Shown here: positions 1-64,000 of the stretch, in pieces
How positions within the stretch are numbered: position 1 is the first letter of the stretch
Layout of the letters: every line of letters begins with the position of its first letter
NCBI GenBank assembly: GCA_000002445.1
Contig: CP000071.1
Span: 1,184,001 to 1,248,000 of the forward strand
Length of the DNA stretch: 64,000 nt
DNA from: Trypanosoma brucei
Taxonomy: Eukaryota
Reading direction: 5' to 3'
Program-made: the position numbers and the translations under genes
The notes under the pieces: model-generated
Seen by the model: the letters and a program-made list of their open reading frames with translations, nothing else
What the model was told of the DNA's origin: nothing
Database searches by the model: none

Positions 1-115
1 CATATGCAAGGAGAGATCCGTCTCATTTTCCCTCCTGTCACACATGCCCAAGTCCCTCTTTTATTTGTTTTCTACTGCCATAGGGTCTGAAATTGCCGGT
101 TTGGGTTCAACCTTC

Positions 116-1345
116 CTATTCACGCTCCCTTTTGTCTCGTGTCGTTGCCGTCGTCGCCAACCCCCCAGTTCGATGGATGGCAGGGGCATAACGCGGTGGT
201 CGTTGGTACACCGGTGCTGGCAGCTCCCCGGAACGTAACTGGGCCTCCAACGGGGCGCCACTGTCTCCATGTTTGCGGTGGCCGTTATGGATAAGACGGG
301 AATTACTCGCTATATTCCGCGAGTGATACGTGAAGGAAGCCGCTCGATGACCATCGCTGTCCGCGTAGCCACCAGCGCTCATTGTACCGCGTGCGAAACG
401 AGCGATAAGGCACACTCTGCGCATGCTTAATCCAAGTTTCCGAGGTTCAGTCCACTCGACCGGAAAGGGATTCAAGCCGGCTTCGCCAATACGCTCCATC
501 GAAGTGGGAAAGTCTTGGTCTACCAGCACATCGAACACAGAGTTTACTCCGCACAAGTGGGATATAATGCTGCAGTTCGGTTCAATTCGCAGTATTTGCC
601 ACGGTACTTTTCGGATGGCATTTGCCGCGGCCTCTCCTGCGCTGCGACCGTGTTCTGTGTCTTGCACAATTAGTGTTCGCTTACCCGCGAAGGCCAACAC
701 ATCCGCGAGCGGGGGTGCTGTGGGCGACATCTCAATTGGTACTATATTCAAGGCCCGCTGTTGGGCGGCAGCGGCCTCGTTCGGGGCTGAGGCGTCTGTG
801 ATAGCCATCATACAAAGTTTGTTGGTACGCGGTGTGCCGTAGCCCATGAGAATACCGTGTGTGGTTGACACAAAATCCCCCCCATCAGCCGAGCCACCCT
901 TAACGTCCTGGAGCACGTGGTTGAAGTCACCAGTGGACCCACATGCACGAAGGTACCGCAACGTCTCGCTTATCTCCGAGCTACGGTGCTCACGGCCATA
1001 CTTCGGCATAGGAAGGACAATATCATAATGCTGAAACAGGATATCGGCAGCGAAGAGGGAATCATAGTATGGGCATGCGCGCATCTCGTGAACTTGATCA
1101 ACAAGATGCGTCTGCTTTAGCGCCAAGAAGAGATCTTTCACCTGCCTAACGAACAACTCTGTGTCAACTTCCTCACCTATCGGACTGTGCGTTGGAATCA
1201 AGTTTTGCGGGGGCACACGGTAAAGGGCGTTTACATACCGGCGTGCTGGAGTGAGGACGGCCGTTAACGCCTGTTGCCGCAGGACCCACCGACTGGGTGA
1301 CGCGAGTCCGAGTGTTGTAGAAACTGCCACAACAAAAAAGCGCAT
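116..1345 (-). CDS. Conserved hypothetical protein of about 410 aa from the first ATG. The track ORF 116..1399 begins at a TTG. No family confidently recognised.
   Basis: This is a long minus-strand ORF with coding-type GC, in the same orientation as its neighbours. The codon at 1397-1399 is TTG, and the first in-frame ATG is at 1345-1343. Confidence 0.45.
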   Translation of the reverse strand: MRFFVVAVSTTLGLASPSRWVLRQQALTAVLTPARRYVNALYRVPPQNLIPTHSPIGEEVDTELFVRQVKDLFLALKQTHLVDQVHEMRACPYYDSLFAADILFQHYDIVLPMPKYGREHRSSEISETLRYLRACGSTGDFNHVLQDVKGGSADGGDFVSTTHGILMGYGTPRTNKLCMMAITDASAPNEAAAAQQRALNIVPIEMSPTAPPLADVLAFAGKRTLIVQDTEHGRSAGEAAANAIRKVPWQILRIEPNCSIISHLCGVNSVFDVLVDQDFPTSMERIGEAGLNPFPVEWTEPRKLGLSMRRVCLIARFARGTMSAGGYADSDGHRAASFTYHSRNIASNSRLIHNGHRKHGDSGAPLEAQLRSGELPAPVYQRPPRYAPAIHRTGGLATTATTRDKRERE

Positions 1346-1732
1346 CACTGAAGCAACGGCAAGAGGGAGGTGTTGATGGAAGACTTCTCGGAGAATCAAA
1401 ATTAAGTCAAGATAGAGGGTAATCCCTCCACATACACAGATGTAGCCTGGTTGTTTAACGCAGACGGCAACGCGCGTCGTATTGAGGTAGGGTGAAGAAA
1501 AGAACCTCCCCCCCCCCAGGATAAGAAAGAATCAGCCAATGGAAATGTATAAGAAAAGAAAAAGTAGGAGGGGTACTTCAGGAGTATGAAACAAGAGTGT
1601 TTGGCGAGCAATTTCTTCCAATGCTCCATTTTCCCCCGTCCTTGTCCATTCTCCCGTTGTCACACTTTCAGGATTTCACACCTCAACAGACGAGTGGGCC
1701 ACACCGATTAGGAAGTTCTGGCACACTTGCGA

Positions 1733-3034
1733 TTATCGCGCGGTGGCATCCCCAGCCGGTGCCGTTAACTTGGCAGCATCCCTGACTTGCTTTCTTCTGC
1801 GACTTCCGACGGCCGCGTCAACTCCGGGGGATTCTGTTGGGTGAAAGTCTGTCAAGACGATTTTCCCCCGCGCATGCCCTGAGGCCACCACGTCCATCAC
1901 ATCGCGCACGCGCTCAATTGAGGCTGTTTCCACATGTAGGCGAAACGCGCCATTCTGATACAACCGCAGCGATTCCTCCACCACAGAACGCAATAACTTA
2001 CGCGTCACCTCACTGCCATACAAACCAGCCAAACACACGTAGCTCACCGATATCTGCTTGCGGAAGAATACACCGCTATTCGCATCATTCGCGTTCATGG
2101 GCCCAGGAAGGACACAAATTGAACCACCAAACCGTAGTGCCTCCGCGTGTTTGGCTGCAAGTGCGGCGTCGGCAAGTTCTAGCACGTAGTCAACGCCCAC
2201 ACTTTGTGTGTGCTCAAGACACTCCTTTACCACATTGTTGGTGGTGTAATCGAACACAAAGTCGGCGCCAAGACTGCTGACGTACGGGACGTTGACTGTT
2301 GAACACGACGCCAATACACATAGCCCGACGTACTTGGCTAGCTGCACAGCCACGCTACCGACGCCGCCCGACGCACCACTAATAAAGATGCTCCGTCCCC
2401 GCTCCACTCGCAACTTGTCGAAAAGTGCCACGTATGCCGCGCCCGCTGAGCATGGCATCGTTGACGCTTCGACGAAATCAATAAAGTCATTGCCGTCCGT
2501 CGGGGCCGGTATTTTCCCCAACGCGTCCGCATGCACTACGGCGTATTGACAAAATGTCCCCCCGAACGGTTGGGACATGTCCGCAAGAAAAGCAACTCGG
2601 TCACCGACCTGGAAGTCGTACTGCTGCTCTTTACTGCTATCCCAGCCCACGCTCTCAATGACACCGGCGCCTTCAACGCCCATCACATAAGGAAAGGGAA
2701 ATAGAGTTTCTGGCCCCAGCATCGTTGAAGCCACACCGGTTCCACGGCTGAGGCCACCGGTAAATAGCGAACTGGAAACCTGGTAGCCAAACGCCGCCCG
2801 CTTTGCATCCACTGGGTTCACCGCTGCAGCATACAGCTTTACCCGGACCTGCCCCTTCCCAGGTGGTGGAATTGTTATTTCTGAGTTTATGGCCGCCGCT
2901 GCTTTCCATTGCCGCACACACTTGGACACCATCCATCCATGGCACCGCAGCGCGTTGCCCAGTGCTTTCCCGCTGGTTCTGCCGTTGCCATTGATATCGT
3001 GAGAACTGGAAGGCTGCGACGTCCCTGCGCCCAT
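1733..3034 (-). CDS. Medium-chain dehydrogenase/reductase family, quinone oxidoreductase / zeta-crystallin-like, NAD(P)H-dependent.
   Basis: The 433-aa ORF contains MDR hallmarks. These are GQVRVKLYAAAVNPVD, GVEGAGVIESVG, GDRV and a glycine-rich Rossmann motif ISGASGGVGSVAVQLAK. The ATG at 3034-3032 was verified. Confidence 0.75.
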   Translation of the reverse strand: MGAGTSQPSSSHDINGNGRTSGKALGNALRCHGWMVSKCVRQWKAAAAINSEITIPPPGKGQVRVKLYAAAVNPVDAKRAAFGYQVSSSLFTGGLSRGTGVASTMLGPETLFPFPYVMGVEGAGVIESVGWDSSKEQQYDFQVGDRVAFLADMSQPFGGTFCQYAVVHADALGKIPAPTDGNDFIDFVEASTMPCSAGAAYVALFDKLRVERGRSIFISGASGGVGSVAVQLAKYVGLCVLASCSTVNVPYVSSLGADFVFDYTTNNVVKECLEHTQSVGVDYVLELADAALAAKHAEALRFGGSICVLPGPMNANDANSGVFFRKQISVSYVCLAGLYGSEVTRKLLRSVVEESLRLYQNGAFRLHVETASIERVRDVMDVVASGHARGKIVLTDFHPTESPGVDAAVGSRRRKQVRDAAKLTAPAGDATAR

Positions 3035-3663
3035 CTCCTCCCCGCCTGCCTTTCCTTTCTACCTTTATTTGTGTGTTGGTGCCGTCGCTGCTTCCTCGTG
3101 CTCTAAGCAAACCCCACCGCCTACCCCGCCGGATCTACCTTATGCCTGTTCCACTTTCGTCGACAAGAGTACAGTGAAAATAGGCGCAAAGACAGTGAGC
3201 GAGTAGCTTGTCTTCTTCCCTCAGGTCGCTTTTGGAAAAGAAGAAGGACAGAGCGCAACAAACCCACATTTGATATATCACGACATTCATAAAAAACAAG
3301 AAGATATTTCTTTCTTTTTAAGGGATCAAATGGGTGCGGGCCGAAGAATTTACACCGTTAAGACAAGGAATTCTCTCGCAGATGGCGAGTGAATGATCGG
3401 AGTGAAACCAAAAAAAAGCAAAGGGACTTGTACGCACATCCGACAGCGCGCGGTAGTCGGCTGATTGCATACCTCCATCCGCCCAGTCGTTCGCTTGACG
3501 CGTACGTCTCACTTACCTTTTTTGTGTTGTCGTTTGTATCTATTGATCGTTGAGGAGCCAGATTATGAATGGATATCCGAAACGTGTAACTGTGAAAAGG
3601 GAAAGTAAGGGCAACCATGCCCTTGGTAATTACTAAAGTGCAGATGGCTGTGCATGACACGAC

Positions 3664-5781
3664 CTAGCGTTTGCTTCGACAATCGCGGGAGGCACACACA
3701 ACCTCCATGGCTGTCACAGCTAATGGTACTTCCTCACCCATGTCGTCGTCGTCACCTGACATTTCCTGCACATCGTCATCGTCATCATTTCCTTCTTTCC
3801 TATCGCCATCGTTGGCTGTACTGGCTCCAGCTTTCTGCTTTTTCCGCCTTTTGAACAGCCGTTCATCTGTAGCCGCCCATGGCTCAACGCGGCGAACCAA
3901 AATGCCATGGTTTCGTTCATAATGGCGACGTATTGTCCTCACCATCTCGGCTTGGGATACACCAACACAATAACCTCCTTCCAGAAGCACGGTAACAATT
4001 TTTGCTGTGGATATCCTTGAGTTTGCTGCCACGATGCCGTGGAGGATGTCAACTTCCTGTCGTGTCATGTCCCGCTTGTCCTGTTGGCTGTGCGGTAAGA
4101 AGCTTTGTTGGTTCTCCCCCACATCAGTGCAGTTGCTATTTCCATTGGTAGTAAGTGAAGACCCCACATTACCACAAGAACGCAAGCATTGCTCGAACAT
4201 AGTGGTGAACACTTCATCATTGAGCTCAGATGATATTCGTTCAAATTTATCGTAGTCACGCAGTGGGTGGTCTAGCGCAGAGACCGCAACAAATGGACCA
4301 CTGAAGGCGGGAACAAACTTTTCCCTTCCTTTTAAACGGTTCCGTCGGCGCTCGCGTGAGTCAAACATACGCCGTTGAATTTCCGCCTCCGAGTCATCAT
4401 CGTACTCATCGTTGTCGTTGATAAAGTCATTGTTGGCCTCGTCACTACCAACAATGCTACTACTGTTCTCATCAACTTCCTCATCGGAGTTGCTGTCGCC
4501 GCTCATTCCAACATCCTCATCTCCGTCCGCCACATCCCAGTCATCACCAGAATCATACTCGTAGTCAAGGTTGGACATTTGTGGCATCTCCTCGCTAACA
4601 CCAAACCGCGCTAACCGCATTAGCTCCTCTACATTGAGCGCATTTTGACTGTTGTAGGTGCCAAAATATGGGGGGCGCGACTCACAAGGATCAAAGCTAA
4701 TTGCATAGAACCCGCAAAAAATGATTTCATTGCAGAAATCCTTCCGCGGCGGTGGAAGTTGTACGTGGAAGCTACAAGGGCAACGACGTAACGCCTCGGT
4801 GACGTAGGCACTACAACCATCATTTGTGTCGCTATGTGCGGTCGCGTGCTCTATCATCGCAGCAAAAGATGAGTATGGGGTCCCCACTCCTTGGTACATT
4901 TGGGTTGAGTGTGTTTCGTCTTCCTCTCCGGCCCAAACAACTTTACCGTTATTGGTAGCGCATACTTCGGACTGCAACGACTTTGGTGAAGTTTCACCTA
5001 AAAAGAGAACATCGTCAACATGCGTTTCCCTCTTCAGCGCAGGGCCGTCCGGCAACCAAAACTGTAGTGAGAGTGGTGACACCCTCTTGTCCTGCACAAA
5101 TGGCGTGAAAAGTTTGTTAACGCTTGCTTTCGATTCCGTTGATTTCTTTGACTGTGTGTAAAATCCGAAACTTGCCAGACCACGAGAAGGTGGTGATAAA
5201 ACCACTGGGTCAGTTGGTGTCGAATTTTCAGCCACCTTGGTGGGGGGCTCGACGGCTACCTTTTTGTTCTTATCAGCAGCGCCAGATGCCATGCTTCGAG
5301 GCCTTTTTGTTGTAATACGCGGGGTGATTTCATCAGGGGGCTCTATTTTCGCTATAACGCTCCTGACTAGGGCTAACCCAGGGTTGAATTGCGCTGCTTC
5401 TCTTTTCATCTGTGGAGCCCCACTTGGGAAAACTAAAGCGTCTTCCGAGTCATCGTCACTCGACGGTAGTCCGGTCCCATTGCATTTCTCAGATGTGGGA
5501 GCCTCGTTAACAACCTCAGGTGAGGGTTGTGGTTTGCTCACCGATTCAGCACGTGCCATCCCCCTTGTTTTTACGCCTCCCCTGACTTTGTTGGGAGGTT
5601 TCGCAGGGGATTTTTTTCTCTTCTGCTTCCCTGCGCTTTGTAATTCCCCGTTGTCTTCAGTTTTTGGCTTTTGTCCTTTTCTTTTCGCAGTGCAAGGGGC
5701 TGAAACCTTCTGAGGGTGCTTTTTCATCTCTTCACTCTGACCTTGTTCAGGTGCGTTCAGGGGCTCCGCGACACTATCCAT
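3664..5781 (-). CDS. Hypothetical 705-aa protein, probably nuclear. It has a Lys-rich, NLS-like N-terminus, long acidic D/E/S tracts and a basic tail, with a possible helix-turn-helix-like segment near the C-terminus.
   Basis: This is a long ORF with a verified ATG at 5781-5779. Composition includes KRKGQKPK and KQKRKKSPAKPP at the N-terminus, a DEEVDENSSS / DDDSEAE acidic block, and a C-terminal segment DMTRQEVDILHGIVAANSRISTAKIVTVLLEGGYCVGVSQAEMVRTIRRHYE resembling an HTH. No family assigned. Confidence 0.5.
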   Translation of the reverse strand: MDSVAEPLNAPEQGQSEEMKKHPQKVSAPCTAKRKGQKPKTEDNGELQSAGKQKRKKSPAKPPNKVRGGVKTRGMARAESVSKPQPSPEVVNEAPTSEKCNGTGLPSSDDDSEDALVFPSGAPQMKREAAQFNPGLALVRSVIAKIEPPDEITPRITTKRPRSMASGAADKNKKVAVEPPTKVAENSTPTDPVVLSPPSRGLASFGFYTQSKKSTESKASVNKLFTPFVQDKRVSPLSLQFWLPDGPALKRETHVDDVLFLGETSPKSLQSEVCATNNGKVVWAGEEDETHSTQMYQGVGTPYSSFAAMIEHATAHSDTNDGCSAYVTEALRRCPCSFHVQLPPPRKDFCNEIIFCGFYAISFDPCESRPPYFGTYNSQNALNVEELMRLARFGVSEEMPQMSNLDYEYDSGDDWDVADGDEDVGMSGDSNSDEEVDENSSSIVGSDEANNDFINDNDEYDDDSEAEIQRRMFDSRERRRNRLKGREKFVPAFSGPFVAVSALDHPLRDYDKFERISSELNDEVFTTMFEQCLRSCGNVGSSLTTNGNSNCTDVGENQQSFLPHSQQDKRDMTRQEVDILHGIVAANSRISTAKIVTVLLEGGYCVGVSQAEMVRTIRRHYERNHGILVRRVEPWAATDERLFKRRKKQKAGASTANDGDRKEGNDDDDDVQEMSGDDDDMGEEVPLAVTAMEVVCASRDCRSKR

Positions 5782-6780
5782 GTTTCAGAGGGATATCGAT
5801 TTTTAAAAATATACCAAAAAATCTCTTTTATACCCTTCAATCACTTTTTTCCGACTGGAGCGACACTTCTTTCCTCAAGAGAAAGAAAAAAATATATAAG
5901 CAGATCTATATCCCTTTTTTACTCACTTGTCACTTTTTTTTGAAAAAAAAATGTCTTTGTTTCCCCTTCGTTATTTTCCGTATATTTTCTGTCTTCCCCG
6001 TTCGAAATGCGCACTATCGATATGCCTTTGTGGGGGCTCCCTTCGCCGTAAACTCTCTTATGAGTGGGTGCGGGTACCTCTATATCTTTCTTTTGAGGCT
6101 GATGCACAGCCGCACATTGTGCGGTCATGTTAATAATGTATGAAAGAAATGGGATGGGTAGTGGTGGTGGTGGTGAATAAATACGAGCAAAAACAGCGAG
6201 AATTAATGGGATCCAAGCGAAGAGGCTTGCGTCTAAGTGCTGGTACGTATATGTGAAAGGTTGCCTGCCTTTCGGTACAACCAAGGCACGGCTGTATTGT
6301 CAAATATGATTTGATAAGAGGGGGTTAATGAGGACAAGAAAGGAAGAAAAAAAAGGTACAAGGGTCATAACCCACGAGGGCTTCATCAACTCAAATCATC
6401 GTTTATGCCCCGTTAAACAATTAAAAAAATTTTCATTCCCCATAATTTCTTTAACTGTCTTGTTATAATATAGCTACATACACTCACCACCGGTTTCACT
6501 TGAAGAGATGAAACCTTGTTTTGAACATTAACAAAATGAACAAACAAACAAGTAAGGCTTAATATGCGTTTAAAGTAATGGAAGCAAAGACAAAAAAAGG
6601 GGGAGCAAAAGACCGTGTATAGAAGAATACGAGATAAATACAAAAACACACACCAGTGTATCGGGAAAGAAAACTAAAAACAAATACAGCAGATTCATTG
6701 CAACATAAAAAAGGGCCGGTGTAGATAAGGTGCTCTTCTTAAACTAGAACATGTTGCCACTCACCCTCGCGGCAGTTATT

Positions 6781-7653
6781 CTACACTGCGGTTAGCGCAA
6801 ATGTATCCTCGTCAACATTGCCGCCCTCTCCACACACGAAACTTAGTAAGCTTTCCATTTCTACCTTTGTTAGCGAGGGCTCTTCCATCGTTTCCGACGT
6901 CTTTCTGTGGCTGCGCATGGCTGTCGTGAGGGTTTTGTGGAGTGCCGCGATGTTCATTTGTCGTATGCCACCGGTTCCCCGTTCACACGTGTTGGCAGCG
7001 GCCCATATGGTCTCGAACACTTTGTCTAGGGTATCAGCGTCACTGCGTTGTACAACCACGGGTACGCGCCTCAATAAGTCAACTGCGGGGAGGAACACTC
7101 GCGGTACTTGTGATGGATCGAACACAAATGAACCCGTTTGTAATAGCTGAAGCCCTACATTTTCTAATTTCTTGCGGCTTGTTAGGAGGTCACACGACTC
7201 GAAGTCGATATGTGTCATTAACATACATCGTTTCAACTTGTTCTCGTTTTCACTTTCCCATAGGGTGCGGCTAAGAACATCAGAAAGGAACTCGGCAGGT
7301 GGTTCCTTCACCAATGCGGTAATCCATCCTATTTGCATTAACTGCTTGGTTGTGGGGTTGAAGCCAAGTGATCGGATTATGGATGGAACCGAAACCATTG
7401 GAACCACCTCTGTTTCACACGTTGGTATTCCGGTGGTTAGCAGCAACATCTCGTTGTACGGTACTATCGCAGTTGTGCACGCTTTGATTGCCGTATTGAT
7501 GAATTTCATGTGTACTGCGGCCGCATGTTCACGATGAGTTCGTGCGATGTAGTATGTTTCGTCTAACCAGCGGTGATAGGGCTCGTCCAGGTCATCTTCT
7601 GGAGTAGACTTCTTTTTCTTCTTTTTCTTTTCCTTATGTTGCTTGGGAGGCAT
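6781..7653 (-). CDS. Hypothetical 290-aa protein with a Lys-rich N-terminus (MPPKQHKEKKKKKKK).
   Basis: A 290-aa ORF with a verified ATG at 7653-7651 and coding-type composition, flanked by AT-rich intergenic DNA. Confidence 0.45.
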   Translation of the reverse strand: MPPKQHKEKKKKKKKSTPEDDLDEPYHRWLDETYYIARTHREHAAAVHMKFINTAIKACTTAIVPYNEMLLLTTGIPTCETEVVPMVSVPSIIRSLGFNPTTKQLMQIGWITALVKEPPAEFLSDVLSRTLWESENENKLKRCMLMTHIDFESCDLLTSRKKLENVGLQLLQTGSFVFDPSQVPRVFLPAVDLLRRVPVVVQRSDADTLDKVFETIWAAANTCERGTGGIRQMNIAALHKTLTTAMRSHRKTSETMEEPSLTKVEMESLLSFVCGEGGNVDEDTFALTAV

Positions 7654-8393
7654 CAGCTACCGTTTGTGGTTTTCCTTTTTAGTCTTGGAAGGTGGATCGG
7701 GCGAAGAAAATGAGCCCACACACAGAAAACCCCCAGCTAAGAGGGGAAAATGAGGGACCACAGGTGACGACACAGACGAAGTTATAACAAAGGTACACAA
7801 CACGCCCCCTTCAGGCATATGGTGGGCAGCTGGACACAGGCGTCGGATAGAAGAGAAAGAAGGAATTGACAACAAAGAAGAACTGTGCGCTTTAAGATAG
7901 ACAAATGGCCGATGTATGGTGGTCCATTAGTACAGTCACCATATCTGATTCGCAACCCTACACCTGCTACCACCCAAACTGCCTAGAAATACCCCACAAC
8001 TACACCACGTGGCACTAGGCACCCGCCTGCGGCGACCATCAATTGGCGATTACACCATATCCTGCAAAAAAAAAAAGTTGCGTCAGAACCCCCCTAAAAA
8101 GAAAAAAAAGAGATAAATTTGGCTCTTTATTTCCCCTCTTTGTGTGGTTAACCCGCCTGTGTCACTATGGTGCCCTATAGCGGGACCCGGGTAGGGCCAA
8201 GCATCACTGGTGTAAAACAAGCGGCCATGCAATACAAGTGTCCCCCCACCACCAAGTGCCAGCTCTCAACTTCCTTCTGGCATGGTCAAACAGTTGCTTT
8301 TATCCGGCTTTCCTCACGAATGGACCGATGAACCCCTCTATTACGTAGTGGAAGATTCGGCGTTGCCAGTGCCAACAAATCTCTTCATTTTAC

Positions 8394-10304
8394 TCACGCT
8401 TTCTCCTCTTGCGAAGCGCAAGTGACTGCTGACTGCCTTGTCAGTTGCTGTAGGATCCGGTCCACAGTTTTGGAGGCTTTTCTGAGTCCGGCCTCAATAT
8501 ACGTCGGGGTGCGCTGAAGTTCCACCAAACTTAGCGAGTCCCGTAGCAGCGTGCCCGCGCCATATGTGCTGCGTAGTTTATTGGCAAGATAAGACAACTC
8601 GTTATCCTCTAACAGTACCATAAGGTACGGCACGGCCTCGGCGAATAAGTTAAAATCAGGTATAAGCTTCCTTCCCAGGCCCTCGCCCACTACAACGGTT
8701 AGCACAAGCGATGCAAAGTTGCCGTCGATTGGCGTTTTGTTCTCGCGCAACGTGTTCATAATTTTGCACAGGGTAGAGCCGATACGCACATGGCGAAGCG
8801 TAAAACCATCTGATGCACCAGGAGCCACTGTATTGAAGATATTTGTCATATCCATGCGGAATTTTTCCCGTTTCGCTTCCGGGTAGGGGGGTCGCACGTC
8901 TGGTGGAAGTCTGTCGATCATTAAATCCGCACCGAGACTACCGTCGCCGCAAGCGACCGCAGCGAATAATGAAATGAAGTTGTTACGTTCCTCCGGTGAT
9001 AACGACGTGGTGAGCCCAGCGTCGAGGATGATGAGTTCATACTTCAGCTTCGGCTTCCCGTCGGGATACCTCTCCACTGTTGTGGGTGAAAAAAACGTAG
9101 TTGGTGGGACATTTAGTGGGGCCCCCGGGTTCGCCCGAATTAAAATGTTACCGGGGTGAAGGTCAGAGTGCACAAAATTATCTTCAAACAACATTTTCAA
9201 GAACATGTGACAACCCCGCTGCGCGGCGTCGCGGAACTCATCGCAGGGCTGGATTTCTTGTAGTGGTCGACCCTCTTCGAATGTCTCGACCAAAACATCC
9301 GGTGTGCAGAACGACGGAAGCGGTTTGGGAAAAATAACGCCCGGAAAGTCACGGAAATTAAATGCAAACTGCTTCAAGTTATCGCATTCTAGGTCGAGAC
9401 TAAGTTGGGAGCAAAGAAGAGACGAGAACTCACCCAGGGCCCGCCGCAAGTCCAAATACACCGTATCTCGGAACAAAGTCGTAACAACGTTGACGAAACA
9501 CTTCATCACGACAAGATCAGCACATATGATCTCGCGTGTAAGTGGGTGTAGAATCTTTATCGCCACCGTCGTCCCCGTGGGAACACCGTCAACATCTTCC
9601 CTAAGCACAGCCCGATGTACCTGCGCGATACTCCCACTGTTTACAGGTACTTTTTCGATCTCACGCAAGTAGTAAAGAACGTTCTGTCGCGTCCCGGTAT
9701 CCCCTTTCCTTCCTTCATCATTAGAACCTTGGGGCGACTCACGAAATGTGTTGCGCAACGTCTTCTCTGTATGCGACCATGAGTGCGGTTCGGTGTTATC
9801 GTACAACTTCTCTAACGCACTACACATGACCGGTGAGAAGATATCAGGCCGAGTAGCAATCCACTGACCCAGTTTTATATAACTTGGCCCCATAGCTAGG
9901 AGCATATCGCGAACTTTTCCGAAGAAAACAGGTTCGCTGCAAAAATGCAGTCCATATGTGAGAAATGTAAACCATATCACGGGCACCATGTGCACTACAA
10001 GCAGAATTGTCCGAAGTACAACTAAGCCACAGAACAAGATTTCGCGCAGCACATGCGGATGGTACTGGAACACAGCTACCTGCTGCTGATAGCTACCTGA
10101 TCCTGCGATAAACTGCCGCGTGCGACGGGGCGGGAGGCACGTTTGTTGTTGAAGGAGTCGCCGTCGCTCAGGAACCCATACGCCCCGATAATACAAGAGA
10201 AGCGCCCCACCGCACGCCGTTAAGGCCGTAACTCCACCAATACAGAAGAGATGTAATACACTGGGGTATGTGGGCTGAGGGCAAACACGAATTCTTCCCA
10301 TCAT
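8394..10304 (-). CDS. ABC1 / ADCK / UbiB-family atypical protein kinase (aarF-domain-containing kinase, Coq8-like).
   Basis: Motifs present are GQWIATRPDIFSP, SGSIAQVHRAVL, VAIKILHP, FVHSDLHPGNILI and IILDAGL. The track ORF begins at TTG (10331-10329). The first ATG is at 10304-10302, giving a protein starting MMGRIRV. Confidence 0.8.
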   Translation of the reverse strand: MMGRIRVCPQPTYPSVLHLFCIGGVTALTACGGALLLYYRGVWVPERRRLLQQQTCLPPRRTRQFIAGSGSYQQQVAVFQYHPHVLREILFCGLVVLRTILLVVHMVPVIWFTFLTYGLHFCSEPVFFGKVRDMLLAMGPSYIKLGQWIATRPDIFSPVMCSALEKLYDNTEPHSWSHTEKTLRNTFRESPQGSNDEGRKGDTGTRQNVLYYLREIEKVPVNSGSIAQVHRAVLREDVDGVPTGTTVAIKILHPLTREIICADLVVMKCFVNVVTTLFRDTVYLDLRRALGEFSSLLCSQLSLDLECDNLKQFAFNFRDFPGVIFPKPLPSFCTPDVLVETFEEGRPLQEIQPCDEFRDAAQRGCHMFLKMLFEDNFVHSDLHPGNILIRANPGAPLNVPPTTFFSPTTVERYPDGKPKLKYELIILDAGLTTSLSPEERNNFISLFAAVACGDGSLGADLMIDRLPPDVRPPYPEAKREKFRMDMTNIFNTVAPGASDGFTLRHVRIGSTLCKIMNTLRENKTPIDGNFASLVLTVVVGEGLGRKLIPDFNLFAEAVPYLMVLLEDNELSYLANKLRSTYGAGTLLRDSLSLVELQRTPTYIEAGLRKASKTVDRILQQLTRQSAVTCASQEEKA

Positions 10305-10932
10305 CCTTCTTCCGCTCGATCTACACTTCAACCGTGGGAGGGGGAATTTTGCTTCTCCGCGGTAGAGTCTCCTCCGCTAACCGGCCTGAGTTTGGTCGGC
10401 TGAAGTAGTGCCACGGGTCATTATCAGCCACAGTAATAATAAGCGAGCAAACAAGGTTACAGAAATAATGAGATGACAAAGGGGAACAGGAAAATCAAAG
10501 AAAAATAACCAAGTATGGGAAAATATAGGAAGCAGCAGCTCCATTCAACAAAAATATGCCAGCAGTGGGGCATTCAGCAAAAAAAAAGGTAATATCTTCT
10601 ACCGACTCTTTAACCCTCATCACATGTCGTGACGCTATACCTTGACGCGCGAGAAACACTAGGAACAAAAAAGCACCAAAACGAAACGACGGTAAGAGAA
10701 AGACAAAATGAAACCAAATAAAGGAAGGTATTCTAGCAAATAAAAAAAGAAAGCAACAACGCACCGAATTTATCACCTGCACCACGGAGAAAACAAACTT
10801 AAAAAAATTAATCAAAAAAGCCTCAAACAGATTAAAGTGGTTTGACCTATGCAAAAAGTACTAAACAAAATCAACAATCAAAAAAGTCCCACAAAAAAAG
10901 TACACGGTAAGCCAAACAATAAACAACATAAG

Positions 10933-11160
10933 TCACAAGCAAGCTATCCCCCATTTAAAAGCACCTCCCATCCAAACCATTCCTATCGCGCCTCCCGCCA
11001 GCGCCGTACCAAGGAAGGCAAAGGCACGTCCCACGGAGGAAGCAGAAACCGCCATCGTATGCTTCTTCCTGCAGTTGATGCCACAAAGTGTAATAGAAGG
11101 AGTAAGTGGGATGACAGTGCACGTATCAGTGGGCATGAGCCGTACGGTGATGCGATGCAT
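10933..11160 (-). pseudogene. Truncated 5' fragment of the endonuclease-G-like gene, marking the left boundary of the tandem array.
   Basis: The 75-aa ORF is identical over its first 62 aa to the N-terminus of the 506-aa EndoG-like proteins at 16841..18361 and 26459..27979. It then diverges (MVWMGGAFKWGIACL versus MVVERGGWFGVDKCHP). Nucleotide identity with the other units ends near 10974. Confidence 0.6.
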
Positions 11161-12131
11161 TTTACGTATCGCTATGAGGTCCTTCCGTCCACATGACGAA
11201 TACAGCTACAAATGATCTTGCACTACAGCGGGTGGTATTAACGATAAGGTTACATCAGCTTCAGCACACTCTGCTTCTGCTTTTAACCCTAGACTTATCT
11301 AATCCCTGCCGCCCATGCAGTTGCATAATTAAATAGAAGATAATAAGGGAGAATGAAAATGAATGAAGATGGGAAAATACGGTGAAGGAACACAAAGGGT
11401 ACTATAGCAGTATAGGAGCACGCCACAAGAAGATGTGCTCGGACAAGCGGATGGATCACCAACAAGATAGGGGACCTTCGGAGGGTTTCACAGTTGGAGT
11501 CAGCATGGACTCACCTCAAAGGAAGACAAATAAGGGAAAAGAATAGAAAAAATAAAATTACGTTCCCCTGTGGCACAACGACGGCAAGCGTCGGGGTACC
11601 TGAAGCTGTACAGGCGTGCTCGCTGTAGCGACCGCACAGTCTTGTATTGTGCACTGCTTCACTGTAACATGATAGTTCATACCCCAATATATGTTGCCTA
11701 CAACCTTGTCCCCTACACACTCAGATGACACCGCACCAGTGGCATGCGGAACCGTAGTGGTAGGAGGCGGCAACCCAGGAACCTCCAGCAGCTGAAAATA
11801 TAATTTTGATGGAGAGATCTCTAGATAGAGCCGGCGTCTATGTATAAACATGCCGGCTGCACTGAGGCCGGCGTTGGGTAACCCCAGAGCCGATGCCAAC
11901 AACAACAAAAAAAAGAAATAACGACCGATCAATAACGATAAGAATGATAATGGTGGAAATACATGTACATGTACGGGAGCACATGAATAACTAGTGAATA
12001 GCGAAAATAGCGATCAGTTGAGTTACTGAGACCTTTCCACCCTGCTCTCACTCAGTTACTGCAAGCACGTGTTGCATGGGAGTGGAAGGACAGTAAGACA
12101 TTGCGCATGTTTGTGTGATAGTCTAGGAAAT

Positions 12132-12225
12132 TCACTGCTCGACCCTTTCTTTGTTGCCGTAGGCAGATGCGTAATCTTGCTCATCCTCATCCAGTGTACT
12201 CACGAATTTCGGACGAGCGGGTGCA
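12132..12225 (-). pseudogene. A 31-codon 3' remnant of the 752-aa NHL glycoprotein (FLA1BP-like) gene. The rest of the gene is deleted from the first array unit.
   Basis: Positions 12132-12225 match 19333-19427, which is the C-terminal end of the 752-aa CDS (...ARPKFVSTLDEDEQDYASAYGNKERVEQ*). Homology breaks abruptly at 12225 (agcatt versus gactac). Confidence 0.55.
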
Positions 12226-12772
12226 GCATTGCACCGTTCACATCACAGCCTGCCATAGCGATTGTTTCTTTTTTTCTCAGGCTATTTGCAAATTGTAGTT
12301 ACCATTGGAGTAATGCGCCAGATAAGGCGGTTTATAAATAATGTCGAGCTGCTCAGTGTCATGCGAACACGTACCTCAGCATTACGGAGGAAAATGGTCT
12401 AGTGTTGTTACCGTGTTTAAATAATTTCGGTCACTTAACAATCTGGTTGTTAGCGTATTGTTTCTTAGGTTTTCTCGCTAGCCGTTCGATTCAAACAATA
12501 CACAACCATTTGTATGCGTGGCCAATCTTAATTATTCAAAAACATGGGAAAACGGAACGTCTGCCAAATTAATGATGTAATGCCCTTAATTGCTATACAT
12601 GCGTGTTACATACAACAACAGCGTTCTTTCAACATGTGTGGTATAGTGCAAACGAAATACAATGCTAAACCCCCACACAGAAGTCCTGTGATGATATCTT
12701 TCTGTTTCTCCACGTAGATGGTGAGCACCATCACGTATTCTGGTGTGACATCAATGCCACTCGTAGCGGTAG

Positions 12773-14413
12773 TCACTCGAACGCCGGCAACCGTACAAAG
12801 GCGAACTTTACGTTGTACGGGCTTACCACCATCAGGAAAAGAAGTACGATAGCTACCGCACCAAGAAGTGCGGAGGAAACGATACCACCGAGACACACAC
12901 CGTCGCATCTAGATAGACGTGAGTCATCTCCGCATACGGACTCAGCTAAGGTAATGTGCTGGCAATCATCCACACACTTCACCATGCAGAGCGGCAACAG
13001 GTGACTCCACTGCTCTTGCTGCGACACTTCTTCAAGGAACATCCGGGTCCACGTCCATGGAGACGAGAACAGCCGCTTCTGCGCACGTCCCTTGCTCATG
13101 CCGGGGGGGCCCCTGTAGTTGGTAATAAGGATGGTATTCTCAAGGTTCATCATTGCAGTAAGGTTTGTCCACGTCGAAACATTTGTACCACCAGGCACGT
13201 TAATCTCACCGGGTGGAAGGAACACAGCATAGAAGTCCTCTGTACGAAAGGCTACCTCCACATCTTTTATAATCCATGAATACAGGGCGTGCATGAGCCG
13301 ATCATTTCCCATTGGGAACGAGGAAGCGCGAAAGGCGGCCACAGCTGTGGATCTCGGAGGTGACCCGGGCGTTGGCGTGGGAGTCACCGGCGGTAGTGGT
13401 GTTGGTGAATAGCATTTCTCACGGACGGCGTACACAGCTGTTTCGGTTATGGCATAATATTCACATCCATTCACCTTAACCAGTGAGACAATCGGCCCAT
13501 GCATCCACTCCATCACCTTCTTAGGGCACAACAGACCGGTTTCAGAGGAATTCAATTCAAGGGACATGATATGGCTCTCGCCGTTAGGTTCACCGTAATA
13601 ATAGAGCTCATTCTCGTCCTCAGTTAACATCAAGGCATCGACATAATCGAGACAACTCATATTGGCGATGTCCCAGCTCTTCTTGTTACCATCCGAATCG
13701 CTGAGGCTATTCAGGTCCACCGCTGCAATCCACGAGGTCTCCTTCACGACATACATGAAATTCCGCTTCTTGCTTATTTGCATCACACCAGGTTGAAAAC
13801 CTCCAACAAGTTTCGCCGTTACATTGTTGGACACACTTATCTGCGAGTACATAATCCTTGAATTTCCAGTATCCGAAATAAATAAAACCGGTGCCCCGTC
13901 TTGTTCATGATAAATAATACTACTCGGTTTATCAACTTCATTGGCCGCAAACTTCGTCACCATTCCATCAGCATCTATCCGCTTCATGCAATCATTATCC
14001 CTGTCCGCCACGTAAATATCATTGTTTACACCAACAACAGAGGTGGGATGATTAAAACGAGCAACCTCTAAAGGACCAACTTCGTCACCACGCTTTGCAA
14101 GATTTCCCGCAACGGTATATATGCCAGTTTTGTTTACGAGTCGCACGGTGGATCCACCACCTCCAACATCACATAAAAGTAAAGGAAAGCTTTTGTTCTT
14201 AAAGAACCCACCCACCGCCTTGAATAAGCGACCAGTACCGTTTATGCCATCCGCCTGCCCACTACTACAGTTGATACAACTGTTGAAGAGGTTCACAATC
14301 ACCTTGGTGCCCACGGTTTGGTCTCCTATAACGGGACTCACAAAACCCAGCAGCAGCAACAACGCTGCCACGAGTGCGGCCAATGCTTCCCGTGATTCAG
14401 TCCTGCCACCCAT
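12773..14413 (-). CDS. FLA1: Flagellum adhesion glycoprotein FLA1-like. 546 aa, with a signal peptide, an NHL-repeat beta-propeller ectodomain, many N-glycosylation sequons and a C-terminal TM helix. It lacks the 44-aa Pro-rich insert.
   Basis: The ATG was verified. The N-terminus MGGRTESREALAALVAALLLLLGFVSPVIG is signal-peptide-like. An NHL-type repeat is present (GIYTVAG...FNHPTSVVGVNNDIYVADRDNDCMKRID). The C-terminal TM is LLGAVAIVLLFLMVV. The 546-aa length, against the 590-aa paralogue, matches the published FLA1/FLA2 relationship. Confidence 0.75.
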   Translation of the reverse strand: MGGRTESREALAALVAALLLLLGFVSPVIGDQTVGTKVIVNLFNSCINCSSGQADGINGTGRLFKAVGGFFKNKSFPLLLCDVGGGGSTVRLVNKTGIYTVAGNLAKRGDEVGPLEVARFNHPTSVVGVNNDIYVADRDNDCMKRIDADGMVTKFAANEVDKPSSIIYHEQDGAPVLFISDTGNSRIMYSQISVSNNVTAKLVGGFQPGVMQISKKRNFMYVVKETSWIAAVDLNSLSDSDGNKKSWDIANMSCLDYVDALMLTEDENELYYYGEPNGESHIMSLELNSSETGLLCPKKVMEWMHGPIVSLVKVNGCEYYAITETAVYAVREKCYSPTPLPPVTPTPTPGSPPRSTAVAAFRASSFPMGNDRLMHALYSWIIKDVEVAFRTEDFYAVFLPPGEINVPGGTNVSTWTNLTAMMNLENTILITNYRGPPGMSKGRAQKRLFSSPWTWTRMFLEEVSQQEQWSHLLPLCMVKCVDDCQHITLAESVCGDDSRLSRCDGVCLGGIVSSALLGAVAIVLLFLMVVSPYNVKFAFVRLPAFE

Positions 14414-14451
14414 TCCTGTTGCTCCACACTGTGATTCTATCAGTCAGTCGC

Positions 14452-14490
14452 TATATGTATATATATATATATATGTATATACCCCACGGA
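14452..14490. repeat. (TA)n microsatellite with TG interruptions, in the FLA1 upstream region.
   Basis: The sequence reads tatatgtatatatatatatatatgtatata. It recurs at 24070-24100 and, as a pure (TA)n, at 33689-33716. Confidence 0.8.
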
Positions 14491-14599
14491 TCTACCGTTG
14501 GGAAACAAACCTCAACCACAAAAGCGACCTATTAGCTCTGCTCAGTGAACTCACAACTCCCTTTAGTTGTCTTGTGATGATATTATTATTCACACATCA

Positions 14600-14705
14600 G
14601 AACAAAGAAAACAAAGGAAGCCAAAGGAAGACAAAAGAGGAGAAAGGAATCCGACACGTGAGAGAGAACAACAGTGGACGCAGACAGACGAAAGAAAAAC
14701 ACAGA
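14600..14705 (-). promoter_or_regulatory. Polypyrimidine tract on the coding (minus) strand. It is the likely trans-splicing signal for FLA1 and the polyadenylation guide for the upstream zinc-finger gene.
   Basis: The plus strand is almost pure purine (acaaaggaagccaaaggaagacaaaagaggagaaaggaa...gaaagaaaaacacag), so the minus strand is a CT-rich tract about 190-300 nt upstream of the ATG at 14413. Copies lie at 24218-24323 and 33833-33938. Confidence 0.4.
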
Positions 14706-14783
14706 TGCATTGAAGCCACGCATTTAGGGTTGGGGAAACATATTCAGAGTTTGAAAGCCACGCTTCACTCCTTCGTATTTTGA

Positions 14784-15512
14784 CTAAGGCAACGCAGACC
14801 CGCCACCCGCCGGTCCCTTACCAATGTGGAGGAAATTGCAGTACTTCCCACGCCTGCAGCCCTCCCGAGTGAGGAAGAAAGTACATACCCTGCCATATGT
14901 TGCATTTCCCACGTGGCGCTCATTTCGACGGATCTGTGAGAGGCGGTAATCCTCAGAAGAGGATGCTGCACTGGTTGGGAGCAGTGGGGAACCTGCAGGG
15001 GATGGCAGTGGTGTAGCCATGTTCTGTTGATGAGCAGAGTTTCGACCACCCGCCACAACCCCTATTCCCTGTGACGGAGGGGCATGTGGTAGTGATGAGG
15101 ATGCGGTACCCCCCGCACATCCGTAAGGCGGTGTGGTGCCAGTAGCGCTGTTGTGTGGCAGGGGGCACTCCCTCATACGTCCTTCGGCATTAGCGTCCCG
15201 CGGACGACCTGAGGCTACTTGGAGTTCTATAGAGAAAGGGTCGGGGCAGTTAACGCCACAGTGTCCGTTTATGGCTGAATAGAATTCCATAAGTGCCTGA
15301 TGCGCTACGTGTGTCGGTGGGCGCAGCGAGAGGACGTTAGGTGTAGCAACGGACAACACTTTCTCCGATGATAGCGGTTGGTACGGCGAGTTCTGAATCT
15401 TGCGCACGAGGCACACTGCCGATGGGGCTGCATGCTCCACAATGTAGTTCACCATCGCTCTCGTTGTGAGTTGCTGGGTAGTTGACGTTGCTTCCGCAGA
15501 CGAGATGGTCAT
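14784..15512 (-). CDS. CCCH-type zinc-finger protein of 242 aa with a single C-x8-C-x5-C-x3-H finger at the C-terminus. Unit copy 1.
   Basis: The ATG was verified. The C-terminal motif CTFFLTREGCRRGKYCNFLH gives C-x8-C-x5-C-x3-H. The upstream region is Ser/Pro/Ala-rich and low-complexity. Confidence 0.65.
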   Translation of the reverse strand: MTISSAEATSTTQQLTTRAMVNYIVEHAAPSAVCLVRKIQNSPYQPLSSEKVLSVATPNVLSLRPPTHVAHQALMEFYSAINGHCGVNCPDPFSIELQVASGRPRDANAEGRMRECPLPHNSATGTTPPYGCAGGTASSSLPHAPPSQGIGVVAGGRNSAHQQNMATPLPSPAGSPLLPTSAASSSEDYRLSQIRRNERHVGNATYGRVCTFFLTREGCRRGKYCNFLHIGKGPAGGGSALP

Positions 15513-15746
15513 TCAACTGCACGCGTATATACCCCCCACCCGTGCGGTTTTACAATGTTTCCGGGAGAAGAAATGAGGCTACCTTACCTTGGGATATTCA
15601 CCCACACAAACGGAAATTATCAACGATCCTACCTGCTTCGGGGTGGTTCTTCACATGCATCTGAACAAACCAACAACCAGTAGCAGCACAGCAACAATGT
15701 ACAACAAGTATACAATCACACCATCCCACTTACATAGATTCTCCTT

Positions 15747-16445
15747 TTAGTCTTCCTCATCCTCTTTCCCTTCGTAACACACCTCACTTTCCTCCACTTC
15801 CTCATCGCTACTTTCCGATTCAACACCCGAAAAACATTGCCGCCGCAGATTCAAAACCCCACGCGAGTAGTACGTTGCCATTCTTTCCACAGGAAGACTT
15901 AGGAAGTCCTGCACGCATGACGCTCTGTGCTCTTGCATGAATGCTATCACGGCCCACAGTTCAGCCATAGCCCAGATGTCACTACGGAGGGGACTCTTCT
16001 TTTCTGCTTCACCATCCTTTGCAGCGATCGCCACGTGGTCAGTCTTGCTATTATTGTTAGCATGTGACATAGCCCCAGCAAGACACATGTGCTCACCAAC
16101 GAACTTCACTAGCCTATAGTTATGATTGGGATGCACCGTAACGTTTCCAGTGTTGGGACATGGTAGCAATAGGATAGGGGTCTCCTCATCCGTTATGTCC
16201 TGCAGCAACACACCCGCTTGTCCAAGTAGTTGCCGAAGGTTCAGGGACGGTGCGGCAGAGGGCACCTGAGTTACCCTCCCATTAATGCGGATAACAAAGT
16301 GCGCCTCCTCATCGGTTCCACACTCCTTAGATCGGCCGCGCTTGCGAGTTCCCTTAACCACTTCTTGACCCGCCAATCGTGTCATGACCTCTACCAATAC
16401 CTTTAGTGATTGATCAACGGGGGAGAAAATCTTAGATAAGCACAT
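15747..16445 (-). CDS. Hypothetical protein of about 232 aa with an acidic Ser/Glu/Asp C-terminal tail. Unit copy 1.
   Basis: The track ORF starts at TTG (16460). The first ATG gives MCLSKIFSPVDQ... The tail reads ESESSDEEVEESEVCYEGKEDEED. It is conserved in all three units. Confidence 0.55.
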   Translation of the reverse strand: MCLSKIFSPVDQSLKVLVEVMTRLAGQEVVKGTRKRGRSKECGTDEEAHFVIRINGRVTQVPSAAPSLNLRQLLGQAGVLLQDITDEETPILLLPCPNTGNVTVHPNHNYRLVKFVGEHMCLAGAMSHANNNSKTDHVAIAAKDGEAEKKSPLRSDIWAMAELWAVIAFMQEHRASCVQDFLSLPVERMATYYSRGVLNLRRQCFSGVESESSDEEVEESEVCYEGKEDEED

Positions 16446-16840
16446 ATGGATGGCGCGCAACTGAAGTTGGGATGGCGGCTCGACTGATGCAACGTGACGA
16501 CCAATCTTATCCTAGTCAGAGTGACGTGGTGTAGGTATGGTGAGGCCACTGCAGTCGGAACGCTGAGAGTGTTCAGCACTAAAAACATTTCACGGGAGGA
16601 TCCCTAAACTGACACAGCAACTGTTCATATGTCCACTACACGATGAACCAGGGATACCATCGCGGAGGTGTAATTTAATCCACAGACACTGCGGGAGGTA
16701 TTGCTGGGGTTAGATCTCGAATAGTGCTACAGGCACTCAACAATTGCCGGACACAAAAGACTAATGGACACACACACCGCTTTCTTTGCCTAAAGTGCAG
16801 CCCTGGAAAGTTACAAATAAGGAATGACAGGTACCGTGAG

Positions 16841-18361
16841 TTAACCGGTGTCGTTGGTCGACACAGCCATTAGTTCCCTCAGGCGCTCTCTATATTCCTG
16901 TGCTACAACCCCATCCAGAGCAACTGTTATTCCGGCTGTGTTGCCACACTTCTGCTGCTGTTCTGCAAGCAGGATGCTGTAAACACTCTGCAATTCAGGA
17001 AGAGAACCCGCCGCCCGTAGACGCGCCACGTCTCGGTACGAGCGAAACATTCCTGCGGTACGTGCTTCACACACCACGCGTCTGCAAATATTTGGCAGAG
17101 CATCCAGTTCCCGCCCCCAGAACCGCGCGTCTGACCCAGCAGCGGCCACATTCCGAAAGAACTCCAAACCCGTCAGTCGCTCGATTTCTACCACAGGCAC
17201 CTGGTAAGCTGTGAGGGGCCGCTCCACGGCAATCGGTTCGTTCGGCATTAGGAAGGCAGCAGCTTCATGTGCCCCGTCCGCTCGCTCACCTAATATAACT
17301 TTGAAGAGGTGTGTGGGGACCGCAACGTCGCGCTTGCCCACAAGCTCATAGCAGACAATCTTCCGCAAGTGCACTGCTGCCTTGTCATTTCCACAGTGGC
17401 AGTGTTCTCCAGAAGCCAACACTCCGCTACTCACAGGTTTTACTGGAGACGGACATTGCGATGGTTCCGCCCACCGCCACGTGCGCACATCACCATCCAC
17501 GAGCCGCGGGTGGAAGACAGGTCCCGTCACTACCCACAATCCCCTCTCATAATACCGCCGCAACTTCCGTGTGAGGTTTTCCAACCGCAGCCAGTCGACA
17601 GCATTCATTGTCATGTCCTGTGGTACAGTGTTCGCATTCATGTTAAAGGTCTGAGCCAACTCAACAGTAGAGCTCTTGTGAAACTGTGCGGCAGCAAGGT
17701 GACCTCGGCTGAGGCCTCGTGAGTGCTGTCCCCTGCCACCCCCAATATAGTCACCGGGCTGCACGCGGAACAACTGAGGCACCGTCATGTCCGCAAAGAA
17801 CCTCATTCCATCTCGCTGGGCTTCCGCTGCGGAAGCGTTTACTAAGTCGTTATCAGCCGTGACCACTGAATCAGCAGCAGTGGTCCTGCCGGGGATGTAC
17901 TCCAACACCCAATTAGGGATACGACGCTCATAATTCAGACTAGAAACAAAGCCTTTGTAGTAGCGCAGGTGATCGTCGGACGGAAGCCCCTTGCTTGTAA
18001 GTCTTAGCACGAAAGGAGTAGTTTCCCCACCATCGTCGTTACACCTCTCCTTGGGGTATGCGGGCTGTGGGCATTGCACGTGTAACACCTCCGGACTTGT
18101 GCGCTCAGTCATCTGTTGATACGGAACAGGCGATGGATGGCATTTGTCCACACCAAACCAACCACCACGCTCCACAACCATTCCTATCGCGCCTCCCGCC
18201 AGCGCCGTACCAAGGAAGGCAAAGGCACGTCCCACGGAGGAAGCAGAAACCGCCATCGTATGCTTCTTCCTGCAGTTGATGCCACAAAGTGTAATAGAAG
18301 GAGTAAGTGGGATGACAGTGCACGTATCAGTGGGCATGAGCCGTACGGTGATGCGATGCAT
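16841..18361 (-). CDS. EndoG: Endonuclease G-like DNA/RNA non-specific nuclease (beta-beta-alpha-Me family) with an N-terminal hydrophobic anchor/presequence. Unit copy 1.
   Basis: The active-site block LSRGHLAAAQFH corresponds to the metazoan FDRGHLAAAANH. MNANTVPQDMTMNAVDWLRLENLTRKL corresponds to the EndoG region LSNVAPQVPHLNQNAWNNLEKYSRSL. VVTGPVFHP corresponds to VCTGPLFLP. VAVPTHLFKVILGE...FLMPNEPI corresponds to IAVPTHFFKVLILE...YVMPNAPV. The N-terminal hydrophobic stretch is FAFLGTALAGGAIGMVV. Confidence 0.85.
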   Translation of the reverse strand: MHRITVRLMPTDTCTVIPLTPSITLCGINCRKKHTMAVSASSVGRAFAFLGTALAGGAIGMVVERGGWFGVDKCHPSPVPYQQMTERTSPEVLHVQCPQPAYPKERCNDDGGETTPFVLRLTSKGLPSDDHLRYYKGFVSSLNYERRIPNWVLEYIPGRTTAADSVVTADNDLVNASAAEAQRDGMRFFADMTVPQLFRVQPGDYIGGGRGQHSRGLSRGHLAAAQFHKSSTVELAQTFNMNANTVPQDMTMNAVDWLRLENLTRKLRRYYERGLWVVTGPVFHPRLVDGDVRTWRWAEPSQCPSPVKPVSSGVLASGEHCHCGNDKAAVHLRKIVCYELVGKRDVAVPTHLFKVILGERADGAHEAAAFLMPNEPIAVERPLTAYQVPVVEIERLTGLEFFRNVAAAGSDARFWGRELDALPNICRRVVCEARTAGMFRSYRDVARLRAAGSLPELQSVYSILLAEQQQKCGNTAGITVALDGVVAQEYRERLRELMAVSTNDTG

Positions 18362-19332
18362 TTTACGTATCGCTATGAGGTCCTTCCGTCCACATGACGA
18401 ATACAGCTACAAATGATCTTGCACTACAGCGGGTGGTATTAACGATAAGGTTACATCAGCTTCAGCACACTTTGCTTCTGCTTTTAACCCTAGACTTATC
18501 TAATCCCTGCCGCCCACGCAGTTGCATAATTAAATAGAAGATAATAAGGGAGAATGAAAATGAATGAAGATGGGAAAATACGGTGAAGGAACACAAAGGG
18601 CACTATAGCAGTATAGGAGCACGCCACAAGAAGATGTGCTCGGACAAGCGGATGGATCACCAACAAGATAGGGGACCTTCGGAGGGTTTCACAGTTGGAG
18701 TCAGCATGGACTCACCTCAAAGGAAGACAAATAAGGGAAAAGAATAGAAAAAATAAAATTACGTTCCCCTGTGGCACAACGACGGCAAGCGTCGGGGTAC
18801 CTGAAGCTGTACAGGCGTGCTCGCTGTAGCGACCGCACAGTCTTGTATTGTGCACTGCTTCACTGTAACATGATAGTTCATACCCCAATATATGTTGCCT
18901 ACAACCTTGTCCCCTACACACTCAGATGACACCGCACCAGTGGCATGCGGAACCGTAGTGGTAGGAGGCGGCAACCCAGGAACCTCCAGCAGCTGAAAAT
19001 ATAATTTTGATGGAGAGATCTCTAGATAGAGCCGGCGTCTATGTATAAACATGCCGGCTGCACTGAGGCCGGCGTAGGGTAACCCCAGAGCCGATGCCAA
19101 CAACAACAAAAAAAAGAAATAACGACCGATCAATAACGATAAGAATGATAATGGTGGAAATACATGTACATGTACGGGAGCACATGAATAACTAGTGAAT
19201 AGCGAAAATAGCGATCAGTTGAGTTACTGAGACCTTTCCACCCTGCTCTCACTCAGTTACTGCAAGCACGTGTTGCATGGGAGTGGAAGGACAGTAAGAC
19301 ATTGCGCATGTTTGTGTGATAGTCTAGGAAAT

Positions 19333-21585
19333 TCACTGCTCGACCCTTTCTTTGTTGCCGTAGGCAGATGCGTAATCTTGCTCATCCTCATCCAGTGTAC
19401 TCACGAATTTCGGACGAGCGGGTGCGACTACGGCGGCAAGGCGTCTGCGTTTCGATGTGAACACGACAGCTAACACGATGAGGACGGCTACGATAAGTGC
19501 ACACACTACCGCGATTATGATTAGGCACACGCGACCGCACTTTGGCGCCTTCTCTGTGGTGGGTCTGACGGTATCGTTGTTCAGGTGGTCGTTCAAGTCT
19601 TGCCAGTCAATCTCACCGACGCATTCCGACACATCGAACGTATAGTTTCCAGGAATGAATACTTCGTACAGACTCATCTCAACGTAGGGTGGCTGGTAAA
19701 AAAGCGATACCGTGCGGTTCGTTATCGTGGACTGGCATACTCCAGTTACATTGCTATCAAGTGCCGTGGCAATGGTGGTTCGGCTATGGTCACCAACCTC
19801 TTCCCTACGTGCCATGCTTCTCCCGGTGCTACGTTCTTCACATTTCTTTATTTGATTCATCACCTCGTCGTGTATGTACCAGCGTACTTCCTGTTCCTCA
19901 TCCGGAGTCAGTGATGAGAAGTTGAACGGGGGATTGGAGAAGGTTACATCGACGTGAGTGTCCGAGCTCCGCAAGTATTTGATGAATGAGTGGGCAGTCT
20001 CAGTGAGGTTCGCATCTGACAGCAAGTCGTGGGTCACGGTGTTGTTGAACGAGGCTGGCATCAGTAGCTTCACTGTTGTGATATTTTCAGCGTCACTGCT
20101 CTCAGCCTTAAGGGGCATGTCCGCGTAGATGAGCGTGAAATTGAGTACCTCACCCGCCTCCTTTGCGAGCTTCCGACGGAGAGCATCAAGACTCAGGCGA
20201 TTGCAATATGGGACCATTGTGCTGTCCATGTACACCTGTTCGTCAGTAAGGTTGTAGTACTCATCCGCAGCCTCCTTTGTGTGTTCATAGTTACTCTCGT
20301 GCAAGGCCTGTTCGGTTTTCTCGTCATCAAAGTCCGGCTGTTGCACACCGGCGGTGAAATTCGTTAGCCATGTTGTGGAGTCCACATGTACGGAAGAAGA
20401 GGCAACAATACTTTCGGTGGTGCCGAGCGCAGTGTTGATGTCCTCAGTGAGGTTCCCCACAATCCACTCCATGATGTCTTTATCAGGGTATCCAACTGGT
20501 AACGGGCGCCCGGGGAAGAGACCCTGCACGTACACTGGTGGAAGTGTCACAGAACGCAGGACACTTTTCTTTTCCGATGTAACATACATTTCGTACTCCG
20601 TCACCACGAGCAATCGGGTTATCTCACAAAGAAGCGTGTCATCTCCCTCAGTATTGGGAAGACACGAGTTCGTGCTTCCTCCGGCGAATCGTTTCGTCGT
20701 AAGTTTATTACCGTCGGTCGAAACGCGGTGTAACTCATTTTGTGTTGCCGCGAGTAGATCACCAGACCGTGTGCTGGTAATGTCCACATATTCACCATCC
20801 ACCTCTGCGATCTTGTGGCCCTGCAGGTCGAACCAGCAGATGGTGCCCTGCTTCGCGGGGCCGCGAGCAACAACAAAGATGCCCTGCTGCGTGGCGGCAA
20901 TGCCGATGGGACCATAGATACTGCAGTTTGCACTCAGAGCCACGTGGCTGTGACATGCGATTGGGTCACCGTCGCTTCCCACTTCACACGTCCATACAGT
21001 ATTTGTGTTTTGCTCTGTCAGATACAGGTGGTTCCCGTACAAAGCTACGCCTGTCAGCGAGCCATTGCGGACTACGTCATGAGAGAAGACACCGCTGTCC
21101 TTGAAATACTTCACCTCACCCATACTCTCAACAAAGTAAACAAATGTGGAGCCACCAACTGTCCACTGCACGCAGGCGCGCGGTTTGTCAACTTTGACAC
21201 TACGCGACCCGCTTTTCTGATCCTCGTCTGTCTCCCATGCCGTGATTGTAGTGGTCTCACGGTTCTTGCGCGAGAAGGCACGGAAGCGGTCAACTGTCCC
21301 CAAAAGGATCTCGTCACTATTCCTGCCTCTGCACATAGCGTGGGGTGACGATAATTCCGACATGCCAGGGAACCCGTCCTTATCACCAATATGACCGTAC
21401 TTGCCAGCGACGGTGGTCACATGGCGCTTCAGTTCAATGGGAGCGGCTCCACTTCTCACTACAATCGTTGCGACGGTGGCCACGAGCAAAAGCATCTGGG
21501 ATACGTAACCTAAGTGCACGGTTCCTACTACTTCCCTCACATTCATTGTTTCCACCTCACAGTTGGTTTGTTTCCACAACGGCAT
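19333..21585 (-). CDS. FLA1BP: FLA1-binding-protein-like NHL-repeat type-I membrane glycoprotein. It is about 750 aa from the first ATG; the track ORF is 752 aa from a TTG. Unit copy 1.
   Basis: An N-terminal hydrophobic signal or anchor is present (LLLVATVATIVV). NHL-like repeats are present (TVAGKYGHIGDKDGFPGMSELSSPHAM...). There are more than 15 NxS/T sequons and a C-terminal TM CLIIIAVVCALIVAVLIVLAVVF followed by a basic cytoplasmic tail. Length and position, adjacent to FLA2 and EndoG, match FLA1BP as I recall it. Confidence 0.7.
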   Translation of the reverse strand: MPLWKQTNCEVETMNVREVVGTVHLGYVSQMLLLVATVATIVVRSGAAPIELKRHVTTVAGKYGHIGDKDGFPGMSELSSPHAMCRGRNSDEILLGTVDRFRAFSRKNRETTTITAWETDEDQKSGSRSVKVDKPRACVQWTVGGSTFVYFVESMGEVKYFKDSGVFSHDVVRNGSLTGVALYGNHLYLTEQNTNTVWTCEVGSDGDPIACHSHVALSANCSIYGPIGIAATQQGIFVVARGPAKQGTICWFDLQGHKIAEVDGEYVDITSTRSGDLLAATQNELHRVSTDGNKLTTKRFAGGSTNSCLPNTEGDDTLLCEITRLLVVTEYEMYVTSEKKSVLRSVTLPPVYVQGLFPGRPLPVGYPDKDIMEWIVGNLTEDINTALGTTESIVASSSVHVDSTTWLTNFTAGVQQPDFDDEKTEQALHESNYEHTKEAADEYYNLTDEQVYMDSTMVPYCNRLSLDALRRKLAKEAGEVLNFTLIYADMPLKAESSDAENITTVKLLMPASFNNTVTHDLLSDANLTETAHSFIKYLRSSDTHVDVTFSNPPFNFSSLTPDEEQEVRWYIHDEVMNQIKKCEERSTGRSMARREEVGDHSRTTIATALDSNVTGVCQSTITNRTVSLFYQPPYVEMSLYEVFIPGNYTFDVSECVGEIDWQDLNDHLNNDTVRPTTEKAPKCGRVCLIIIAVVCALIVAVLIVLAVVFTSKRRRLAAVVAPARPKFVSTLDEDEQDYASAYGNKERVEQ

Positions 21586-22257
21586 GCGCAATCGAGAAAT
21601 TACAGTGGGGTCACTAGCCTCTGCCTTACCTAACGCGAAAGGATCCAGTGTTCTGTTAACTTCCTCTAATTACCTGCCCTCAGAGAGAGGCCGGCTACAA
21701 TTCCTTATATGGCACCCCAGAAGCGCGGCACAAGAGTCGCGGGCAACGAAGACGCAAAAAAGAAGGAAAGGGATAGACAAAGAATAGGTACGCGAAGAGA
21801 CTTTTGGTCATTGGAACGCCAAAACTCGTATGTAATGTATACAGGTGACTGTTCACGCAGAACCTGCAAATGTTGCTTCCAACTCTACGGTCTCTTCTAA
21901 AACGATGCAGCTGCAAAATCAAAAGTGCCTTTTAAAACATATTGCGTAGCAAATTTTTTTTTCTTTGGGGGGGGGAGGTAGTGGAGGGAAAACATTTTAA
22001 ATGGGTATACCTATTCTATCACTTACGTAATCACACGCTTTTTCTTACTGTCATAAATACGTATTTTCTGCACAAAAAGATTTGTTTCCTCACCCAAAAT
22101 GAGCAAGGTGTAGCCATCACATGACGACCAGAAACGCACACCCACCCAACTCTAACCTCATGCGAAGTAGTCGCAGAGGTTGCCTCTCACTATTCCCCAC
22201 CGGCTGTCACCTCCATTACGTATCCATGAGTGACTCCGAAGTCACTTGCAGCTCCAA

Positions 22258-24030
22258 CTACTCCAGCGCCGGCAGTCGCACAAAAGTAGATCTTGCATTC
22301 GGTGGACTTGCTATGAGCAACCACAGCAGCATGATGGCAAGAAGGCCCAAGAGCACTGAGGAGGCGATTCCTGCAGCACGCAGGTCCTCATGCACCTGGA
22401 ACTGAAGCTCGTCTACACACAGAGATTCATTGAAGGAAATGTACTGACAATCATCCACACACTTCACCATGCAGAATGGTGATAGGTGATCCCACTCCTC
22501 TTGTCGTACCAATTCATCAAGAAACTTCCGTGTCCAGTTCCATGGAGACGAGAACAACCGCTTCTGTAGTTCTTGCTTGCTCCTACCAGGAGGCCCTTGG
22601 TAGTTGGTAATAAGGATGTTCTTGTCGAAGTTCTCTAGAGCTGTCAAGTTTGTCCACGTCGAAACATTTGTACCACCAGGCACGTCATTGTAACCTGGGG
22701 GGAGGAAAACAGCAAAAAAGTCATCTGTGCCGAAAGCGATCTCAACATCCCTCATAATCCACGAATACAGAGCATGCATAAGTTTTACATCATCAATTGG
22801 GAACGAAGAAGCGCGAAAGGCGGCAACAGCTGTGGGTCTCGGAGGTGAAGGGGGATCCGGATTGGGAGTAATCGGCGGCGGCGGCGGCGGCGGTGGTGGT
22901 GGTGGCGGTGGCGGTGGCGGCTGCACTGATGGTGATGGTGACGGCGATGCTGATGGGCTGGGAGAAGGTGATGGCGGCACCGAAGGCGTGGGAGGGGGCG
23001 TTGGTGGAGGCGTTGGCGTCGGTGTATAGCCTACATCACGAATGGCATACACGGCCGTTTCTGTTGTAGCATAATACTCTTTGTCATTCACCCTCAACAA
23101 TGAGACAATCCGATCATAGTCCCATTTCAACATTGACTGCGCACACCATTGGGATGCTGGAGATGGGCGTTCCACCTCTAGTGACATGATGTACCCCTCT
23201 CCATTGGGCTCACCGTAATAATATAGTTTATCCTCTGCTTGAGTCAGCATCAGAGCACTTTTGTAGTGCAGACACGTCACATCACCTATATCCTTACTTT
23301 TTCCAATATCAGACTCCCCAGTTTTGCTCAAATTAACCGCTGCAATCCATGAGGTGTTTTTTACGACATACATCATGTTCTTTTCTTTGCTTATTTGCAT
23401 CACACCAGGTTGGAAGCCAGCGACTAGTGTAGTTACCACTGTGTTATTAGCATCCAGTGGCACATAAAGGATCTGCGAATTGCCTGTGTCGGAAATGAAT
23501 AGATTCTGAGTCCCGTTCAATGTGAATGGGAGAATATCCTTCGGTTTGTTAAGGTCTTGTGGTCCATATCTGGTTACATTGCCCTCAGCATCTATTCGCC
23601 TAATACAGTTGTTATCCCTGTCTGCCACGTAAATATCATCGTTGACGCTTACAACTGAGGTGGGATTGTTGAATAGTGCATCTCCCTTGGGGCCGTCTTT
23701 ATTACCACGTTGCGTCAGACTGCCTGCAATTGTATATATGCCAGTTTTGTTTACGAGTCGCACGGTGGATCCACCACCTTCGATATCACATAAAAGTAAA
23801 GGAAAACGCTTCTTTTGGAAGAAACCACCAGACGCCTTGAAAAGTTTTCCCTTTGCACTTTCGCCATCCGCCTGCCCAACAGTACAAGTAGTACAACTGT
23901 TGAAGAGGTTCACAATCACCTTGGTGCCCACGGTTTGGTCTCCTATAACGGGACTCACAAAACCCAGCAGCAGCAACAACGCTGCCACGAGTGCGGCCAA
24001 TGCTTCCCGTGATTCAGTCCTGCCACCCAT
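22258..24030 (-). CDS. FLA2: Flagellum adhesion glycoprotein FLA2-like. 590 aa. It is the FLA1 paralogue with a 44-aa Pro-rich insertion between the propeller and the membrane-proximal domain. Unit copy 2.
   Basis: The ATG was verified. It shares the signal peptide and NHL repeats with the 546-aa protein. The extra stalk reads TPTPTPPPTPPPTPSVPPSPSPSPSASPSPSPSVQPPPPPPPPPPPPPPPPITPNPDPPSPP. The C-terminal TM is LLGLLAIMLLWLLIA. Confidence 0.75.
   Translation of the reverse strand: MGGRTESREALAALVAALLLLLGFVSPVIGDQTVGTKVIVNLFNSCTTCTVGQADGESAKGKLFKASGGFFQKKRFPLLLCDIEGGGSTVRLVNKTGIYTIAGSLTQRGNKDGPKGDALFNNPTSVVSVNDDIYVADRDNNCIRRIDAEGNVTRYGPQDLNKPKDILPFTLNGTQNLFISDTGNSQILYVPLDANNTVVTTLVAGFQPGVMQISKEKNMMYVVKNTSWIAAVNLSKTGESDIGKSKDIGDVTCLHYKSALMLTQAEDKLYYYGEPNGEGYIMSLEVERPSPASQWCAQSMLKWDYDRIVSLLRVNDKEYYATTETAVYAIRDVGYTPTPTPPPTPPPTPSVPPSPSPSPSASPSPSPSVQPPPPPPPPPPPPPPPPITPNPDPPSPPRPTAVAAFRASSFPIDDVKLMHALYSWIMRDVEIAFGTDDFFAVFLPPGYNDVPGGTNVSTWTNLTALENFDKNILITNYQGPPGRSKQELQKRLFSSPWNWTRKFLDELVRQEEWDHLSPFCMVKCVDDCQYISFNESLCVDELQFQVHEDLRAAGIASSVLLGLLAIMLLWLLIASPPNARSTFVRLPALE
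22874..22918. repeat. GGN trinucleotide repeat, (GGC/GGT)15, encoding the poly-Pro run of FLA2 on the minus strand.
   Basis: The sequence reads ggcggcggcggcggcggtggtggtggtggcggtggcggtggcggc. An identical copy lies at 32492-32536. It is absent from the 546-aa paralogue. Confidence 0.85.
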
Positions 24031-24217
24031 TCCTGTTGCTCCACACTGTGATTCTATCAGTCAGTCGCTATATGTATATATATATATATATGTATATACC
24101 CCACGGATCTACCGTTGGGAAACAAACCTCAACCACAAAAGCGACCTATTAGCTCTGCTCAGTGAACTCACAACTCCCTTTAGTTGTCTTGTGATGATAT
24201 TATTATTCACACATCAG

Positions 24218-24323
24218 AACAAAGGAAAACAAAGGAAGCCAAAGGAAGACAAAAGAGGAGAAAGGAATCCGACACGTGAGAGAGAACAACAGTGGACGCA
24301 GACAGACGAAAGAAAAACACAGA
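24218..24323 (-). promoter_or_regulatory. Polypyrimidine tract, the trans-splice signal upstream of FLA2 (copy 2).
   Basis: This is the same purine-rich plus-strand block as at 14600-14705, shifted by 9618 bp. Confidence 0.4.
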
Positions 24324-24401
24324 TGCATTGAAGCCACGCATTTAGGGTTGGGGAAACATATTCAGAGTTTGAAAGCCACGCTTCACTCCTTCGTATTTTG
24401 A

Positions 24402-25130
24402 CTAAGGCAACGCAGACCCGCCACCCGCCGGTCCCTTACCAATGTGGAGGAAATTGCAGTACTTCCCACGCCTGCAGCCCTCCCGAGTGAGGAAGAAAGT
24501 ACATACCCTGCCATATGTTGCATTTCCCACGTGGCGCTCATTTCGACGGATCTGTGAGAGGCGGTAATCCTCAGAAGAGGATGCTGCACTGGTTGGGAGC
24601 AGTGGGGAACCTGCAGGGGATGGCAGTGGTGTAGCCATGTTCTGTTGATGAGCAGAGTTTCGACCACCCGCCACAACCCCTATTCCCTGTGACGGAGGGG
24701 CATGTGGTAGTGATGAGGATGCGGTACCCCCCGCACATCCGTAAGGCGGTGTGGTGCCAGTAGCGCTGTTGTGTGGCAGGGGGCACTCCCTCATACGTCC
24801 TTCGGCATTAGCGTCCCGCGGACGACCTGAGGCTACTTGGAGTTCTATAGAGAAGGGGTCGGGGCAGTTAACGCCACAGTGTCCGTTTATGGCTGAATAG
24901 AATTCCATAAGTGCCTGATGCGCTACGTGTGTCGGTGGGCGCAGCGAGAGGACGTTAGGTGTAGCAACGGACAACACTTTCTCCGATGATAGCGGTTGGT
25001 ACGGCGAGTTCTGAATCTTGCGCACGAGGCACACTGCCGATGGGGCTGCATGCTCCACAATGTAGTTCACCATCGCTCTCGTTGTGAGTTGCTGGGTAGT
25101 TGACGTTGCTTCCGCAGACGAGATGGTCAT
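24402..25130 (-). CDS. CCCH zinc-finger protein, 242 aa, unit copy 2. Identical to copy 1.
   Basis: The protein is identical to that of 14784..15512. Confidence 0.65.
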   Translation of the reverse strand: MTISSAEATSTTQQLTTRAMVNYIVEHAAPSAVCLVRKIQNSPYQPLSSEKVLSVATPNVLSLRPPTHVAHQALMEFYSAINGHCGVNCPDPFSIELQVASGRPRDANAEGRMRECPLPHNSATGTTPPYGCAGGTASSSLPHAPPSQGIGVVAGGRNSAHQQNMATPLPSPAGSPLLPTSAASSSEDYRLSQIRRNERHVGNATYGRVCTFFLTREGCRRGKYCNFLHIGKGPAGGGSALP

Positions 25131-25364
25131 TCAACTGCACGCGTATATACCCCCCACCCGTGCGGTTTTACAATGTTTCCGGGAGAAGAAATGAGGCTAC
25201 CTTACCTTGGGATATTCACCCACACAAACGGAAATTATCAACGATCCTACCTGCTTCGGGGTGGTTCTTCACATGCATCTGAACAAACCAACAACCAGTA
25301 GCAGCACAGCAACAATGTACAACAAGTATACAATCACACCATCCCTCTTACATAGATTCTCCTT

Positions 25365-26063
25365 TTAGTCTTCCTCATCCTCTTTCCCTTCGTAACACAC
25401 CTCACTTTCCTCCACTTCCTCATCGCTACTTTCCGATTCAACACCCGAAAAACATTGCCGCCGCAGATTCAAAACCCCACGCGAGTAGTACGTTGCCATT
25501 CTTTCCACAGGAAGACTTAGGAAGTCCTGCACGCATGACGCTCTGTGCTCTTGCATGAATGCTATCACGGCCCACAGTTCAGCCATAGCCCAGATGTCAC
25601 TACGGAGGGGACTCTTCTTTTCTGCTTCACCATCCTTTGCAGCGATCGCCACGTGGTCAGTCTTGCTATTATTGTTAGCATGTGACATAGCCCCAGCAAG
25701 ACACATGTGCTCACCAACGAACTTCACTAGCCTATAGTTATGATTGGGATGCACCGTAACGTTTCCAGTGTTGGGACATGGTAGCAATAGGATAGGGGTC
25801 TCCTCATCCGTTATGTCCTGCAGCAACACACCCGCTTGTCCAAGTAGTTGCCGAAGGTTCAGGGACGGTGCGGCAGAGGGCACCTGAGTTACCCTCCCAT
25901 TAATGCGGATAACAAAGTGCGCCTCCTCATCGGTTCCACACTCCTTAGATCGGCCGCGCTTGCGAGTTCCCTTAACCACTTCTTGACCCGCCAATCGTGT
26001 CATGACCTCTACCAATACCTTTAGTGATTGATCAACGGGGGAGAAAATCTTAGATAAGCACAT
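25365..26063 (-). CDS. Hypothetical acidic-tailed protein, about 232 aa, unit copy 2.
   Basis: The protein is identical to copy 1. The ATG at 26063-26061 was verified, and the track start at 26078 is a TTG. Confidence 0.55.
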   Translation of the reverse strand: MCLSKIFSPVDQSLKVLVEVMTRLAGQEVVKGTRKRGRSKECGTDEEAHFVIRINGRVTQVPSAAPSLNLRQLLGQAGVLLQDITDEETPILLLPCPNTGNVTVHPNHNYRLVKFVGEHMCLAGAMSHANNNSKTDHVAIAAKDGEAEKKSPLRSDIWAMAELWAVIAFMQEHRASCVQDFLSLPVERMATYYSRGVLNLRRQCFSGVESESSDEEVEESEVCYEGKEDEED

Positions 26064-26458
26064 ATGGATGGCGCGCAACTGAAGTTGGGATGGCGGCTCG
26101 ACTGATGCAACGTGACGACCAATCTTATCCTAGTCAGAGTGACGTGGTGTAGGTATGGTGAGGCCACTGCAGTCGGAACGCTGAGAGTGTTCAGCACTAA
26201 AAACATTTCACGGGAGGATCCCTAAACTGACACAGCAACTGTTCATATGTCCACTACACGATGAACCAGGGATACCATCGCGGAGGTGTAATTTAATCCA
26301 CAGACACTGCGGGAGGTATTGCTGGGGTTAGATCTCGAATAGTGCTACAGGCACTCAACAATTGCCGGACACAAAAGACTAATGGACACACACACCGCTT
26401 TCTTTGCCTAAAGTGCAGCCCTGGAAAGTTACAAATAAGGAATGACAGGTACCGTGAG

Positions 26459-27979
26459 TTAACCGGTGTCGTTGGTCGACACAACCATTAGTTCCCTCAG
26501 GCGCTCTCTATATTCCTGTGCTACAACCCCATCCAGAGCAACTGTTATTCCGGCTGTGTTGCCACACTTCTGCTGCTGTTCTGCAAGCAGGATGCTGTAA
26601 ACACTCTGCAATTCAGGAAGAGAACCCGCCGCCCGTAGACGCGCCACGTCTCGGTACGAGCGAAACATTCCTGCGGTACGTGCTTCACACACCACGCGTC
26701 TGCAAATATTTGGCAGAGCATCCAGTTCCCGCCCCCAGAACCGCGCGTCTGACCCAGCAGCGGCCACATTCCGAAAGAACTCCAAACCCGTCAGTCGCTC
26801 GATTTCTACCACAGGCACCTGGTAAGCTGTGAGGGGCCGCTCCACGGCAATCGGTTCGTTCGGCATTAGGAAGGCAGCAGCTTCATGTGCCCCGTCCGCT
26901 CGCTCACCTAATATAACTTTGAAGAGGTGTGTGGGGACCGCAACGTCGCGCTTGCCCACAAGCTCATAGCAGACAATCTTCCGCAAGTGCACTGCTGCCT
27001 TGTCATTTCCACAGTGGCAGTGTTCTCCAGAAGCCAACACTCCGCTACTCACAGGTTTTACTGGAGACGGACATTGCGATGGTTCCGCCCACCGCCACGT
27101 GCGCACATCACCATCCACGAGCCGCGGGTGGAAGACAGGTCCCGTCACTACCCACAATCCCCTCTCATAATACCGCCGCAACTTCCGTGTGAGGTTTTCC
27201 AACCGCAGCCAGTCGACAGCATTCATTGTCATGTCCTGTGGTACAGTGTTCGCATTCATGTTAAAGGTCTGAGCCAACTCAACAGTAGAGCTCTTGTGAA
27301 ACTGTGCGGCAGCAAGGTGACCTCGGCTGAGGCCTCGTGAGTGCTGTCCCCTGCCACCCCCAATATAGTCACCGGGCTGCACGCGGAACAACTGAGGCAC
27401 CGTCATGTCCGCAAAGAACCTCATTCCATCTCGCTGGGCTTCCGCTGCGGAAGCGTTTACTAAGTCGTTATCAGCCGTGACCACTGAATCAGCAGCAGTG
27501 GTCCTGCCGGGGATGTACTCCAACACCCAATTAGGGATACGACGCTCATAATTCAGACTAGAAACAAAGCCTTTGTAGTAGCGCAGGTGATCGTCGGACG
27601 GAAGCCCCTTGCTTGTAAGTCTTAGCACGAAAGGAGTAGTTTCCCCACCATCGTCGTTACACCTCTCCTTGGGGTATGCGGGCTGTGGGCATTGCACGTG
27701 TAACACCTCCGGACTTGTGCGCTCAGTCATCTGTTGATACGGAACAGGCGATGGATGGCATTTGTCCACACCAAACCAACCACCACGCTCCACAACCATT
27801 CCTATCGCGCCTCCCGCCAGCGCCGTACCAAGGAAGGCAAAGGCACGTCCCACGGAGGAAGCAGAAACCGCCATCGTATGCTTCTTCCTGCAGTTGATGC
27901 CACAAAGTGTAATAGAAGGAGTAAGTGGGATGACAGTGCACGTATCAGTGGGCATGAGCCGTACGGTGATGCGATGCAT
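26459..27979 (-). CDS. EndoG: Endonuclease G-like nuclease, unit copy 2.
   Basis: It differs from copy 1 by one residue (ELMVVSTNDTG versus ELMAVSTNDTG). Confidence 0.85.
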   Translation of the reverse strand: MHRITVRLMPTDTCTVIPLTPSITLCGINCRKKHTMAVSASSVGRAFAFLGTALAGGAIGMVVERGGWFGVDKCHPSPVPYQQMTERTSPEVLHVQCPQPAYPKERCNDDGGETTPFVLRLTSKGLPSDDHLRYYKGFVSSLNYERRIPNWVLEYIPGRTTAADSVVTADNDLVNASAAEAQRDGMRFFADMTVPQLFRVQPGDYIGGGRGQHSRGLSRGHLAAAQFHKSSTVELAQTFNMNANTVPQDMTMNAVDWLRLENLTRKLRRYYERGLWVVTGPVFHPRLVDGDVRTWRWAEPSQCPSPVKPVSSGVLASGEHCHCGNDKAAVHLRKIVCYELVGKRDVAVPTHLFKVILGERADGAHEAAAFLMPNEPIAVERPLTAYQVPVVEIERLTGLEFFRNVAAAGSDARFWGRELDALPNICRRVVCEARTAGMFRSYRDVARLRAAGSLPELQSVYSILLAEQQQKCGNTAGITVALDGVVAQEYRERLRELMVVSTNDTG

Positions 27980-28950
27980 TTTACGTATCGCTATGAGGTC
28001 CTTCCGTCCACATGACGAATACAGCTACAAATGATCTTGCACTACAGCGGGTGGTATTAACGATAAGGTTACATCAGCTTCAGCACACTTTGCTTCTGCT
28101 TTTAACCCTAGACTTATCTAATCCCTGCCGCCCACGCAGTTGCATAATTAAATAGAAGATAATAAGGGAGAATGAAAATGAATGAAGATGGGAAAATACG
28201 GTGAAGGAACACAAAGGGCACTATAGCAGTATAGGAGCACGCCACAAGAAGATGTGCTCGGACAAGCGGATGGATCACCAACAAGATAGGGGACCTTCGG
28301 AGGGTTTCACAGTTGGAGTCAGCATGGACTCACCTCAAAGGAAGACAAATAAGGGAAAAGAATAGAAAAAATAAAATTACGTTCCCCTGTGGCACAACGA
28401 CGGCAAGCGTCGGGGTACCTGAAGCTGTACAGGCGTGCTCGCTGTAGCGACCGCGCAGTCTTGTATTGTGCACTGCTTCACTGTAACATGATAGTTCATA
28501 CCCCAATATATGTTGCCTACAACCTTGTCCCCTACACACTCAGATGACACCGCACCAGTGGCATGCGGAACCGTAGTGGTAGGAGGCGGCAACCCAGGAA
28601 CCTCCAGCAGCTGAAAATATAATTTTGATGGAGAGATCTCTAGATAGAGCCGGCGTCTATGTATAAACATGCCGGCTGCACTGAGGCCGGCGTAGGGTAA
28701 CCCCAGAGCCGATGCCAACAACAACAAAAAAAAGAAATAACGACCGATCAATAACGATAAGAATGATAATGGTGGAAATACATGTACATGTACGGGAGCA
28801 CATGAATAACTAGTGAATAGCGAAAATAGCGATCAGTTGAGTTACTGAGACCTTTCCACCCTGCTCTCACTCAGTTACTGCAAGCACGTGTTGCATGGGA
28901 GTGGAAGGACAGTAAGACATTGCGCATGTTTGTGTGATAGTCTAGGAAAT

Positions 28951-31203
28951 TCACTGCTCGACCCTTTCTTTGTTGCCGTAGGCAGATGCGTAATCTTGCT
29001 CATCCTCATCCAGTGTACTCACGAATTTCGGACGAGCGGGTGCGACTACGGCGGCAAGGCGTCTGCGTTTCGATGTGAACACGACAGCTAACACGATGAG
29101 GACGGCTACGATAAGTGCACACACTACCGCGATTATGATTAGGCACACGCGACCGCACTTTGGCGCCTTCTCTGTGGTGGGTCTGACGGTATCGTTGTTC
29201 AGGTGGTCGTTCAAGTCTTGCCAGTCAATCTCACCGACGCATTCCGACACATCGAACGTATAGTTTCCAGGAATGAATACTTCGTACAGACTCATCTCAA
29301 CGTAGGGTGGCTGGTAAAAAAGCGATACCGTGCGGTTCGTTATCGTGGACTGGCATACTCCAGTTACATTGCTATCAAGTGCCGTGGCAATGGTGGTTCG
29401 GCTATGGTCACCAACCTCTTCCCTACGTGCCATGCTTCTCCCGGTGCTACGTTCTTCACATTTCTTTATTTGATTCATCACCTCGTCGTGTATGTACCAG
29501 CGTACTTCCTGTTCCTCATCCGGAGTCAGTGATGAGAAGTTGAACGGGGGATTGGAGAAGGTTACATCGACGTGAGTGTCCGAGCTCCGCAAGTATTTGA
29601 TGAATGAGTGGGCAGTCTCAGTGAGGTTCGCATCTGACAGCAAGTCGTGGGTCACGGTGTTGTTGAACGAGGCTGGCATCAGTAGCTTCACTGTTGTGAT
29701 ATTTTCAGCGTCACTGCTCTCAGCCTTAAGGGGCATGTCCGCGTAGATGAGCGTGAAATTGAGTACCTCACCCGCCTCCTTTGCGAGCTTCCGACGGAGA
29801 GCATCAAGACTCAGGCGATTGCAATATGGGACCATTGTGCTGTCCATGTACACCTGTTCGTCAGTAAGGTTGTAGTACTCATCCGCAGCCTCCTTTGTGT
29901 GTTCATAGTTACTCTCGTGCAAGGCCTGTTCGGTTTTCTCGTCATCAAAGTCCGGCTGTTGCACACCGGCGGTGAAATTCGTTAGCCATGTTGTGGAGTC
30001 CACATGTACGGAAGAAGAGGCAACAATACTTTCGGTGGTGCCGAGCGCAGTGTTGATGTCCTCAGTGAGGTTCCCCACAATCCACTCCATGATGTCTTTA
30101 TCAGGGTATCCAACTGGTAACGGGCGCCCGGGGAAGAGACCCTGCACGTACACTGGTGGAAGTGTCACAGAACGCAGGACACTTTTCTTTTCCGATGTAA
30201 CATACATTTCGTACTCCGTCACCACGAGCAATCGGGTTATCTCACAAAGAAGCGTGTCATCTCCCTCAGTATTGGGAAGACACGAGTTCGTGCTTCCTCC
30301 GGCGAATCGTTTCGTCGTAAGTTTATTACCGTCGGTCGAAACGCGGTGTAACTCATTTTGTGTTGCCGCGAGTAGATCACCAGACCGTGTGCTGGTAATG
30401 TCCACATATTCACCATCCACCTCTGCGATCTTGTGGCCCTGCAGGTCGAACCAGCAGATGGTGCCCTGCTTCGCGGGGCCGCGAGCAACAACAAAGATGC
30501 CCTGCTGCGTGGCGGCAATGCCGATGGGACCATAGATACTGCAGTTTGCACTCAGAGCCACGTGGCTGTGACATGCGATTGGGTCACCGTCGCTTCCCAC
30601 TTCACACGTCCATACAGTATTTGTGTTTTGCTCTGTCAGATACAGGTGGTTCCCGTACAAAGCTACGCCTGTCAGCGAGCCATTGCGGACTACGTCATGA
30701 GAGAAGACACCGCTGTCCTTGAAATACTTCACCTCACCCATACTCTCAACAAAGTAAACAAATGTGGAGCCACCAACTGTCCACTGCACGCAGGCGCGCG
30801 GTTTGTCAACTTTGACACTACGCGACCCGCTTTTCTGATCCTCGTCTGTCTCCCATGCCGTGATTGTAGTGGTCTCACGGTTCTTGCGCGAGAAGGCACG
30901 GAAGCGGTCAACTGTCCCCAAAAGGATCTCGTCACTATTCCTGCCTCTGCACATAGCGTGGGGTGACGATAATTCCGACATGCCAGGGAACCCGTCCTTA
31001 TCACCAATATGACCGTACTTGCCAGCGACGGTGGTCACATGGCGCTTCAGTTCAATGGGAGCGGCTCCACTTCTCACTACAATCGTTGCGACGGTGGCCA
31101 CGAGCAAAAGCATCTGGGATACGTAACCTAAGTGCACGGTTCCTACTACTTCCCTCACATTCATTGTTTCCACCTCACAGTTGGTTTGTTTCCACAACGG
31201 CAT
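28951..31203 (-). CDS. FLA1BP: FLA1BP-like NHL-repeat membrane glycoprotein, unit copy 2.
   Basis: The protein is identical to copy 1. Confidence 0.7.
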   Translation of the reverse strand: MPLWKQTNCEVETMNVREVVGTVHLGYVSQMLLLVATVATIVVRSGAAPIELKRHVTTVAGKYGHIGDKDGFPGMSELSSPHAMCRGRNSDEILLGTVDRFRAFSRKNRETTTITAWETDEDQKSGSRSVKVDKPRACVQWTVGGSTFVYFVESMGEVKYFKDSGVFSHDVVRNGSLTGVALYGNHLYLTEQNTNTVWTCEVGSDGDPIACHSHVALSANCSIYGPIGIAATQQGIFVVARGPAKQGTICWFDLQGHKIAEVDGEYVDITSTRSGDLLAATQNELHRVSTDGNKLTTKRFAGGSTNSCLPNTEGDDTLLCEITRLLVVTEYEMYVTSEKKSVLRSVTLPPVYVQGLFPGRPLPVGYPDKDIMEWIVGNLTEDINTALGTTESIVASSSVHVDSTTWLTNFTAGVQQPDFDDEKTEQALHESNYEHTKEAADEYYNLTDEQVYMDSTMVPYCNRLSLDALRRKLAKEAGEVLNFTLIYADMPLKAESSDAENITTVKLLMPASFNNTVTHDLLSDANLTETAHSFIKYLRSSDTHVDVTFSNPPFNFSSLTPDEEQEVRWYIHDEVMNQIKKCEERSTGRSMARREEVGDHSRTTIATALDSNVTGVCQSTITNRTVSLFYQPPYVEMSLYEVFIPGNYTFDVSECVGEIDWQDLNDHLNNDTVRPTTEKAPKCGRVCLIIIAVVCALIVAVLIVLAVVFTSKRRRLAAVVAPARPKFVSTLDEDEQDYASAYGNKERVEQ

Positions 31204-31875
31204 GCGCAATCGAGAAATTACAGTGGGGTCACTAGCCTCTGCCTTACCTAACGCGAAAGGATCCAGTGTTCTGTTAACTTCCTCTAATTACCTGCCCTCA
31301 GAGAGAGGCCGGCTACAATTCCTTATATGGCACCCCAGAAGCGCGGCACAAGAGTCGCGGGCAACGAAGACGCAAAAAAGAAGGAAAGGGATAGACAAAG
31401 AATAGGTACGCGAAGAGACTTTTGGTCATTGGAACGCCAAAACTCGTATGTAATGTATACAGGTGACTGTTCACGCAGAACCTGCAAATGTTGCTTCCAA
31501 CTCTACGGTCTCTTCTAAAACGATGCAGCTGCAAAATCAAAAGTGCCTTTTAAAACATATTGCGTAGCAAATTTTTTTTTCTTTGGGGGGGGGAGGTAGT
31601 GGAGGGAAAACATTTTAAATGGGTATACCTATTCTATCACTTACGTAATCACACGCTTTTTCTTACTGTCATAAATACGTATTTTCTGCACAAAAAGATT
31701 TGTTTCCTCACCCAAAATGAGCAAGGTGTAGCCATCACATGACGACCAGAAACGCACACCCACCCAACTCTAACCTCATGCGAAGTAGTCGCAGAGGTTG
31801 CCTCTCACTATTCCCCACCGGCTGTCACCTCCATTACGTATCCATGAGTGACTCCGAAGTCACTTGCAGCTCCAA

Positions 31876-33648
31876 CTACTCCAGCGCCGGCAGTCGCACA
31901 AAAGTAGATCTTGCATTCGGTGGACTTGCTATGAGCAACCACAGCAGCATGATGGCAAGAAGGCCCAAGAGCACTGAGGAGGCGATTCCTGCAGCACGCA
32001 GGTCCTCATGCACCTGGAACTGAAGCTCGTCTACACACAGAGATTCATTGAAGGAAATGTACTGACAATCATCCACACACTTCACCATGCAGAATGGTGA
32101 TAGGTGATCCCACTCCTCTTGTCGTACCAATTCATCAAGAAACTTCCGTGTCCAGTTCCATGGAGACGAGAACAACCGCTTCTGTAGTTCTTGCTTGCTC
32201 CTACCAGGAGGCCCTTGGTAGTTGGTAATAAGGATGTTCTTGTCGAAGTTCTCTAGAGCTGTCAAGTTTGTCCACGTCGAAACATTTGTACCACCAGGCA
32301 CGTCATTGTAACCTGGGGGGAGGAAAACAGCAAAAAAGTCATCTGTGCCGAAAGCGATCTCAACATCCCTCATAATCCACGAATACAGAGCATGCATAAG
32401 TTTTACATCATCAATTGGGAACGAAGAAGCGCGAAAGGCGGCAACAGCTGTGGGTCTCGGAGGTGAAGGGGGATCCGGATTGGGAGTAATCGGCGGCGGC
32501 GGCGGCGGCGGTGGTGGTGGTGGCGGTGGCGGTGGCGGCTGCACTGATGGTGATGGTGACGGCGATGCTGATGGGCTGGGAGAAGGTGATGGCGGCACCG
32601 AAGGCGTGGGAGGGGGCGTTGGTGGAGGCGTTGGCGTCGGTGTATAGCCTACATCACGAATGGCATACACGGCCGTTTCTGTTGTAGCATAATACTCTTT
32701 GTCATTCACCCTCAACAATGAGACAATCCGATCATAGTCCCATTTCAACATTGACTGCGCACACCATTGGGATGCTGGAGATGGGCGTTCCACCTCTAGT
32801 GACATGATGTACCCCTCTCCATTGGGCTCACCGTAATAATATAGTTTATCCTCTGCTTGAGTCAGCATCAGAGCACTTTTGTAGTGCAGACACGTCACAT
32901 CACCTATATCCTTACTTTTTCCAATATCAGACTCCCCAGTTTTGCTCAAATTAACCGCTGCAATCCATGAGGTGTTTTTTACGACATACATCATGTTCTT
33001 TTCTTTGCTTATTTGCATCACACCAGGTTGGAAGCCAGCGACTAGTGTAGTTACCACTGTGTTATTAGCATCCAGTGGCACATAAAGGATCTGCGAATTG
33101 CCTGTGTCGGAAATGAATAGATTCTGAGTCCCGTTCAATGTGAATGGGAGAATATCCTTCGGTTTGTTAAGGTCTTGTGGTCCATATCTGGTTACATTGC
33201 CCTCAGCATCTATTCGCCTAATACAGTTGTTATCCCTGTCTGCCACGTAAATATCATCGTTGACGCTTACAACTGAGGTGGGATTGTTGAATAGTGCATC
33301 TCCCTTGGGGCCGTCTTTATTACCACGTTGCGTCAGACTGCCTGCAATTGTATATATGCCAGTTTTGTTTACGAGTCGCACGGTGGATCCACCACCTCCA
33401 ACATCACATAAAAGTAAAGGAAAGCTTTTGTTCTTAAAGAACCCACCCACCGCCTTGAATAAGCGACCAGTACCGTTTATGCCATCCGCCTGCCCACTAC
33501 TACAGTTGATACAACTGTTGAAGAGGTTCACAATCACCTTGGTGCCCACGGTTTGGTCTCCTATAACGGGACTCACAAAACCCAGCAGCAGCAACAACGC
33601 TGCCACGAGTGCGGCCAATGCTTCCCGTGATTCAGTCCTGCCACCCAT
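31876..33648 (-). CDS. FLA2: FLA2-like 590-aa glycoprotein, unit copy 3. It is mosaic: residues about 47-95 are of FLA1 type.
   Basis: The body of the protein, including the Pro-rich insert, is identical to 22258..24030. The segment NSCINCSSGQADGINGTGRLFKAVGGFFKNKSFPLLLCDVGGGGSTVRLV is identical to the 546-aa paralogue and differs from copy 2 (NSCTTCTVGQADGESAKGKLFKASGGFFQKKRFPLLLCDIEGGGSTVRLV). Confidence 0.75.
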   Translation of the reverse strand: MGGRTESREALAALVAALLLLLGFVSPVIGDQTVGTKVIVNLFNSCINCSSGQADGINGTGRLFKAVGGFFKNKSFPLLLCDVGGGGSTVRLVNKTGIYTIAGSLTQRGNKDGPKGDALFNNPTSVVSVNDDIYVADRDNNCIRRIDAEGNVTRYGPQDLNKPKDILPFTLNGTQNLFISDTGNSQILYVPLDANNTVVTTLVAGFQPGVMQISKEKNMMYVVKNTSWIAAVNLSKTGESDIGKSKDIGDVTCLHYKSALMLTQAEDKLYYYGEPNGEGYIMSLEVERPSPASQWCAQSMLKWDYDRIVSLLRVNDKEYYATTETAVYAIRDVGYTPTPTPPPTPPPTPSVPPSPSPSPSASPSPSPSVQPPPPPPPPPPPPPPPPITPNPDPPSPPRPTAVAAFRASSFPIDDVKLMHALYSWIMRDVEIAFGTDDFFAVFLPPGYNDVPGGTNVSTWTNLTALENFDKNILITNYQGPPGRSKQELQKRLFSSPWNWTRKFLDELVRQEEWDHLSPFCMVKCVDDCQYISFNESLCVDELQFQVHEDLRAAGIASSVLLGLLAIMLLWLLIASPPNARSTFVRLPALE

Positions 33649-33832
33649 TCCTGTTGCTCCACACTGTGATTCTATCAGTCAGTCGCTATATGTATATATA
33701 TATATATATATATACCCCACGGATCTACCGTTGGGAAACAAACCTCAACCACAAAAGCGACCCATTAGCTCTGCTCAGTGAACTCACAACTCCCTTTAGT
33801 TGTCTTGTGATGATATTATTATTCACACATCA

Positions 33833-33938
33833 GAACAAAGAAAACAAAGGAAGCCAAAGGAAGACAAAAGAGGAGAAAGGAATCCGACACGTGAGAGAGA
33901 ACAACAGTGGACGCAGACAGACGAAAGAAAAACACAGA
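33833..33938 (-). promoter_or_regulatory. Polypyrimidine tract, the trans-splice signal upstream of FLA2 (copy 3).
   Basis: This is the same block as at 14600-14705 and 24218-24323. Confidence 0.4.
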
Positions 33939-34016
33939 TGCATTGAAGCCACGCATTTAGGGTTGGGGAAACATATTCAGAGTTTGAAAGCCACGCTTCA
34001 CTCCTTCGTATTTTGA

Positions 34017-34745
34017 CTAAGGCAACGCAGACCCGCCACCCGCCGGTCCCTTACCAATGTGGAGGAAATTGCAGTACTTCCCACGCCTGCAGCCCTCCCG
34101 AGTGAGGAAGAAAGTACATACCCTGCCATATGTTGCATTTCCCACGTGGCGCTCATTTCGACGGATCTGTGAGAGGCGGTAATCCTCAGAAGAGGATGCT
34201 GCACTGGTTGGGAGCAGTGGGGAACCTGCAGGGGATGGCAGTGGTGTAGCCATGTTCTGTTGATGAGCAGAGTTTCGACCACCCGCCACAACCCCTATTC
34301 CCTGTGACGGAGGGGCATGTGGTAGTGATGAGGATGCGGTACCCCCCGCACATCCGTAAGGCGGTGTGGTGCCAGTAGCGCTGTTGTGTGGCAGGGGGCA
34401 CTCCCTCATACGTCCTTCGGCATTAGCGTCCCGCGGACGACCTGAGGCTACTTGGAGTTCTATAGAGAAGGGGTCGGGGCAGTTAACGCCACAGTGTCCG
34501 TTTATGGCTGAATAGAATTCCATAAGTGCCTGATGCGCTACGTGTGTCGGTGGGCGCAGCGAGAGGACGTTAGGTGTAGCAACGGACAACACTTTCTCCG
34601 ATGATAGCGGTTGGTACGGCGAGTTCTGAATCTTGCGCACGAGGCACACTGCCGATGGGGCTGCATGCTCCACAATGTAGTTCACCATCGCTCTCGTTGT
34701 GAGTTGCTGGGTAGTTGACGTTGCTTCCGCAGACGAGATGGTCAT
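34017..34745 (-). CDS. CCCH zinc-finger protein, unit copy 3. Identical.
   Basis: The protein is identical to copies 1 and 2. Confidence 0.65.
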   Translation of the reverse strand: MTISSAEATSTTQQLTTRAMVNYIVEHAAPSAVCLVRKIQNSPYQPLSSEKVLSVATPNVLSLRPPTHVAHQALMEFYSAINGHCGVNCPDPFSIELQVASGRPRDANAEGRMRECPLPHNSATGTTPPYGCAGGTASSSLPHAPPSQGIGVVAGGRNSAHQQNMATPLPSPAGSPLLPTSAASSSEDYRLSQIRRNERHVGNATYGRVCTFFLTREGCRRGKYCNFLHIGKGPAGGGSALP

Positions 34746-34979
34746 TCAACTGCACGCGTATATACCCCCCACCCGTGCGGTTTTACAATGTTTCCGGGAG
34801 AAGAAATGAGGCTACCTTACCTTGGGATATTCACCCACACAAACGGAAATTATCAACGATCCTACCTGCTTCGGGGTGGTTCTTCACATGCATCTGAACA
34901 AACCAACAACCAGTAGCAGCACAGCAACAATGTACAACAAGTATACAATCACACCATCCCTCTTACATAGATTCTCCTT

Positions 34980-35675
34980 TTAGTCTTCCTCATCCTCTTT
35001 CCCTTCGTAACACACCTCACTTTCCTCCACTTCCTCATCGCTACTTTCCAATTCAACACCCTTTATGCAGTGCCTCATCATTGCTGCAGTTGCTTTTCCT
35101 TTGTAAATTTCGACTTCCTCTGGTTTTAGCATAAGGAAATCTCGAGCATACGATATTTTGTTGCTTTGTAGGAATACCATTAAGGAACCCAAAGTACTGT
35201 CGGCCAGTTTTTTGCTTTGAAAGACACGTTTCTTGTGCAGTTTGTTACCCTCAGCAGTAAATGTTATGGCGTCTATCTCATGGTCGTTAGCAGGGAAAAA
35301 ATCTCCGGCAGGGCACACGTGCTCACCAACGAACTTCACTAGCCTATAGTTATGATTGGGATGCACCGTAACGTTTCCAGTGTTGGGACATGGTAGCAAT
35401 AGGATAGGGGTCTCCTCATCCGTTATGTCCTGCAGCAACACACCCGCTTGTCCAAGTAGTTGCCGAAGGTTCAGGGACGGTGCGGCAGAGGGCACCTGAG
35501 TTACCCTCCCATTAATGCGGATAACAAAGTGCGCCTCCTCATCGGTTCCACACTCCTTAGATCGGCCGCGCTTGCGAGTTCCCTTAACCACTTCTTGACC
35601 CGCCAATCGTGTCATGACCTCTACCAATACCTTTAGTGATTGATCAACGGGGGAGAAAATCTTAGATAAGCACAT
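34980..35675 (-). CDS. Divergent, mosaic copy of the acidic-tailed small protein, at the right boundary of the array.
   Basis: The N-terminal 130 aa and the acidic tail are identical to copies 1 and 2. An internal segment of about 260 bp (35050-35310) is replaced (CPAGDFFPANDHEIDAITFTAEGNKLHKKRVF...). The ATG at 35675-35673 was verified, and the track start is a TTG. Confidence 0.5.
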   Translation of the reverse strand: MCLSKIFSPVDQSLKVLVEVMTRLAGQEVVKGTRKRGRSKECGTDEEAHFVIRINGRVTQVPSAAPSLNLRQLLGQAGVLLQDITDEETPILLLPCPNTGNVTVHPNHNYRLVKFVGEHVCPAGDFFPANDHEIDAITFTAEGNKLHKKRVFQSKKLADSTLGSLMVFLQSNKISYARDFLMLKPEEVEIYKGKATAAMMRHCIKGVELESSDEEVEESEVCYEGKEDEED

Positions 35676-35867
35676 ATGGATGGCGCGAAGCCGGTGTTGC
35701 AAGAGCTAGGCCATTGATAGGGATACACTTTCCCATCTTTATTGGGTTGACAAGACTCTATGCGGGTGATTTGCTTTGTTTGCTGGTATCTTACGTTAAC
35801 ATGCTGTAGATTGGCCTGCTAGCAGGCACAAAATGTGAGTCTTCCCTTTTGCATTTACCCTACTGCG

Positions 35868-37115
35868 CTAAACGTGCCGGTCGTCTAAAAGCGTCGACCG
35901 TCGTGTTGAATGTGTTGCCAAAAATATTTCTCCACCGTCGGATGCCCTCCAAGCGTAAGTTCGGCGTGATGCCTCTTCGTAATTGCTGTCTAGTTCCACA
36001 GTTTGCCGGTGGCTATGTACATGCCAATGTGCTGACTGTTCAAGTGCTCCGCTTGTCCTCGAAAAGTCCTCCGTCTCTGTCCTGTGCGGGTGGTGTGAAT
36101 TGCGCGCGTTTGTTGAATACCGATATCTCTGCGAGGAACGGAACCCATCTGTTGCGTCCCTCGCGTCTAGCCACACTGTACTTCTTCCCTCTGGCTCCTC
36201 GACATCTTTCTGACCGTAATCTAAGGGATTGTATTGGCCCTCGTTGTTGCTGTTATCATATTCCTCATCATGTTCGTCTGCAAAACCACCATAGTTCAAT
36301 ACTTCCATTGACATGCCTGAGCTTATTCGTTGGTGGGCGTTGTTACTGCTGGTGCTTGAGGTTGGTGGTCTGTACCTCACTTGCTGAGGCGACCAAGATG
36401 GCCGTACTCCCTCTTCCGCGACAACTGTGGGCTTCTCGAGCATGTAATCCTCCACTCCCTCGTGTGGCCAGCTAGTGCTTGCTCTACTCAGCATAACAGG
36501 CGTGATACGCAAGTCCGTGTATCCACTTGTACGGGGTAGTGTGTCGGACGCCGTTGCTGGGAGCAGTATTGAGGCAGAAGAAAGAGAGGCTTCAGCTTCT
36601 CGGTGTGCGCGAGTGTGCGGTGATGGGCGGGGGCGGGCACCCGCTGCCTCATGTGCATGTCTTGGTATTGCTCGGTGCTGGCGCTGCGCATGCCTCGGGT
36701 GATAATATTGTGAGTGCTGATGTTGTGATTGTGTGGGACGGCTACTGTGTGCATGCTCCAGTGAGGCGGGTGTTGGTCTCTTCGGATGCGAGTATATCAT
36801 GCGTGGTTGCAGTATGGGAGCATCGTAATGGTAACGCAGTAGGGCGTTTTTGCTAGCCCTGTGGTACGCCATAAGTAAATTCGGGTAATCCAGCGGTGAG
36901 CAGGCACGTGCTGTGAAGGGAGTGGTGATGAGGTGAGAAATTGCGGAAGTGGGGACAGAACCGTGGTTTGGATGTTGCTGTTGGGTATGTTGTGGCCCCG
37001 CTTCGTTGTTTTCAGTGCGGACACCTGTCGCCCCACCCCATGCCTGCTCTACGAAGGATCGAAAGAGTTCTTCTGTAATCATTACTACCTTTGGTACCAT
37101 ACGCACGGGGCACAT
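35868..37115 (-). CDS. Hypothetical low-complexity protein of 415 aa, rich in His, Gln, Ser and Pro.
   Basis: The ATG was verified. The long ORF lies immediately outside the array. It contains HQHSQYYHPRHAQRQHRAIPRHAHE-type tracts and has no recognisable domain. Confidence 0.4.
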   Translation of the reverse strand: MCPVRMVPKVVMITEELFRSFVEQAWGGATGVRTENNEAGPQHTQQQHPNHGSVPTSAISHLITTPFTARACSPLDYPNLLMAYHRASKNALLRYHYDAPILQPRMIYSHPKRPTPASLEHAHSSRPTQSQHQHSQYYHPRHAQRQHRAIPRHAHEAAGARPRPSPHTRAHREAEASLSSASILLPATASDTLPRTSGYTDLRITPVMLSRASTSWPHEGVEDYMLEKPTVVAEEGVRPSWSPQQVRYRPPTSSTSSNNAHQRISSGMSMEVLNYGGFADEHDEEYDNSNNEGQYNPLDYGQKDVEEPEGRSTVWLDARDATDGFRSSQRYRYSTNARNSHHPHRTETEDFSRTSGALEQSAHWHVHSHRQTVELDSNYEEASRRTYAWRASDGGEIFLATHSTRRSTLLDDRHV

Positions 37116-37645
37116 TCATATTTCATTATTGTTTTTTTGTTTTTCAACGCATTTGAAGATAAAGGAAGTGAAGCGCAAAATTAAGAGGATACTAGCAGCG
37201 AGCAAACCCCTATCCATCTGCCCTTCCAGTGAGGTGGGATGGTAAGCACCAACTCAACTAACGTAGAACTATTTAAAGCGACTGGGTGTTTCGGTAGCAA
37301 TCCCCCCTCGGCACGAACACCGTTACTTCCTCTCGCCACTCAACCTTCTTGTATACCACACCTTCATTACTTTTGGGTTAGTCAACTTATTATATTAGTA
37401 CGTTTTCTCTAACAACCCTCTCCTACGGTCCACAGGAGTGCACCAACATGAGTCATCCACATTTCCACGCAATCACAAAGGACTTTTCCTCACCGCAAAC
37501 TGCACAAACAAATTCGGTGTGAAGTTTTTTTTTTTTTGAGTGAAATGATAAGATGAGACAAAATCTTCAAAATAAGAGACGGTGAGGGAGGGAAACGAAA
37601 CAATCGCATCATTTGTTTGTTGTTGTTGTTGTTTTTTGCACTCCG

Positions 37646-38548
37646 CTACACGGCACCTGTGGTCACCCGGAACCGCGGGTGGCCCTTACACAAAGCCAAC
37701 CCCATCAATGTCCCAACTGCTGTTGGTTGCCAGTCATAATACGCAATACATACCGCACCTACCCAACATGCGTAGCGCAACCAACCGGTGAAACTGTTCA
37801 GTATTTGAACAGGTGTAAATCCTTGGTGAAGGTACTGCATCACAAACAGGGCAGCAACAATATCCCATGGCCCAAACTGCTTCTCCGACGTGTTGTTCGC
37901 CAACTTGTTTCCCACCCACATAATAAATCCAGAGGTAACAGCGGTAATCACACAATAAATTACGAGGCCGCGGGAACCAATTGTGGGGAGCACACTATGG
38001 CACATTGTATGAAGGAGGAGCATCGAAAATGCCGCAGAGAGAAAATTGTTCATCATAAACGAGTGCAGTAACCACGCCCAAGGTGCGAACGTGGCATCGA
38101 TACCCCAGTTATCCATCCACCACTTCTCTTCCACATTACTTCCCGTGCTGCATAGGCAGAAAGCTGTGAAGAGAATGAAGTTAAATGCGTTGGCACTATT
38201 GTATATATCCGGGAATTTCCTGATGTCTTCCTTCAAACCCTGTATATGAGAGTGTATGCCGCTAGTCGTATTGGCCCGATCCCCCCGAGGGGCTCCGTCC
38301 TCTCCTTCTGCTCCTCCCTGTGACGTCTCGTCAGCAGACCCCGCTGCCCTTTTGTGGGCCCCAACGCGCATCCATCGATGCTGTTCACTGAGCGCAGCGC
38401 CAAAAGAACAACCGCGGCCAAGAAAACGAGCGTGAACACGTGATGAAGAACCGACGTATCGCACCGATACCCAACTTTGTGATCTCATGATAACTCTTCG
38501 TTGGCCCGCAACTGCCGGAACGCACAAGAGACACCGCAACCGCAGCAT
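37646..38548 (-). CDS. Polytopic membrane protein of about 300 aa with an Arg-rich, mitochondrial-presequence-like N-terminus. It is possibly rhomboid-like, with low confidence.
   Basis: The track ORF starts at GTG. The first ATG gives MLRLRCLLCVPAVAGQRRVIMRSQSW... Four or more hydrophobic helices are present. There is a Ser-Gly in a helix (ITAVTSGFIMW) and a later His (YLHQGF), but the canonical rhomboid GxSG / AHxxG spacing is not clearly met. Confidence 0.45.
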   Translation of the reverse strand: MLRLRCLLCVPAVAGQRRVIMRSQSWVSVRYVGSSSRVHARFLGRGCSFGAALSEQHRWMRVGAHKRAAGSADETSQGGAEGEDGAPRGDRANTTSGIHSHIQGLKEDIRKFPDIYNSANAFNFILFTAFCLCSTGSNVEEKWWMDNWGIDATFAPWAWLLHSFMMNNFLSAAFSMLLLHTMCHSVLPTIGSRGLVIYCVITAVTSGFIMWVGNKLANNTSEKQFGPWDIVAALFVMQYLHQGFTPVQILNSFTGWLRYACWVGAVCIAYYDWQPTAVGTLMGLALCKGHPRFRVTTGAV

Positions 38549-39053
38549 TGCTTTACAGTTCGTGTACACAGGAAGAACCGCAAATTAGCTGACTGAGAGG
38601 GTTCGATTGCGTTACCTTTTCCCCTCTTTGTGTTCCACCGCGAGAGCCTTTTCACTGAGTATCCGTATACCTAACGGTGCAGAGGGGGAAAAATGTTGTA
38701 GATTCTTCGTTGTGTGAAAGGAGAAACTTTCTTGCCTTCCTCACACCAGCTTTCTTTTTTCTTTTTGTGCGGCGCCCTTAGCCGTTTAACGTGTGTTCAC
38801 AGGTACTTATCAACAGTAATGGACCTAAAGGAATAAACACGGGAAACGTTTCACCGCTCCTGAAGGAAAGAGACCGCCCCCCCCAAAAAAGGAAGAAATA
38901 CTGCCACCGGCAAAAAGATGAGTGCAAATCTTGTAAAGATACATGATTAGATTGGAAACATGGAAGCACAAAGTGTTTAATAAAATCAGCGCGGACCCTT
39001 TGGTTCCCCAGGAACACTATTTCGCATAGGAGTGTCAATAATTATTTTGATAT

Positions 39054-42000
39054 TTAAAAACAAAGCTTCAGTGCTTTCGCCGCTTCGTCTCGTACATCTG
39101 CTGATTTGTCTTCCACCAACAATCTCAATAAATCCAACACAACGCCATTCTTTTCTTTTTCAGTGAAGAAAGTCTTTGGCAATGCATTAGAGCCAGTGCT
39201 TCCACCACTCGCGGCGACGCCAGGAGAAATTTCGAGTATACCGTACAACTCCTTCGCCACGACCAACCGCACATTTAGCACAGGGTCGTGACCAAGTTGA
39301 TCAAACAGCGGAAGCAGAATGGATCTCTTATCGACTCCAATGCGTACAGCAATGCGCAGGAGGGAGCTCCTGCTGAGGTACGTGGCCATAGCTTTCGGAG
39401 AGTTCACAATAAGGGGCCACAAGGTGTCGCTGATAAAAACATCATCCTCGTTGTCGTAACAAAAGCGACTGCAAAGTGACTGCTTCTTCCGCAATAGACC
39501 TCCGGTGCCGCTGCCGTGGAGCGGACCACCTCTTCCCACTTCCCGCATCGCACCTGTCAGAATATCTCTGCCCCTGCTACACCTTAACTCATCACTTGAT
39601 GGAGACAGTTCTTGTTTTAGTAGGCGGCGCGCAGCTGATAGTCGTTCACACATATGAACCAACGATTCCAGAGCACTGTCCCGTACAGCCTTCACCTTGT
39701 CAAAGAGTACATCAACAAGCAGCGGAAGCAACTCCTCTTTCGCAAAACAGTGTAAAGGGTCTACCCCATCCTCGGCGAAAACTGCTCCACAGGGCTTTCT
39801 TGCACTTTCGACGTTGCGACTTTCGCGCAAACCAATCTCTAGCAGGTGTACGCTCCGTGGCGTGCGACTGACATCAAGTTCAGCAGCTGCAAGTGAGTTG
39901 GGTGCAAGGAACCTTAAGCACATCTCTGCCAAAAGTGTTGCATACTCTGCTCGATACCGCCATATTTCGTGCTTAGAAAGCCTGTTTAAGCAGGCAGTCA
40001 GTGCACCCTCGCGGAGTTCCAGTGCCTTGCCATTTCCATAACTGCCCATAATGGCCGCCAGTTTCCCAGCACCAGCGGTCCTCGTGGAGAGCAGTGCTAC
40101 CAGCTCCGATACAAGTGACAACTGCACTATTGGACTACAGTCCCCAAGCAACTCCATGAGTAGGCTAGTGGTCCTATTAAGGCAGTCTAACCAATCGGCT
40201 TTGGGAACACCACGTGGATTAAACTCACAAACGGTCACCATGGTGCTGAGCGTCCGCGACAGAACAGATAAAGCAGCAGCGGCCCCTGACCGCACACGTT
40301 CCTCCTTGTCCTGCAAAAGGCCAGCACAACACGCAAACACCACGTCAAACAGTTGCGGGAGATTCTTTGTTACCGTACTTGTAGCAAGTAGTACTTCGTT
40401 TGGGCCAGTGTTACAACTCGAAATACTTTCTTTGGCGCTGCTGCTTTTGTAGTGAACTCCAGGGCTGATGGGATCGTTGTAATAATTACCTGCCGCTGTC
40501 CCCATATCAGGACGGTTTTTATCCGCATTTTTCACACGTAGATCCTTCACCAAACCACCGGGGAACGTAAGCCGGACCATACCTTGTCCAATTGCCGTGA
40601 AAACACGTGCCGCGCATACGCCAATGACACAACGTACTTCCTCTTCCTCATCCTGAGCCATTTCTTGCAGTTCACCGTCTCCCTCCTTCGGGCCTGCCCA
40701 CAGCTCCGTGTGCAAACGGCAGAGATACACCACGCATTCCTCCACCAGTGAGGGGCCATCAATAGGATGGTGACAGCCAATGCGACAAAGCAACATGATG
40801 ATGGAGCCCGTCAACTCAGGAAGTCGCTGCGTTACCAGCCAACGTGTTTTCCAGGAAGGCGCTGAGGCCAAGTGCACGACGCAGTCACGGTAGAGGGAGC
40901 AGAGCTGCCGCAATAGCGATATCTTTTCCCTCAGCGTGAGTCGTGCGCTAGATGTCCCGTCACGCAAGAAGTCTTCTATAGCGTGCGGTCGTTGCAGCTC
41001 ATCCAGCAGTTGTTGCAAGCCATCAAGGACCGCCTCAGAAACAGTGAAGTCGCGGCAAGCGGCACTCTCAAGCATCAGCGCCGCATTGCCAATGAATGGT
41101 TGGGGCGCACTGACCTCCTTCTTTACCGATCTGCTAAAATTCCCCCTACTCTTGTTGCCACCACGGATTCCACCTTCTGGGGAGACGCCGTCATAATTAC
41201 CTCCATCCTGGTGCGGAACGAGGGGAGTGATCGCATGTCTAAAGATATTACACACGGTAAGGAAGCATAAACCAGCTTCATATGCAGTTGCCATTTTGGG
41301 ATTCGATGCGTTGGACCAGTCAAGAAGCAGGGGAAGAGAGCGAAGGATACTCACAAACAGCACGTTCGGCATTCTTTTAGCGTCCGCGGCAGTCAAACAC
41401 GCATCCCAAACGTCTCGCTGAGAGGCGGTGCATCCCGCAAGACCGAGTTGGATGGTGTGACGCCCACTGCCATCATCCACCACGGCATTTGCTGCCTTGC
41501 CAGACTTTGTATCTCCGGAGTCGCTAACATTCTTCGCACTCTCCACTTTCGCTATTGGCGAACCACCACCCCCCGACACAAAAACTTGCGCTTCAACCAA
41601 AAGTTGCATTAGCTCTTTGCAGGGTTCCTGTGTGCAACTGAGAATAGACCGCCCCACATGCGTCCTCGTCGCGACAAAGGTAAACTCCACCAGCTCCTCT
41701 ACAGAATTCATCAGGGTAGATGTGGAAACACCTCTGTTGTTTTCGTCTACGCGCATTGCCCATGTGATAGATGCGAACACATTGCTTACGCACTGCACTG
41801 CGGCGGCCACAGCCGCAACGTAACGCGACCGCAGCATTGTTTCCATAAGTCCAAGAAACATTGTCCATCGGTGATGAAACGCATCACAACGCTCACGGTT
41901 TCCCGAGTAATTAGAAGGGTCGAGGGCGGAGCTACGGGCTATCAAACTTGCTGTAACACCAGGCTCTTCAGCTCGCTCTGATGCATATTTGCAAACGTTG

Positions 42001-42791
42001 TTAAGGTAGTCAGTTATGGCCCCGCGCAGTTTACTTGCGTGAAGGTTTATCTGAAACGGATCCCACACGTCATTAGACGTACCAGCAGCGCAGTGTATAT
42101 CATTGCGGTCATTTATACGTGACCCCTCAAAGCGACCGTTCACTCCACAACGAGTGGAGTCTCCCTGCTTTGAGGTCCGGCCAAACCCTAACTCATCACT
42201 CGCCTCGCTAAAGTCATTGCTGCAAGGAGGAGTTTTTACATACTTCGCCCTCCATTCGCGAAGGTCAACACTACATTCCAGCGAAACGCCGAAGAACAGC
42301 GTTGGGATAACTACTTCAACGAGGAAGTGGCGCACGCCACTATCCGCTGACTCGCCCATGCGTGCAACAACGGGGATCAGATCCCTTATTGTTAGAGGCG
42401 AAGAGGAAGATGTGCGCAACGAGCCAAAGTCCATGACGGTTAGACCAACTGAAAAGCTGAGTTCTGCATCTTCCTCCTCCAAGCAACGCAGCAGGTATGG
42501 TACTACCTCTTGCCTTGCCCACTCTTCACCCATAGCTAACGACAGTGCCATTAGACGTCGCACCGCAGCGTACCGCGCCTGCTGCCGTTCTGGTGGCTCT
42601 TCATCAAGTTCCTCAGTTGCCCCTGCCGTAAGCGGGAGTTCGTTGAACGACTGATCGTCCGAGAACGCCAATGATCCTACGCTGCTACCGGCATGGGTTT
42701 CTCCAAAGTTGTTGACGCTGGGGTCTGAGGGTGGAAGTGGCCAGTGGATGAGGTCTTGAATGACTGAGAAGGCTACTGTGCTGTTTTCCAT
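39054..42791 (-). CDS. Large 1245-aa protein of HEAT/ARM-repeat type. Conserved hypothetical.
   Basis: The ATG was verified. It has repetitive alpha-helical LxxLLxxL composition throughout. The C-terminus (VVLDLLRLLVEDKSADVRDEAAKALKLCF) is typical of HEAT repeats. Confidence 0.6.
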   Translation of the reverse strand: MENSTVAFSVIQDLIHWPLPPSDPSVNNFGETHAGSSVGSLAFSDDQSFNELPLTAGATEELDEEPPERQQARYAAVRRLMALSLAMGEEWARQEVVPYLLRCLEEEDAELSFSVGLTVMDFGSLRTSSSSPLTIRDLIPVVARMGESADSGVRHFLVEVVIPTLFFGVSLECSVDLREWRAKYVKTPPCSNDFSEASDELGFGRTSKQGDSTRCGVNGRFEGSRINDRNDIHCAAGTSNDVWDPFQINLHASKLRGAITDYLNNVCKYASERAEEPGVTASLIARSSALDPSNYSGNRERCDAFHHRWTMFLGLMETMLRSRYVAAVAAAVQCVSNVFASITWAMRVDENNRGVSTSTLMNSVEELVEFTFVATRTHVGRSILSCTQEPCKELMQLLVEAQVFVSGGGGSPIAKVESAKNVSDSGDTKSGKAANAVVDDGSGRHTIQLGLAGCTASQRDVWDACLTAADAKRMPNVLFVSILRSLPLLLDWSNASNPKMATAYEAGLCFLTVCNIFRHAITPLVPHQDGGNYDGVSPEGGIRGGNKSRGNFSRSVKKEVSAPQPFIGNAALMLESAACRDFTVSEAVLDGLQQLLDELQRPHAIEDFLRDGTSSARLTLREKISLLRQLCSLYRDCVVHLASAPSWKTRWLVTQRLPELTGSIIMLLCRIGCHHPIDGPSLVEECVVYLCRLHTELWAGPKEGDGELQEMAQDEEEEVRCVIGVCAARVFTAIGQGMVRLTFPGGLVKDLRVKNADKNRPDMGTAAGNYYNDPISPGVHYKSSSAKESISSCNTGPNEVLLATSTVTKNLPQLFDVVFACCAGLLQDKEERVRSGAAAALSVLSRTLSTMVTVCEFNPRGVPKADWLDCLNRTTSLLMELLGDCSPIVQLSLVSELVALLSTRTAGAGKLAAIMGSYGNGKALELREGALTACLNRLSKHEIWRYRAEYATLLAEMCLRFLAPNSLAAAELDVSRTPRSVHLLEIGLRESRNVESARKPCGAVFAEDGVDPLHCFAKEELLPLLVDVLFDKVKAVRDSALESLVHMCERLSAARRLLKQELSPSSDELRCSRGRDILTGAMREVGRGGPLHGSGTGGLLRKKQSLCSRFCYDNEDDVFISDTLWPLIVNSPKAMATYLSRSSLLRIAVRIGVDKRSILLPLFDQLGHDPVLNVRLVVAKELYGILEISPGVAASGGSTGSNALPKTFFTEKEKNGVVLDLLRLLVEDKSADVRDEAAKALKLCF

Positions 42792-43485
42792 CGTTCAGCG
42801 GTGTGACGCACCCAGGAATATGGCGAATAAGTATGGATATTATATATAAGAAGAATGAGCGTCACTGCTTACTTCACTACACCCAACCGTCCTCCTCTCC
42901 CTTTTCTATATAGAAATGAAAAAGAAATATATACTCTAGGGTAATATGTCTGTTGTTTTTCTCTGTGCACCCACGCGTTGCAAGAAATCGCGATATATCA
43001 ATTTGCCTTTTGGATTTGCCAACGTCCCCACCTCCAACTTTCTGTGTCTACCCTTACAAGCGAGTACAACAAGGCTTGTACACGATAACTTCCCGCAACC
43101 ACGCCTGCCATGAAGGTGAAAGAAAGAAAAAATGACAGAGAGCAAAGAGTAAAGGGACATGTGACATACACACGCAAAAAGAAATATCGTCTTGCACATG
43201 TGTGTGCTCATTTTGGAATTTAGCAGTGCAATCCATGCTTCCTTTTTTTTTGTTCGGCTGAGTTGTTGTGCAGGTCCTGCATTATGATAATAATTATGTT
43301 TAATCGAGCATGAAGATCCGTGATAACAGAAATAGGGCGATAGAAGGTGAGGTTTGAGCAGTGATTGACGAAACCGTGCTTTTGCATAGGTGGCACTTAG
43401 GTCCCCGAAGCGCGACAAACTTATTCGCCTCTTCGTCGTCAAAATCCCACCCCGGACGCCGCTGCTTCCGCCTTGACGTACTTCC

Positions 43486-46059
43486 TTACGATTCGTCCAG
43501 CTTGGCATACTGTATTACAAGATGTCTCCCATACAAATGCGTAGATCCGAGTGTTTGCTTTGCACGGCGAGCCTCCTCCTCCGTGAGAAATTCCACAAAA
43601 GCAAAGCCACGATGATTGTTCTCACGATGCGAGGAAAACTGGTGGCTTTTGCGGGGGAGCCGTACACTACGTACCTCACTAACGGCGGTGAATAAGTCGC
43701 GAATGTCACGTTCAGTAGCTTCAAAAGGAACGTTCTTTACGACGAGCTTTAGACCATCGCATCCCGGGGGCACATTAGAATCACTACTAATGTTTCCGTT
43801 GCTTTGACCGGCGCCCCTTCTCGAAATGACGTTGAAAACCTTCGCCACACCGTCTTCACCATCCCCGTCTCCATTACCGGCAGCTCGTGACGCCGGGGAA
43901 GCGCCGTTAATCGCAGCGGTTGTTTGCTTGCTCACAACACAAGCCAGTGTTCTTCCCGCCATAGTTCTTCCGTTCAGCCGCTGCTGGACGTAGGACATAG
44001 TGCTTGCATCGCGGAGGGTAAGAAATGCTCGTCCTTTTCCTTGTTCCAATTCCAATCGCTCCACAAACTTATCAGGTGCCCTCGCCAATCGCGGGCAAGA
44101 GTCCAACAGGAAAGTGTTGAAGTCTTCCTTCGTGGAATTAAAAGGGATGTTAGTTATAAATAGCGTAAAGTGTGGAGTACCCGCCGCCACGCCAACATGG
44201 TTGCCATCCTCGTCCACGTCATCGACCCTGCCATTCCCGCTGTGGGAAGGGACCCGGTCGTTGCAATCACCTCCGTCTTCTGCGGTAGAGAGAGAACCGA
44301 TAGGAGCCCACTCTAAAAATAACGGTGCATTTTTGAAGAGTTTATACGACAGGCGCTGGAAGGCAACTCGTGCATCCTGTTGATGCACGTAGCGGAACAG
44401 TGCGAAGGCCCCTGCCGATGGAAATGCTGTAGCTTCCAACGTCCCATATTTCAAGAACATCTTACTGAGCTGCGCCGCATATGCCGGATCGCCCAACGTA
44501 ACATTCTTCACTAAAATGGTAGTATTACTACGCGCTTTCAAAAGGTTTTCGCGTGCACTTTCCAGCAGACTAAAGTCAATTCCCTCGTCGCCCAGCACTT
44601 CCTTTATCTCTGATGTAAGATACGCCTCAGCTATTGCCGCCCGCACTGCCGCACCACGGGCGTCAACCGAAACAACAGCGTCCGCGGTTACTCCAAGTCG
44701 TTTTGCCACAGTTTCCACTGCCGTGTGACTGTTCATATACGTTGAGCTCCATGCCACTGGTGCAACACCGGATGTCCCCTCTCCCTCTTTGCGCCTGTCC
44801 TTCGCTTTCTGCCGTTTGAATTCGCTATTCCCAGCCAACCCTCCTGCGGTCTCCTCGCTCCTCTTGGCGTATGGATCCTCAGTGGCGGCTGAAACTCGCA
44901 AGAGGCGACCCATAAAGATGGCCCCTTGGCAACGGGAAAGGGCATTAACCGCATCTTCCACCCGGGCAAACTTTACGAAGGCAGCACCCTTGCTCTGTTT
45001 GGTGTCACGAGTGAGTGGTATATGAACAGCCTCCACAGGTCCGACGTGGGAAGAGGCGAACTGCTTCACATCTTCTTCGGTCGCAATAAACGGTATGTTA
45101 CCTAAGCGGATGCGGCGACTTTCCCGCACAACCTCCTCCTGGTCGTCTCTGGGAGAGGGGTTCTCAGGACATAAAAGTTGATCCTCCTCACTCTCGTCAC
45201 CTTTTTCTAGCACTTCTCCCTTTCTTTTGTCACTACCGCCACCCCCCGATGCGTCATTGCTACTGCAGGCTTGGTTAGCCGACTCCTTTGCTAAGGAAGA
45301 CAAGAAATCCATGTCACTTATTTCCCCAAGTTTCTTCTGTCGTTCAAGTGCTTTTTCCAACTCAATGTTGGGATCTTCCTGTTCCTTCTTTCCCTGTGGC
45401 TCGGCATCGCCATTCCCGCCGTCGCAATCTCCGGTTGGGGATGCTTCCGCGTCTGCGGAAAGCTCCGGCACTAGTACTTCAGTGGCCCATGTTGGTCCTG
45501 TTGTTGCTCGTATCCTTTCAGTAACGAACTCTTCTCGCCGCTTCCTCTTCTTGGCATCTTCCTCACTCTCTCCAGCACCATCCGCATTTGGAGCCTTTCC
45601 ATCTTTTGTTCCCAATTCCACATCCCTTGCACGTTTCTCGCCTATGCCCTCATATTTTATTGTTGAACTTTGATTATTCTCCTCTTGTTCTTCCTTTCCC
45701 AACTTTTTCCGCATGTTTGTCGTAACACCCACATCAGCAAGGCCCTTCGCCACATGCACCTGCAACTTGGCCTCACCAAAGTACGTTCCATCCAGGTGCC
45801 GCACGATGAAGTGGCCGCTTGCAGCGTTTCGAAATCCAATGAAAGCCATTCGGATGACGCCCTTCTCTGAAGCATCTGGCGCAGGTGATTTCCGCGGGGT
45901 TCCCCTTCCCCGTGCACCCGGTCGTGGGGCACGCTTGAGAATAACACAATCCGTTATTTCGATATGAGGCCCATCGGGGGGAAGCGACTTGAGCAGGTTG
46001 CTTCGAAGCTGATCCTCCGTACAGTTGCGTGGTAGGTTCAAAATACGTACGCGAGACAT
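43486..46059 (-). CDS. Multiple-RRM RNA-binding protein of 857 aa with five RRMs, Mrd1 / RBM19-like (pre-rRNA processing factor type).
   Basis: The ATG was verified. RRM-like modules occur at the N-terminus (RVRILNLP...MAFIGF), in the middle (RIRLGNIPFIATEEDVKQF...KGAAFVKF; TILVKNV...FALFRY; LFITNIPFNSTKEDF...GRAFLTL) and at the C-terminus (LVVKNVPFEATERDIRDLF...RGFAFVEF). Acidic and lysine-rich linkers lie between them. Confidence 0.7.
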   Translation of the reverse strand: MSRVRILNLPRNCTEDQLRSNLLKSLPPDGPHIEITDCVILKRAPRPGARGRGTPRKSPAPDASEKGVIRMAFIGFRNAASGHFIVRHLDGTYFGEAKLQVHVAKGLADVGVTTNMRKKLGKEEQEENNQSSTIKYEGIGEKRARDVELGTKDGKAPNADGAGESEEDAKKRKRREEFVTERIRATTGPTWATEVLVPELSADAEASPTGDCDGGNGDAEPQGKKEQEDPNIELEKALERQKKLGEISDMDFLSSLAKESANQACSSNDASGGGGSDKRKGEVLEKGDESEEDQLLCPENPSPRDDQEEVVRESRRIRLGNIPFIATEEDVKQFASSHVGPVEAVHIPLTRDTKQSKGAAFVKFARVEDAVNALSRCQGAIFMGRLLRVSAATEDPYAKRSEETAGGLAGNSEFKRQKAKDRRKEGEGTSGVAPVAWSSTYMNSHTAVETVAKRLGVTADAVVSVDARGAAVRAAIAEAYLTSEIKEVLGDEGIDFSLLESARENLLKARSNTTILVKNVTLGDPAYAAQLSKMFLKYGTLEATAFPSAGAFALFRYVHQQDARVAFQRLSYKLFKNAPLFLEWAPIGSLSTAEDGGDCNDRVPSHSGNGRVDDVDEDGNHVGVAAGTPHFTLFITNIPFNSTKEDFNTFLLDSCPRLARAPDKFVERLELEQGKGRAFLTLRDASTMSYVQQRLNGRTMAGRTLACVVSKQTTAAINGASPASRAAGNGDGDGEDGVAKVFNVISRRGAGQSNGNISSDSNVPPGCDGLKLVVKNVPFEATERDIRDLFTAVSEVRSVRLPRKSHQFSSHRENNHRGFAFVEFLTEEEARRAKQTLGSTHLYGRHLVIQYAKLDES

Positions 46060-47380
46060 GCGGTGCCGGACCGACGTGAATGGTTCTCAAAAGCAACCCG
46101 TACACTGAAGTAAAGGCGAGAAAAGAAGGCCAAGGAGGGCGACAAAACCCTTTCCCTTGTACTCAATGTGCTTGTACAGCTCCTATCACACCAGCCCTAC
46201 TAAATTCCCTATTATTTTCTCGACTTTTCCCCTCTTCCACCAGTGAAAGGGGTAACCACTTCTACACACTACTAAAAATTAACAAAGGGATATCAAACGT
46301 CCATATGTTTTTTTTGTAACAAGTGGAAGAACCGGCGGTGGCACGTGCGAGAAAGAGTAATTTTTTTTCTCCATGTTGAAACTAAGTTCTTAAAATCTTC
46401 ACCTCGGTGTGACTCGTTTGAAACCCAACCGACGTGATTTGGCTGTAAGCTGTCTATTTTATGATTTTTCTCGCGTACCCACTCATACGCATACCGATCT
46501 GAAAGTACACAAAATGTGGGCGAACATCGCATCATGTCACTTTTTCCCTTCCTTTTTATCCCTTCTATTCTTCCTGCGCAGGTTGGGAAACATAGCGTCA
46601 ATTAAGTAGGCGTTTGCACTCTTCACAATCCAGCCCCTCCCTGCAAGGTCCGTCCCGGCACATATACGGGGCGGCAAGATACGGTGCTGCCTTTAACCAA
46701 GATCCACTAGGGCAACTCAGTCACTCAACTCGGAGTTGCCAGAAACATAACTCAACGACTCGTTTTGTTTTTTTTTTGTCAATATTCATTCGCCGCACCA
46801 AACATAACTGCCTGCAGCCATTTGCTTCCACCTTCCTCACCTCAAGCAAAATAGAGGAAAGGAGGAGAACTAATAGCGGACCCTACACGTATCCACCCGC
46901 GACCAATACTCCGGTGAGAAGGGTTGCAACCCCGCGACGTCGGGGTAGGTGAAAAGAAAGGCAGCGCAACATGAGAAGCTAACCACGTAGAAGAACGACC
47001 TCATCAATAAAATTACCAAAATGATTTTGCCAATAAACGTAGGCACATTCTCCAAACCCATTTTGTACCAGGCGAGCTAGTCGTCACGACTGATGTTGTA
47101 GATCAATTTTCCTGACTGCGCCTAATGTCCTCCTAGTCTACCTGGTTACTGACTCGGCAGAGAAATCACCAAAAGGTAAACAACCACCGGAAAGAGCAGA
47201 ACGTGACAAAAAAGAAACAAACAAAGATAAGCAGAAGACGACAAAAGGGGCTGAAACACGTATCATATTGATGTTCCACAGATTTATATGGAGAAAAATA
47301 ACAGTCGATGGCCAACGCCTCACCCCCTCCTCCCACCGGACCCATCAGCCAAAGTAACTCGCGTATCTCGTGACTTAATT

Positions 47381-48058
47381 TCAAACAACTGACAAATCCT
47401 TCCGTTTTCTCTTTCCCAGAGGTGCGTTTGTATTCTCACGACGGTAAAATTGCTGAAGCAGTACCACCGCCTCCTCCGCCCTATAACCACCGCAGCTTTC
47501 ATATCCAATTAGTGCAGCATCCTCACCACTACAACCCTTGTAAGAGTTGTGTACGGAAAGGACGGTACCATTCCCCCCAAAACGGGGGTTAGTGCAACCG
47601 AAGTAGACCTTCCGCACACGGTTGTATAAAAGCATTGCAGCACACATAATACAGGGCTCCACCACTACATACAGAACATAATCCGCAAGGTCCTGTGAAA
47701 CTGCTCCGCAGTTGCCTCCTCCTCCTATATTTTCACTCGTCCCTGCTGTCGCTTGTCGCAGGAGTTCCTCCACTGCAACAAACTCTGCGTGGGCCAACGC
47801 ATGTCCCTTCCTGTTGGTAGCGTTACGTCCTCGTGCCACAATTAACTTTTGTAAGGCCAAATCATCTCCTGCTTGTGCCTGAGCAGCGGTGGAGGAATCC
47901 GCTTTTACCAACACACATCCAACCGGTACTTCACCTTCTTCTAATGCACATGTTGCTTCCTTTAGAGCAGCCTGCATAAAGACATCACAATACACAACAC
48001 TTTCATTCGCCTCCGCTGTACCTTTTAAATTTGTGTCCTTGCCTGTATCTTGCACCAT
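47381..48058 (-). CDS. ADAT2: tRNA-specific adenosine deaminase subunit ADAT2/Tad2-like, of the cytidine/deoxycytidylate deaminase zinc-binding family. About 225 aa.
   Basis: The zinc-ligand motifs are HAEFVAVEEL (H-A-E) and PCIMCAAML (PCxxC). The C-terminus is basic (KRKRK). The track ORF begins at TTG (48139), and the first ATG is at 48058-48056. Confidence 0.7.
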   Translation of the reverse strand: MVQDTGKDTNLKGTAEANESVVYCDVFMQAALKEATCALEEGEVPVGCVLVKADSSTAAQAQAGDDLALQKLIVARGRNATNRKGHALAHAEFVAVEELLRQATAGTSENIGGGGNCGAVSQDLADYVLYVVVEPCIMCAAMLLYNRVRKVYFGCTNPRFGGNGTVLSVHNSYKGCSGEDAALIGYESCGGYRAEEAVVLLQQFYRRENTNAPLGKRKRKDLSVV

Positions 48059-49364
48059 TGGTGCTAAAGAATAAGTGAATAATAATAATAATAATAATTG
48101 AGCAACACAATCAATAAAAGAGAAAGAGGTGGGAACCAAATTAAAAAAAAAAAGTGTAGAGCGAGTTGAAAGAAGATTGGCATCTCACAATAACAACCGT
48201 GTGTGTGTGTATTTGAACTAGGAAAGACGTGTAGATGCCGAGCACAAACCATCCCTGCTAAGATCCAACAAAGTTTGACAGCGTATTGGTTGACGGGAAT
48301 ATAACTTTGTTGAGTTACAAGAGGGCGAATCGTAGATGCGTAAAAGTACGTGTGAAGGGAGGAAGTTTATAAATAAATAAATTATTGTATTTATAAAATT
48401 GTTCCGAGAGGGAGGCTACGAAGGTAGGTAAAAAAGCAAACGCATCAAGTAATATCAACTGCACCATTGTTCCACATCCAAGCTGTCCTTTTTGCTTCCT
48501 CCTTCCATGCATCTGTTCACTTCTTTCATTATTTAATTTTTTTTAGTATATAAATAAACATACGAAAAAATGTTCTGTCCTCCGTTCCGAATGTTTTCTT
48601 TTTTTTTTTTTCATGCGCTTCATCTTTCAGTTGCTCCTTGCCTCCCTTTTCCTTCCCGAGTTTTTTTTTCCTTTTCCTTTTTTTCTTTTTTAACTTTCCT
48701 TCGGTTCTGCTGCAGCGCCAATAGTACAATTACGGGAGACGTACTCTGCAGGCTTCACCGCCATCTCCGTTGAATCACCCACAGTAAAAATTGAAGGTAA
48801 TCTATGAGTAGCGGAGACGTTAACGGGGGGAAAAAAAGAAAAAAAAACAGTAGTCTACAAGGAAGAGTTTAATGCTTTGATGAAGTATACAAATATCCTC
48901 GAGGTTAGGTTTGTTGTAGAGTCTTCTTTCCATCGTCATGATTCCAAAAGTATCACTCTCTTTTCTTTTCTTTTTTTTCTCTGCTCTCCCTTGGGTTTTA
49001 CCGGGTGTGAGAAAAAAGATGGATGAATCACTCAAACAAATGAATGACGGACGAATGGCTACTGCCACACTTCCTTTTCAACCACCACAACACTTGAAGG
49101 GATAATCAAAGAAGTCAAACAAATGCACAAACACAAACACAAGCACATAAACGAAACAATAACAACACAACTATGAACGTATTCGAAATGTAATGCATCG
49201 ACATGACTGATTGCAAAAGGGATATTCGGTTCAAAGGACTGGAAATGACAAGGAGAGTCAACAAACAAATAACCGATCGAAAAATTAAGAAGAAAAGAAA
49301 AAAAAGACAGGAAAACAACGCCATATACCGAACTGTTTTGTGTCTAAAAGAGGGGAAACCATAA

Positions 49365-49387
49365 TATATATATATATATATATATAT
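49365..49387. repeat. (TA)12 microsatellite.
   Basis: The sequence reads atatatatatatatatatatatat. Further (TA)n blocks lie at 49548-49568, 56150-56176, 57999-58021 and 58960-58978. Confidence 0.85.
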
Positions 49388-50853
49388 GTTCTCGTCGTAC
49401 ACTTTACATTCTTTTTTTGTTTTCATTTTATTTCACTATACGCTGCTTTCTTTTGTCACTCCTTCACTCCTAATCCAGCTCCCACACGCAGTAGTGTTGC
49501 AGCGCCGTGCATACATAAATAAATAAATATATATATAAATAAATAAATATATATATATATATATATATTAATATATAAATGTACGTAAACTTCTGGTGCT
49601 GCTGCTTCTTTTTCTTTTTTCTTATTCTTTCGTCCAAGTGTCCTACATAACATAAACAAGGAAAAAAAAAGGAGGGTAAAAGTATGGAGTGAAATTAATA
49701 TAAATACACACAAAAATAAGGAAAGGAGGAGTCGGGGGGAAGGGAAAGGAGGAAAACAAAAAAAAAAAAAAGAAAAGAAAAAGCATTACGATATACTAAA
49801 TCTTTCTCTCTTTAGATACTTCCTACCCTTCACATCTGTACACGCAAGGACATATATGTTCGACACATACATAAATCAAAATAAATAAAAAAAAACAAAA
49901 AAAAACAGAACAGATCAGTCGCTCACAGATTGTTATCATCTGCATTATGTGCTTCGACACTAACACGTTTTCAGTGCTTCCCAAACTGGAAAAGAAACGT
50001 GTTAGTGTCTCTCTTTTTTTTTTTTAAAAAAAAATGTACAATAAAGTAAACACAATAATAACAGCAGTAACAGTGAACAGCGCAATATATGATGAGGGAA
50101 GGAAGGAGGATAAGGAGACATTATCTAAGCATTGTTATTAACACAGTAGTGGAGGCGCTGAAATAAAACTGTATAAAGCAACTATACGCATCATAAATAT
50201 TGAAACATGTTTCAGAAAGAGTTATGTGATTTTTTTGTTTTTTGTTTTTTTAAACGTCTCGTTTCTTCATTATTTCACCACACCTTTCAAATACACACAT
50301 GCACACATGCCCGTATCATCATACATCACAGGAGCGTGTACGACTGTGTCTTGACGGAGTTATTTTCTCCGCATTTCTCATCTTCTCGTTCCACCAACAA
50401 AAAAGTTTCACTCCTTCCTGTGTTATTTATTTATTTACTTATTTTCCTCCTCCATCCATCAGCATTCCACTGTGCAAGAGGAGAACAGACGTCTAATAAT
50501 GGATAAAGAAAGGGGAAGTAAATATAAACAAAACAAACAAACATTATTTGATTATGTTGACGCAAGGTAAACGAGGAGAAAACAACCGAAGGTGTGAGGA
50601 CCGGAAATAACTCTTGACATTATGTTGCTTAAAAATCTGCAACTCCACACGCTTCATATAATGCACTTATATAAATAAATATATAAATATATATTGTGTG
50701 CATACACGCATGCATGCATTTCCCTCGTCTATTTGTTCTTCTTTTTTTCTTTTCGAATTTTTAATATCATTTTTTTATTTTATTTTTTTTTAAAAATTTC
50801 TCCCACCTCCTCAGCTCCGCTTCGCAAGCGACGAAATTATGATATAATAACAT

Positions 50854-51549
50854 TTACTCCCCAGTAAAAATGTTATATGTTTGACGGTTTGCATGACCTG
50901 CACCCGGGCGAAAGGAGCGGTACGCCACCGGCTGGCACGTGGGCGCTTCGGCTTTTGGTTCCATCACACCGCGGCGAACACCAGCCGGTGCAATTTGTTT
51001 TTTTATCGGTTCAGTTGGTTGTTTTTCTGCTTCTTCCTCCTTTTCTTCTGCTCTGTAATCGACACCACCTCCCTGCTCCACACCATCATCCATTTCAATT
51101 ACGACGCCGTAATATTCATCTTGTGCTTCAACATCTTGAGAGGGATGATGTTCTGCAGTGTTATTATTAACTCCATAATGTTGGAAGGAATGATCTGCTG
51201 CCTCTTCTTCATCTAATTCAGCTCCGTCTTCATCCTCCGTGTGGCAATACTGTTGCTGTTGATGTTGATATTGATATTGATGTTGATGTTTTTGATTACA
51301 CACCCCTCGTATGGGTTCATTATTTTCCTGCTCACCTTTTCTGTGGTCGAATATTTTACCTCCAGCGTAGGCTCCTTGTACGCATGTTGTGTCCCATTTA
51401 AGATCTCCCTGTCCCATCAATTCCTTCATGGTATTTCCACCATTATGTTCACGGTAAAGTCGGCTCTGACGGACACACGGACGCTCGCCGAGTACATTTC
51501 CCTGATTTTGAGTGAGTGAAGGACCTCCCAAATGCCTATGGCCGCTCAT
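50854..51549 (-). CDS. Hypothetical 231-aa protein with a poly-Gln/His stretch and an acidic region. It is an isolated coding island in the AT-rich tract.
   Basis: The ATG was verified. There is a local rise in GC relative to the flanks. The low-complexity content (QHQYQYQHQQQQ) weakens the call. Confidence 0.3.
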   Translation of the reverse strand: MSGHRHLGGPSLTQNQGNVLGERPCVRQSRLYREHNGGNTMKELMGQGDLKWDTTCVQGAYAGGKIFDHRKGEQENNEPIRGVCNQKHQHQYQYQHQQQQYCHTEDEDGAELDEEEAADHSFQHYGVNNNTAEHHPSQDVEAQDEYYGVVIEMDDGVEQGGGVDYRAEEKEEEAEKQPTEPIKKQIAPAGVRRGVMEPKAEAPTCQPVAYRSFRPGAGHANRQTYNIFTGE

Positions 51550-54500
51550 TTGTTCCTCTTCACCTTCTTTTTCTTCTTTTTCGTTTTTTTTTCTCCTCCT
51601 TAACTTTTTTACTTTTACTCTTCTTCAACTATCTTTACTTTGGTGACGGTGATGATATATATATATATATTTAAAAAAATGACACTGAAGTGATCTAGTG
51701 GTGAAAGTACTTTTTTTTTTTTTTGGGGGGGGGTGCGTGTGTGCGTGTTTGTTTGGGAATATTTCTAACCTGTACGTTCGCTGACTGTCTTAATATATAT
51801 ATATATATTTTCAGTTCAGTGTTGTGTTGTGCTGCACTACGCTTCCTTTTTTATTTTATTTTATATGCGCAGTTTTCGCTCTCTTCTCGGGTTTGATGGT
51901 GAATATGTCTACTGTTGCAAGAGCTTCTGTTGTCGTCTGTTGTTGTGTGAATCTTGTGCTAGTAATACTAAAAAAAAAATTAATATTATTTCCTCTCCTG
52001 TTTCCTTTCCTTTCCCTTTTTTTAAAAACAAACTTTTTCTTCGTTTCTTTCTGCCGTTGTTACTGTAATCGTTACTGCTTCTCTCCTGTTTTTTTTGTTC
52101 TGAACGTAACTCAACAAAAAAAAAAGAATGGGAAAGAATGAGAATAAGAACATACACGTGAAGAAAAAAAAAGAAAATAAAACAAAACAGCAACACATCA
52201 AAGCAAAGCCAAGTAAAGAGAGGAAGCGTTAATTATTTTTGAACATACACAAAAATTGAGAAGGAGAAGAAGGGGGAAGGGGGGAATCAAACAAACAAAA
52301 GAAAAAGAAAAGGGAGACAAGGAGGCAGGAAAAAAAAAAGGAACGGCGCCTAATTTTTAAAAAAAAACAACAAAATAACGAATATGACGTTGTTGTTAAG
52401 ATTAGATATTATTAAATATTATTAGTTATAATAATAATATTATTATTATTATTCTTCTTTTTCCTTTTTGATGAAACTTGACAGCGTGTGAGTGCATGTA
52501 GCATCAGATGACGAAACGGAGTTAAAGCTCCAATGAGCAAAAATAAATGAAGAGGGTAAACGAAGGGAACGAGGGAACTAAAAATATAAAGTGAGAACAA
52601 AAACAAAAACGAAACAAAAAAAAGCGAAACGAACAAACACACGCATACACAGGTAAAATAAATTAAAACGAAACAAAACAAAAAAGGGAGAGAAGAAAAA
52701 GAAAGAGAAGAAAAAGAAAGAGAAGAAGGGAAAAGTGTCAGACAGTCACACCACCAAATAGTCAATACGTGAATAAATGTACATAAATGTATAAATATAC
52801 GTGCAGAGATATGTAACGTGCGGCAAATTTAATTGTAAAGTAAAATGTATAAATATGTAAATGTACGTATGCATACGCGTAAATATGAATATATATATAT
52901 ATATGAATATCCTTTCAAATATATGTGGATGTTTTTTTTTGTTTTGCTTTTTGTTATATTTACTTTCACTACTTAATCACGTATGCCCAACGACGAAACA
53001 CTTGCTGCTGGGCAACAGGGGAGGGGGGGGGGAAAAAAACGGTAGCGCGTCACTTGAACTTATTTGATGATGGTGTTCTTCTTTTTCTTTTCTCTTCATA
53101 TTTACTTCCGTTAATTACCCTCTCAGGGTTTCTGCTTTCTTTTTTCTTTCTCGAATTTTCCTTCTTTTTTTTTTGTTGAATTCATACTATTTTCTTTGTT
53201 TGTTTCCTTTACCCCCTCGTGTTTTTTCTTTATTTCTTTATTTTTTTTTAAAAAAAGAAAAAAAACACAACTCTGCTAGATTATTATTATTATTACTGTT
53301 AATTACCATTGTCACACGTGTGTGTGTGTTTGTGTGTTTGTTTTCTTTTTTTCTTTTTCTTTCCTTTCCTTTGTTTATTTTCTCTTTTGAATGGACTTTC
53401 AGCCCATACGAATTAGAAGAGGTGAATAAATCACACCTTCAGCGTAAGTGTTAAATAAAAATAAATAACAAGAGAGATGAATGAGCGAGCTGAAAAGAGG
53501 GAAAAAGTTATTTTACTTTTTTACTTCATTTTGAGTGCGTGTATGCATATGTTTGCTCTTTCTGTTTGTAAGATCATATAAATTGTATACCCATTGTCAT
53601 GAGTTCTAATTCACATAACTTCACTTATTCTCATTTCACAACACATATTCATAAAACATATAAACATATAAATATATAAATATAAATAAATATATAAATA
53701 TGAATAAATAAATATATATTTTTTTCTTTTTTGAGAGAGGATATTTGAGGGGCTGCCATCTCTATAAACACTGAACATATAAATACATAAATTTTACTCT
53801 TCATAACATGAGGCGGAGCGCAACGACGTGAAAACAAATAAATAAATAAATTCATATGTACGGCGTGTTGGGGGGTAACAAACAATTCAAACAAACAAAT
53901 CGTAACGATTATTATAAATGTTATTTTAATAACAATAATAATAATGATACATACGTGTACATATATTTTTTTATGTTTATGTATATATGCACATGTGCCG
54001 TTTCTAGAAATAAGGTACAACACAAAACACACAAAAATAAGAAACCCAACGTCTTTTTTTTTGGTAGTATTTCTACTATTGTGCTTTAATCTTTTCTTTT
54101 TTAAAAAAAAAACCAAAAAAAAAAACACACACACACACAACAAAACATCCCCTACTTATTTATTTTCATTTTATATCCTTCCGCCCATTTCCATCTTTTT
54201 CTTTCTTTTTTTCTTTCCTTCTTTTTTTTTTTTCCTTTTTCCTTATTTAAAGTTGATATCTGTGCCCCGTTACTCTTCTATTTCTCTTTTTCTTTCCCTA
54301 ATGCAGATGAGGACAAGCAAAAGAGAAAACAAAGACATGCTCACAGATATAATCCTTTTTCTTTTTTCCTTTTCTTTTCCTTATTTAATTTTTCTTTCTT
54401 AAATAAATAAATATATATATATATTTATTTATTTATGTTTTTCTTTTATTTTTTCACTTTCCTTTTCGAAAAATATAAATGTGGGACCGACCATTCAAAC

Positions 54501-55234
54501 AAACAAATATTACCATAAAACAAAATCATTGGTATCGGATAATTATTATTTACCACTTGTGTGTGACCGTGGCAGTAGTAACTATTTACTGTTAATATAA
54601 AACCAAACACTAAACATAACAGAAGGGTGGAGAGGGGAGGGGGAGGGAGGAGAGAGGGGGAAGAAAAAAAAAAGAAAAAAGAAGGGAGCAAAAACATATA
54701 CACACAAACAAACAAAAACACCAAAAAGAGAGAGAGAGAAAAAAAGAAAAAAAAAGAAAAGAAAAGAAAAGAAAAGGAAAAAGTTCTGACGTGTCCACCT
54801 CCACCTCCATCTCCATCTCCACCCCATACATTTACACACATATTATAAATAAATGCAAATAAATATAAATATTAAATAAAATATTACCGTATCCCCTGCA
54901 GCTTATACGATGTAAGCAAGGAGTTGGTAAATTTATTACAAGATATAATCAATTGCTTCAGTCATTTCGCTCTTCATGAATACATTCGCCCGCAAGCCTC
55001 ACTGCTTTTGATACTAAAGACTTAAGAGCATAACAAAAATAAAAATAAAAACAACAAAAATGAAGTCATGTCATCATCATCTTATTCTTTCTTTTAAAGC
55101 TTTCTTTCTTTTTGTTTGTTTGTTTGTTTGTGTTTTTTTTTCCCCTTCCCACCAGTTATATCTCCTGCGGTGTACGGGAGATGACGTAATATATAAATCG
55201 TTAAGTCAAATATAACTGGTTTCAGGAACGGTGC

Positions 55235-55258
55235 GTGTGTGTGTGTGTGTGTGTGTGT
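55235..55258. repeat. (GT)12 microsatellite.
   Basis: The sequence reads gtgtgtgtgtgtgtgtgtgtgtgt. A shorter (CA)7 lies at 54125-54138. Confidence 0.85.
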
Positions 55259-58200
55259 GGGAGGGGGAACAAAATATATACAAAAGCACGTAAGCAATAG
55301 CGGAATAAGGAGAAACTCACACGCACATTTCATCAATACACTAAAGGCACATATTTTAAAATTAAATAAATACAAGAAGAATGGATGATAAACAAAACAT
55401 ATGAATGGAAAGAGGAAATGAAAAGAATAAAAACAAAAAAGAAAAGAACGAAATTCAGTTTTTATTTTTTTTCCCCCTTCTGCATACATTCTTCGCTCAT
55501 TGGTGATGATTGCATCCATCACAACTTCTTCAGAGGCATTTATATTCCGCTTTATTTAATGCTATTTGCGAAATTATTTGTGCTTTACGAATGCCGCGAC
55601 AGGAAAAAAAAAAGAAAAAGATTACGACACTCCACCTTGTTTTTTTTTGCTCACAAGGAGCAGAAATTATGTTGTGACAAATATGATGGATATACCCTCC
55701 TCTGAAAGTGTGAAGTACACAAATATAAGAGAAACAAGAAAAAAAAGGGGGGGAACAAAAAAAAAACTAAACTAAAACTGAAAAAAAAGAAAAAAAACAC
55801 ACACAAACACACAAACACACAAACACATAAACACACAAACAATAGGCCAAAAAAAAAACACATATATATTGGCATTGATATGACCAAATATATTGTTAGC
55901 CTAAAGGCAAGGAAGTAATTGAAAGAACCAAATAAAAAAAGATAACGTATGAAAATAAATACAAAAAAAATGGGGGAAATATAAGCAGTCAAATACACAA
56001 ACCCGTTTCACAGGAAGGGGAAACGAAACAAAATGGAATGAAACGAAAGAAACTTCAGCAAAAGGGGAATATATCGTTGATTTGTAGATTATTTCATTTT
56101 TTCCCTTCCTTATTTAAAAGAAAAATACATCTCTGTGTAATATAATGTAATATATATATATATATATATATATATTACAAAAGTTGTGGCGTTCTAATGC
56201 TTTGCTTTCACATCCTTCTCAAATATATAAATATTAACCATTAGCTGATCAACTGTTTTAATTATTTGTTCGTATTATATTTTTGTTCTTCATATAATAC
56301 ACCGTATTTTCATTCATTTATCATGTCATATGCGATGAAATGCCCAAAATATCATGGGGAAAAAATGAAAAATAAAAAAGAAAAGTGATATGAATAAATA
56401 ATTATATACCGTAAAAAAAAAAAAAAGACAAAAACAAAGAAAAAAAAGGAGAAGGTAAAGAAGAGAAGAGGAAAGAGGAAAAAAAAACAAAAACAGCAAC
56501 AATAACAACAGCAAAAGCGGGAGAGGAAACATAAGCATTATTTTCCCACACTAAATAATTTGACGCCGCGAGAAGGCACCAAAAAGCAACATCATCATGA
56601 AGATCAGCTAAATTAAAAAAAAAAACAATACAAAAAACAACGCCACCACCCACCCCCATCAGAAAAAAATGTGTGAATGATATCGTGAAGCGCGGAGACT
56701 CGCACAAGAAAAAAAAAAACGACCCAACAAAAAAAAAAAATGGAAAAACACTCACACGAGCAGTAAAAAAAAAAATTAAAATAAAAAGAAGGTCAATAAT
56801 AAACAAAAGAAAGGATAGAAAAAGGAAAACCAACCATATGTAAAATGAAGTGCGTAAAGAAAAAAGGAAAAAGAAGAAACCCCGTCAATATGAATATAGA
56901 AAACCAAACAACGTAAAAAGGAAGAAACTGAGAGGCGAAACAATATCACTATAAAACAAAACCAAAACAAAACAAAAGATAATAAAACGGAAGAAATGAT
57001 TGAAAGGAACTGGGCGATCTGCATTAAAATGACGGTAGGAAGTCGCTCACACTTCAATTATTTAACTCGAAATTCAATACCCCACGGCCTTTTGTATTTT
57101 TATTTTTCTTCCCTCCCCCCTGTTCTACAAAGCGGAGGCAACACAAACACAAATACAAACACGAATACAATAAAATAAAATAATAATCAAAGGAAAAACA
57201 AAAGCAAGAAGAAGAAAAGATGAAGAAAGGAAAAGACAGCGAGAGAGAAAGAGAGGTAAAGAGAAGGATAGGAAAAATGTTGGGGACACCTTTCAGGCAC
57301 ACACAAAAACAAAACAAAAGCAAGAAAGGACAGAGCAGCAGAAAGGGAAATGAGAAACAAAACATATTTTTTTTCTTTTAAAAAAAAAGCCTGCCCGACC
57401 TTCCTTACCGTATTCCGTTTTTATTAACTTTTTTTAAAATTTATTTTCGATTTATATTTCTTTATTTTCTTCCTCCTCCTCCTCCTCCTTGTTTTCACAC
57501 GTCTCCAACAACAAAACTGAGGTGGCGGGGGATTTGAAAAATTGCACGTGTTCAAAACCGAAAAGCGAAGATCCGGTAAAATCAGAACCCAAAAACTAAG
57601 CAACAAAAAAAAGGGAGGGATTAAAAAAAGAAAAAAAATTGTTATTTTGAAATGGGCGTGAAATGATCGAACACTCAAGGGGAACACTTTGGAATGGAAA
57701 AAAAAAAAGAAAAGAAAAAGAAGTGATTGCTCTAAAGAAGCACAAGATGGTGTCAAAATGACCTTTCAAATCCCCTTCCGTTCCCATTTCCAACATAATA
57801 ATAACAACACATGCGGACGCGACAAAAAAAAGGAAAGACAAAAAACAATAATAAAGAAACCAACAACAAAAAGAACTAAAAAGTAATTTTCATATTGTTA
57901 TTTCATTTCCCCCAAATGTGCCGTGTTTGTCAATACAACTGCCCCTTCTCTCTGCACTGCCTCATCACTCATTCTTCATTTCTTCTTCTTTGTATTATAT
58001 TATATATATATATATATATATTTTCTTTGATGTCAGTTCCCCATTGACCCCAACCCTATAAAAATATATTTGTTTGCTCCCTTCTTTTTCTTTTCTTTTG
58101 TATTTAACTTCGCTCTCACACCAGAGGGTGTGATATGGATATGGAAAGGTAAGACAAACAAACAAGAAAGAGGACCAAGAGGAAACAAAAAGATGAAACC

Positions 58201-59076
58201 CCCAATAATAATAATAGTGGTGATGATGGTAGTAGTAATAAAAATAATAACGGCATATAACTTATATTTCGTTATTACTGTTATTATCACTACTACTACC
58301 ACTATTATTTTCCTTTTCTTTTTTACTTGTCTTCCCACACATACATATATACACACACAAAGACAGCCACTTCTGTCATACCCTCCCTTTCTCTTTCATC
58401 TCTGCAACTTCCTGCAAGAAATCACAGAAAAAAAAGAAGAAAAGCACGAAAGAGACAATTTAATAGTAGTAATAATATTTGTTACTGTTTTTTTTTTTAA
58501 AAAAAAGAAAACTCAACTAAGTGAATGAAAGAGTCGTTTTTTTCTTCCTCTTTTTATTTTTTTTTTGAACTCCGCCAAGCGACAAACTTCAACACGGGTT
58601 GTTTCGATGGGGGAAAGTGGGGAAAGGGTAAAAAAACTGATGGTCCAAAAAAAGTAACCCAAGTAAGAAAACGCACAAAAAAAAATCACGAAAAAGAAAT
58701 ATGCTCCGTGCCATGTGGGCTAGGGATATTTTTCCTCTTTTTTTTTTCTTCCTTTGACTCGTGTCTCTCTTCTTTTATTTTTTCTTGGTTTTTGGTTTAT
58801 TATTTTTTTGTTTTGGTGCATTTTGAATCATATTTCTTATTGCACCAGTAGCACCTCTCTCTTATTTCACATCCTGCTTTCCTCTCCATTTTCAAAAAAA
58901 AAAATCTACCCACAGGAAAGCAAGAATAAATGAGTGAATGAACAAACAAACAAACAAACATATATATATATATATATATGTTGTTCGCCCTTATGCCACT
59001 GGGCCCACACCCATGTTCCGTAACTTCTCAGTTTCTCTTGTTTTTTTTCTTTCATTTTAAGCCTTATCTTTTGCAT

Positions 59077-60960
59077 TCACCCCTTATGTTGCGTTACCAC
59101 GGTGGCCTCATGTACTTCTTCGAGCCATCGGCGTACAAATGTGTGTATTTCCCGTCGCTGCTCTCCCGCCTCATCGGATCCCCTCCGCCAGAAATGAGGA
59201 GAAGCGACCTCATCACTCCCTTGATTGCGGGTCCACATATGCTGAGAGCAACCACCATGAGACATACGTGCCGTTTCCCGAGTTACTGTTGGGTAATTGC
59301 CAAACACTAATGGAGCGTCGTGGGCTGGAACTTGGTTAGAAATATCATACGCCGCCCGAGCCTCCTTGATGTGTTTCGATACAGCGAGTGAGTTTTCTTG
59401 CTTTGCTTTTAACTTCTCAGCATAAACAAACTCCTCGAATGCATATGATGCAGGGGGTTTTGCATTACCGATACGAGCAAAACTCACGTGTTTGGAATCA
59501 GTAGTAGAAGATGATGGCAGTAATTGCAGTGGTGCTTCCTCCTTATGAGGCATTGTGAGAAACTCAACAGGAAATGCCGGATCTGCTTCGCCACCATCAG
59601 TTACCACCGTTACCTCCCGCTCCCCGTCCGAATCTCCATCTGTTGAGGAGCAGCGGTTTATTAACGTTAGGAAACGTTGCACGTTTTCGGACGTTTCGGG
59701 TGGTTTTAAGCCCTTCATACCCATTCCGAAGCAACAAGAGCTGGTAGTAACGATGGAAAGTGCATCAAACACTTTGTAATCTTGATGGTAATCATCATCC
59801 AACCCTACGTAAAACTCGGGACGGTACTCATCCGATCCATCTCTCGCATCACAGTGCAAAGGGCGTTCATACAAGCAATAAGTGCATTCCGCGGTCCTCC
59901 TTCTACGAGGAGAGTTAACATGCTTCAAAGGAATCTCTTGCGCTTCTCCACCCCCGTACCCGCTGTCCTCCAAACAAATAAGACGTGAGCTTTGCAAAAG
60001 CGTGCCTTCCTTTATTGTGTTGGTAGTGCCCTGCAACGACTCAATAGTATTTGGCACTACCGTGGGGATGACTACTTCGCTACCAATTCCAATATATTGT
60101 TTAGATGCATCCTCATCACCATACTTACGATTTGTGTCGTTGGATCCTAAAGTTATGTACCCAACTGTTCGACTGTGGCACGTTTCAGAATTCATCATCT
60201 GCTCGTGCGTGCTATACAGAGTTGGATCTGTTACACTCCCCAATCCGTCCTGAAGTGGCCCGAGTTGTGGGATGGAAGTGGAGAAATCCATATCACCGTG
60301 GGTAGTGCTATTCACTACACTTTCAAATTGTGGGAAAAATGAGGTACACGGCGGTGCTCTATACATTAACAGTCCCTGGGGTACATTTGTTTGCTCCTGG
60401 CGAATATTTGCTCTTGCGGTGGTTACCGCTGAGTGCCATCCATGGTGAACCGTAAGGTGCAGACTGTGGTTTCCCTGTCGATGGTGAATAACACTAGAGA
60501 AATGACCCTCTCCCTGTGGCTGAAGTTGTTTACACTCTCTTAATCCCTGAGTATTTGTTTTTTGGGGCACTCGCTCAGCTGCTGTCCTTGCTGCAGACCA
60601 ATCCCAACGTATGCTGGGACTCTGCTTACAAGGGCTGTCGGTGTCACCGACGAAGTTTGGGAGTTGAGACCACGAAAAAGAAGATTGCTGCATTTGTTGC
60701 ATGATGGGTAGGGTGCTGCTTCGTACGGTTGTTCCTTGTGTTAGTTCCAACATATCCACTGGAAACAACGCGCTGCTGCTAGCTTCCTTATCGGGTCCCT
60801 TCGGTTCCAACATTTCTTCTTTTTTTGTTTTAGATTTGTTATTACTCTCCTCTACCATTTTGTCACCGCTAGAGTGGCGATGCGGACCTGGCCAGTGGGA
60901 GCGTGTAGGGAAACGGCACATGAAGTGCTGCTCAACCAACGATGCAAATAGATCTAGCAT
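59077..60960 (-). CDS. Hypothetical 627-aa protein. It is an isolated coding island within the gene-poor AT-rich region.
   Basis: The ATG was verified. A 1.9-kb ORF with normal coding GC is sharply delimited by (TA)n/(A)n low-complexity DNA on both sides. No domain recognised. Confidence 0.45.
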   Translation of the reverse strand: MLDLFASLVEQHFMCRFPTRSHWPGPHRHSSGDKMVEESNNKSKTKKEEMLEPKGPDKEASSSALFPVDMLELTQGTTVRSSTLPIMQQMQQSSFSWSQLPNFVGDTDSPCKQSPSIRWDWSAARTAAERVPQKTNTQGLRECKQLQPQGEGHFSSVIHHRQGNHSLHLTVHHGWHSAVTTARANIRQEQTNVPQGLLMYRAPPCTSFFPQFESVVNSTTHGDMDFSTSIPQLGPLQDGLGSVTDPTLYSTHEQMMNSETCHSRTVGYITLGSNDTNRKYGDEDASKQYIGIGSEVVIPTVVPNTIESLQGTTNTIKEGTLLQSSRLICLEDSGYGGGEAQEIPLKHVNSPRRRRTAECTYCLYERPLHCDARDGSDEYRPEFYVGLDDDYHQDYKVFDALSIVTTSSCCFGMGMKGLKPPETSENVQRFLTLINRCSSTDGDSDGEREVTVVTDGGEADPAFPVEFLTMPHKEEAPLQLLPSSSTTDSKHVSFARIGNAKPPASYAFEEFVYAEKLKAKQENSLAVSKHIKEARAAYDISNQVPAHDAPLVFGNYPTVTRETARMSHGGCSQHMWTRNQGSDEVASPHFWRRGSDEAGEQRREIHTFVRRWLEEVHEATVVTQHKG

Positions 60961-61469
60961 GGATATGTAATTATATATGATTATATATATATTTTTTTTT
61001 CTTTTTTTTCTTTATATATATATATATACGTATATGTATTTATATATACTATGTGAAAAAATATGTTGTCGTATCCCTCACCCCCTCTCTTTACTAAAAG
61101 AAAAAAAAAGGTGGGTACCAATTCGTCCCTTCGAAATCAAATGGGGTAAAACAAGCAAACAAACAAAAAAGAAGAGGCAGAACAGAGAGTGCGTAATAAC
61201 AGGTTTCGATGCAAAGAGTATACAAGTGGCAAAACCTCAATTTTACTCCCCCCCAAAAAAAAAAATAATAATTCCAAATTGGAGATTCCACTGAAACAAC
61301 GACACCAAAAATAATCTTGGGGCGCTCATTCCGTGCACCACATCTGAAAATATGACATTTATATATGCACTTATATTTGTAAGAAATTGAGTGAATTTGA
61401 AAGGATGTTATAGGGTAGAAGATTACCTACCAGAATTATTTCAGGTGCCAAACCCACCTTAATCATTCC

Positions 61470-61473
61470 TCTT

Positions 61474-61504
<31 letters not shown>

Positions 61505-61520
61505 TATTATTATTATTAGT
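61470..61520. repeat. (AAT)n/(ATT)n inverted trinucleotide repeat block.
   Basis: The sequence aataataataataatactaataataataattattattattattagtatta is nearly palindromic. Confidence 0.8.
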
Positions 61521-64000
61521 ATTAAAATATCCCTTTTGTTGCGTCCGCATGTAAATGTAGAAGTTTACAATTACTCACAGTACATCACTCCCCCGATGTT
61601 TCCAGTTGAATCGCCTGCCACCGCATTAAACATACAAATTCATTTGTACCCCGGTCAGGAATTGAACAACAACAACAAGTCACCATATTTCTTTAGCTTC
61701 TAACATATTTTTTCCTCTTCTTTTCTTAATGTTGTTTTGAGATACCCAACGTCACGTAACGTCTGCCTTAAAGAACACATTTCATTCCCGAGCAGCGCCT
61801 TCCTTTTTTAAAAAAAAATTTTATAGGTAATCCAAAGGCGCATTGCAACAGTCATTTTATTTCCTACGATTTTCCCTTGACACTCGCTATTGAAGGTGAC
61901 ATGATTTTAATCACTAAGAGATAACTAACGGACACGGAGAAAAACAAAAAAAAAGAGGAAAGAATATGAGTGTGATAAAGAATTTCTTGTAAAAAAAAAA
62001 GGAAAAGAAAAGAAATGCAACAAAACCCAAATTATTCATCAATCAATAAACCGATTTCGTCAACGCGATCAGCGAGTTTAATAACAAAAGGAAAAGTGAA
62101 GGGATGAGGCAGACGGAATAAATAATGACAAATAACAGTAATGAAAACACAACCATAAGACTGTGTGACAACCGCGGCAAAAAAAAAAAGAATTGAAATG
62201 AAACAAACATCCAAAACACCAACAAAAAAAGTACCAACACCAACTGCGAACCGGGGAAGAAAGGCGGAGTGAGAAAGGCACACAAACAAACACACACAAA
62301 TACATACAAATATAAATAAATAAATAAATATATATATATAACGATGAAAGTGCAGACTAGTATTCTGGGATATATCACCACTTCCATGAATGAAATAATT
62401 TTTAAAAAAACAACGAGAAATTGTCATCGCTCAGCCATTGAAGACGATGCTCACCGCTAACAAACAAGAACAACAACAGAACGAGAAAGAAAAGAAAAAA
62501 AAAGAACAAATTACCTCAAAGTATTAAATATATAATTTGTAACATGAAAACAAGAACAAAAAGGACTGGGAATGAACACAAGAGAATAGAAACGAAAAAA
62601 AAAGATAACATCACCGTCAATCACTCGGACCACAATAATAGCGAATAAAGCAACTGCGAACGGATGAAAAGAAACAGGAGAAGAAAAATAAAAGGGATAG
62701 CTGCAGCGTACCAGCAGTAATTCAAAAAGGAATGGTCAGCTTAAGGAATAAAAGGAATAATCATAATAATATCACTCACCATTAGCGGACGTGCCGTGTA
62801 TTTCTTGTACCGGCTCGCCAACTTTCCTTTTCTTTCCTTTCCTTTTGTTCTTTTTTTTTCCCCCCCTTTTATTCGTTCTCAATTTGTTCTTCCAATGCCT
62901 ATAATTAAACACGTCACTACCAGTTCGCGTGTTTATTTCATACGGTTCATTGACTCTCTTCTTTTTCATTTCTCTCTATTCTTTTCCCCCTTACTTTCTT
63001 TTTTCTTTTTTTTTCTTTCATGCGCTTCATTTTCTCTCCTTCATTCATTCTGATCGCGCCCACTCTTTTCTCCTTCCCCCCTTCCCTCTTTTTTTTCTTT
63101 TTTAATCCTTTTTTTAAATTCTTCTATAATAATATATAAATATTATTTTTACTTCTGAACGTGTGCGGTACCGTCCTGCAATTTCGCATTATCAATTCTT
63201 TCACATTACTTTCCCTCTTTGTACCTTTCTTTTCTTTTCTTTTTAAAGACACTCTACCTTATATTTGCTGCTTCTTTCACTACTTTAGTCTTTCAAATTT
63301 CCTTTTAATATTTCATTCAGGTTGCTCATCTTGCAACCAACGTTTATTTTCTCGCCGACACAACAAAAAACAACAAAAAACAAAAAGAACTTACGGCGCT
63401 GCCACTTTCATTTTTTTTTTCCCCCCCACCTCCTCCCGCTTCTCATATCTCACACCCTTTCAACATGCCGTTATTGCAGCACATCAAGGAGCCCACTTCA
63501 TTCTTCATTCTTTATCCTTCTCTTCCTTTCTCCTACAAATGATAGCCAAAATAGAAATTAAAAAAAAAAAGAAAAAAAAAAGAAAACAGAACAAATAATT
63601 CAACAAACTTGGGTTGCCTCTTTTCTTTATGTTTTATTTGTTCTTTTAATTCTGCTTTATTCATTTATTCAAATCATTCTCTTTTTTTTTTGTTTTTCTC
63701 CTCTTCTTTTTTGTTTTTTTTTTTAAATAACCGCGACTGCTCATCACCTCACGCATCTCTTCTTAATGTTTTTTTTTTTTGCCCCCCCCCTCCAAAAACA
63801 AAAAATCCTTCAACCCCGTTATGTTTCCTTTCTTTTCTTCATTCCCAATCGCGTCACACCTCAATGCAAAAACAGTGAGAAAAAAAAGGAAAAAAAGGAA
63901 AAGGAAGCAAAAAAAAAAAAAGAAAACAAAAAGAAAACAAGACACAAACGCCAATGTTGCGGCCGGAAAGGTCCATGTGGCAGCAACAACAACAAAATGA

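What the first reader, a model, noticed from the sequence alone, without database searches (positions are those of the whole stretch)
33350..33515. Gene-conversion tract in the third FLA2 copy: a 49-residue N-terminal patch of FLA1 type
The copy-3 590-aa protein is identical to copy 2 except for residues about 47-95. There it is identical to the 546-aa FLA1-like paralogue and carries 15 or more substitutions relative to copy 2. At nucleotide level, 33400-33520 is identical to 14170-14290 but not to 23785-23900. This is a textbook short-tract interparalogue conversion. It falls in the first blade of the ectodomain propeller, so it may alter the interaction surface with the binding partner (FLA1BP-like).
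Basis: seen in the sequence. Interest (0 to 1): 0.65.

Follow-up and report, generated by a model that had tools for sequence, protein, structure and literature searches.

The report
FLA1-type patch in second FLA2 copy
In the Trypanosoma brucei TREU927 reference, one of the two bloodstream-type flagellum-attachment genes (FLA2 copy Tb927.8.4110) carries the first 100 codons of its insect-stage paralogue FLA1. This looks like an ordinary, strain-specific recombination between tandem paralogues; it is real in the sequence but not yet confirmed by independent reads.

Summary
Copy 3 (31876-33648, minus strand, Tb927.8.4110) differs from copy 2 (Tb927.8.4060) at exactly 35 nucleotides, giving 15 residue changes. 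All 35 lie in CDS nt 140-251 (window 33509-33398, residues 47-84). At every one, copy 3 matches FLA1 (12773-14413).

Only one breakpoint can be mapped. It lies in a 48-nt stretch identical in all three copies (33350-33397, CDS nt 252-299). Upstream, the three 9.6-kb array units are about 99.95% identical, so the 5' end of any tract cannot be seen.

Copy 2 holds the native FLA2 state. The one FLA2 gene of T. b. gambiense DAL972 and both FLA2 genes of a T. b. equiperdum assembly carry the copy-2 patch, including the gene at copy 3's position. The copy-2 patch is also as diverged from FLA1 as the rest of the gene. The FLA1-type patch is therefore derived and seen only in TREU927.

Best explanation: a recent FLA1-to-FLA2 gene conversion, one case of the concerted evolution already described for T. 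brucei tandem arrays. It adds three N-glycosylation sequons. An assembly chimera is not excluded (about 0.2). Interest is low to moderate.

The parts
33398..33509 (-). FLA1-type patch in copy 3 (Tb927.8.4110): CDS nt 140-251, codons 47-84. It holds 35 diagnostic sites, all equal to FLA1 and different from copy 2.
33350..33397 (-). 48-nt stretch identical in all three copies (CDS nt 252-299). This is the only mappable breakpoint interval, where copy 3 switches from FLA1-type to FLA2-type.
33350..33709 (-). Longest ungapped run in which copy 3 equals FLA1 (360 nt, matching 14115-14474). It is bounded upstream by a copy-3-private 2-nt TA-repeat indel; a copy-3-private SNP lies at 33763. This is the upper bound of a tract if those private variants predate the event.
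31876..33648 (-). Copy 3 CDS, 590 aa (Tb927.8.4110, called FLA3 or FLA2-2): a hybrid with FLA1 residues 1-100 and FLA2 from residue 101.
28456..33397 (-). Run of perfect identity between unit 3 and unit 2 (4942 nt). It covers the FLA2 body, the FLA2-type 3' flank and the downstream FLA1BP gene.
22258..24030 (-). Copy 2 CDS, 590 aa (Tb927.8.4060, FLA2 or FLA2-1). It carries the native FLA2-type patch at 23780-23891.
12773..14413 (-). FLA1 CDS, 546 aa, exactly XP_847232.1 of T. b. brucei TREU927. It is the donor-type sequence; the donor segment is 14163-14274, and FLA1 keeps its own patch.
10971..35687 (-). Tandem array of about 9617-bp units, each holding [242-aa CCCH protein, FLA, FLA1BP 750 aa, endonuclease G 506 aa, 237-aa protein]. 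Units are about 99.95% identical outside the FLA core. Unit 1 lacks FLA1BP.

Best explanation
The window is the FLA locus of T. brucei brucei TREU927 chromosome 8. It holds three tandem units of about 9.6 kb that are kept nearly identical by ongoing homogenisation. The exception is a diverged core running from FLA codon 47 through the 3' UTR, which distinguishes procyclic-type FLA1 from bloodstream-type FLA2.

In Tb927.8.4110 a homologous-recombination event copied FLA1 sequence into the 5' end of a FLA2 gene. It most likely began in the shared upstream sequence and resolved in the 48-bp identity stretch at CDS nt 252-299. This was most likely a non-reciprocal (ectopic) gene conversion from Tb927.8.4010, two units (19.2 kb) away, and it moved the homogenised/diverged boundary 112-160 nt further into the gene.

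Shown: the mosaic pattern, the single breakpoint interval, the derived state of copy 3, and concerted evolution of the flanks.

Inferred: that the event was a conversion, that it was recent, and its consequences. The predicted product has an FLA1 N-terminus (residues 1-100, with three extra N-glycosylation sequons at N48, N58 and N73) on an FLA2 body. The gene keeps a FLA2-type 3' flank, so it is presumably expressed like FLA2.
For: - Locus identity. FLA1 here is exactly XP_847232.1. The neighbouring proteins are exact TREU927 entries AAZ13162-13179. The gene names come from PMC4827413 Table 1.
- Mosaic. 35 of 35 sites have c3=c1 and not c2, followed by several hundred informative sites with c3=c2 and not c1, without interleaving.
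- Identity runs. c3=c1 over 33350-33709 and c3=c2 over 28456-33397.
- Polarity. DAL972 FLA2 and both T. b. equiperdum FLA2 copies carry the copy-2 patch at all 35 sites. This includes the positional orthologue of copy 3, in a locus collinear with window 41245-18234.
- Age of the copy-2 patch. It differs from FLA1 by 30.7% nt and 39.5% aa, against 33.6% and 40.1% for the rest of the gene. dS is 1.03 in the patch and 1.06 in the C-terminal region.
- Donor lineage. Copy 3 shares the G at 33450 (Val67) with TREU927 FLA1; DAL972 FLA1 and an independently deposited T. brucei FLA1 (AAC47392.1) have Met67 there.
- FLA1 keeps its own patch, so the exchange is non-reciprocal within this haplotype.
- Concerted evolution of the flanks. 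Strain-specific variants are shared by all paralogous units of a genome: a 10-nt indel, TA-repeat length, several SNPs and CDS nt 261. Units differ by about 0.05% within TREU927 but by 1.6-1.8% from the other subspecies.
- T. congolense FLA paralogues are also mosaics with homogenised ends.
- Mosaics and concerted evolution are reported as common in T. brucei tandem arrays (PMC2854126).
- Sequons.
Against: - The mosaic is seen only in the TREU927 reference and in none of the three other FLA2 genes examined.
- The patch is 100% identical to the same genome's FLA1. A misassembly would produce the same result.
- The array (three units of 9.6 kb at about 99.95% identity) is hard to assemble. The DAL972 assembly orders the FLA genes differently, with FLA1 first.
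- No independent TREU927 reads, cDNA or FLA2 protein records could be reached with these tools.
- The 5' end of the tract cannot be seen, so conversion cannot be told apart from a single crossover.
Confidence: 0.65

Rival explanations
1. Assembly or consensus chimera in the TREU927 reference. Reads from the FLA1 unit were recruited to the 5' end of copy 3, because about 1.5 kb upstream of the patch is identical in all units. The consensus then switches to FLA2 reads inside the 48-nt identity stretch.
For: - The mosaic is absent from DAL972 and from both T. b. equiperdum FLA2 copies.
- The patch is identical to the same genome's FLA1, including the allele at 33450 that DAL972 FLA1 lacks.
- Units are about 99.95% identical, and the identical stretches exceed Sanger read length: 1553 nt from the patch (33509) to the array-boundary sequence (35062).
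- DAL972 and TREU927 disagree on FLA gene order, and both other assemblies have gaps in the array.
Against: - The last FLA1-type site and the first FLA2-type site are only 49 nt apart. Any real read crossing them would expose a conflict, and a chimeric consensus would need reads that end exactly inside the stretch.
- Copy-3-private variants (the indel at about 33709/33710 and the SNP at 33763) lie 200-250 nt from the patch, within one Sanger read. This suggests unit-3-specific reads cover the region.
- A clean switch within an identity stretch is what homologous recombination produces.
Confidence: 0.2
2. A reciprocal crossover rather than a conversion. It would be an exchange within CDS nt 252-299 between two structurally different haplotypes: one with FLA1 as the first gene of the array (as assembled in DAL972) and one with FLA2 first (as in T. 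b. equiperdum). Alternatively it was an unequal sister-chromatid exchange followed by further rearrangement.
For: - In DAL972 the gene directly downstream of the 415-aa/231-aa/242-aa genes is FLA1. That is the position occupied by the hybrid in TREU927.
- One allelic-position crossover between such haplotypes would give exactly the TREU927 order: hybrid, FLA2, FLA1.
Against: - The DAL972 arrangement sits next to a 100-N gap. It depends on joins across repeats longer than its reads, so it may be a misassembly.
- A simple unequal crossover from a two-unit FLA2-FLA1 array would put the hybrid in the middle, not first. This is an inference from the gene order.
- Copy-3-private variants just upstream are not shared with any FLA1 unit.
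Confidence: 0.12
3. Copy 3 is ancestral and copy 2 is the altered gene, having received its patch from an unseen donor or mutated rapidly.
For: From the window alone, a three-sequence comparison cannot give polarity.
Against: - Three FLA2 genes in two other genomes share the copy-2 patch at all 35 sites.
- The copy-2 patch retains residues shared with T. congolense (T50-V51, S67, R75, I83).
- Its divergence from FLA1 equals that of the rest of the gene.
Confidence: 0.02

Closest known systems
Sequence mosaics and concerted evolution in T. brucei tandem gene arrays (Jackson 2007, PMC1855330; Jackson et al. 2010, PMC2854126)
   Same: Tandem paralogues in one polycistron are homogenised within a genome. 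Strain- or subspecies-specific mosaic copies arise by recombination between array members. Here, strain-specific variants are shared by all three units, and one copy is a mosaic.
   Different: The FLA array is not mentioned in the main text of Jackson 2007. The Jackson 2010 analysis used arrays with more than 3 gene copies. Here the homogenisation stops at a functionally diverged, stage-specific core, and the event shifts that boundary by 112-160 nt.
FLA1/FLA2 (GP72 family) flagellum-adhesion glycoproteins of T. brucei: Tb927.8.4010, Tb927.8.4060, Tb927.8.4110
   Same: Copy 1 is exactly FLA1. Copies 2 and 3 are the 590-aa FLA2-type genes with the proline-rich insert, an NHL propeller and a C-terminal TM helix. 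They sit next to FLA1BP.
   Different: In the literature I could search, Tb927.8.4110 is treated as a near-identical second FLA2 (called FLA3 or FLA2-2). None of those papers notes that its first 100 residues are FLA1.
Segmental gene conversion that generates mosaic VSG genes in T. brucei
   Same: Homologous recombination between diverged paralogues, resolved in short identity stretches, produces chimeric surface-protein genes (background in PMC2854126).
   Different: This is a single event in a core-chromosome housekeeping array. It is not a subtelomeric archive or expression-site process, and there is no evidence of recurrent diversification.

Membership tests
FLA1/GP72 flagellum-adhesion glycoprotein family | Sequence homology to FLA1/GP72 orthologues over the full length | tested here: met
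   Copy 3 against FLA1 TREU927: E = 6e-239, 62% identity. Orthologues were found in T. congolense, T. vivax, T. rangeli, T. grayi and others (alignment).
FLA1/GP72 flagellum-adhesion glycoprotein family | Extracellular NHL-repeat beta-propeller | tested here: met
   Pfam NHL PF01436 at residues 120-144, 28.8 bits against a cut-off of 20. The AF2 model has pLDDT 70-90 over residues 80-330. The top PDB matches are NHL six-blade propellers: NHLRC2 6g7w, Brat 1q7f and Pizza6.
FLA1/GP72 flagellum-adhesion glycoprotein family | N-terminal signal sequence and a single C-terminal transmembrane helix | tested here: inconclusive
   Helices are predicted at residues 6-23 and 549-574 and the sequence there is hydrophobic. 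No dedicated signal-peptide or TM predictor was available.
FLA2 subtype (bloodstream-stage paralogue) | 44-residue proline-rich insert and a FLA2-type 3' flank | tested here: met
   Copy 3 is identical to copy 2 from 33397 down to 28456. This covers the insert, the stop codon, the 3' flank and FLA1BP. The insert is described in PMC4152294.
FLA2 subtype (bloodstream-stage paralogue) | FLA2-type N-terminal segment (residues 47-84), as in other strains | tested here: not met
   Copy 3 has the FLA1 state at all 15 residues and 35 nucleotides. DAL972 and T. b. equiperdum FLA2 have the copy-2 state.
Interparalogue (ectopic) gene-conversion tract | A cluster of differences from the sister copy, all matching a paralogous donor | tested here: met
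   35 of 35 sites within 112 nt; P about 1e-94 and 2e-17.
Interparalogue (ectopic) gene-conversion tract | Derived state, absent from orthologous copies | tested here: met
   Three FLA2 genes in two other Trypanozoon genomes lack it.
Interparalogue (ectopic) gene-conversion tract | Two breakpoints, with recipient-type sequence on both sides | tested here: inconclusive
   The 3' breakpoint is mapped to 33350-33397. On the 5' side all copies are identical. Only copy-3-private variants at about 33709/33710 and 33763 hint at a 5' limit.
Interparalogue (ectopic) gene-conversion tract | Non-reciprocal: the donor is unchanged | tested here: met
   FLA1 keeps its FLA1-type patch and equals the deposited FLA1 protein. 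The homologous chromosome is not visible.
Interparalogue (ectopic) gene-conversion tract | The junction is supported by independent reads, so it is not an assembly artefact | not testable with these tools
   No TREU927 reads or alternative assemblies could be reached. Exact-protein look-ups for TREU927 genes returned nothing.

The most novel reading that the evidence does not exclude
The hybrid is not a neutral accident but a functional third FLA isoform: an FLA2 body and FLA2-type regulation with an FLA1-type, triply N-glycosylated first blade. In this reading it is retained in some T. b. brucei lineages because it tunes FLA-FLABP pairing. One example is the tsetse proventricular stage, where FLA2 and FLA1BP are reported to be co-expressed (Naguleswaran 2021, as cited in PMC12831198).
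Probability: 0.06. Interest if true: 0.5.

Novelty: new member of a known kind. Interest (0 to 1): 0.27.

Why it matters
- Gene annotation. Tb927.8.4060 and Tb927.8.4110 are usually treated as interchangeable FLA2 genes. If the mosaic is real, TREU927 encodes two different bloodstream-type FLA proteins. One has an FLA1 N-terminus and three extra predicted N-glycosylation sites (N48, N58, N73) in the first propeller blade.
- Reagent specificity. This matters for RNAi, for antibodies and for peptide assignment. For example, an FLA1 RNAi fragment spanning nucleotides 1-311 (PMC12831198) is 100% identical to Tb927.8.4110 over nt 1-299.
- Evolution. The locus shows concerted evolution stopping at a selectively maintained, stage-specific core. 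Such a boundary can move through a 48-bp identity stretch.
- Outlook. This does not open a new question. It is one more instance of a documented process in T. brucei arrays, and it may still be a reference-assembly error.

Tried and rejected
- Protein database. Two searches, with full-length copy 3 and with the proline-free first 335 residues of copy 2, found FLA1 and orthologues but no T. brucei FLA2 entry. Exact look-up confirmed that copies 2 and 3 are not in the collection. No second-strain FLA2 proteins could be retrieved this way.
- Exact-protein genome look-ups for TREU927 genes (FLA1 tried twice, and the 415-aa gene) returned nothing. Cluster members from other strains were used as anchors instead.
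- The T. equiperdum OVI contig with the 242-aa gene is only 1599 bp (a collapsed repeat) and does not reach the FLA gene.
- The third unit and FLA1 of T. b. equiperdum could not be reached. That assembly has a 100-N gap after the second FLA1BP.
- Literature searches on the gene IDs, FLA2-1/FLA2-2, the FLA/NHL terms and tandem arrays found no description of this mosaic. The De Liz 2023 review is not held.
- A single unequal crossover from a two-unit array was considered and rejected, because it predicts the hybrid in the middle of the array rather than first.
- 'Copy 2 is the altered gene' was considered and rejected on the comparative data.
- tRNA and tandem-repeat scans of the window found nothing.
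Full report
**Identity of the locus.**
- The 546-aa ORF at 12773-14413 (minus strand) is exactly XP_847232.1, FLA1 of T. brucei brucei TREU927.
- Eight neighbouring ORFs are exact matches to TREU927 proteins AAZ13162-AAZ13179.
- The window is therefore the chromosome 8 FLA locus.
- By order and by PMC4827413 Table 1, copy 1 is Tb927.8.4010 (FLA1). Copy 2 (22258-24030) is Tb927.8.4060 (FLA2, FLA2-1). Copy 3 (31876-33648) is Tb927.8.4110 (called FLA3 or FLA2-2).
- The 750-aa ORFs at 19333-21591 and 28951-31209 are FLA1BP (Tb927.8.4050 and Tb927.8.4100).
- All genes lie on the minus strand. They sit in a tandem array of about 9617-bp units, each holding [242-aa CCCH protein, FLA, FLA1BP, endonuclease G, 237-aa protein].

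**The observation.**
- The copy 2 and copy 3 CDSs differ at exactly 35 nucleotides. All lie in CDS nt 140-251 (copy 3: 33509..33398). They give 15 amino-acid changes between residues 47 and 84.
- In a three-way alignment with flanks, all 35 sites have copy 3 = FLA1 and not copy 2.
- After a 48-nt stretch identical in all three copies (33350-33397, CDS nt 252-299), every informative site has copy 3 = copy 2 and not FLA1. This holds through the stop codon and the 3' flank.
- The ungapped identity runs are 33350-33709 (360 nt) for copy 3 = FLA1 and 28456-33397 (4942 nt) for copy 3 = copy 2.
- Units 2 and 3 otherwise differ by 2 SNPs in about 7.8 kb. Units 1 and 2 differ by about 7 positions in 9.2 kb. 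Thirty-five differences in 112 nt has P about 1e-94.

**Polarity.**
- From the window alone the pattern could mean that either copy 2 or copy 3 was altered. Two lines of evidence decide it.
- First, the copy-2 patch is as diverged from FLA1 as the rest of FLA2. The figures are 35/114 nt (30.7%) and 15/38 aa, against 449/1338 nt (33.6%) and 179/446 aa. Nei-Gojobori dS is 1.03 and dN 0.285 in the patch, against 1.06 and 0.25 in the C-terminal third.
- Second, I used cluster members of neighbouring proteins as anchors to fetch the locus from two other genomes. These were T. b. gambiense DAL972 (FN554971.1; L002, L003, L008, L009) and a T. b. equiperdum assembly (GCA_003543875.1, CM010679.1; L004, L005, L007, L010, L011).
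- The T. b. equiperdum contig is collinear with window 41245-18234 at 98.2-98.4% identity. Its order is 415-aa gene, 242-aa gene, FLA2 (588 aa), FLA1BP, EndoG, 232-aa gene, 242-aa gene, FLA2 (frameshifted), FLA1BP (frameshifted), then a gap. Its first FLA2 is therefore the positional orthologue of copy 3.
- Both of its FLA2 copies, and the single DAL972 FLA2, have the copy-2 state at all 35 sites.
- The FLA1-type patch of copy 3 is therefore derived and, so far, private to the TREU927 reference.
- Copy 3 also shares the G at 33450 (Val67) with TREU927 FLA1. DAL972 FLA1 and an independently deposited T. brucei FLA1 (AAC47392.1) have Met67 at that position.

**Context: concerted evolution with a protected core.**
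- In the 420 nt upstream of the ATG and the first 300 nt of the CDS, several variants are shared by all three TREU927 units. The same sites carry the alternative state in all four copies from the other two genomes.
- These variants are a 10-nt indel, an 18-nt difference in a TA repeat, five SNPs and CDS nt 261.
- Units are about 0.05% different within TREU927 but 1.6-1.8% different from the other subspecies.
- The array is thus homogenised faster than lineages diverge. The FLA core (codon 47 to the 3' UTR) stays about 33% diverged.
- The two T. congolense FLA paralogues show the same design. Their N-terminal 150 residues and C-terminal about 170 residues are at least 97% identical, and the centre is diverged.
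- Jackson et al. report that T. brucei tandem arrays frequently contain mosaics and evolve in concert (PMC2854126). The FLA array is not mentioned in the main text of Jackson 2007.

**Mechanism.**
- The simplest account is a non-reciprocal transfer from FLA1 into Tb927.8.4110. It would be anchored 5' in the shared upstream sequence and resolved 3' in the 48-bp identity stretch.
- FLA1 keeps its own patch.
- The minimum tract is 112 nt.
- If the copy-3-private TA-indel (about 33709/33710) and SNP (33763) predate the event, the maximum is 360 nt. Otherwise the 5' end cannot be determined.
- A single unequal crossover from a FLA2-FLA1 array would place the hybrid in the middle of the array. The hybrid is the first gene, so that model is disfavoured (an inference).
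- A crossover between structurally different haplotypes remains possible. The DAL972 assembly places FLA1 itself in the first position. That arrangement sits next to a 100-N gap and rests on joins across repeats longer than its reads.

**Assembly-artefact alternative.**
- I could not reach any independent TREU927 data. FLA2 proteins are absent from the protein collection, and TREU927 genes are not in the position index.
- For an artefact: the mosaic is unique to this reference. The patch is identical to the same genome's FLA1. The array is hard to assemble, and the assemblies disagree on its order.
- Against an artefact: the flanking diagnostic sites are only 49 nt apart. Unit-3-private variants lie within one Sanger read of the patch. 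The switch falls exactly in an identity stretch.
- I put the artefact at about 0.2.

**Consequences (inferred).**
- The FLA1-type patch brings three N-X-S/T sequons that copy 2 lacks: N48 (NCS), N58 (NGT) and N73 (NKS). Copy 3 thus has 13 sequons against 10 in copy 2.
- The AlphaFold model built from an 11-sequence alignment is confident only for the propeller (pLDDT 70-90 over residues 80-330). It matches NHL six-blade propellers.
- Residues 46-59 have pLDDT below 50.
- Residues 62-71 and 74-84 are predicted as the first two strands of the first four-stranded sheet.
- 'First blade' is therefore plausible but weakly supported.
- The 3' flank of copy 3 is identical to that of copy 2, so FLA2-like bloodstream expression is expected. 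This follows from established knowledge that 3' UTRs govern stage regulation in trypanosomes.
- De Liz et al. 2026 showed that a FLA2 clone 99.7% identical to Tb927.8.4060 can replace FLA1 and work with FLA1BP (PMC12831198). The FLA1/FLA2 differences, patch included, are therefore not critical for FLA1BP binding. Any effect on FLA2BP pairing is unknown.

**Verdict.**
- The interpretation as FLA1-to-FLA2 recombination is supported in polarity and location. The terms 'short tract' and 'conversion' go beyond what one mappable breakpoint allows, and the interface claim is untested.
- This is a new instance of a known process in a well-studied locus. It is useful for annotation and reagent design, and it needs a simple read-level check.

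Noticed in passing
window 34980-35702 vs 25365-26078 and 15747-16460: The gene at the array boundary (240 aa, Tb927.8.4130 by position) and the internal 237-aa genes form another mosaic pair. Their N-terminal 128 residues and last about 24 residues are near-identical. A block of about 90 residues (35062-35304) is strongly diverged. Both types are conserved in DAL972 and T. b. equiperdum, so this is a second protected diverged block inside the homogenised array.
   Followed up: partly
window 10971-12224 vs 18171-19425 and 27789-29043: Downstream of FLA1 the array ends in a fragment 99.6% identical to the last 93 nt of FLA1BP, the FLA1BP-EndoG spacer and the first 190 nt of EndoG. Unit 1 therefore lacks FLA1BP and has only a truncated EndoG start before the ABC1-kinase gene.
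   Followed up: partly
L002/L008/L009 (DAL972 FN554971.1) vs the window: The DAL972 assembly has only two FLA genes, in a different order. FLA1 comes first, directly after the 415/231/242-aa genes. FLA2-FLA1BP comes last, before ABC1. A 100-N gap lies between them. This is either real structural polymorphism or a misassembly of the repeat.
   Followed up: partly
window 33375 (copy 3) / 23757 (copy 2), CDS nt 274: In DAL972 and T. b. equiperdum, FLA2 has T here (Phe92) and DAL972 FLA1 has C (no T. b. equiperdum FLA1 was retrieved). In TREU927 both FLA2 copies have the FLA1-type C (Leu92). This could be a micro-conversion or a point mutation inside the 48-nt stretch that predates the copy-3 event.
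   Followed up: no
P0002 vs P0003 (T. congolense IL3000); L001: The two T. congolense FLA paralogues are at least 97% identical over the N-terminal 150 and C-terminal about 170 residues, and diverged only in the centre. This suggests independent partial homogenisation in that species. FLA is followed by a FLABP-sized 862-aa gene on L001.
   Followed up: partly
window 48000-64000: GC content drops from about 50% to 30-40% over the last 16 kb of the window. ORFs are sparse there: a 231-aa and a 627-aa ORF without Pfam hits. A cytidine/dCMP deaminase-domain ORF at 47381-48139 lies just before the drop.
   Followed up: no
L005 17144-18891 and 19556-21813 (T. b. equiperdum): The second FLA2 and the second FLA1BP of the T. 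b. equiperdum assembly are each split by a frameshift. These are likely uncorrected long-read indels in the repeat rather than true pseudogenes. That assembly's proline-rich tract is also shorter and different.
   Followed up: no

What the first reader, a model, noticed from the sequence alone, without database searches (positions are those of the whole stretch)
34980..35702. Mosaic small acidic-tailed gene at the array's right boundary
The last copy of the roughly 232-aa gene keeps the shared N-terminal 130 aa and the ESESSDEEVEESEVCYEGKEDEED tail. The central ~80 aa (nt 35050-35310) is replaced by unrelated sequence, and repeat homology ends about 15 bp beyond its start codon at 35690. This is either a boundary paralogue, the ancestral single-copy gene into which the array inserted, or a recombination product. 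In each case it marks the precise right junction.
Basis: seen in the sequence. Interest (0 to 1): 0.5.

Follow-up and report, generated by a model that had tools for sequence, protein, structure and literature searches.

The report
Half-homogenised copy of trypanosome CITFA-5 gene
The odd gene at the edge of this Trypanosoma brucei repeat is an old sister copy of a subunit of the parasite's RNA polymerase I transcription factor. Copy-correction between repeats has made its front half and tail identical to the other copies, while one protein module has stayed very different, and T. congolense and T. vivax show the same pattern.

Summary
The window is T. brucei TREU927 chromosome 8, the FLA1/FLA2/FLA1BP tandem array (period 9618 bp, minus strand). 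The 232-aa gene is CITFA-5, a subunit of the RNA polymerase I factor CITFA. The internal copies carry the module annotated "subunit 5a". The boundary gene (34980-35675, XP_847244.1) is the second variant, which I call 5b.

Its first 119 codons, tail and 3' flank are identical to 5a at every nucleotide. A 269-nt island (35050-35318) is 49% identical. That island is homologous to the 5a island (z=12 against shuffles) and saturated at synonymous sites (pS 0.70). It encodes the linker plus the C-terminal helical module.

The boundary copy has this island in two other T. brucei-group assemblies. T. congolense and T. vivax also have two paralogues with near-identical N-terminal parts and diverged C-terminal modules. 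The T. brucei 5a module groups with one T. congolense module (95-97% bootstrap).

Best reading: these are old paralogues under concerted evolution by gene conversion, with one module kept distinct, probably by selection. Homology ends at 35687, 12 nt upstream of the ATG. The gene sits in the ancestral syntenic slot. The gene and the mechanism are known kinds, so interest is moderate.

The parts
34980..35675 (-). Boundary gene, 231 aa plus stop. It is the second CITFA-5 variant, called 5b here, and is identical to T. brucei TREU927 XP_847244.1/AAZ13178.1.
   Evidence: ORF list. Exact-sequence look-up. 98% identical to the DAL972 protein P0001.
35319..35687 (-). 5' homogenised tract: 12 nt of leader plus codons 1-119 (disordered N-terminus and beta-rich domain). 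It is 100% identical to both internal copies.
   Evidence: There are 0 synonymous and 0 non-synonymous differences in 119 codons, against pS 0.71 between T. brucei and T. congolense.
35050..35318 (-). Diverged island, codons 120-209: the linker plus the C-terminal helical module. It is 49% identical in DNA to 25435-25706 and about 24% identical in protein over the helical core, but homologous.
   Evidence: The AlphaFold2 model gives a beta domain at aa 46-122, a disordered stretch at 124-157 and helices at 158-205.
34980..35049 (-). Acidic tail and stop codon, the start of the 3' homogenised tract. This tract continues 100% identical to the next unit through the 3' flank and the CCCH gene to about 33850.
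35687..35688 (.). Right (upstream) junction of the 9618-bp tandem array. It is the last repeated base and the first unique base.
   Evidence: The same edge appears when DAL972 and T. b. equiperdum are compared with the window.
25365..26063 (-). Internal copy of the gene (232 aa), CITFA-5a type, XP_847234/XP_847239.
   Evidence: Its C-terminal 73 aa are identical to T. equiperdum SCU69654.1, named 'class I transcription factor A, subunit 5a'.
15747..16445 (-). Second internal copy, CITFA-5a type, identical in coding sequence to 25365-26063.
35868..37115 (-). Unique upstream neighbour (415 aa, no Pfam hit). It is the conserved syntenic neighbour of CITFA-5 in T. vivax and T. melophagium.
34017..34745 (-). 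Next gene of the unit, a 242-aa CCCH zinc-finger protein. It is the conserved downstream neighbour and lies inside the 3' homogenised tract.

Best explanation
The gene is the second variant (5b) of CITFA-5, a subunit of the trypanosome RNA polymerase I basal factor CITFA. It is the first gene, in the direction of transcription, of the FLA1/FLA2/FLA1BP tandem array on T. brucei chromosome 8. The array arose by tandem duplication of an ancestral block: CITFA-5, CCCH gene, FLA, FLA1BP, EndoG. The upstream-most copy kept the ancestral upstream flank.

Since then the copies have been repeatedly homogenised by gene conversion or unequal crossing-over. This has made the leader, the N-terminal beta domain, the acidic tail and the 3' flank of 5b base-for-base identical to 5a. 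One 269-nt island, which encodes the linker and the C-terminal helical module, has escaped homogenisation and is as diverged as orthologues in different species.

Steps that are shown: the mosaic and its exact edges; the homology of the island; its synonymous saturation against zero change in the flanks; polymorphisms that co-vary between paralogues within a strain; and the same architecture in T. congolense and T. vivax.

Steps that are inferred: the a/b split predates the T. brucei - T. congolense split; the island persists because selection keeps two different C-terminal modules on a common N-terminal domain, that is, two alternative forms of the CITFA subunit; and the name '5b'.
For: Identity. 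The window protein is exactly TREU927 XP_847244.1. The internal copies are XP_847234/XP_847239. A T. equiperdum fragment identical to their C-terminal module is named CITFA subunit 5a. CITFA-5a is used as a T. brucei gene name in PMC10287944. The locus is identified by FLA1 (546 aa), FLA2 (590 aa) and FLA1BP (Tb927.8.4010/4060/4110/4050/4100; PMC4827413) and by Pfam NHL and Endonuclease_NS hits.

Mosaic.

Homology of the island. z=12 (global) and z=17 (local) against 5000 shuffles. Orthologue hits to the 5b query run through aa 44-220.

Age. Island pS is 0.70 and dN 0.74 between 5a and 5b. Between T. brucei 5a and T. congolense the values are pS 0.73 and dN 0.72. The 119 N-terminal codons have no difference at all, although T. 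brucei and T. congolense differ there at pS 0.71.

Ongoing conversion. Codon 62 is Pro in both TREU927 paralogues and Ser in both DAL972 paralogues. Tail codon 221/222 is GTG in both TREU927 paralogues and GTA in both DAL972 and both T. b. equiperdum paralogues.

Persistence. 5b is at the upstream boundary in TREU927, DAL972 and T. b. equiperdum.

Parallel cases. T. vivax P0009 and P0026 are 97% identical in DNA from -73 to codon ~141 and 99.9% identical again from ~18 nt after the stop, and are diverged in between (pS 0.77). T. congolense P0012 and P0027 share an identical N-terminal 127 aa and have diverged C-terminal modules.

Tree of the helical core. (Tb 5a, Tco a) has 95-97% bootstrap and (Tb 5b, Tco b) has 51-57%. 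The within-species T. brucei and T. congolense pairs are recovered in <1% of replicates. The T. congolense a-type copy lies downstream of an EndoG gene, as 5a does.

Structure. The island edges (aa 120 and 205-209) coincide with the end of the beta domain and the end of the last helix in the AlphaFold2 model.
Against: The primary CITFA papers (Brandenburg 2007; Nguyen 2012) are not in the held library. I could therefore not check that 5b was found in the purified complex, or that '5b' is its official name.

The tree rests on about 50 residues. With exact residues, quartet sites split 2:2:1. Only a reduced alphabet gives 6:1:0 for grouping by type. Long-branch effects could produce the 5a-Tco_a grouping even if the duplications were independent.

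pS of about 0.7 is at saturation, so it gives only a lower bound on age.

The T. vivax repeat unit (CITFA-5, CCCH gene, 503-aa gene, GPDH) differs from the T. brucei unit. Its variant is not clearly orthologous to 5b, so that case may be independent.

5b has lost the Trp and Glu of the otherwise invariant W-x-M-x-E-L motif. The T. b. equiperdum copy carries a premature TAG at codon 217. Both are compatible with decay.

The AlphaFold2 model is of low overall confidence (pLDDT 59, pTM 0.34).
Confidence: 0.78

Rival explanations
1. Recent duplication followed by very fast divergence of the C-terminal module only, through positive selection or local hypermutation, separately in T. brucei, T. congolense and T. 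vivax. On this view the identical flanks simply reflect the youth of the duplication and not gene conversion.
For: The T. vivax repeat unit differs from the T. brucei unit. The b-type modules are only weakly grouped (51-57% for Tb/Tco; T. vivax unresolved). Exact-residue quartet sites are 2:2:1. Fast b lineages could pull 5a and Tco_a together artefactually.
Against: Selection on the protein cannot saturate synonymous sites. The island has pS 0.70 while 119 adjacent codons, the 12-nt leader and more than 1 kb of non-coding and coding 3' sequence have zero differences. Polymorphisms that co-vary between paralogues within strains show that conversion is happening. The T. congolense a-type copy follows an EndoG gene, as T. 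brucei 5a does.
Confidence: 0.1
2. 5b is a decaying relic at the array edge. It is a redundant copy whose middle is drifting, and whose ends are kept looking intact only because conversion from 5a keeps overwriting them.
For: It has lost W and E of the conserved first-helix motif and keeps 7/10 invariant residues against 9/10 for 5a. There is a premature stop at codon 217 and no gene call in T. b. equiperdum IVM-t1. The island is AT-richer (GC3 0.43 against 0.53).
Against: The island reading frame is open, and colinear with only a 1-codon indel, after synonymous saturation. It is intact in TREU927 and DAL972, which differ by only 2 synonymous and 3 non-synonymous changes. The helices are still predicted with pLDDT of about 75. 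A second module variant is also kept in T. congolense and T. vivax, in two copies in T. vivax. The T. b. equiperdum stop removes only the last 15 residues of the acidic tail and could be a sequencing error.
Confidence: 0.09
3. One reading: the middle of the gene was replaced by unrelated DNA from a donor elsewhere (non-homologous or ectopic recombination), or the array inserted into a pre-existing gene.
For: BLASTN finds no similarity in 35062-35304. DNA identity there is 49%.
Against: The protein segments are homologous (z=12-17). They are the same length to within one codon and share family-invariant residues. Exhaustive HMMER and word-index searches return only CITFA-5 orthologues. The gene is uninterrupted. 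The same module-level divergence exists in two other species.
Confidence: 0.02
4. Assembly artefact: a chimeric consensus made from collapsed repeat copies.
For: Arrays like this are often mis-assembled. DAL972 has a 100-N gap inside the array.
Against: The same boundary gene with the same island is present in three independent assemblies, with a few private substitutions in each.
Confidence: 0.01

Closest known systems
CITFA-5a (class I transcription factor A subunit 5a; the two internal copies, by position Tb927.8.4030 and Tb927.8.4080)
   Same: Same gene family and same array. The first 119 codons, the acidic tail and the 3' flank are identical. The domain order is the same: beta domain, linker, helical module, acidic tail.
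   Different: The linker plus helical module is only about 24% identical. 5b lacks the W-x-M-x-E-L motif of the first helix. 5b has the ancestral upstream flank (415-aa gene), whereas 5a follows the EndoG gene. The gene numbers are inferred by counting from the published FLA gene IDs and were not looked up.
Paired CITFA-5 paralogues of T. congolense (P0012 and TCIL3000_8_3830) and T. vivax (ERJ75_001323800 and ERJ75_001323000)
   Same: In each species the two copies share a nearly or fully identical N-terminal part and have a diverged C-terminal module. In T. vivax the identity resumes just after the stop codon.
   Different: In T. vivax the canonical module is in the upstream boundary copy and the variant is present twice downstream. 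Its repeat unit contains a 503-aa gene and GPDH instead of FLA, FLA1BP and EndoG. No DNA was available for the second T. congolense gene.
Concerted evolution of tandem paralogues with a conversion-resistant segment. This is a general phenomenon (my own knowledge, for example globin, opsin and RH gene pairs). It is also seen in this same array in FLA2/FLA1.
   Same: There are sharp tracts of complete identity that include silent and non-coding sites, next to an old diverged block. Polymorphisms are shared between paralogues within a strain.
   Different: Here the resistant block corresponds to one structural module of a transcription-factor subunit, and the same partition recurs in three species.
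Pol I-specific paralogous subunits of trypanosomes (RPB5z, RPB6z, RPB10z), as reviewed in PMC8311968
   Same: Duplicated components of the RNA polymerase I machinery have been retained in trypanosomes.
   Different: Those are dispersed whole-gene paralogues assigned to different polymerases. CITFA-5a and 5b are tandem copies that differ in one module only, and no division of labour between them is known.

Membership tests
CITFA-5 (subunit 5 of class I transcription factor A) | Sequence identity to the protein that carries the name | tested here: met
   The internal copies' C-terminal 73 aa are identical to T. equiperdum SCU69654.1, 'class I transcription factor A, subunit 5a'. The boundary gene shares its first 119 aa and its tail with them.
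CITFA-5 (subunit 5 of class I transcription factor A) | Membership of the trypanosomatid orthologue group: conserved beta-domain core LLLPCP-TGNV...Y-L-KF-GEH-C-AG and a helical module with D-F..L..E....Y | tested here: met
   Alignments A2 and A4 list these residues as invariant columns, and 5b has them. HMMER hits to Trypanosoma, Phytomonas and Novymonas proteins.
CITFA-5 (subunit 5 of class I transcription factor A) | Co-purification with CITFA-1 to -7 and DYNLL1, and a requirement for Pol I promoter binding | not testable with these tools
   This is biochemical. The primary papers are not held. Whether the 5b isoform is in the complex is unknown to me.
Gene-conversion (concerted evolution) mosaic | Paralogues within a genome are more alike than orthologues between genomes in the tract, including at silent and non-coding sites | tested here: met
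   There are 0 differences in 119 codons plus flanks within TREU927, against pS 0.71 versus T. congolense. The same holds in T. vivax (pS 0.047 in the N-terminal part) and in T. congolense (127 identical aa).
Gene-conversion (concerted evolution) mosaic | Variants co-vary between paralogues within a strain and differ between strains | tested here: met
   Codon 62 (Pro/Ser) and tail codon 221/222 (GTG/GTA). Only two sites, so the support is modest.
Gene-conversion (concerted evolution) mosaic | A formal recombination test (GENECONV or RDP type) and phylogenetic incongruence between segments | tested here: inconclusive
   Incongruence is shown: the N-terminal part groups by species, and the helical core groups 5a with Tco_a at 95-97%. 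The core is only about 50 residues, and no formal breakpoint test was run.
Tandem segmental duplication (FLA1/FLA2/FLA1BP array, chromosome 8) | Head-to-tail units of constant period with unique flanks, carrying genes matching published FLA1, FLA2 and FLA1BP | tested here: met
   The period is 9616-9618 bp and homology spans 10971-35687. Protein sizes, NHL domains and gene IDs agree with PMC4827413 Table 1.
Beta-grasp / ubiquitin-like fold (N-terminal domain) | Significant structural match to a solved beta-grasp domain | tested here: inconclusive
   The best Foldseek PDB hits are UBL, PB1, RA and 2Fe-2S-type domains, but none has E<0.04 and TM-scores are about 0.2. The model has pTM 0.34. There is no sequence hit in the PDB or in Pfam.

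The most novel reading that the evidence does not exclude
Salivarian trypanosomes (T. brucei, T. congolense, T. vivax) have maintained, perhaps since their common ancestor, two interchangeable C-terminal modules on a shared CITFA-5 N-terminal domain. They would therefore build two forms of the Pol I basal factor. The two forms could be specialised for different promoter classes (rDNA versus VSG expression-site or procyclin promoters) or for different life-cycle stages. Gene conversion keeps the complex-anchoring domain identical while selection keeps the specificity module apart. No second variant was seen in T. cruzi, T. rangeli, T. conorhini, T. grayi or T. melophagium.
Probability: 0.15. 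Interest if true: 0.75.

Novelty: new member of a known kind. Interest (0 to 1): 0.42.

Why it matters
CITFA is the essential promoter-binding factor for the multifunctional RNA polymerase I, which transcribes rRNA, VSG expression sites and procyclin genes in T. brucei (PMC3950698, PMC6562600). How one polymerase and one factor serve such differently regulated promoters is an open question.

A subunit that exists in two forms differing only in one helical module gives a concrete handle on that question. Both forms are kept in three salivarian species despite constant homogenisation of the rest of the gene. Isoform-specific tagging, ChIP and knockdown are straightforward experiments.

There is also a practical point. 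The two isoforms can be told apart only by reads, peptides or RNAi fragments that fall inside 35050-35318. Anything designed on the N-terminal half or the tail hits all three genes.

For genome annotation, the result fixes the upstream edge of the FLA array at 35687/35688. It also shows that the array is a patchwork of conversion tracts, so copy-specific conclusions about the FLA2 copies need the same care.

Tried and rejected
- Pfam gave no hit for either isoform.
- PDB sequence search with a family profile found nothing at E<=1.
- Foldseek against the PDB with the AlphaFold2 model found nothing significant, only weak beta-grasp-like hits.
- The primary CITFA papers (PMC2099468, PMC3536272, PMC4702606 and the DOI) are not held.
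- Full-text searches for CITFA-5b and for Tb927.8.4030/4080/4130 found only one paper, which mentions CITFA-5a. It has no held supplements.
- A donor for the island was looked for by self-BLAST of the window and by protein searches. None was found.
- I tested whether the T. brucei EndoG-5a spacer shares sequence with the T. congolense spacer, or holds a relic of the CCCH gene. It does neither; these spacers are too diverged to compare.
- DNA for the second T. congolense paralogue could not be retrieved, and TREU927 DNA for P0002 was not on record.
- Orthology of the T. vivax variant with 5b could not be resolved.
- The 'array inserted into an ancestral gene' reading was rejected because the gene is uninterrupted and outgroup synteny shows a simple tandem duplication.
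- The 'purifying selection explains N-terminal identity' reading was rejected because silent and non-coding sites are also identical.
Full report
**What is in the window.** All large ORFs between 8 and 46 kb lie on the minus strand. Self-BLAST shows a head-to-tail repeat with a period of 9616-9618 bp, and homology spans 10971-35687. Read in the direction of transcription, each full unit carries five genes:
- a 232-aa gene with no Pfam hit;
- a 242-aa CCCH zinc-finger gene;
- a 590-aa NHL-repeat membrane protein;
- a 752-aa membrane protein;
- a 506-aa Endonuclease_NS (EndoG-like) protein.

An exact-sequence look-up identifies the organism and locus. The boundary protein is T. brucei brucei TREU927 XP_847244.1/AAZ13178.1 on a 2,481,190-bp record, and the internal copies are XP_847234/XP_847239. 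The 546/590-aa and 752-aa proteins are FLA1, FLA2 and FLA1BP (Tb927.8.4010.4060.4110.4050.4100; PMC4827413 Table 1). By counting genes, the small gene would be Tb927.8.4030.4080 and, for the boundary copy.4130. That numbering is my inference and was not looked up.

**Checking the observation.** A three-copy alignment gives the following picture.
- The boundary copy is identical to both internal copies over 35687-35319. This is 12 nt of leader plus codons 1-119 from the first ATG at 35675.
- It diverges over 35318-35050 (269 nt against 272 nt, 49% identity).
- It is identical again from 35049 through the acidic tail, the 3' flank and the whole CCCH gene.
- Beyond 35687 nothing is repeated.

The word 'unrelated' is not. 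BLASTP aligns the two proteins colinearly through the middle with a single one-residue gap. A global alignment of the two 86/87-aa segments scores 92, against -34 +/- 10.5 for 5000 shuffles (z=12; the local score gives z=17; none of the shuffles reached the observed value).

**What the gene is.** The 90% cluster of the internal copies contains a T. equiperdum fragment (SCU69654.1) named 'class I transcription factor A, subunit 5a'. Its 73 residues are exactly the C-terminal module of the internal copies. CITFA is the multi-subunit, trypanosomatid-specific basal factor of RNA polymerase I. [quoted passage not shown] 'CITFA-5a' is used as a T. brucei gene name in PMC10287944. I therefore call the boundary gene 5b. 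The primary papers were not available, so that name, and the presence of 5b in the purified complex, are unverified.

**Relatives.** An exhaustive HMMER search and two word-index searches, with names from cluster look-ups, recover orthologues in several groups.
- One copy type each was found in T. melophagium, T. cruzi, T. cruzi marinkellei, T. rangeli, T. conorhini and T. grayi.
- More distant relatives were found in Phytomonas and Novymonas.
- Two paralogues each were found in T. vivax (P0009, P0026) and T. congolense (P0012, P0027 = TCIL3000_8_3830).

The helical core of 5a and that of 5b are each 33-38% identical to the stercorarian proteins but only 24% identical to each other. Each keeps different ancestral features. 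5a keeps the W-A-M-x-E-L motif. 5b keeps AGDF-P and P-E-E. So neither version can simply be called the ancestral one, and no foreign donor exists.

**Age of the island and youth of the flanks.** Nei-Gojobori counts are as follows.

| Comparison | Region | Result |
|---|---|---|
| 5a vs 5b, TREU927 | 119 N-terminal codons | 0 differences |
| 5a vs 5b, TREU927 | 86 island codons | pS 0.70, dN 0.74 |
| T. brucei 5a vs T. congolense | island | pS 0.73, dN 0.72 |
| T. brucei vs T. congolense | N-terminal part | pS 0.71 |

Purifying selection cannot explain complete identity at silent sites and in non-coding flanks. Positive selection cannot saturate silent sites in the island. The simplest account is an old duplication whose flanks are kept identical by gene conversion or unequal crossing-over.

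Two polymorphisms show this directly. Codon 62 is Pro in both TREU927 paralogues and Ser in both DAL972 paralogues. Tail codon 221/222 is GTG in both TREU927 paralogues and GTA in both paralogues of DAL972 and of T. b. equiperdum. The rest of the array is a similar patchwork. The first ~50 codons of the FLA2 copy next to 5b equal those of FLA1 in the last unit, and not those of the middle FLA2 copy.

**Persistence and position.** 5b occupies the upstream boundary, next to the unique 415-aa gene, in TREU927, in T. b. gambiense DAL972 and in T. b. equiperdum IVM-t1. In the last it is not annotated and carries a TAG at codon 217.

In T. vivax and T. melophagium the gene order HEAT-repeat gene, 307-aa gene, 415-aa gene, CITFA-5, CCCH gene is conserved. 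The last T. vivax unit continues FLA, FLA1BP, EndoG, ABC1. The array is therefore a tandem duplication of an ancestral block. 5b sits in the ancestral slot, and nothing was 'inserted into' it.

**The same mosaic in two other species.**
- T. vivax has three copies, in the order 425-aa gene, D_up, C, 503-aa gene, GPDH, D_down, C, 503-aa gene, GPDH, D_down, C, FLA, FLA1BP, EndoG, ABC1.
- D_up and D_down are 97% identical from 73 nt upstream of the ATG to codon ~141. They are 99.9% identical again from ~18 nt after the stop. In between they are diverged to saturation (pS 0.77).
- The two T. congolense proteins share an identical N-terminal 127 aa and then diverge.
- The T. congolense a-type copy lies downstream of an EndoG gene, as T. 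brucei 5a does.

In neighbour-joining trees of the ~50-residue helical core, 5a groups with the T. congolense a-type module (95-97% of 500 bootstraps). 5b groups with the T. congolense b-type module more weakly (51-57%). The within-species T. brucei and T. congolense pairs appear in <1% of replicates.

There are caveats. The region is short. Exact-residue quartet sites are 2:2:1, and a reduced alphabet gives 6:1:0. Long branches could mislead the tree. The T. vivax variant is not placed, and its repeat unit differs, so that case may be an independent duplication.

Whichever history is right, three salivarian lineages keep two C-terminal modules on one homogenised N-terminal part.

**Structure.** An AlphaFold2 model of 5b from a 10-sequence alignment has low overall confidence (pLDDT 59, pTM 0.34). 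Two regions are better defined. One is a beta-rich domain at aa 46-122 (pLDDT 66-85). The other is a helical module at aa 158-205 (pLDDT ~71-78). They are separated by a disordered linker and followed by a disordered acidic tail. The island (aa 120-209) is exactly the linker plus the helical module. There were no significant structural or sequence matches to solved structures. The best weak hits are ubiquitin-like, PB1 and other beta-grasp domains.

**Most likely mechanism.**
- Shown: tandem duplication; concerted evolution with sharply bounded tracts; an old, homologous, open-reading island.
- Inferred: the island survives because conversions that overwrite it are selected against. That is, the two helical modules do different jobs, while the shared beta domain and tail do a common one, perhaps anchoring the subunit in CITFA. 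Divergence itself would also block heteroduplex extension into the island. It would not, however, prevent replacement by a tract that starts in the identical flanks, so long persistence points to selection.

The GC3 pattern fits a role for conversion but is a small-sample observation. The singleton islands are AT-richer (T. brucei 5b 0.43; T. vivax D_up 0.43) than the two-copy islands (0.53; 0.65) and the homogenised parts (0.54; 0.77).

**Rivals.**
- Independent recent duplications with fast module divergence (about 0.10).
- A decaying relic (about 0.09). In its favour are the loss of W and E of the conserved motif and the T. b. equiperdum stop. Against it are the open, colinear frame after saturation and the retention of a second module in other species.
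- Replacement by an unrelated donor (about 0.02).
- Assembly artefact (about 0.01).

**Novelty and score.** The gene is annotated, the family is named, and partial gene conversion between tandem paralogues is a familiar process. I did not find any description of the module-restricted mosaic or of its recurrence in T. congolense and T. vivax in the searchable literature. I rate it a new member of a known kind, with moderate interest (0.42).

The most novel reading still open is that there are two functionally distinct CITFA forms, specific to salivarian trypanosomes. I give this a probability of about 0.15, and it would be of high interest if true.

Noticed in passing
window 31876-33648 (-), compared with 22258-24030 (-) and 12773-14413 (-): This is a second conversion mosaic in the same array. 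The FLA2 copy next to 5b has its first ~50 codons identical to FLA1 (NSCINCSSGQADGINGTGRLFKAVGGFFKNKSF...). The middle FLA2 copy differs there (77% DNA identity). The rest of the gene equals the middle FLA2 copy.
   Followed up: partly
window 10971-12224: This is the downstream end of the array. It holds the last 31 codons of FLA1BP, the intergenic spacer and only the first 190 nt of the EndoG gene (99.5% identical to 18171-19425). Unique sequence then leads to the ABC1-kinase gene. The last unit lacks FLA1BP and carries FLA1 (546 aa) instead of FLA2. In DAL972 the FLA1-type unit is the first unit, next to 5b, so the strains differ in unit order.
   Followed up: partly
window 48000-64000: G+C drops to 30-40%, against about 50% elsewhere. 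There are few long ORFs and no tandem repeats with score >=100. A cytidine/dCMP-deaminase-like ORF lies at 47381-48139, and a 627-aa ORF without a Pfam hit lies at 59077-60960.
   Followed up: partly
L008 426-1121 (T. b. equiperdum IVM-t1, CM010679.1): The 5b gene is present but not annotated. It has a GAG-to-TAG change at codon 217 that would remove the last 15 residues of the acidic tail. Otherwise it is identical to the DAL972 allele. This could be a sequencing error, or relaxed constraint in a parasite that no longer passes through tsetse.
   Followed up: partly
L005 1637-1693 (T. congolense IL3000 contig CAEQ01001999.1): A 19-residue relic of the CCCH zinc-finger gene (RRNERHV-NATYGRVCT, 89% identical) lies between the EndoG gene and the a-type CITFA-5 copy. 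T. brucei has nothing comparable in its EndoG-5a spacer.
   Followed up: partly
L002 10424-10726 compared with L002 18377-18646 (T. vivax): There is a strong composition contrast inside one gene. The upstream copy's island has GC3 0.43 (tail 0.14), while the shared N-terminal part has GC3 0.77 and the downstream copies' island 0.65. T. brucei 5b (0.43) against 5a (0.53) shows the same direction. This may be a footprint of GC-biased gene conversion on segments that have a partner.
   Followed up: partly
L001 15572-15671 / L004 5212-5311 (T. b. gambiense DAL972): A 100-N gap lies inside the array, in the first unit, between an EndoG start and a partial FLA1BP. Copy number and unit order in that assembly are therefore uncertain.
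   Followed up: no
L002 12481-13992 and 14657-15721 (T. vivax): The T. vivax repeat unit contains a 503-aa gene with no Pfam hit and a glycerol-3-phosphate dehydrogenase gene between the CCCH gene and the next CITFA-5 copy. Neither gene is in the T. brucei unit.
   Followed up: no
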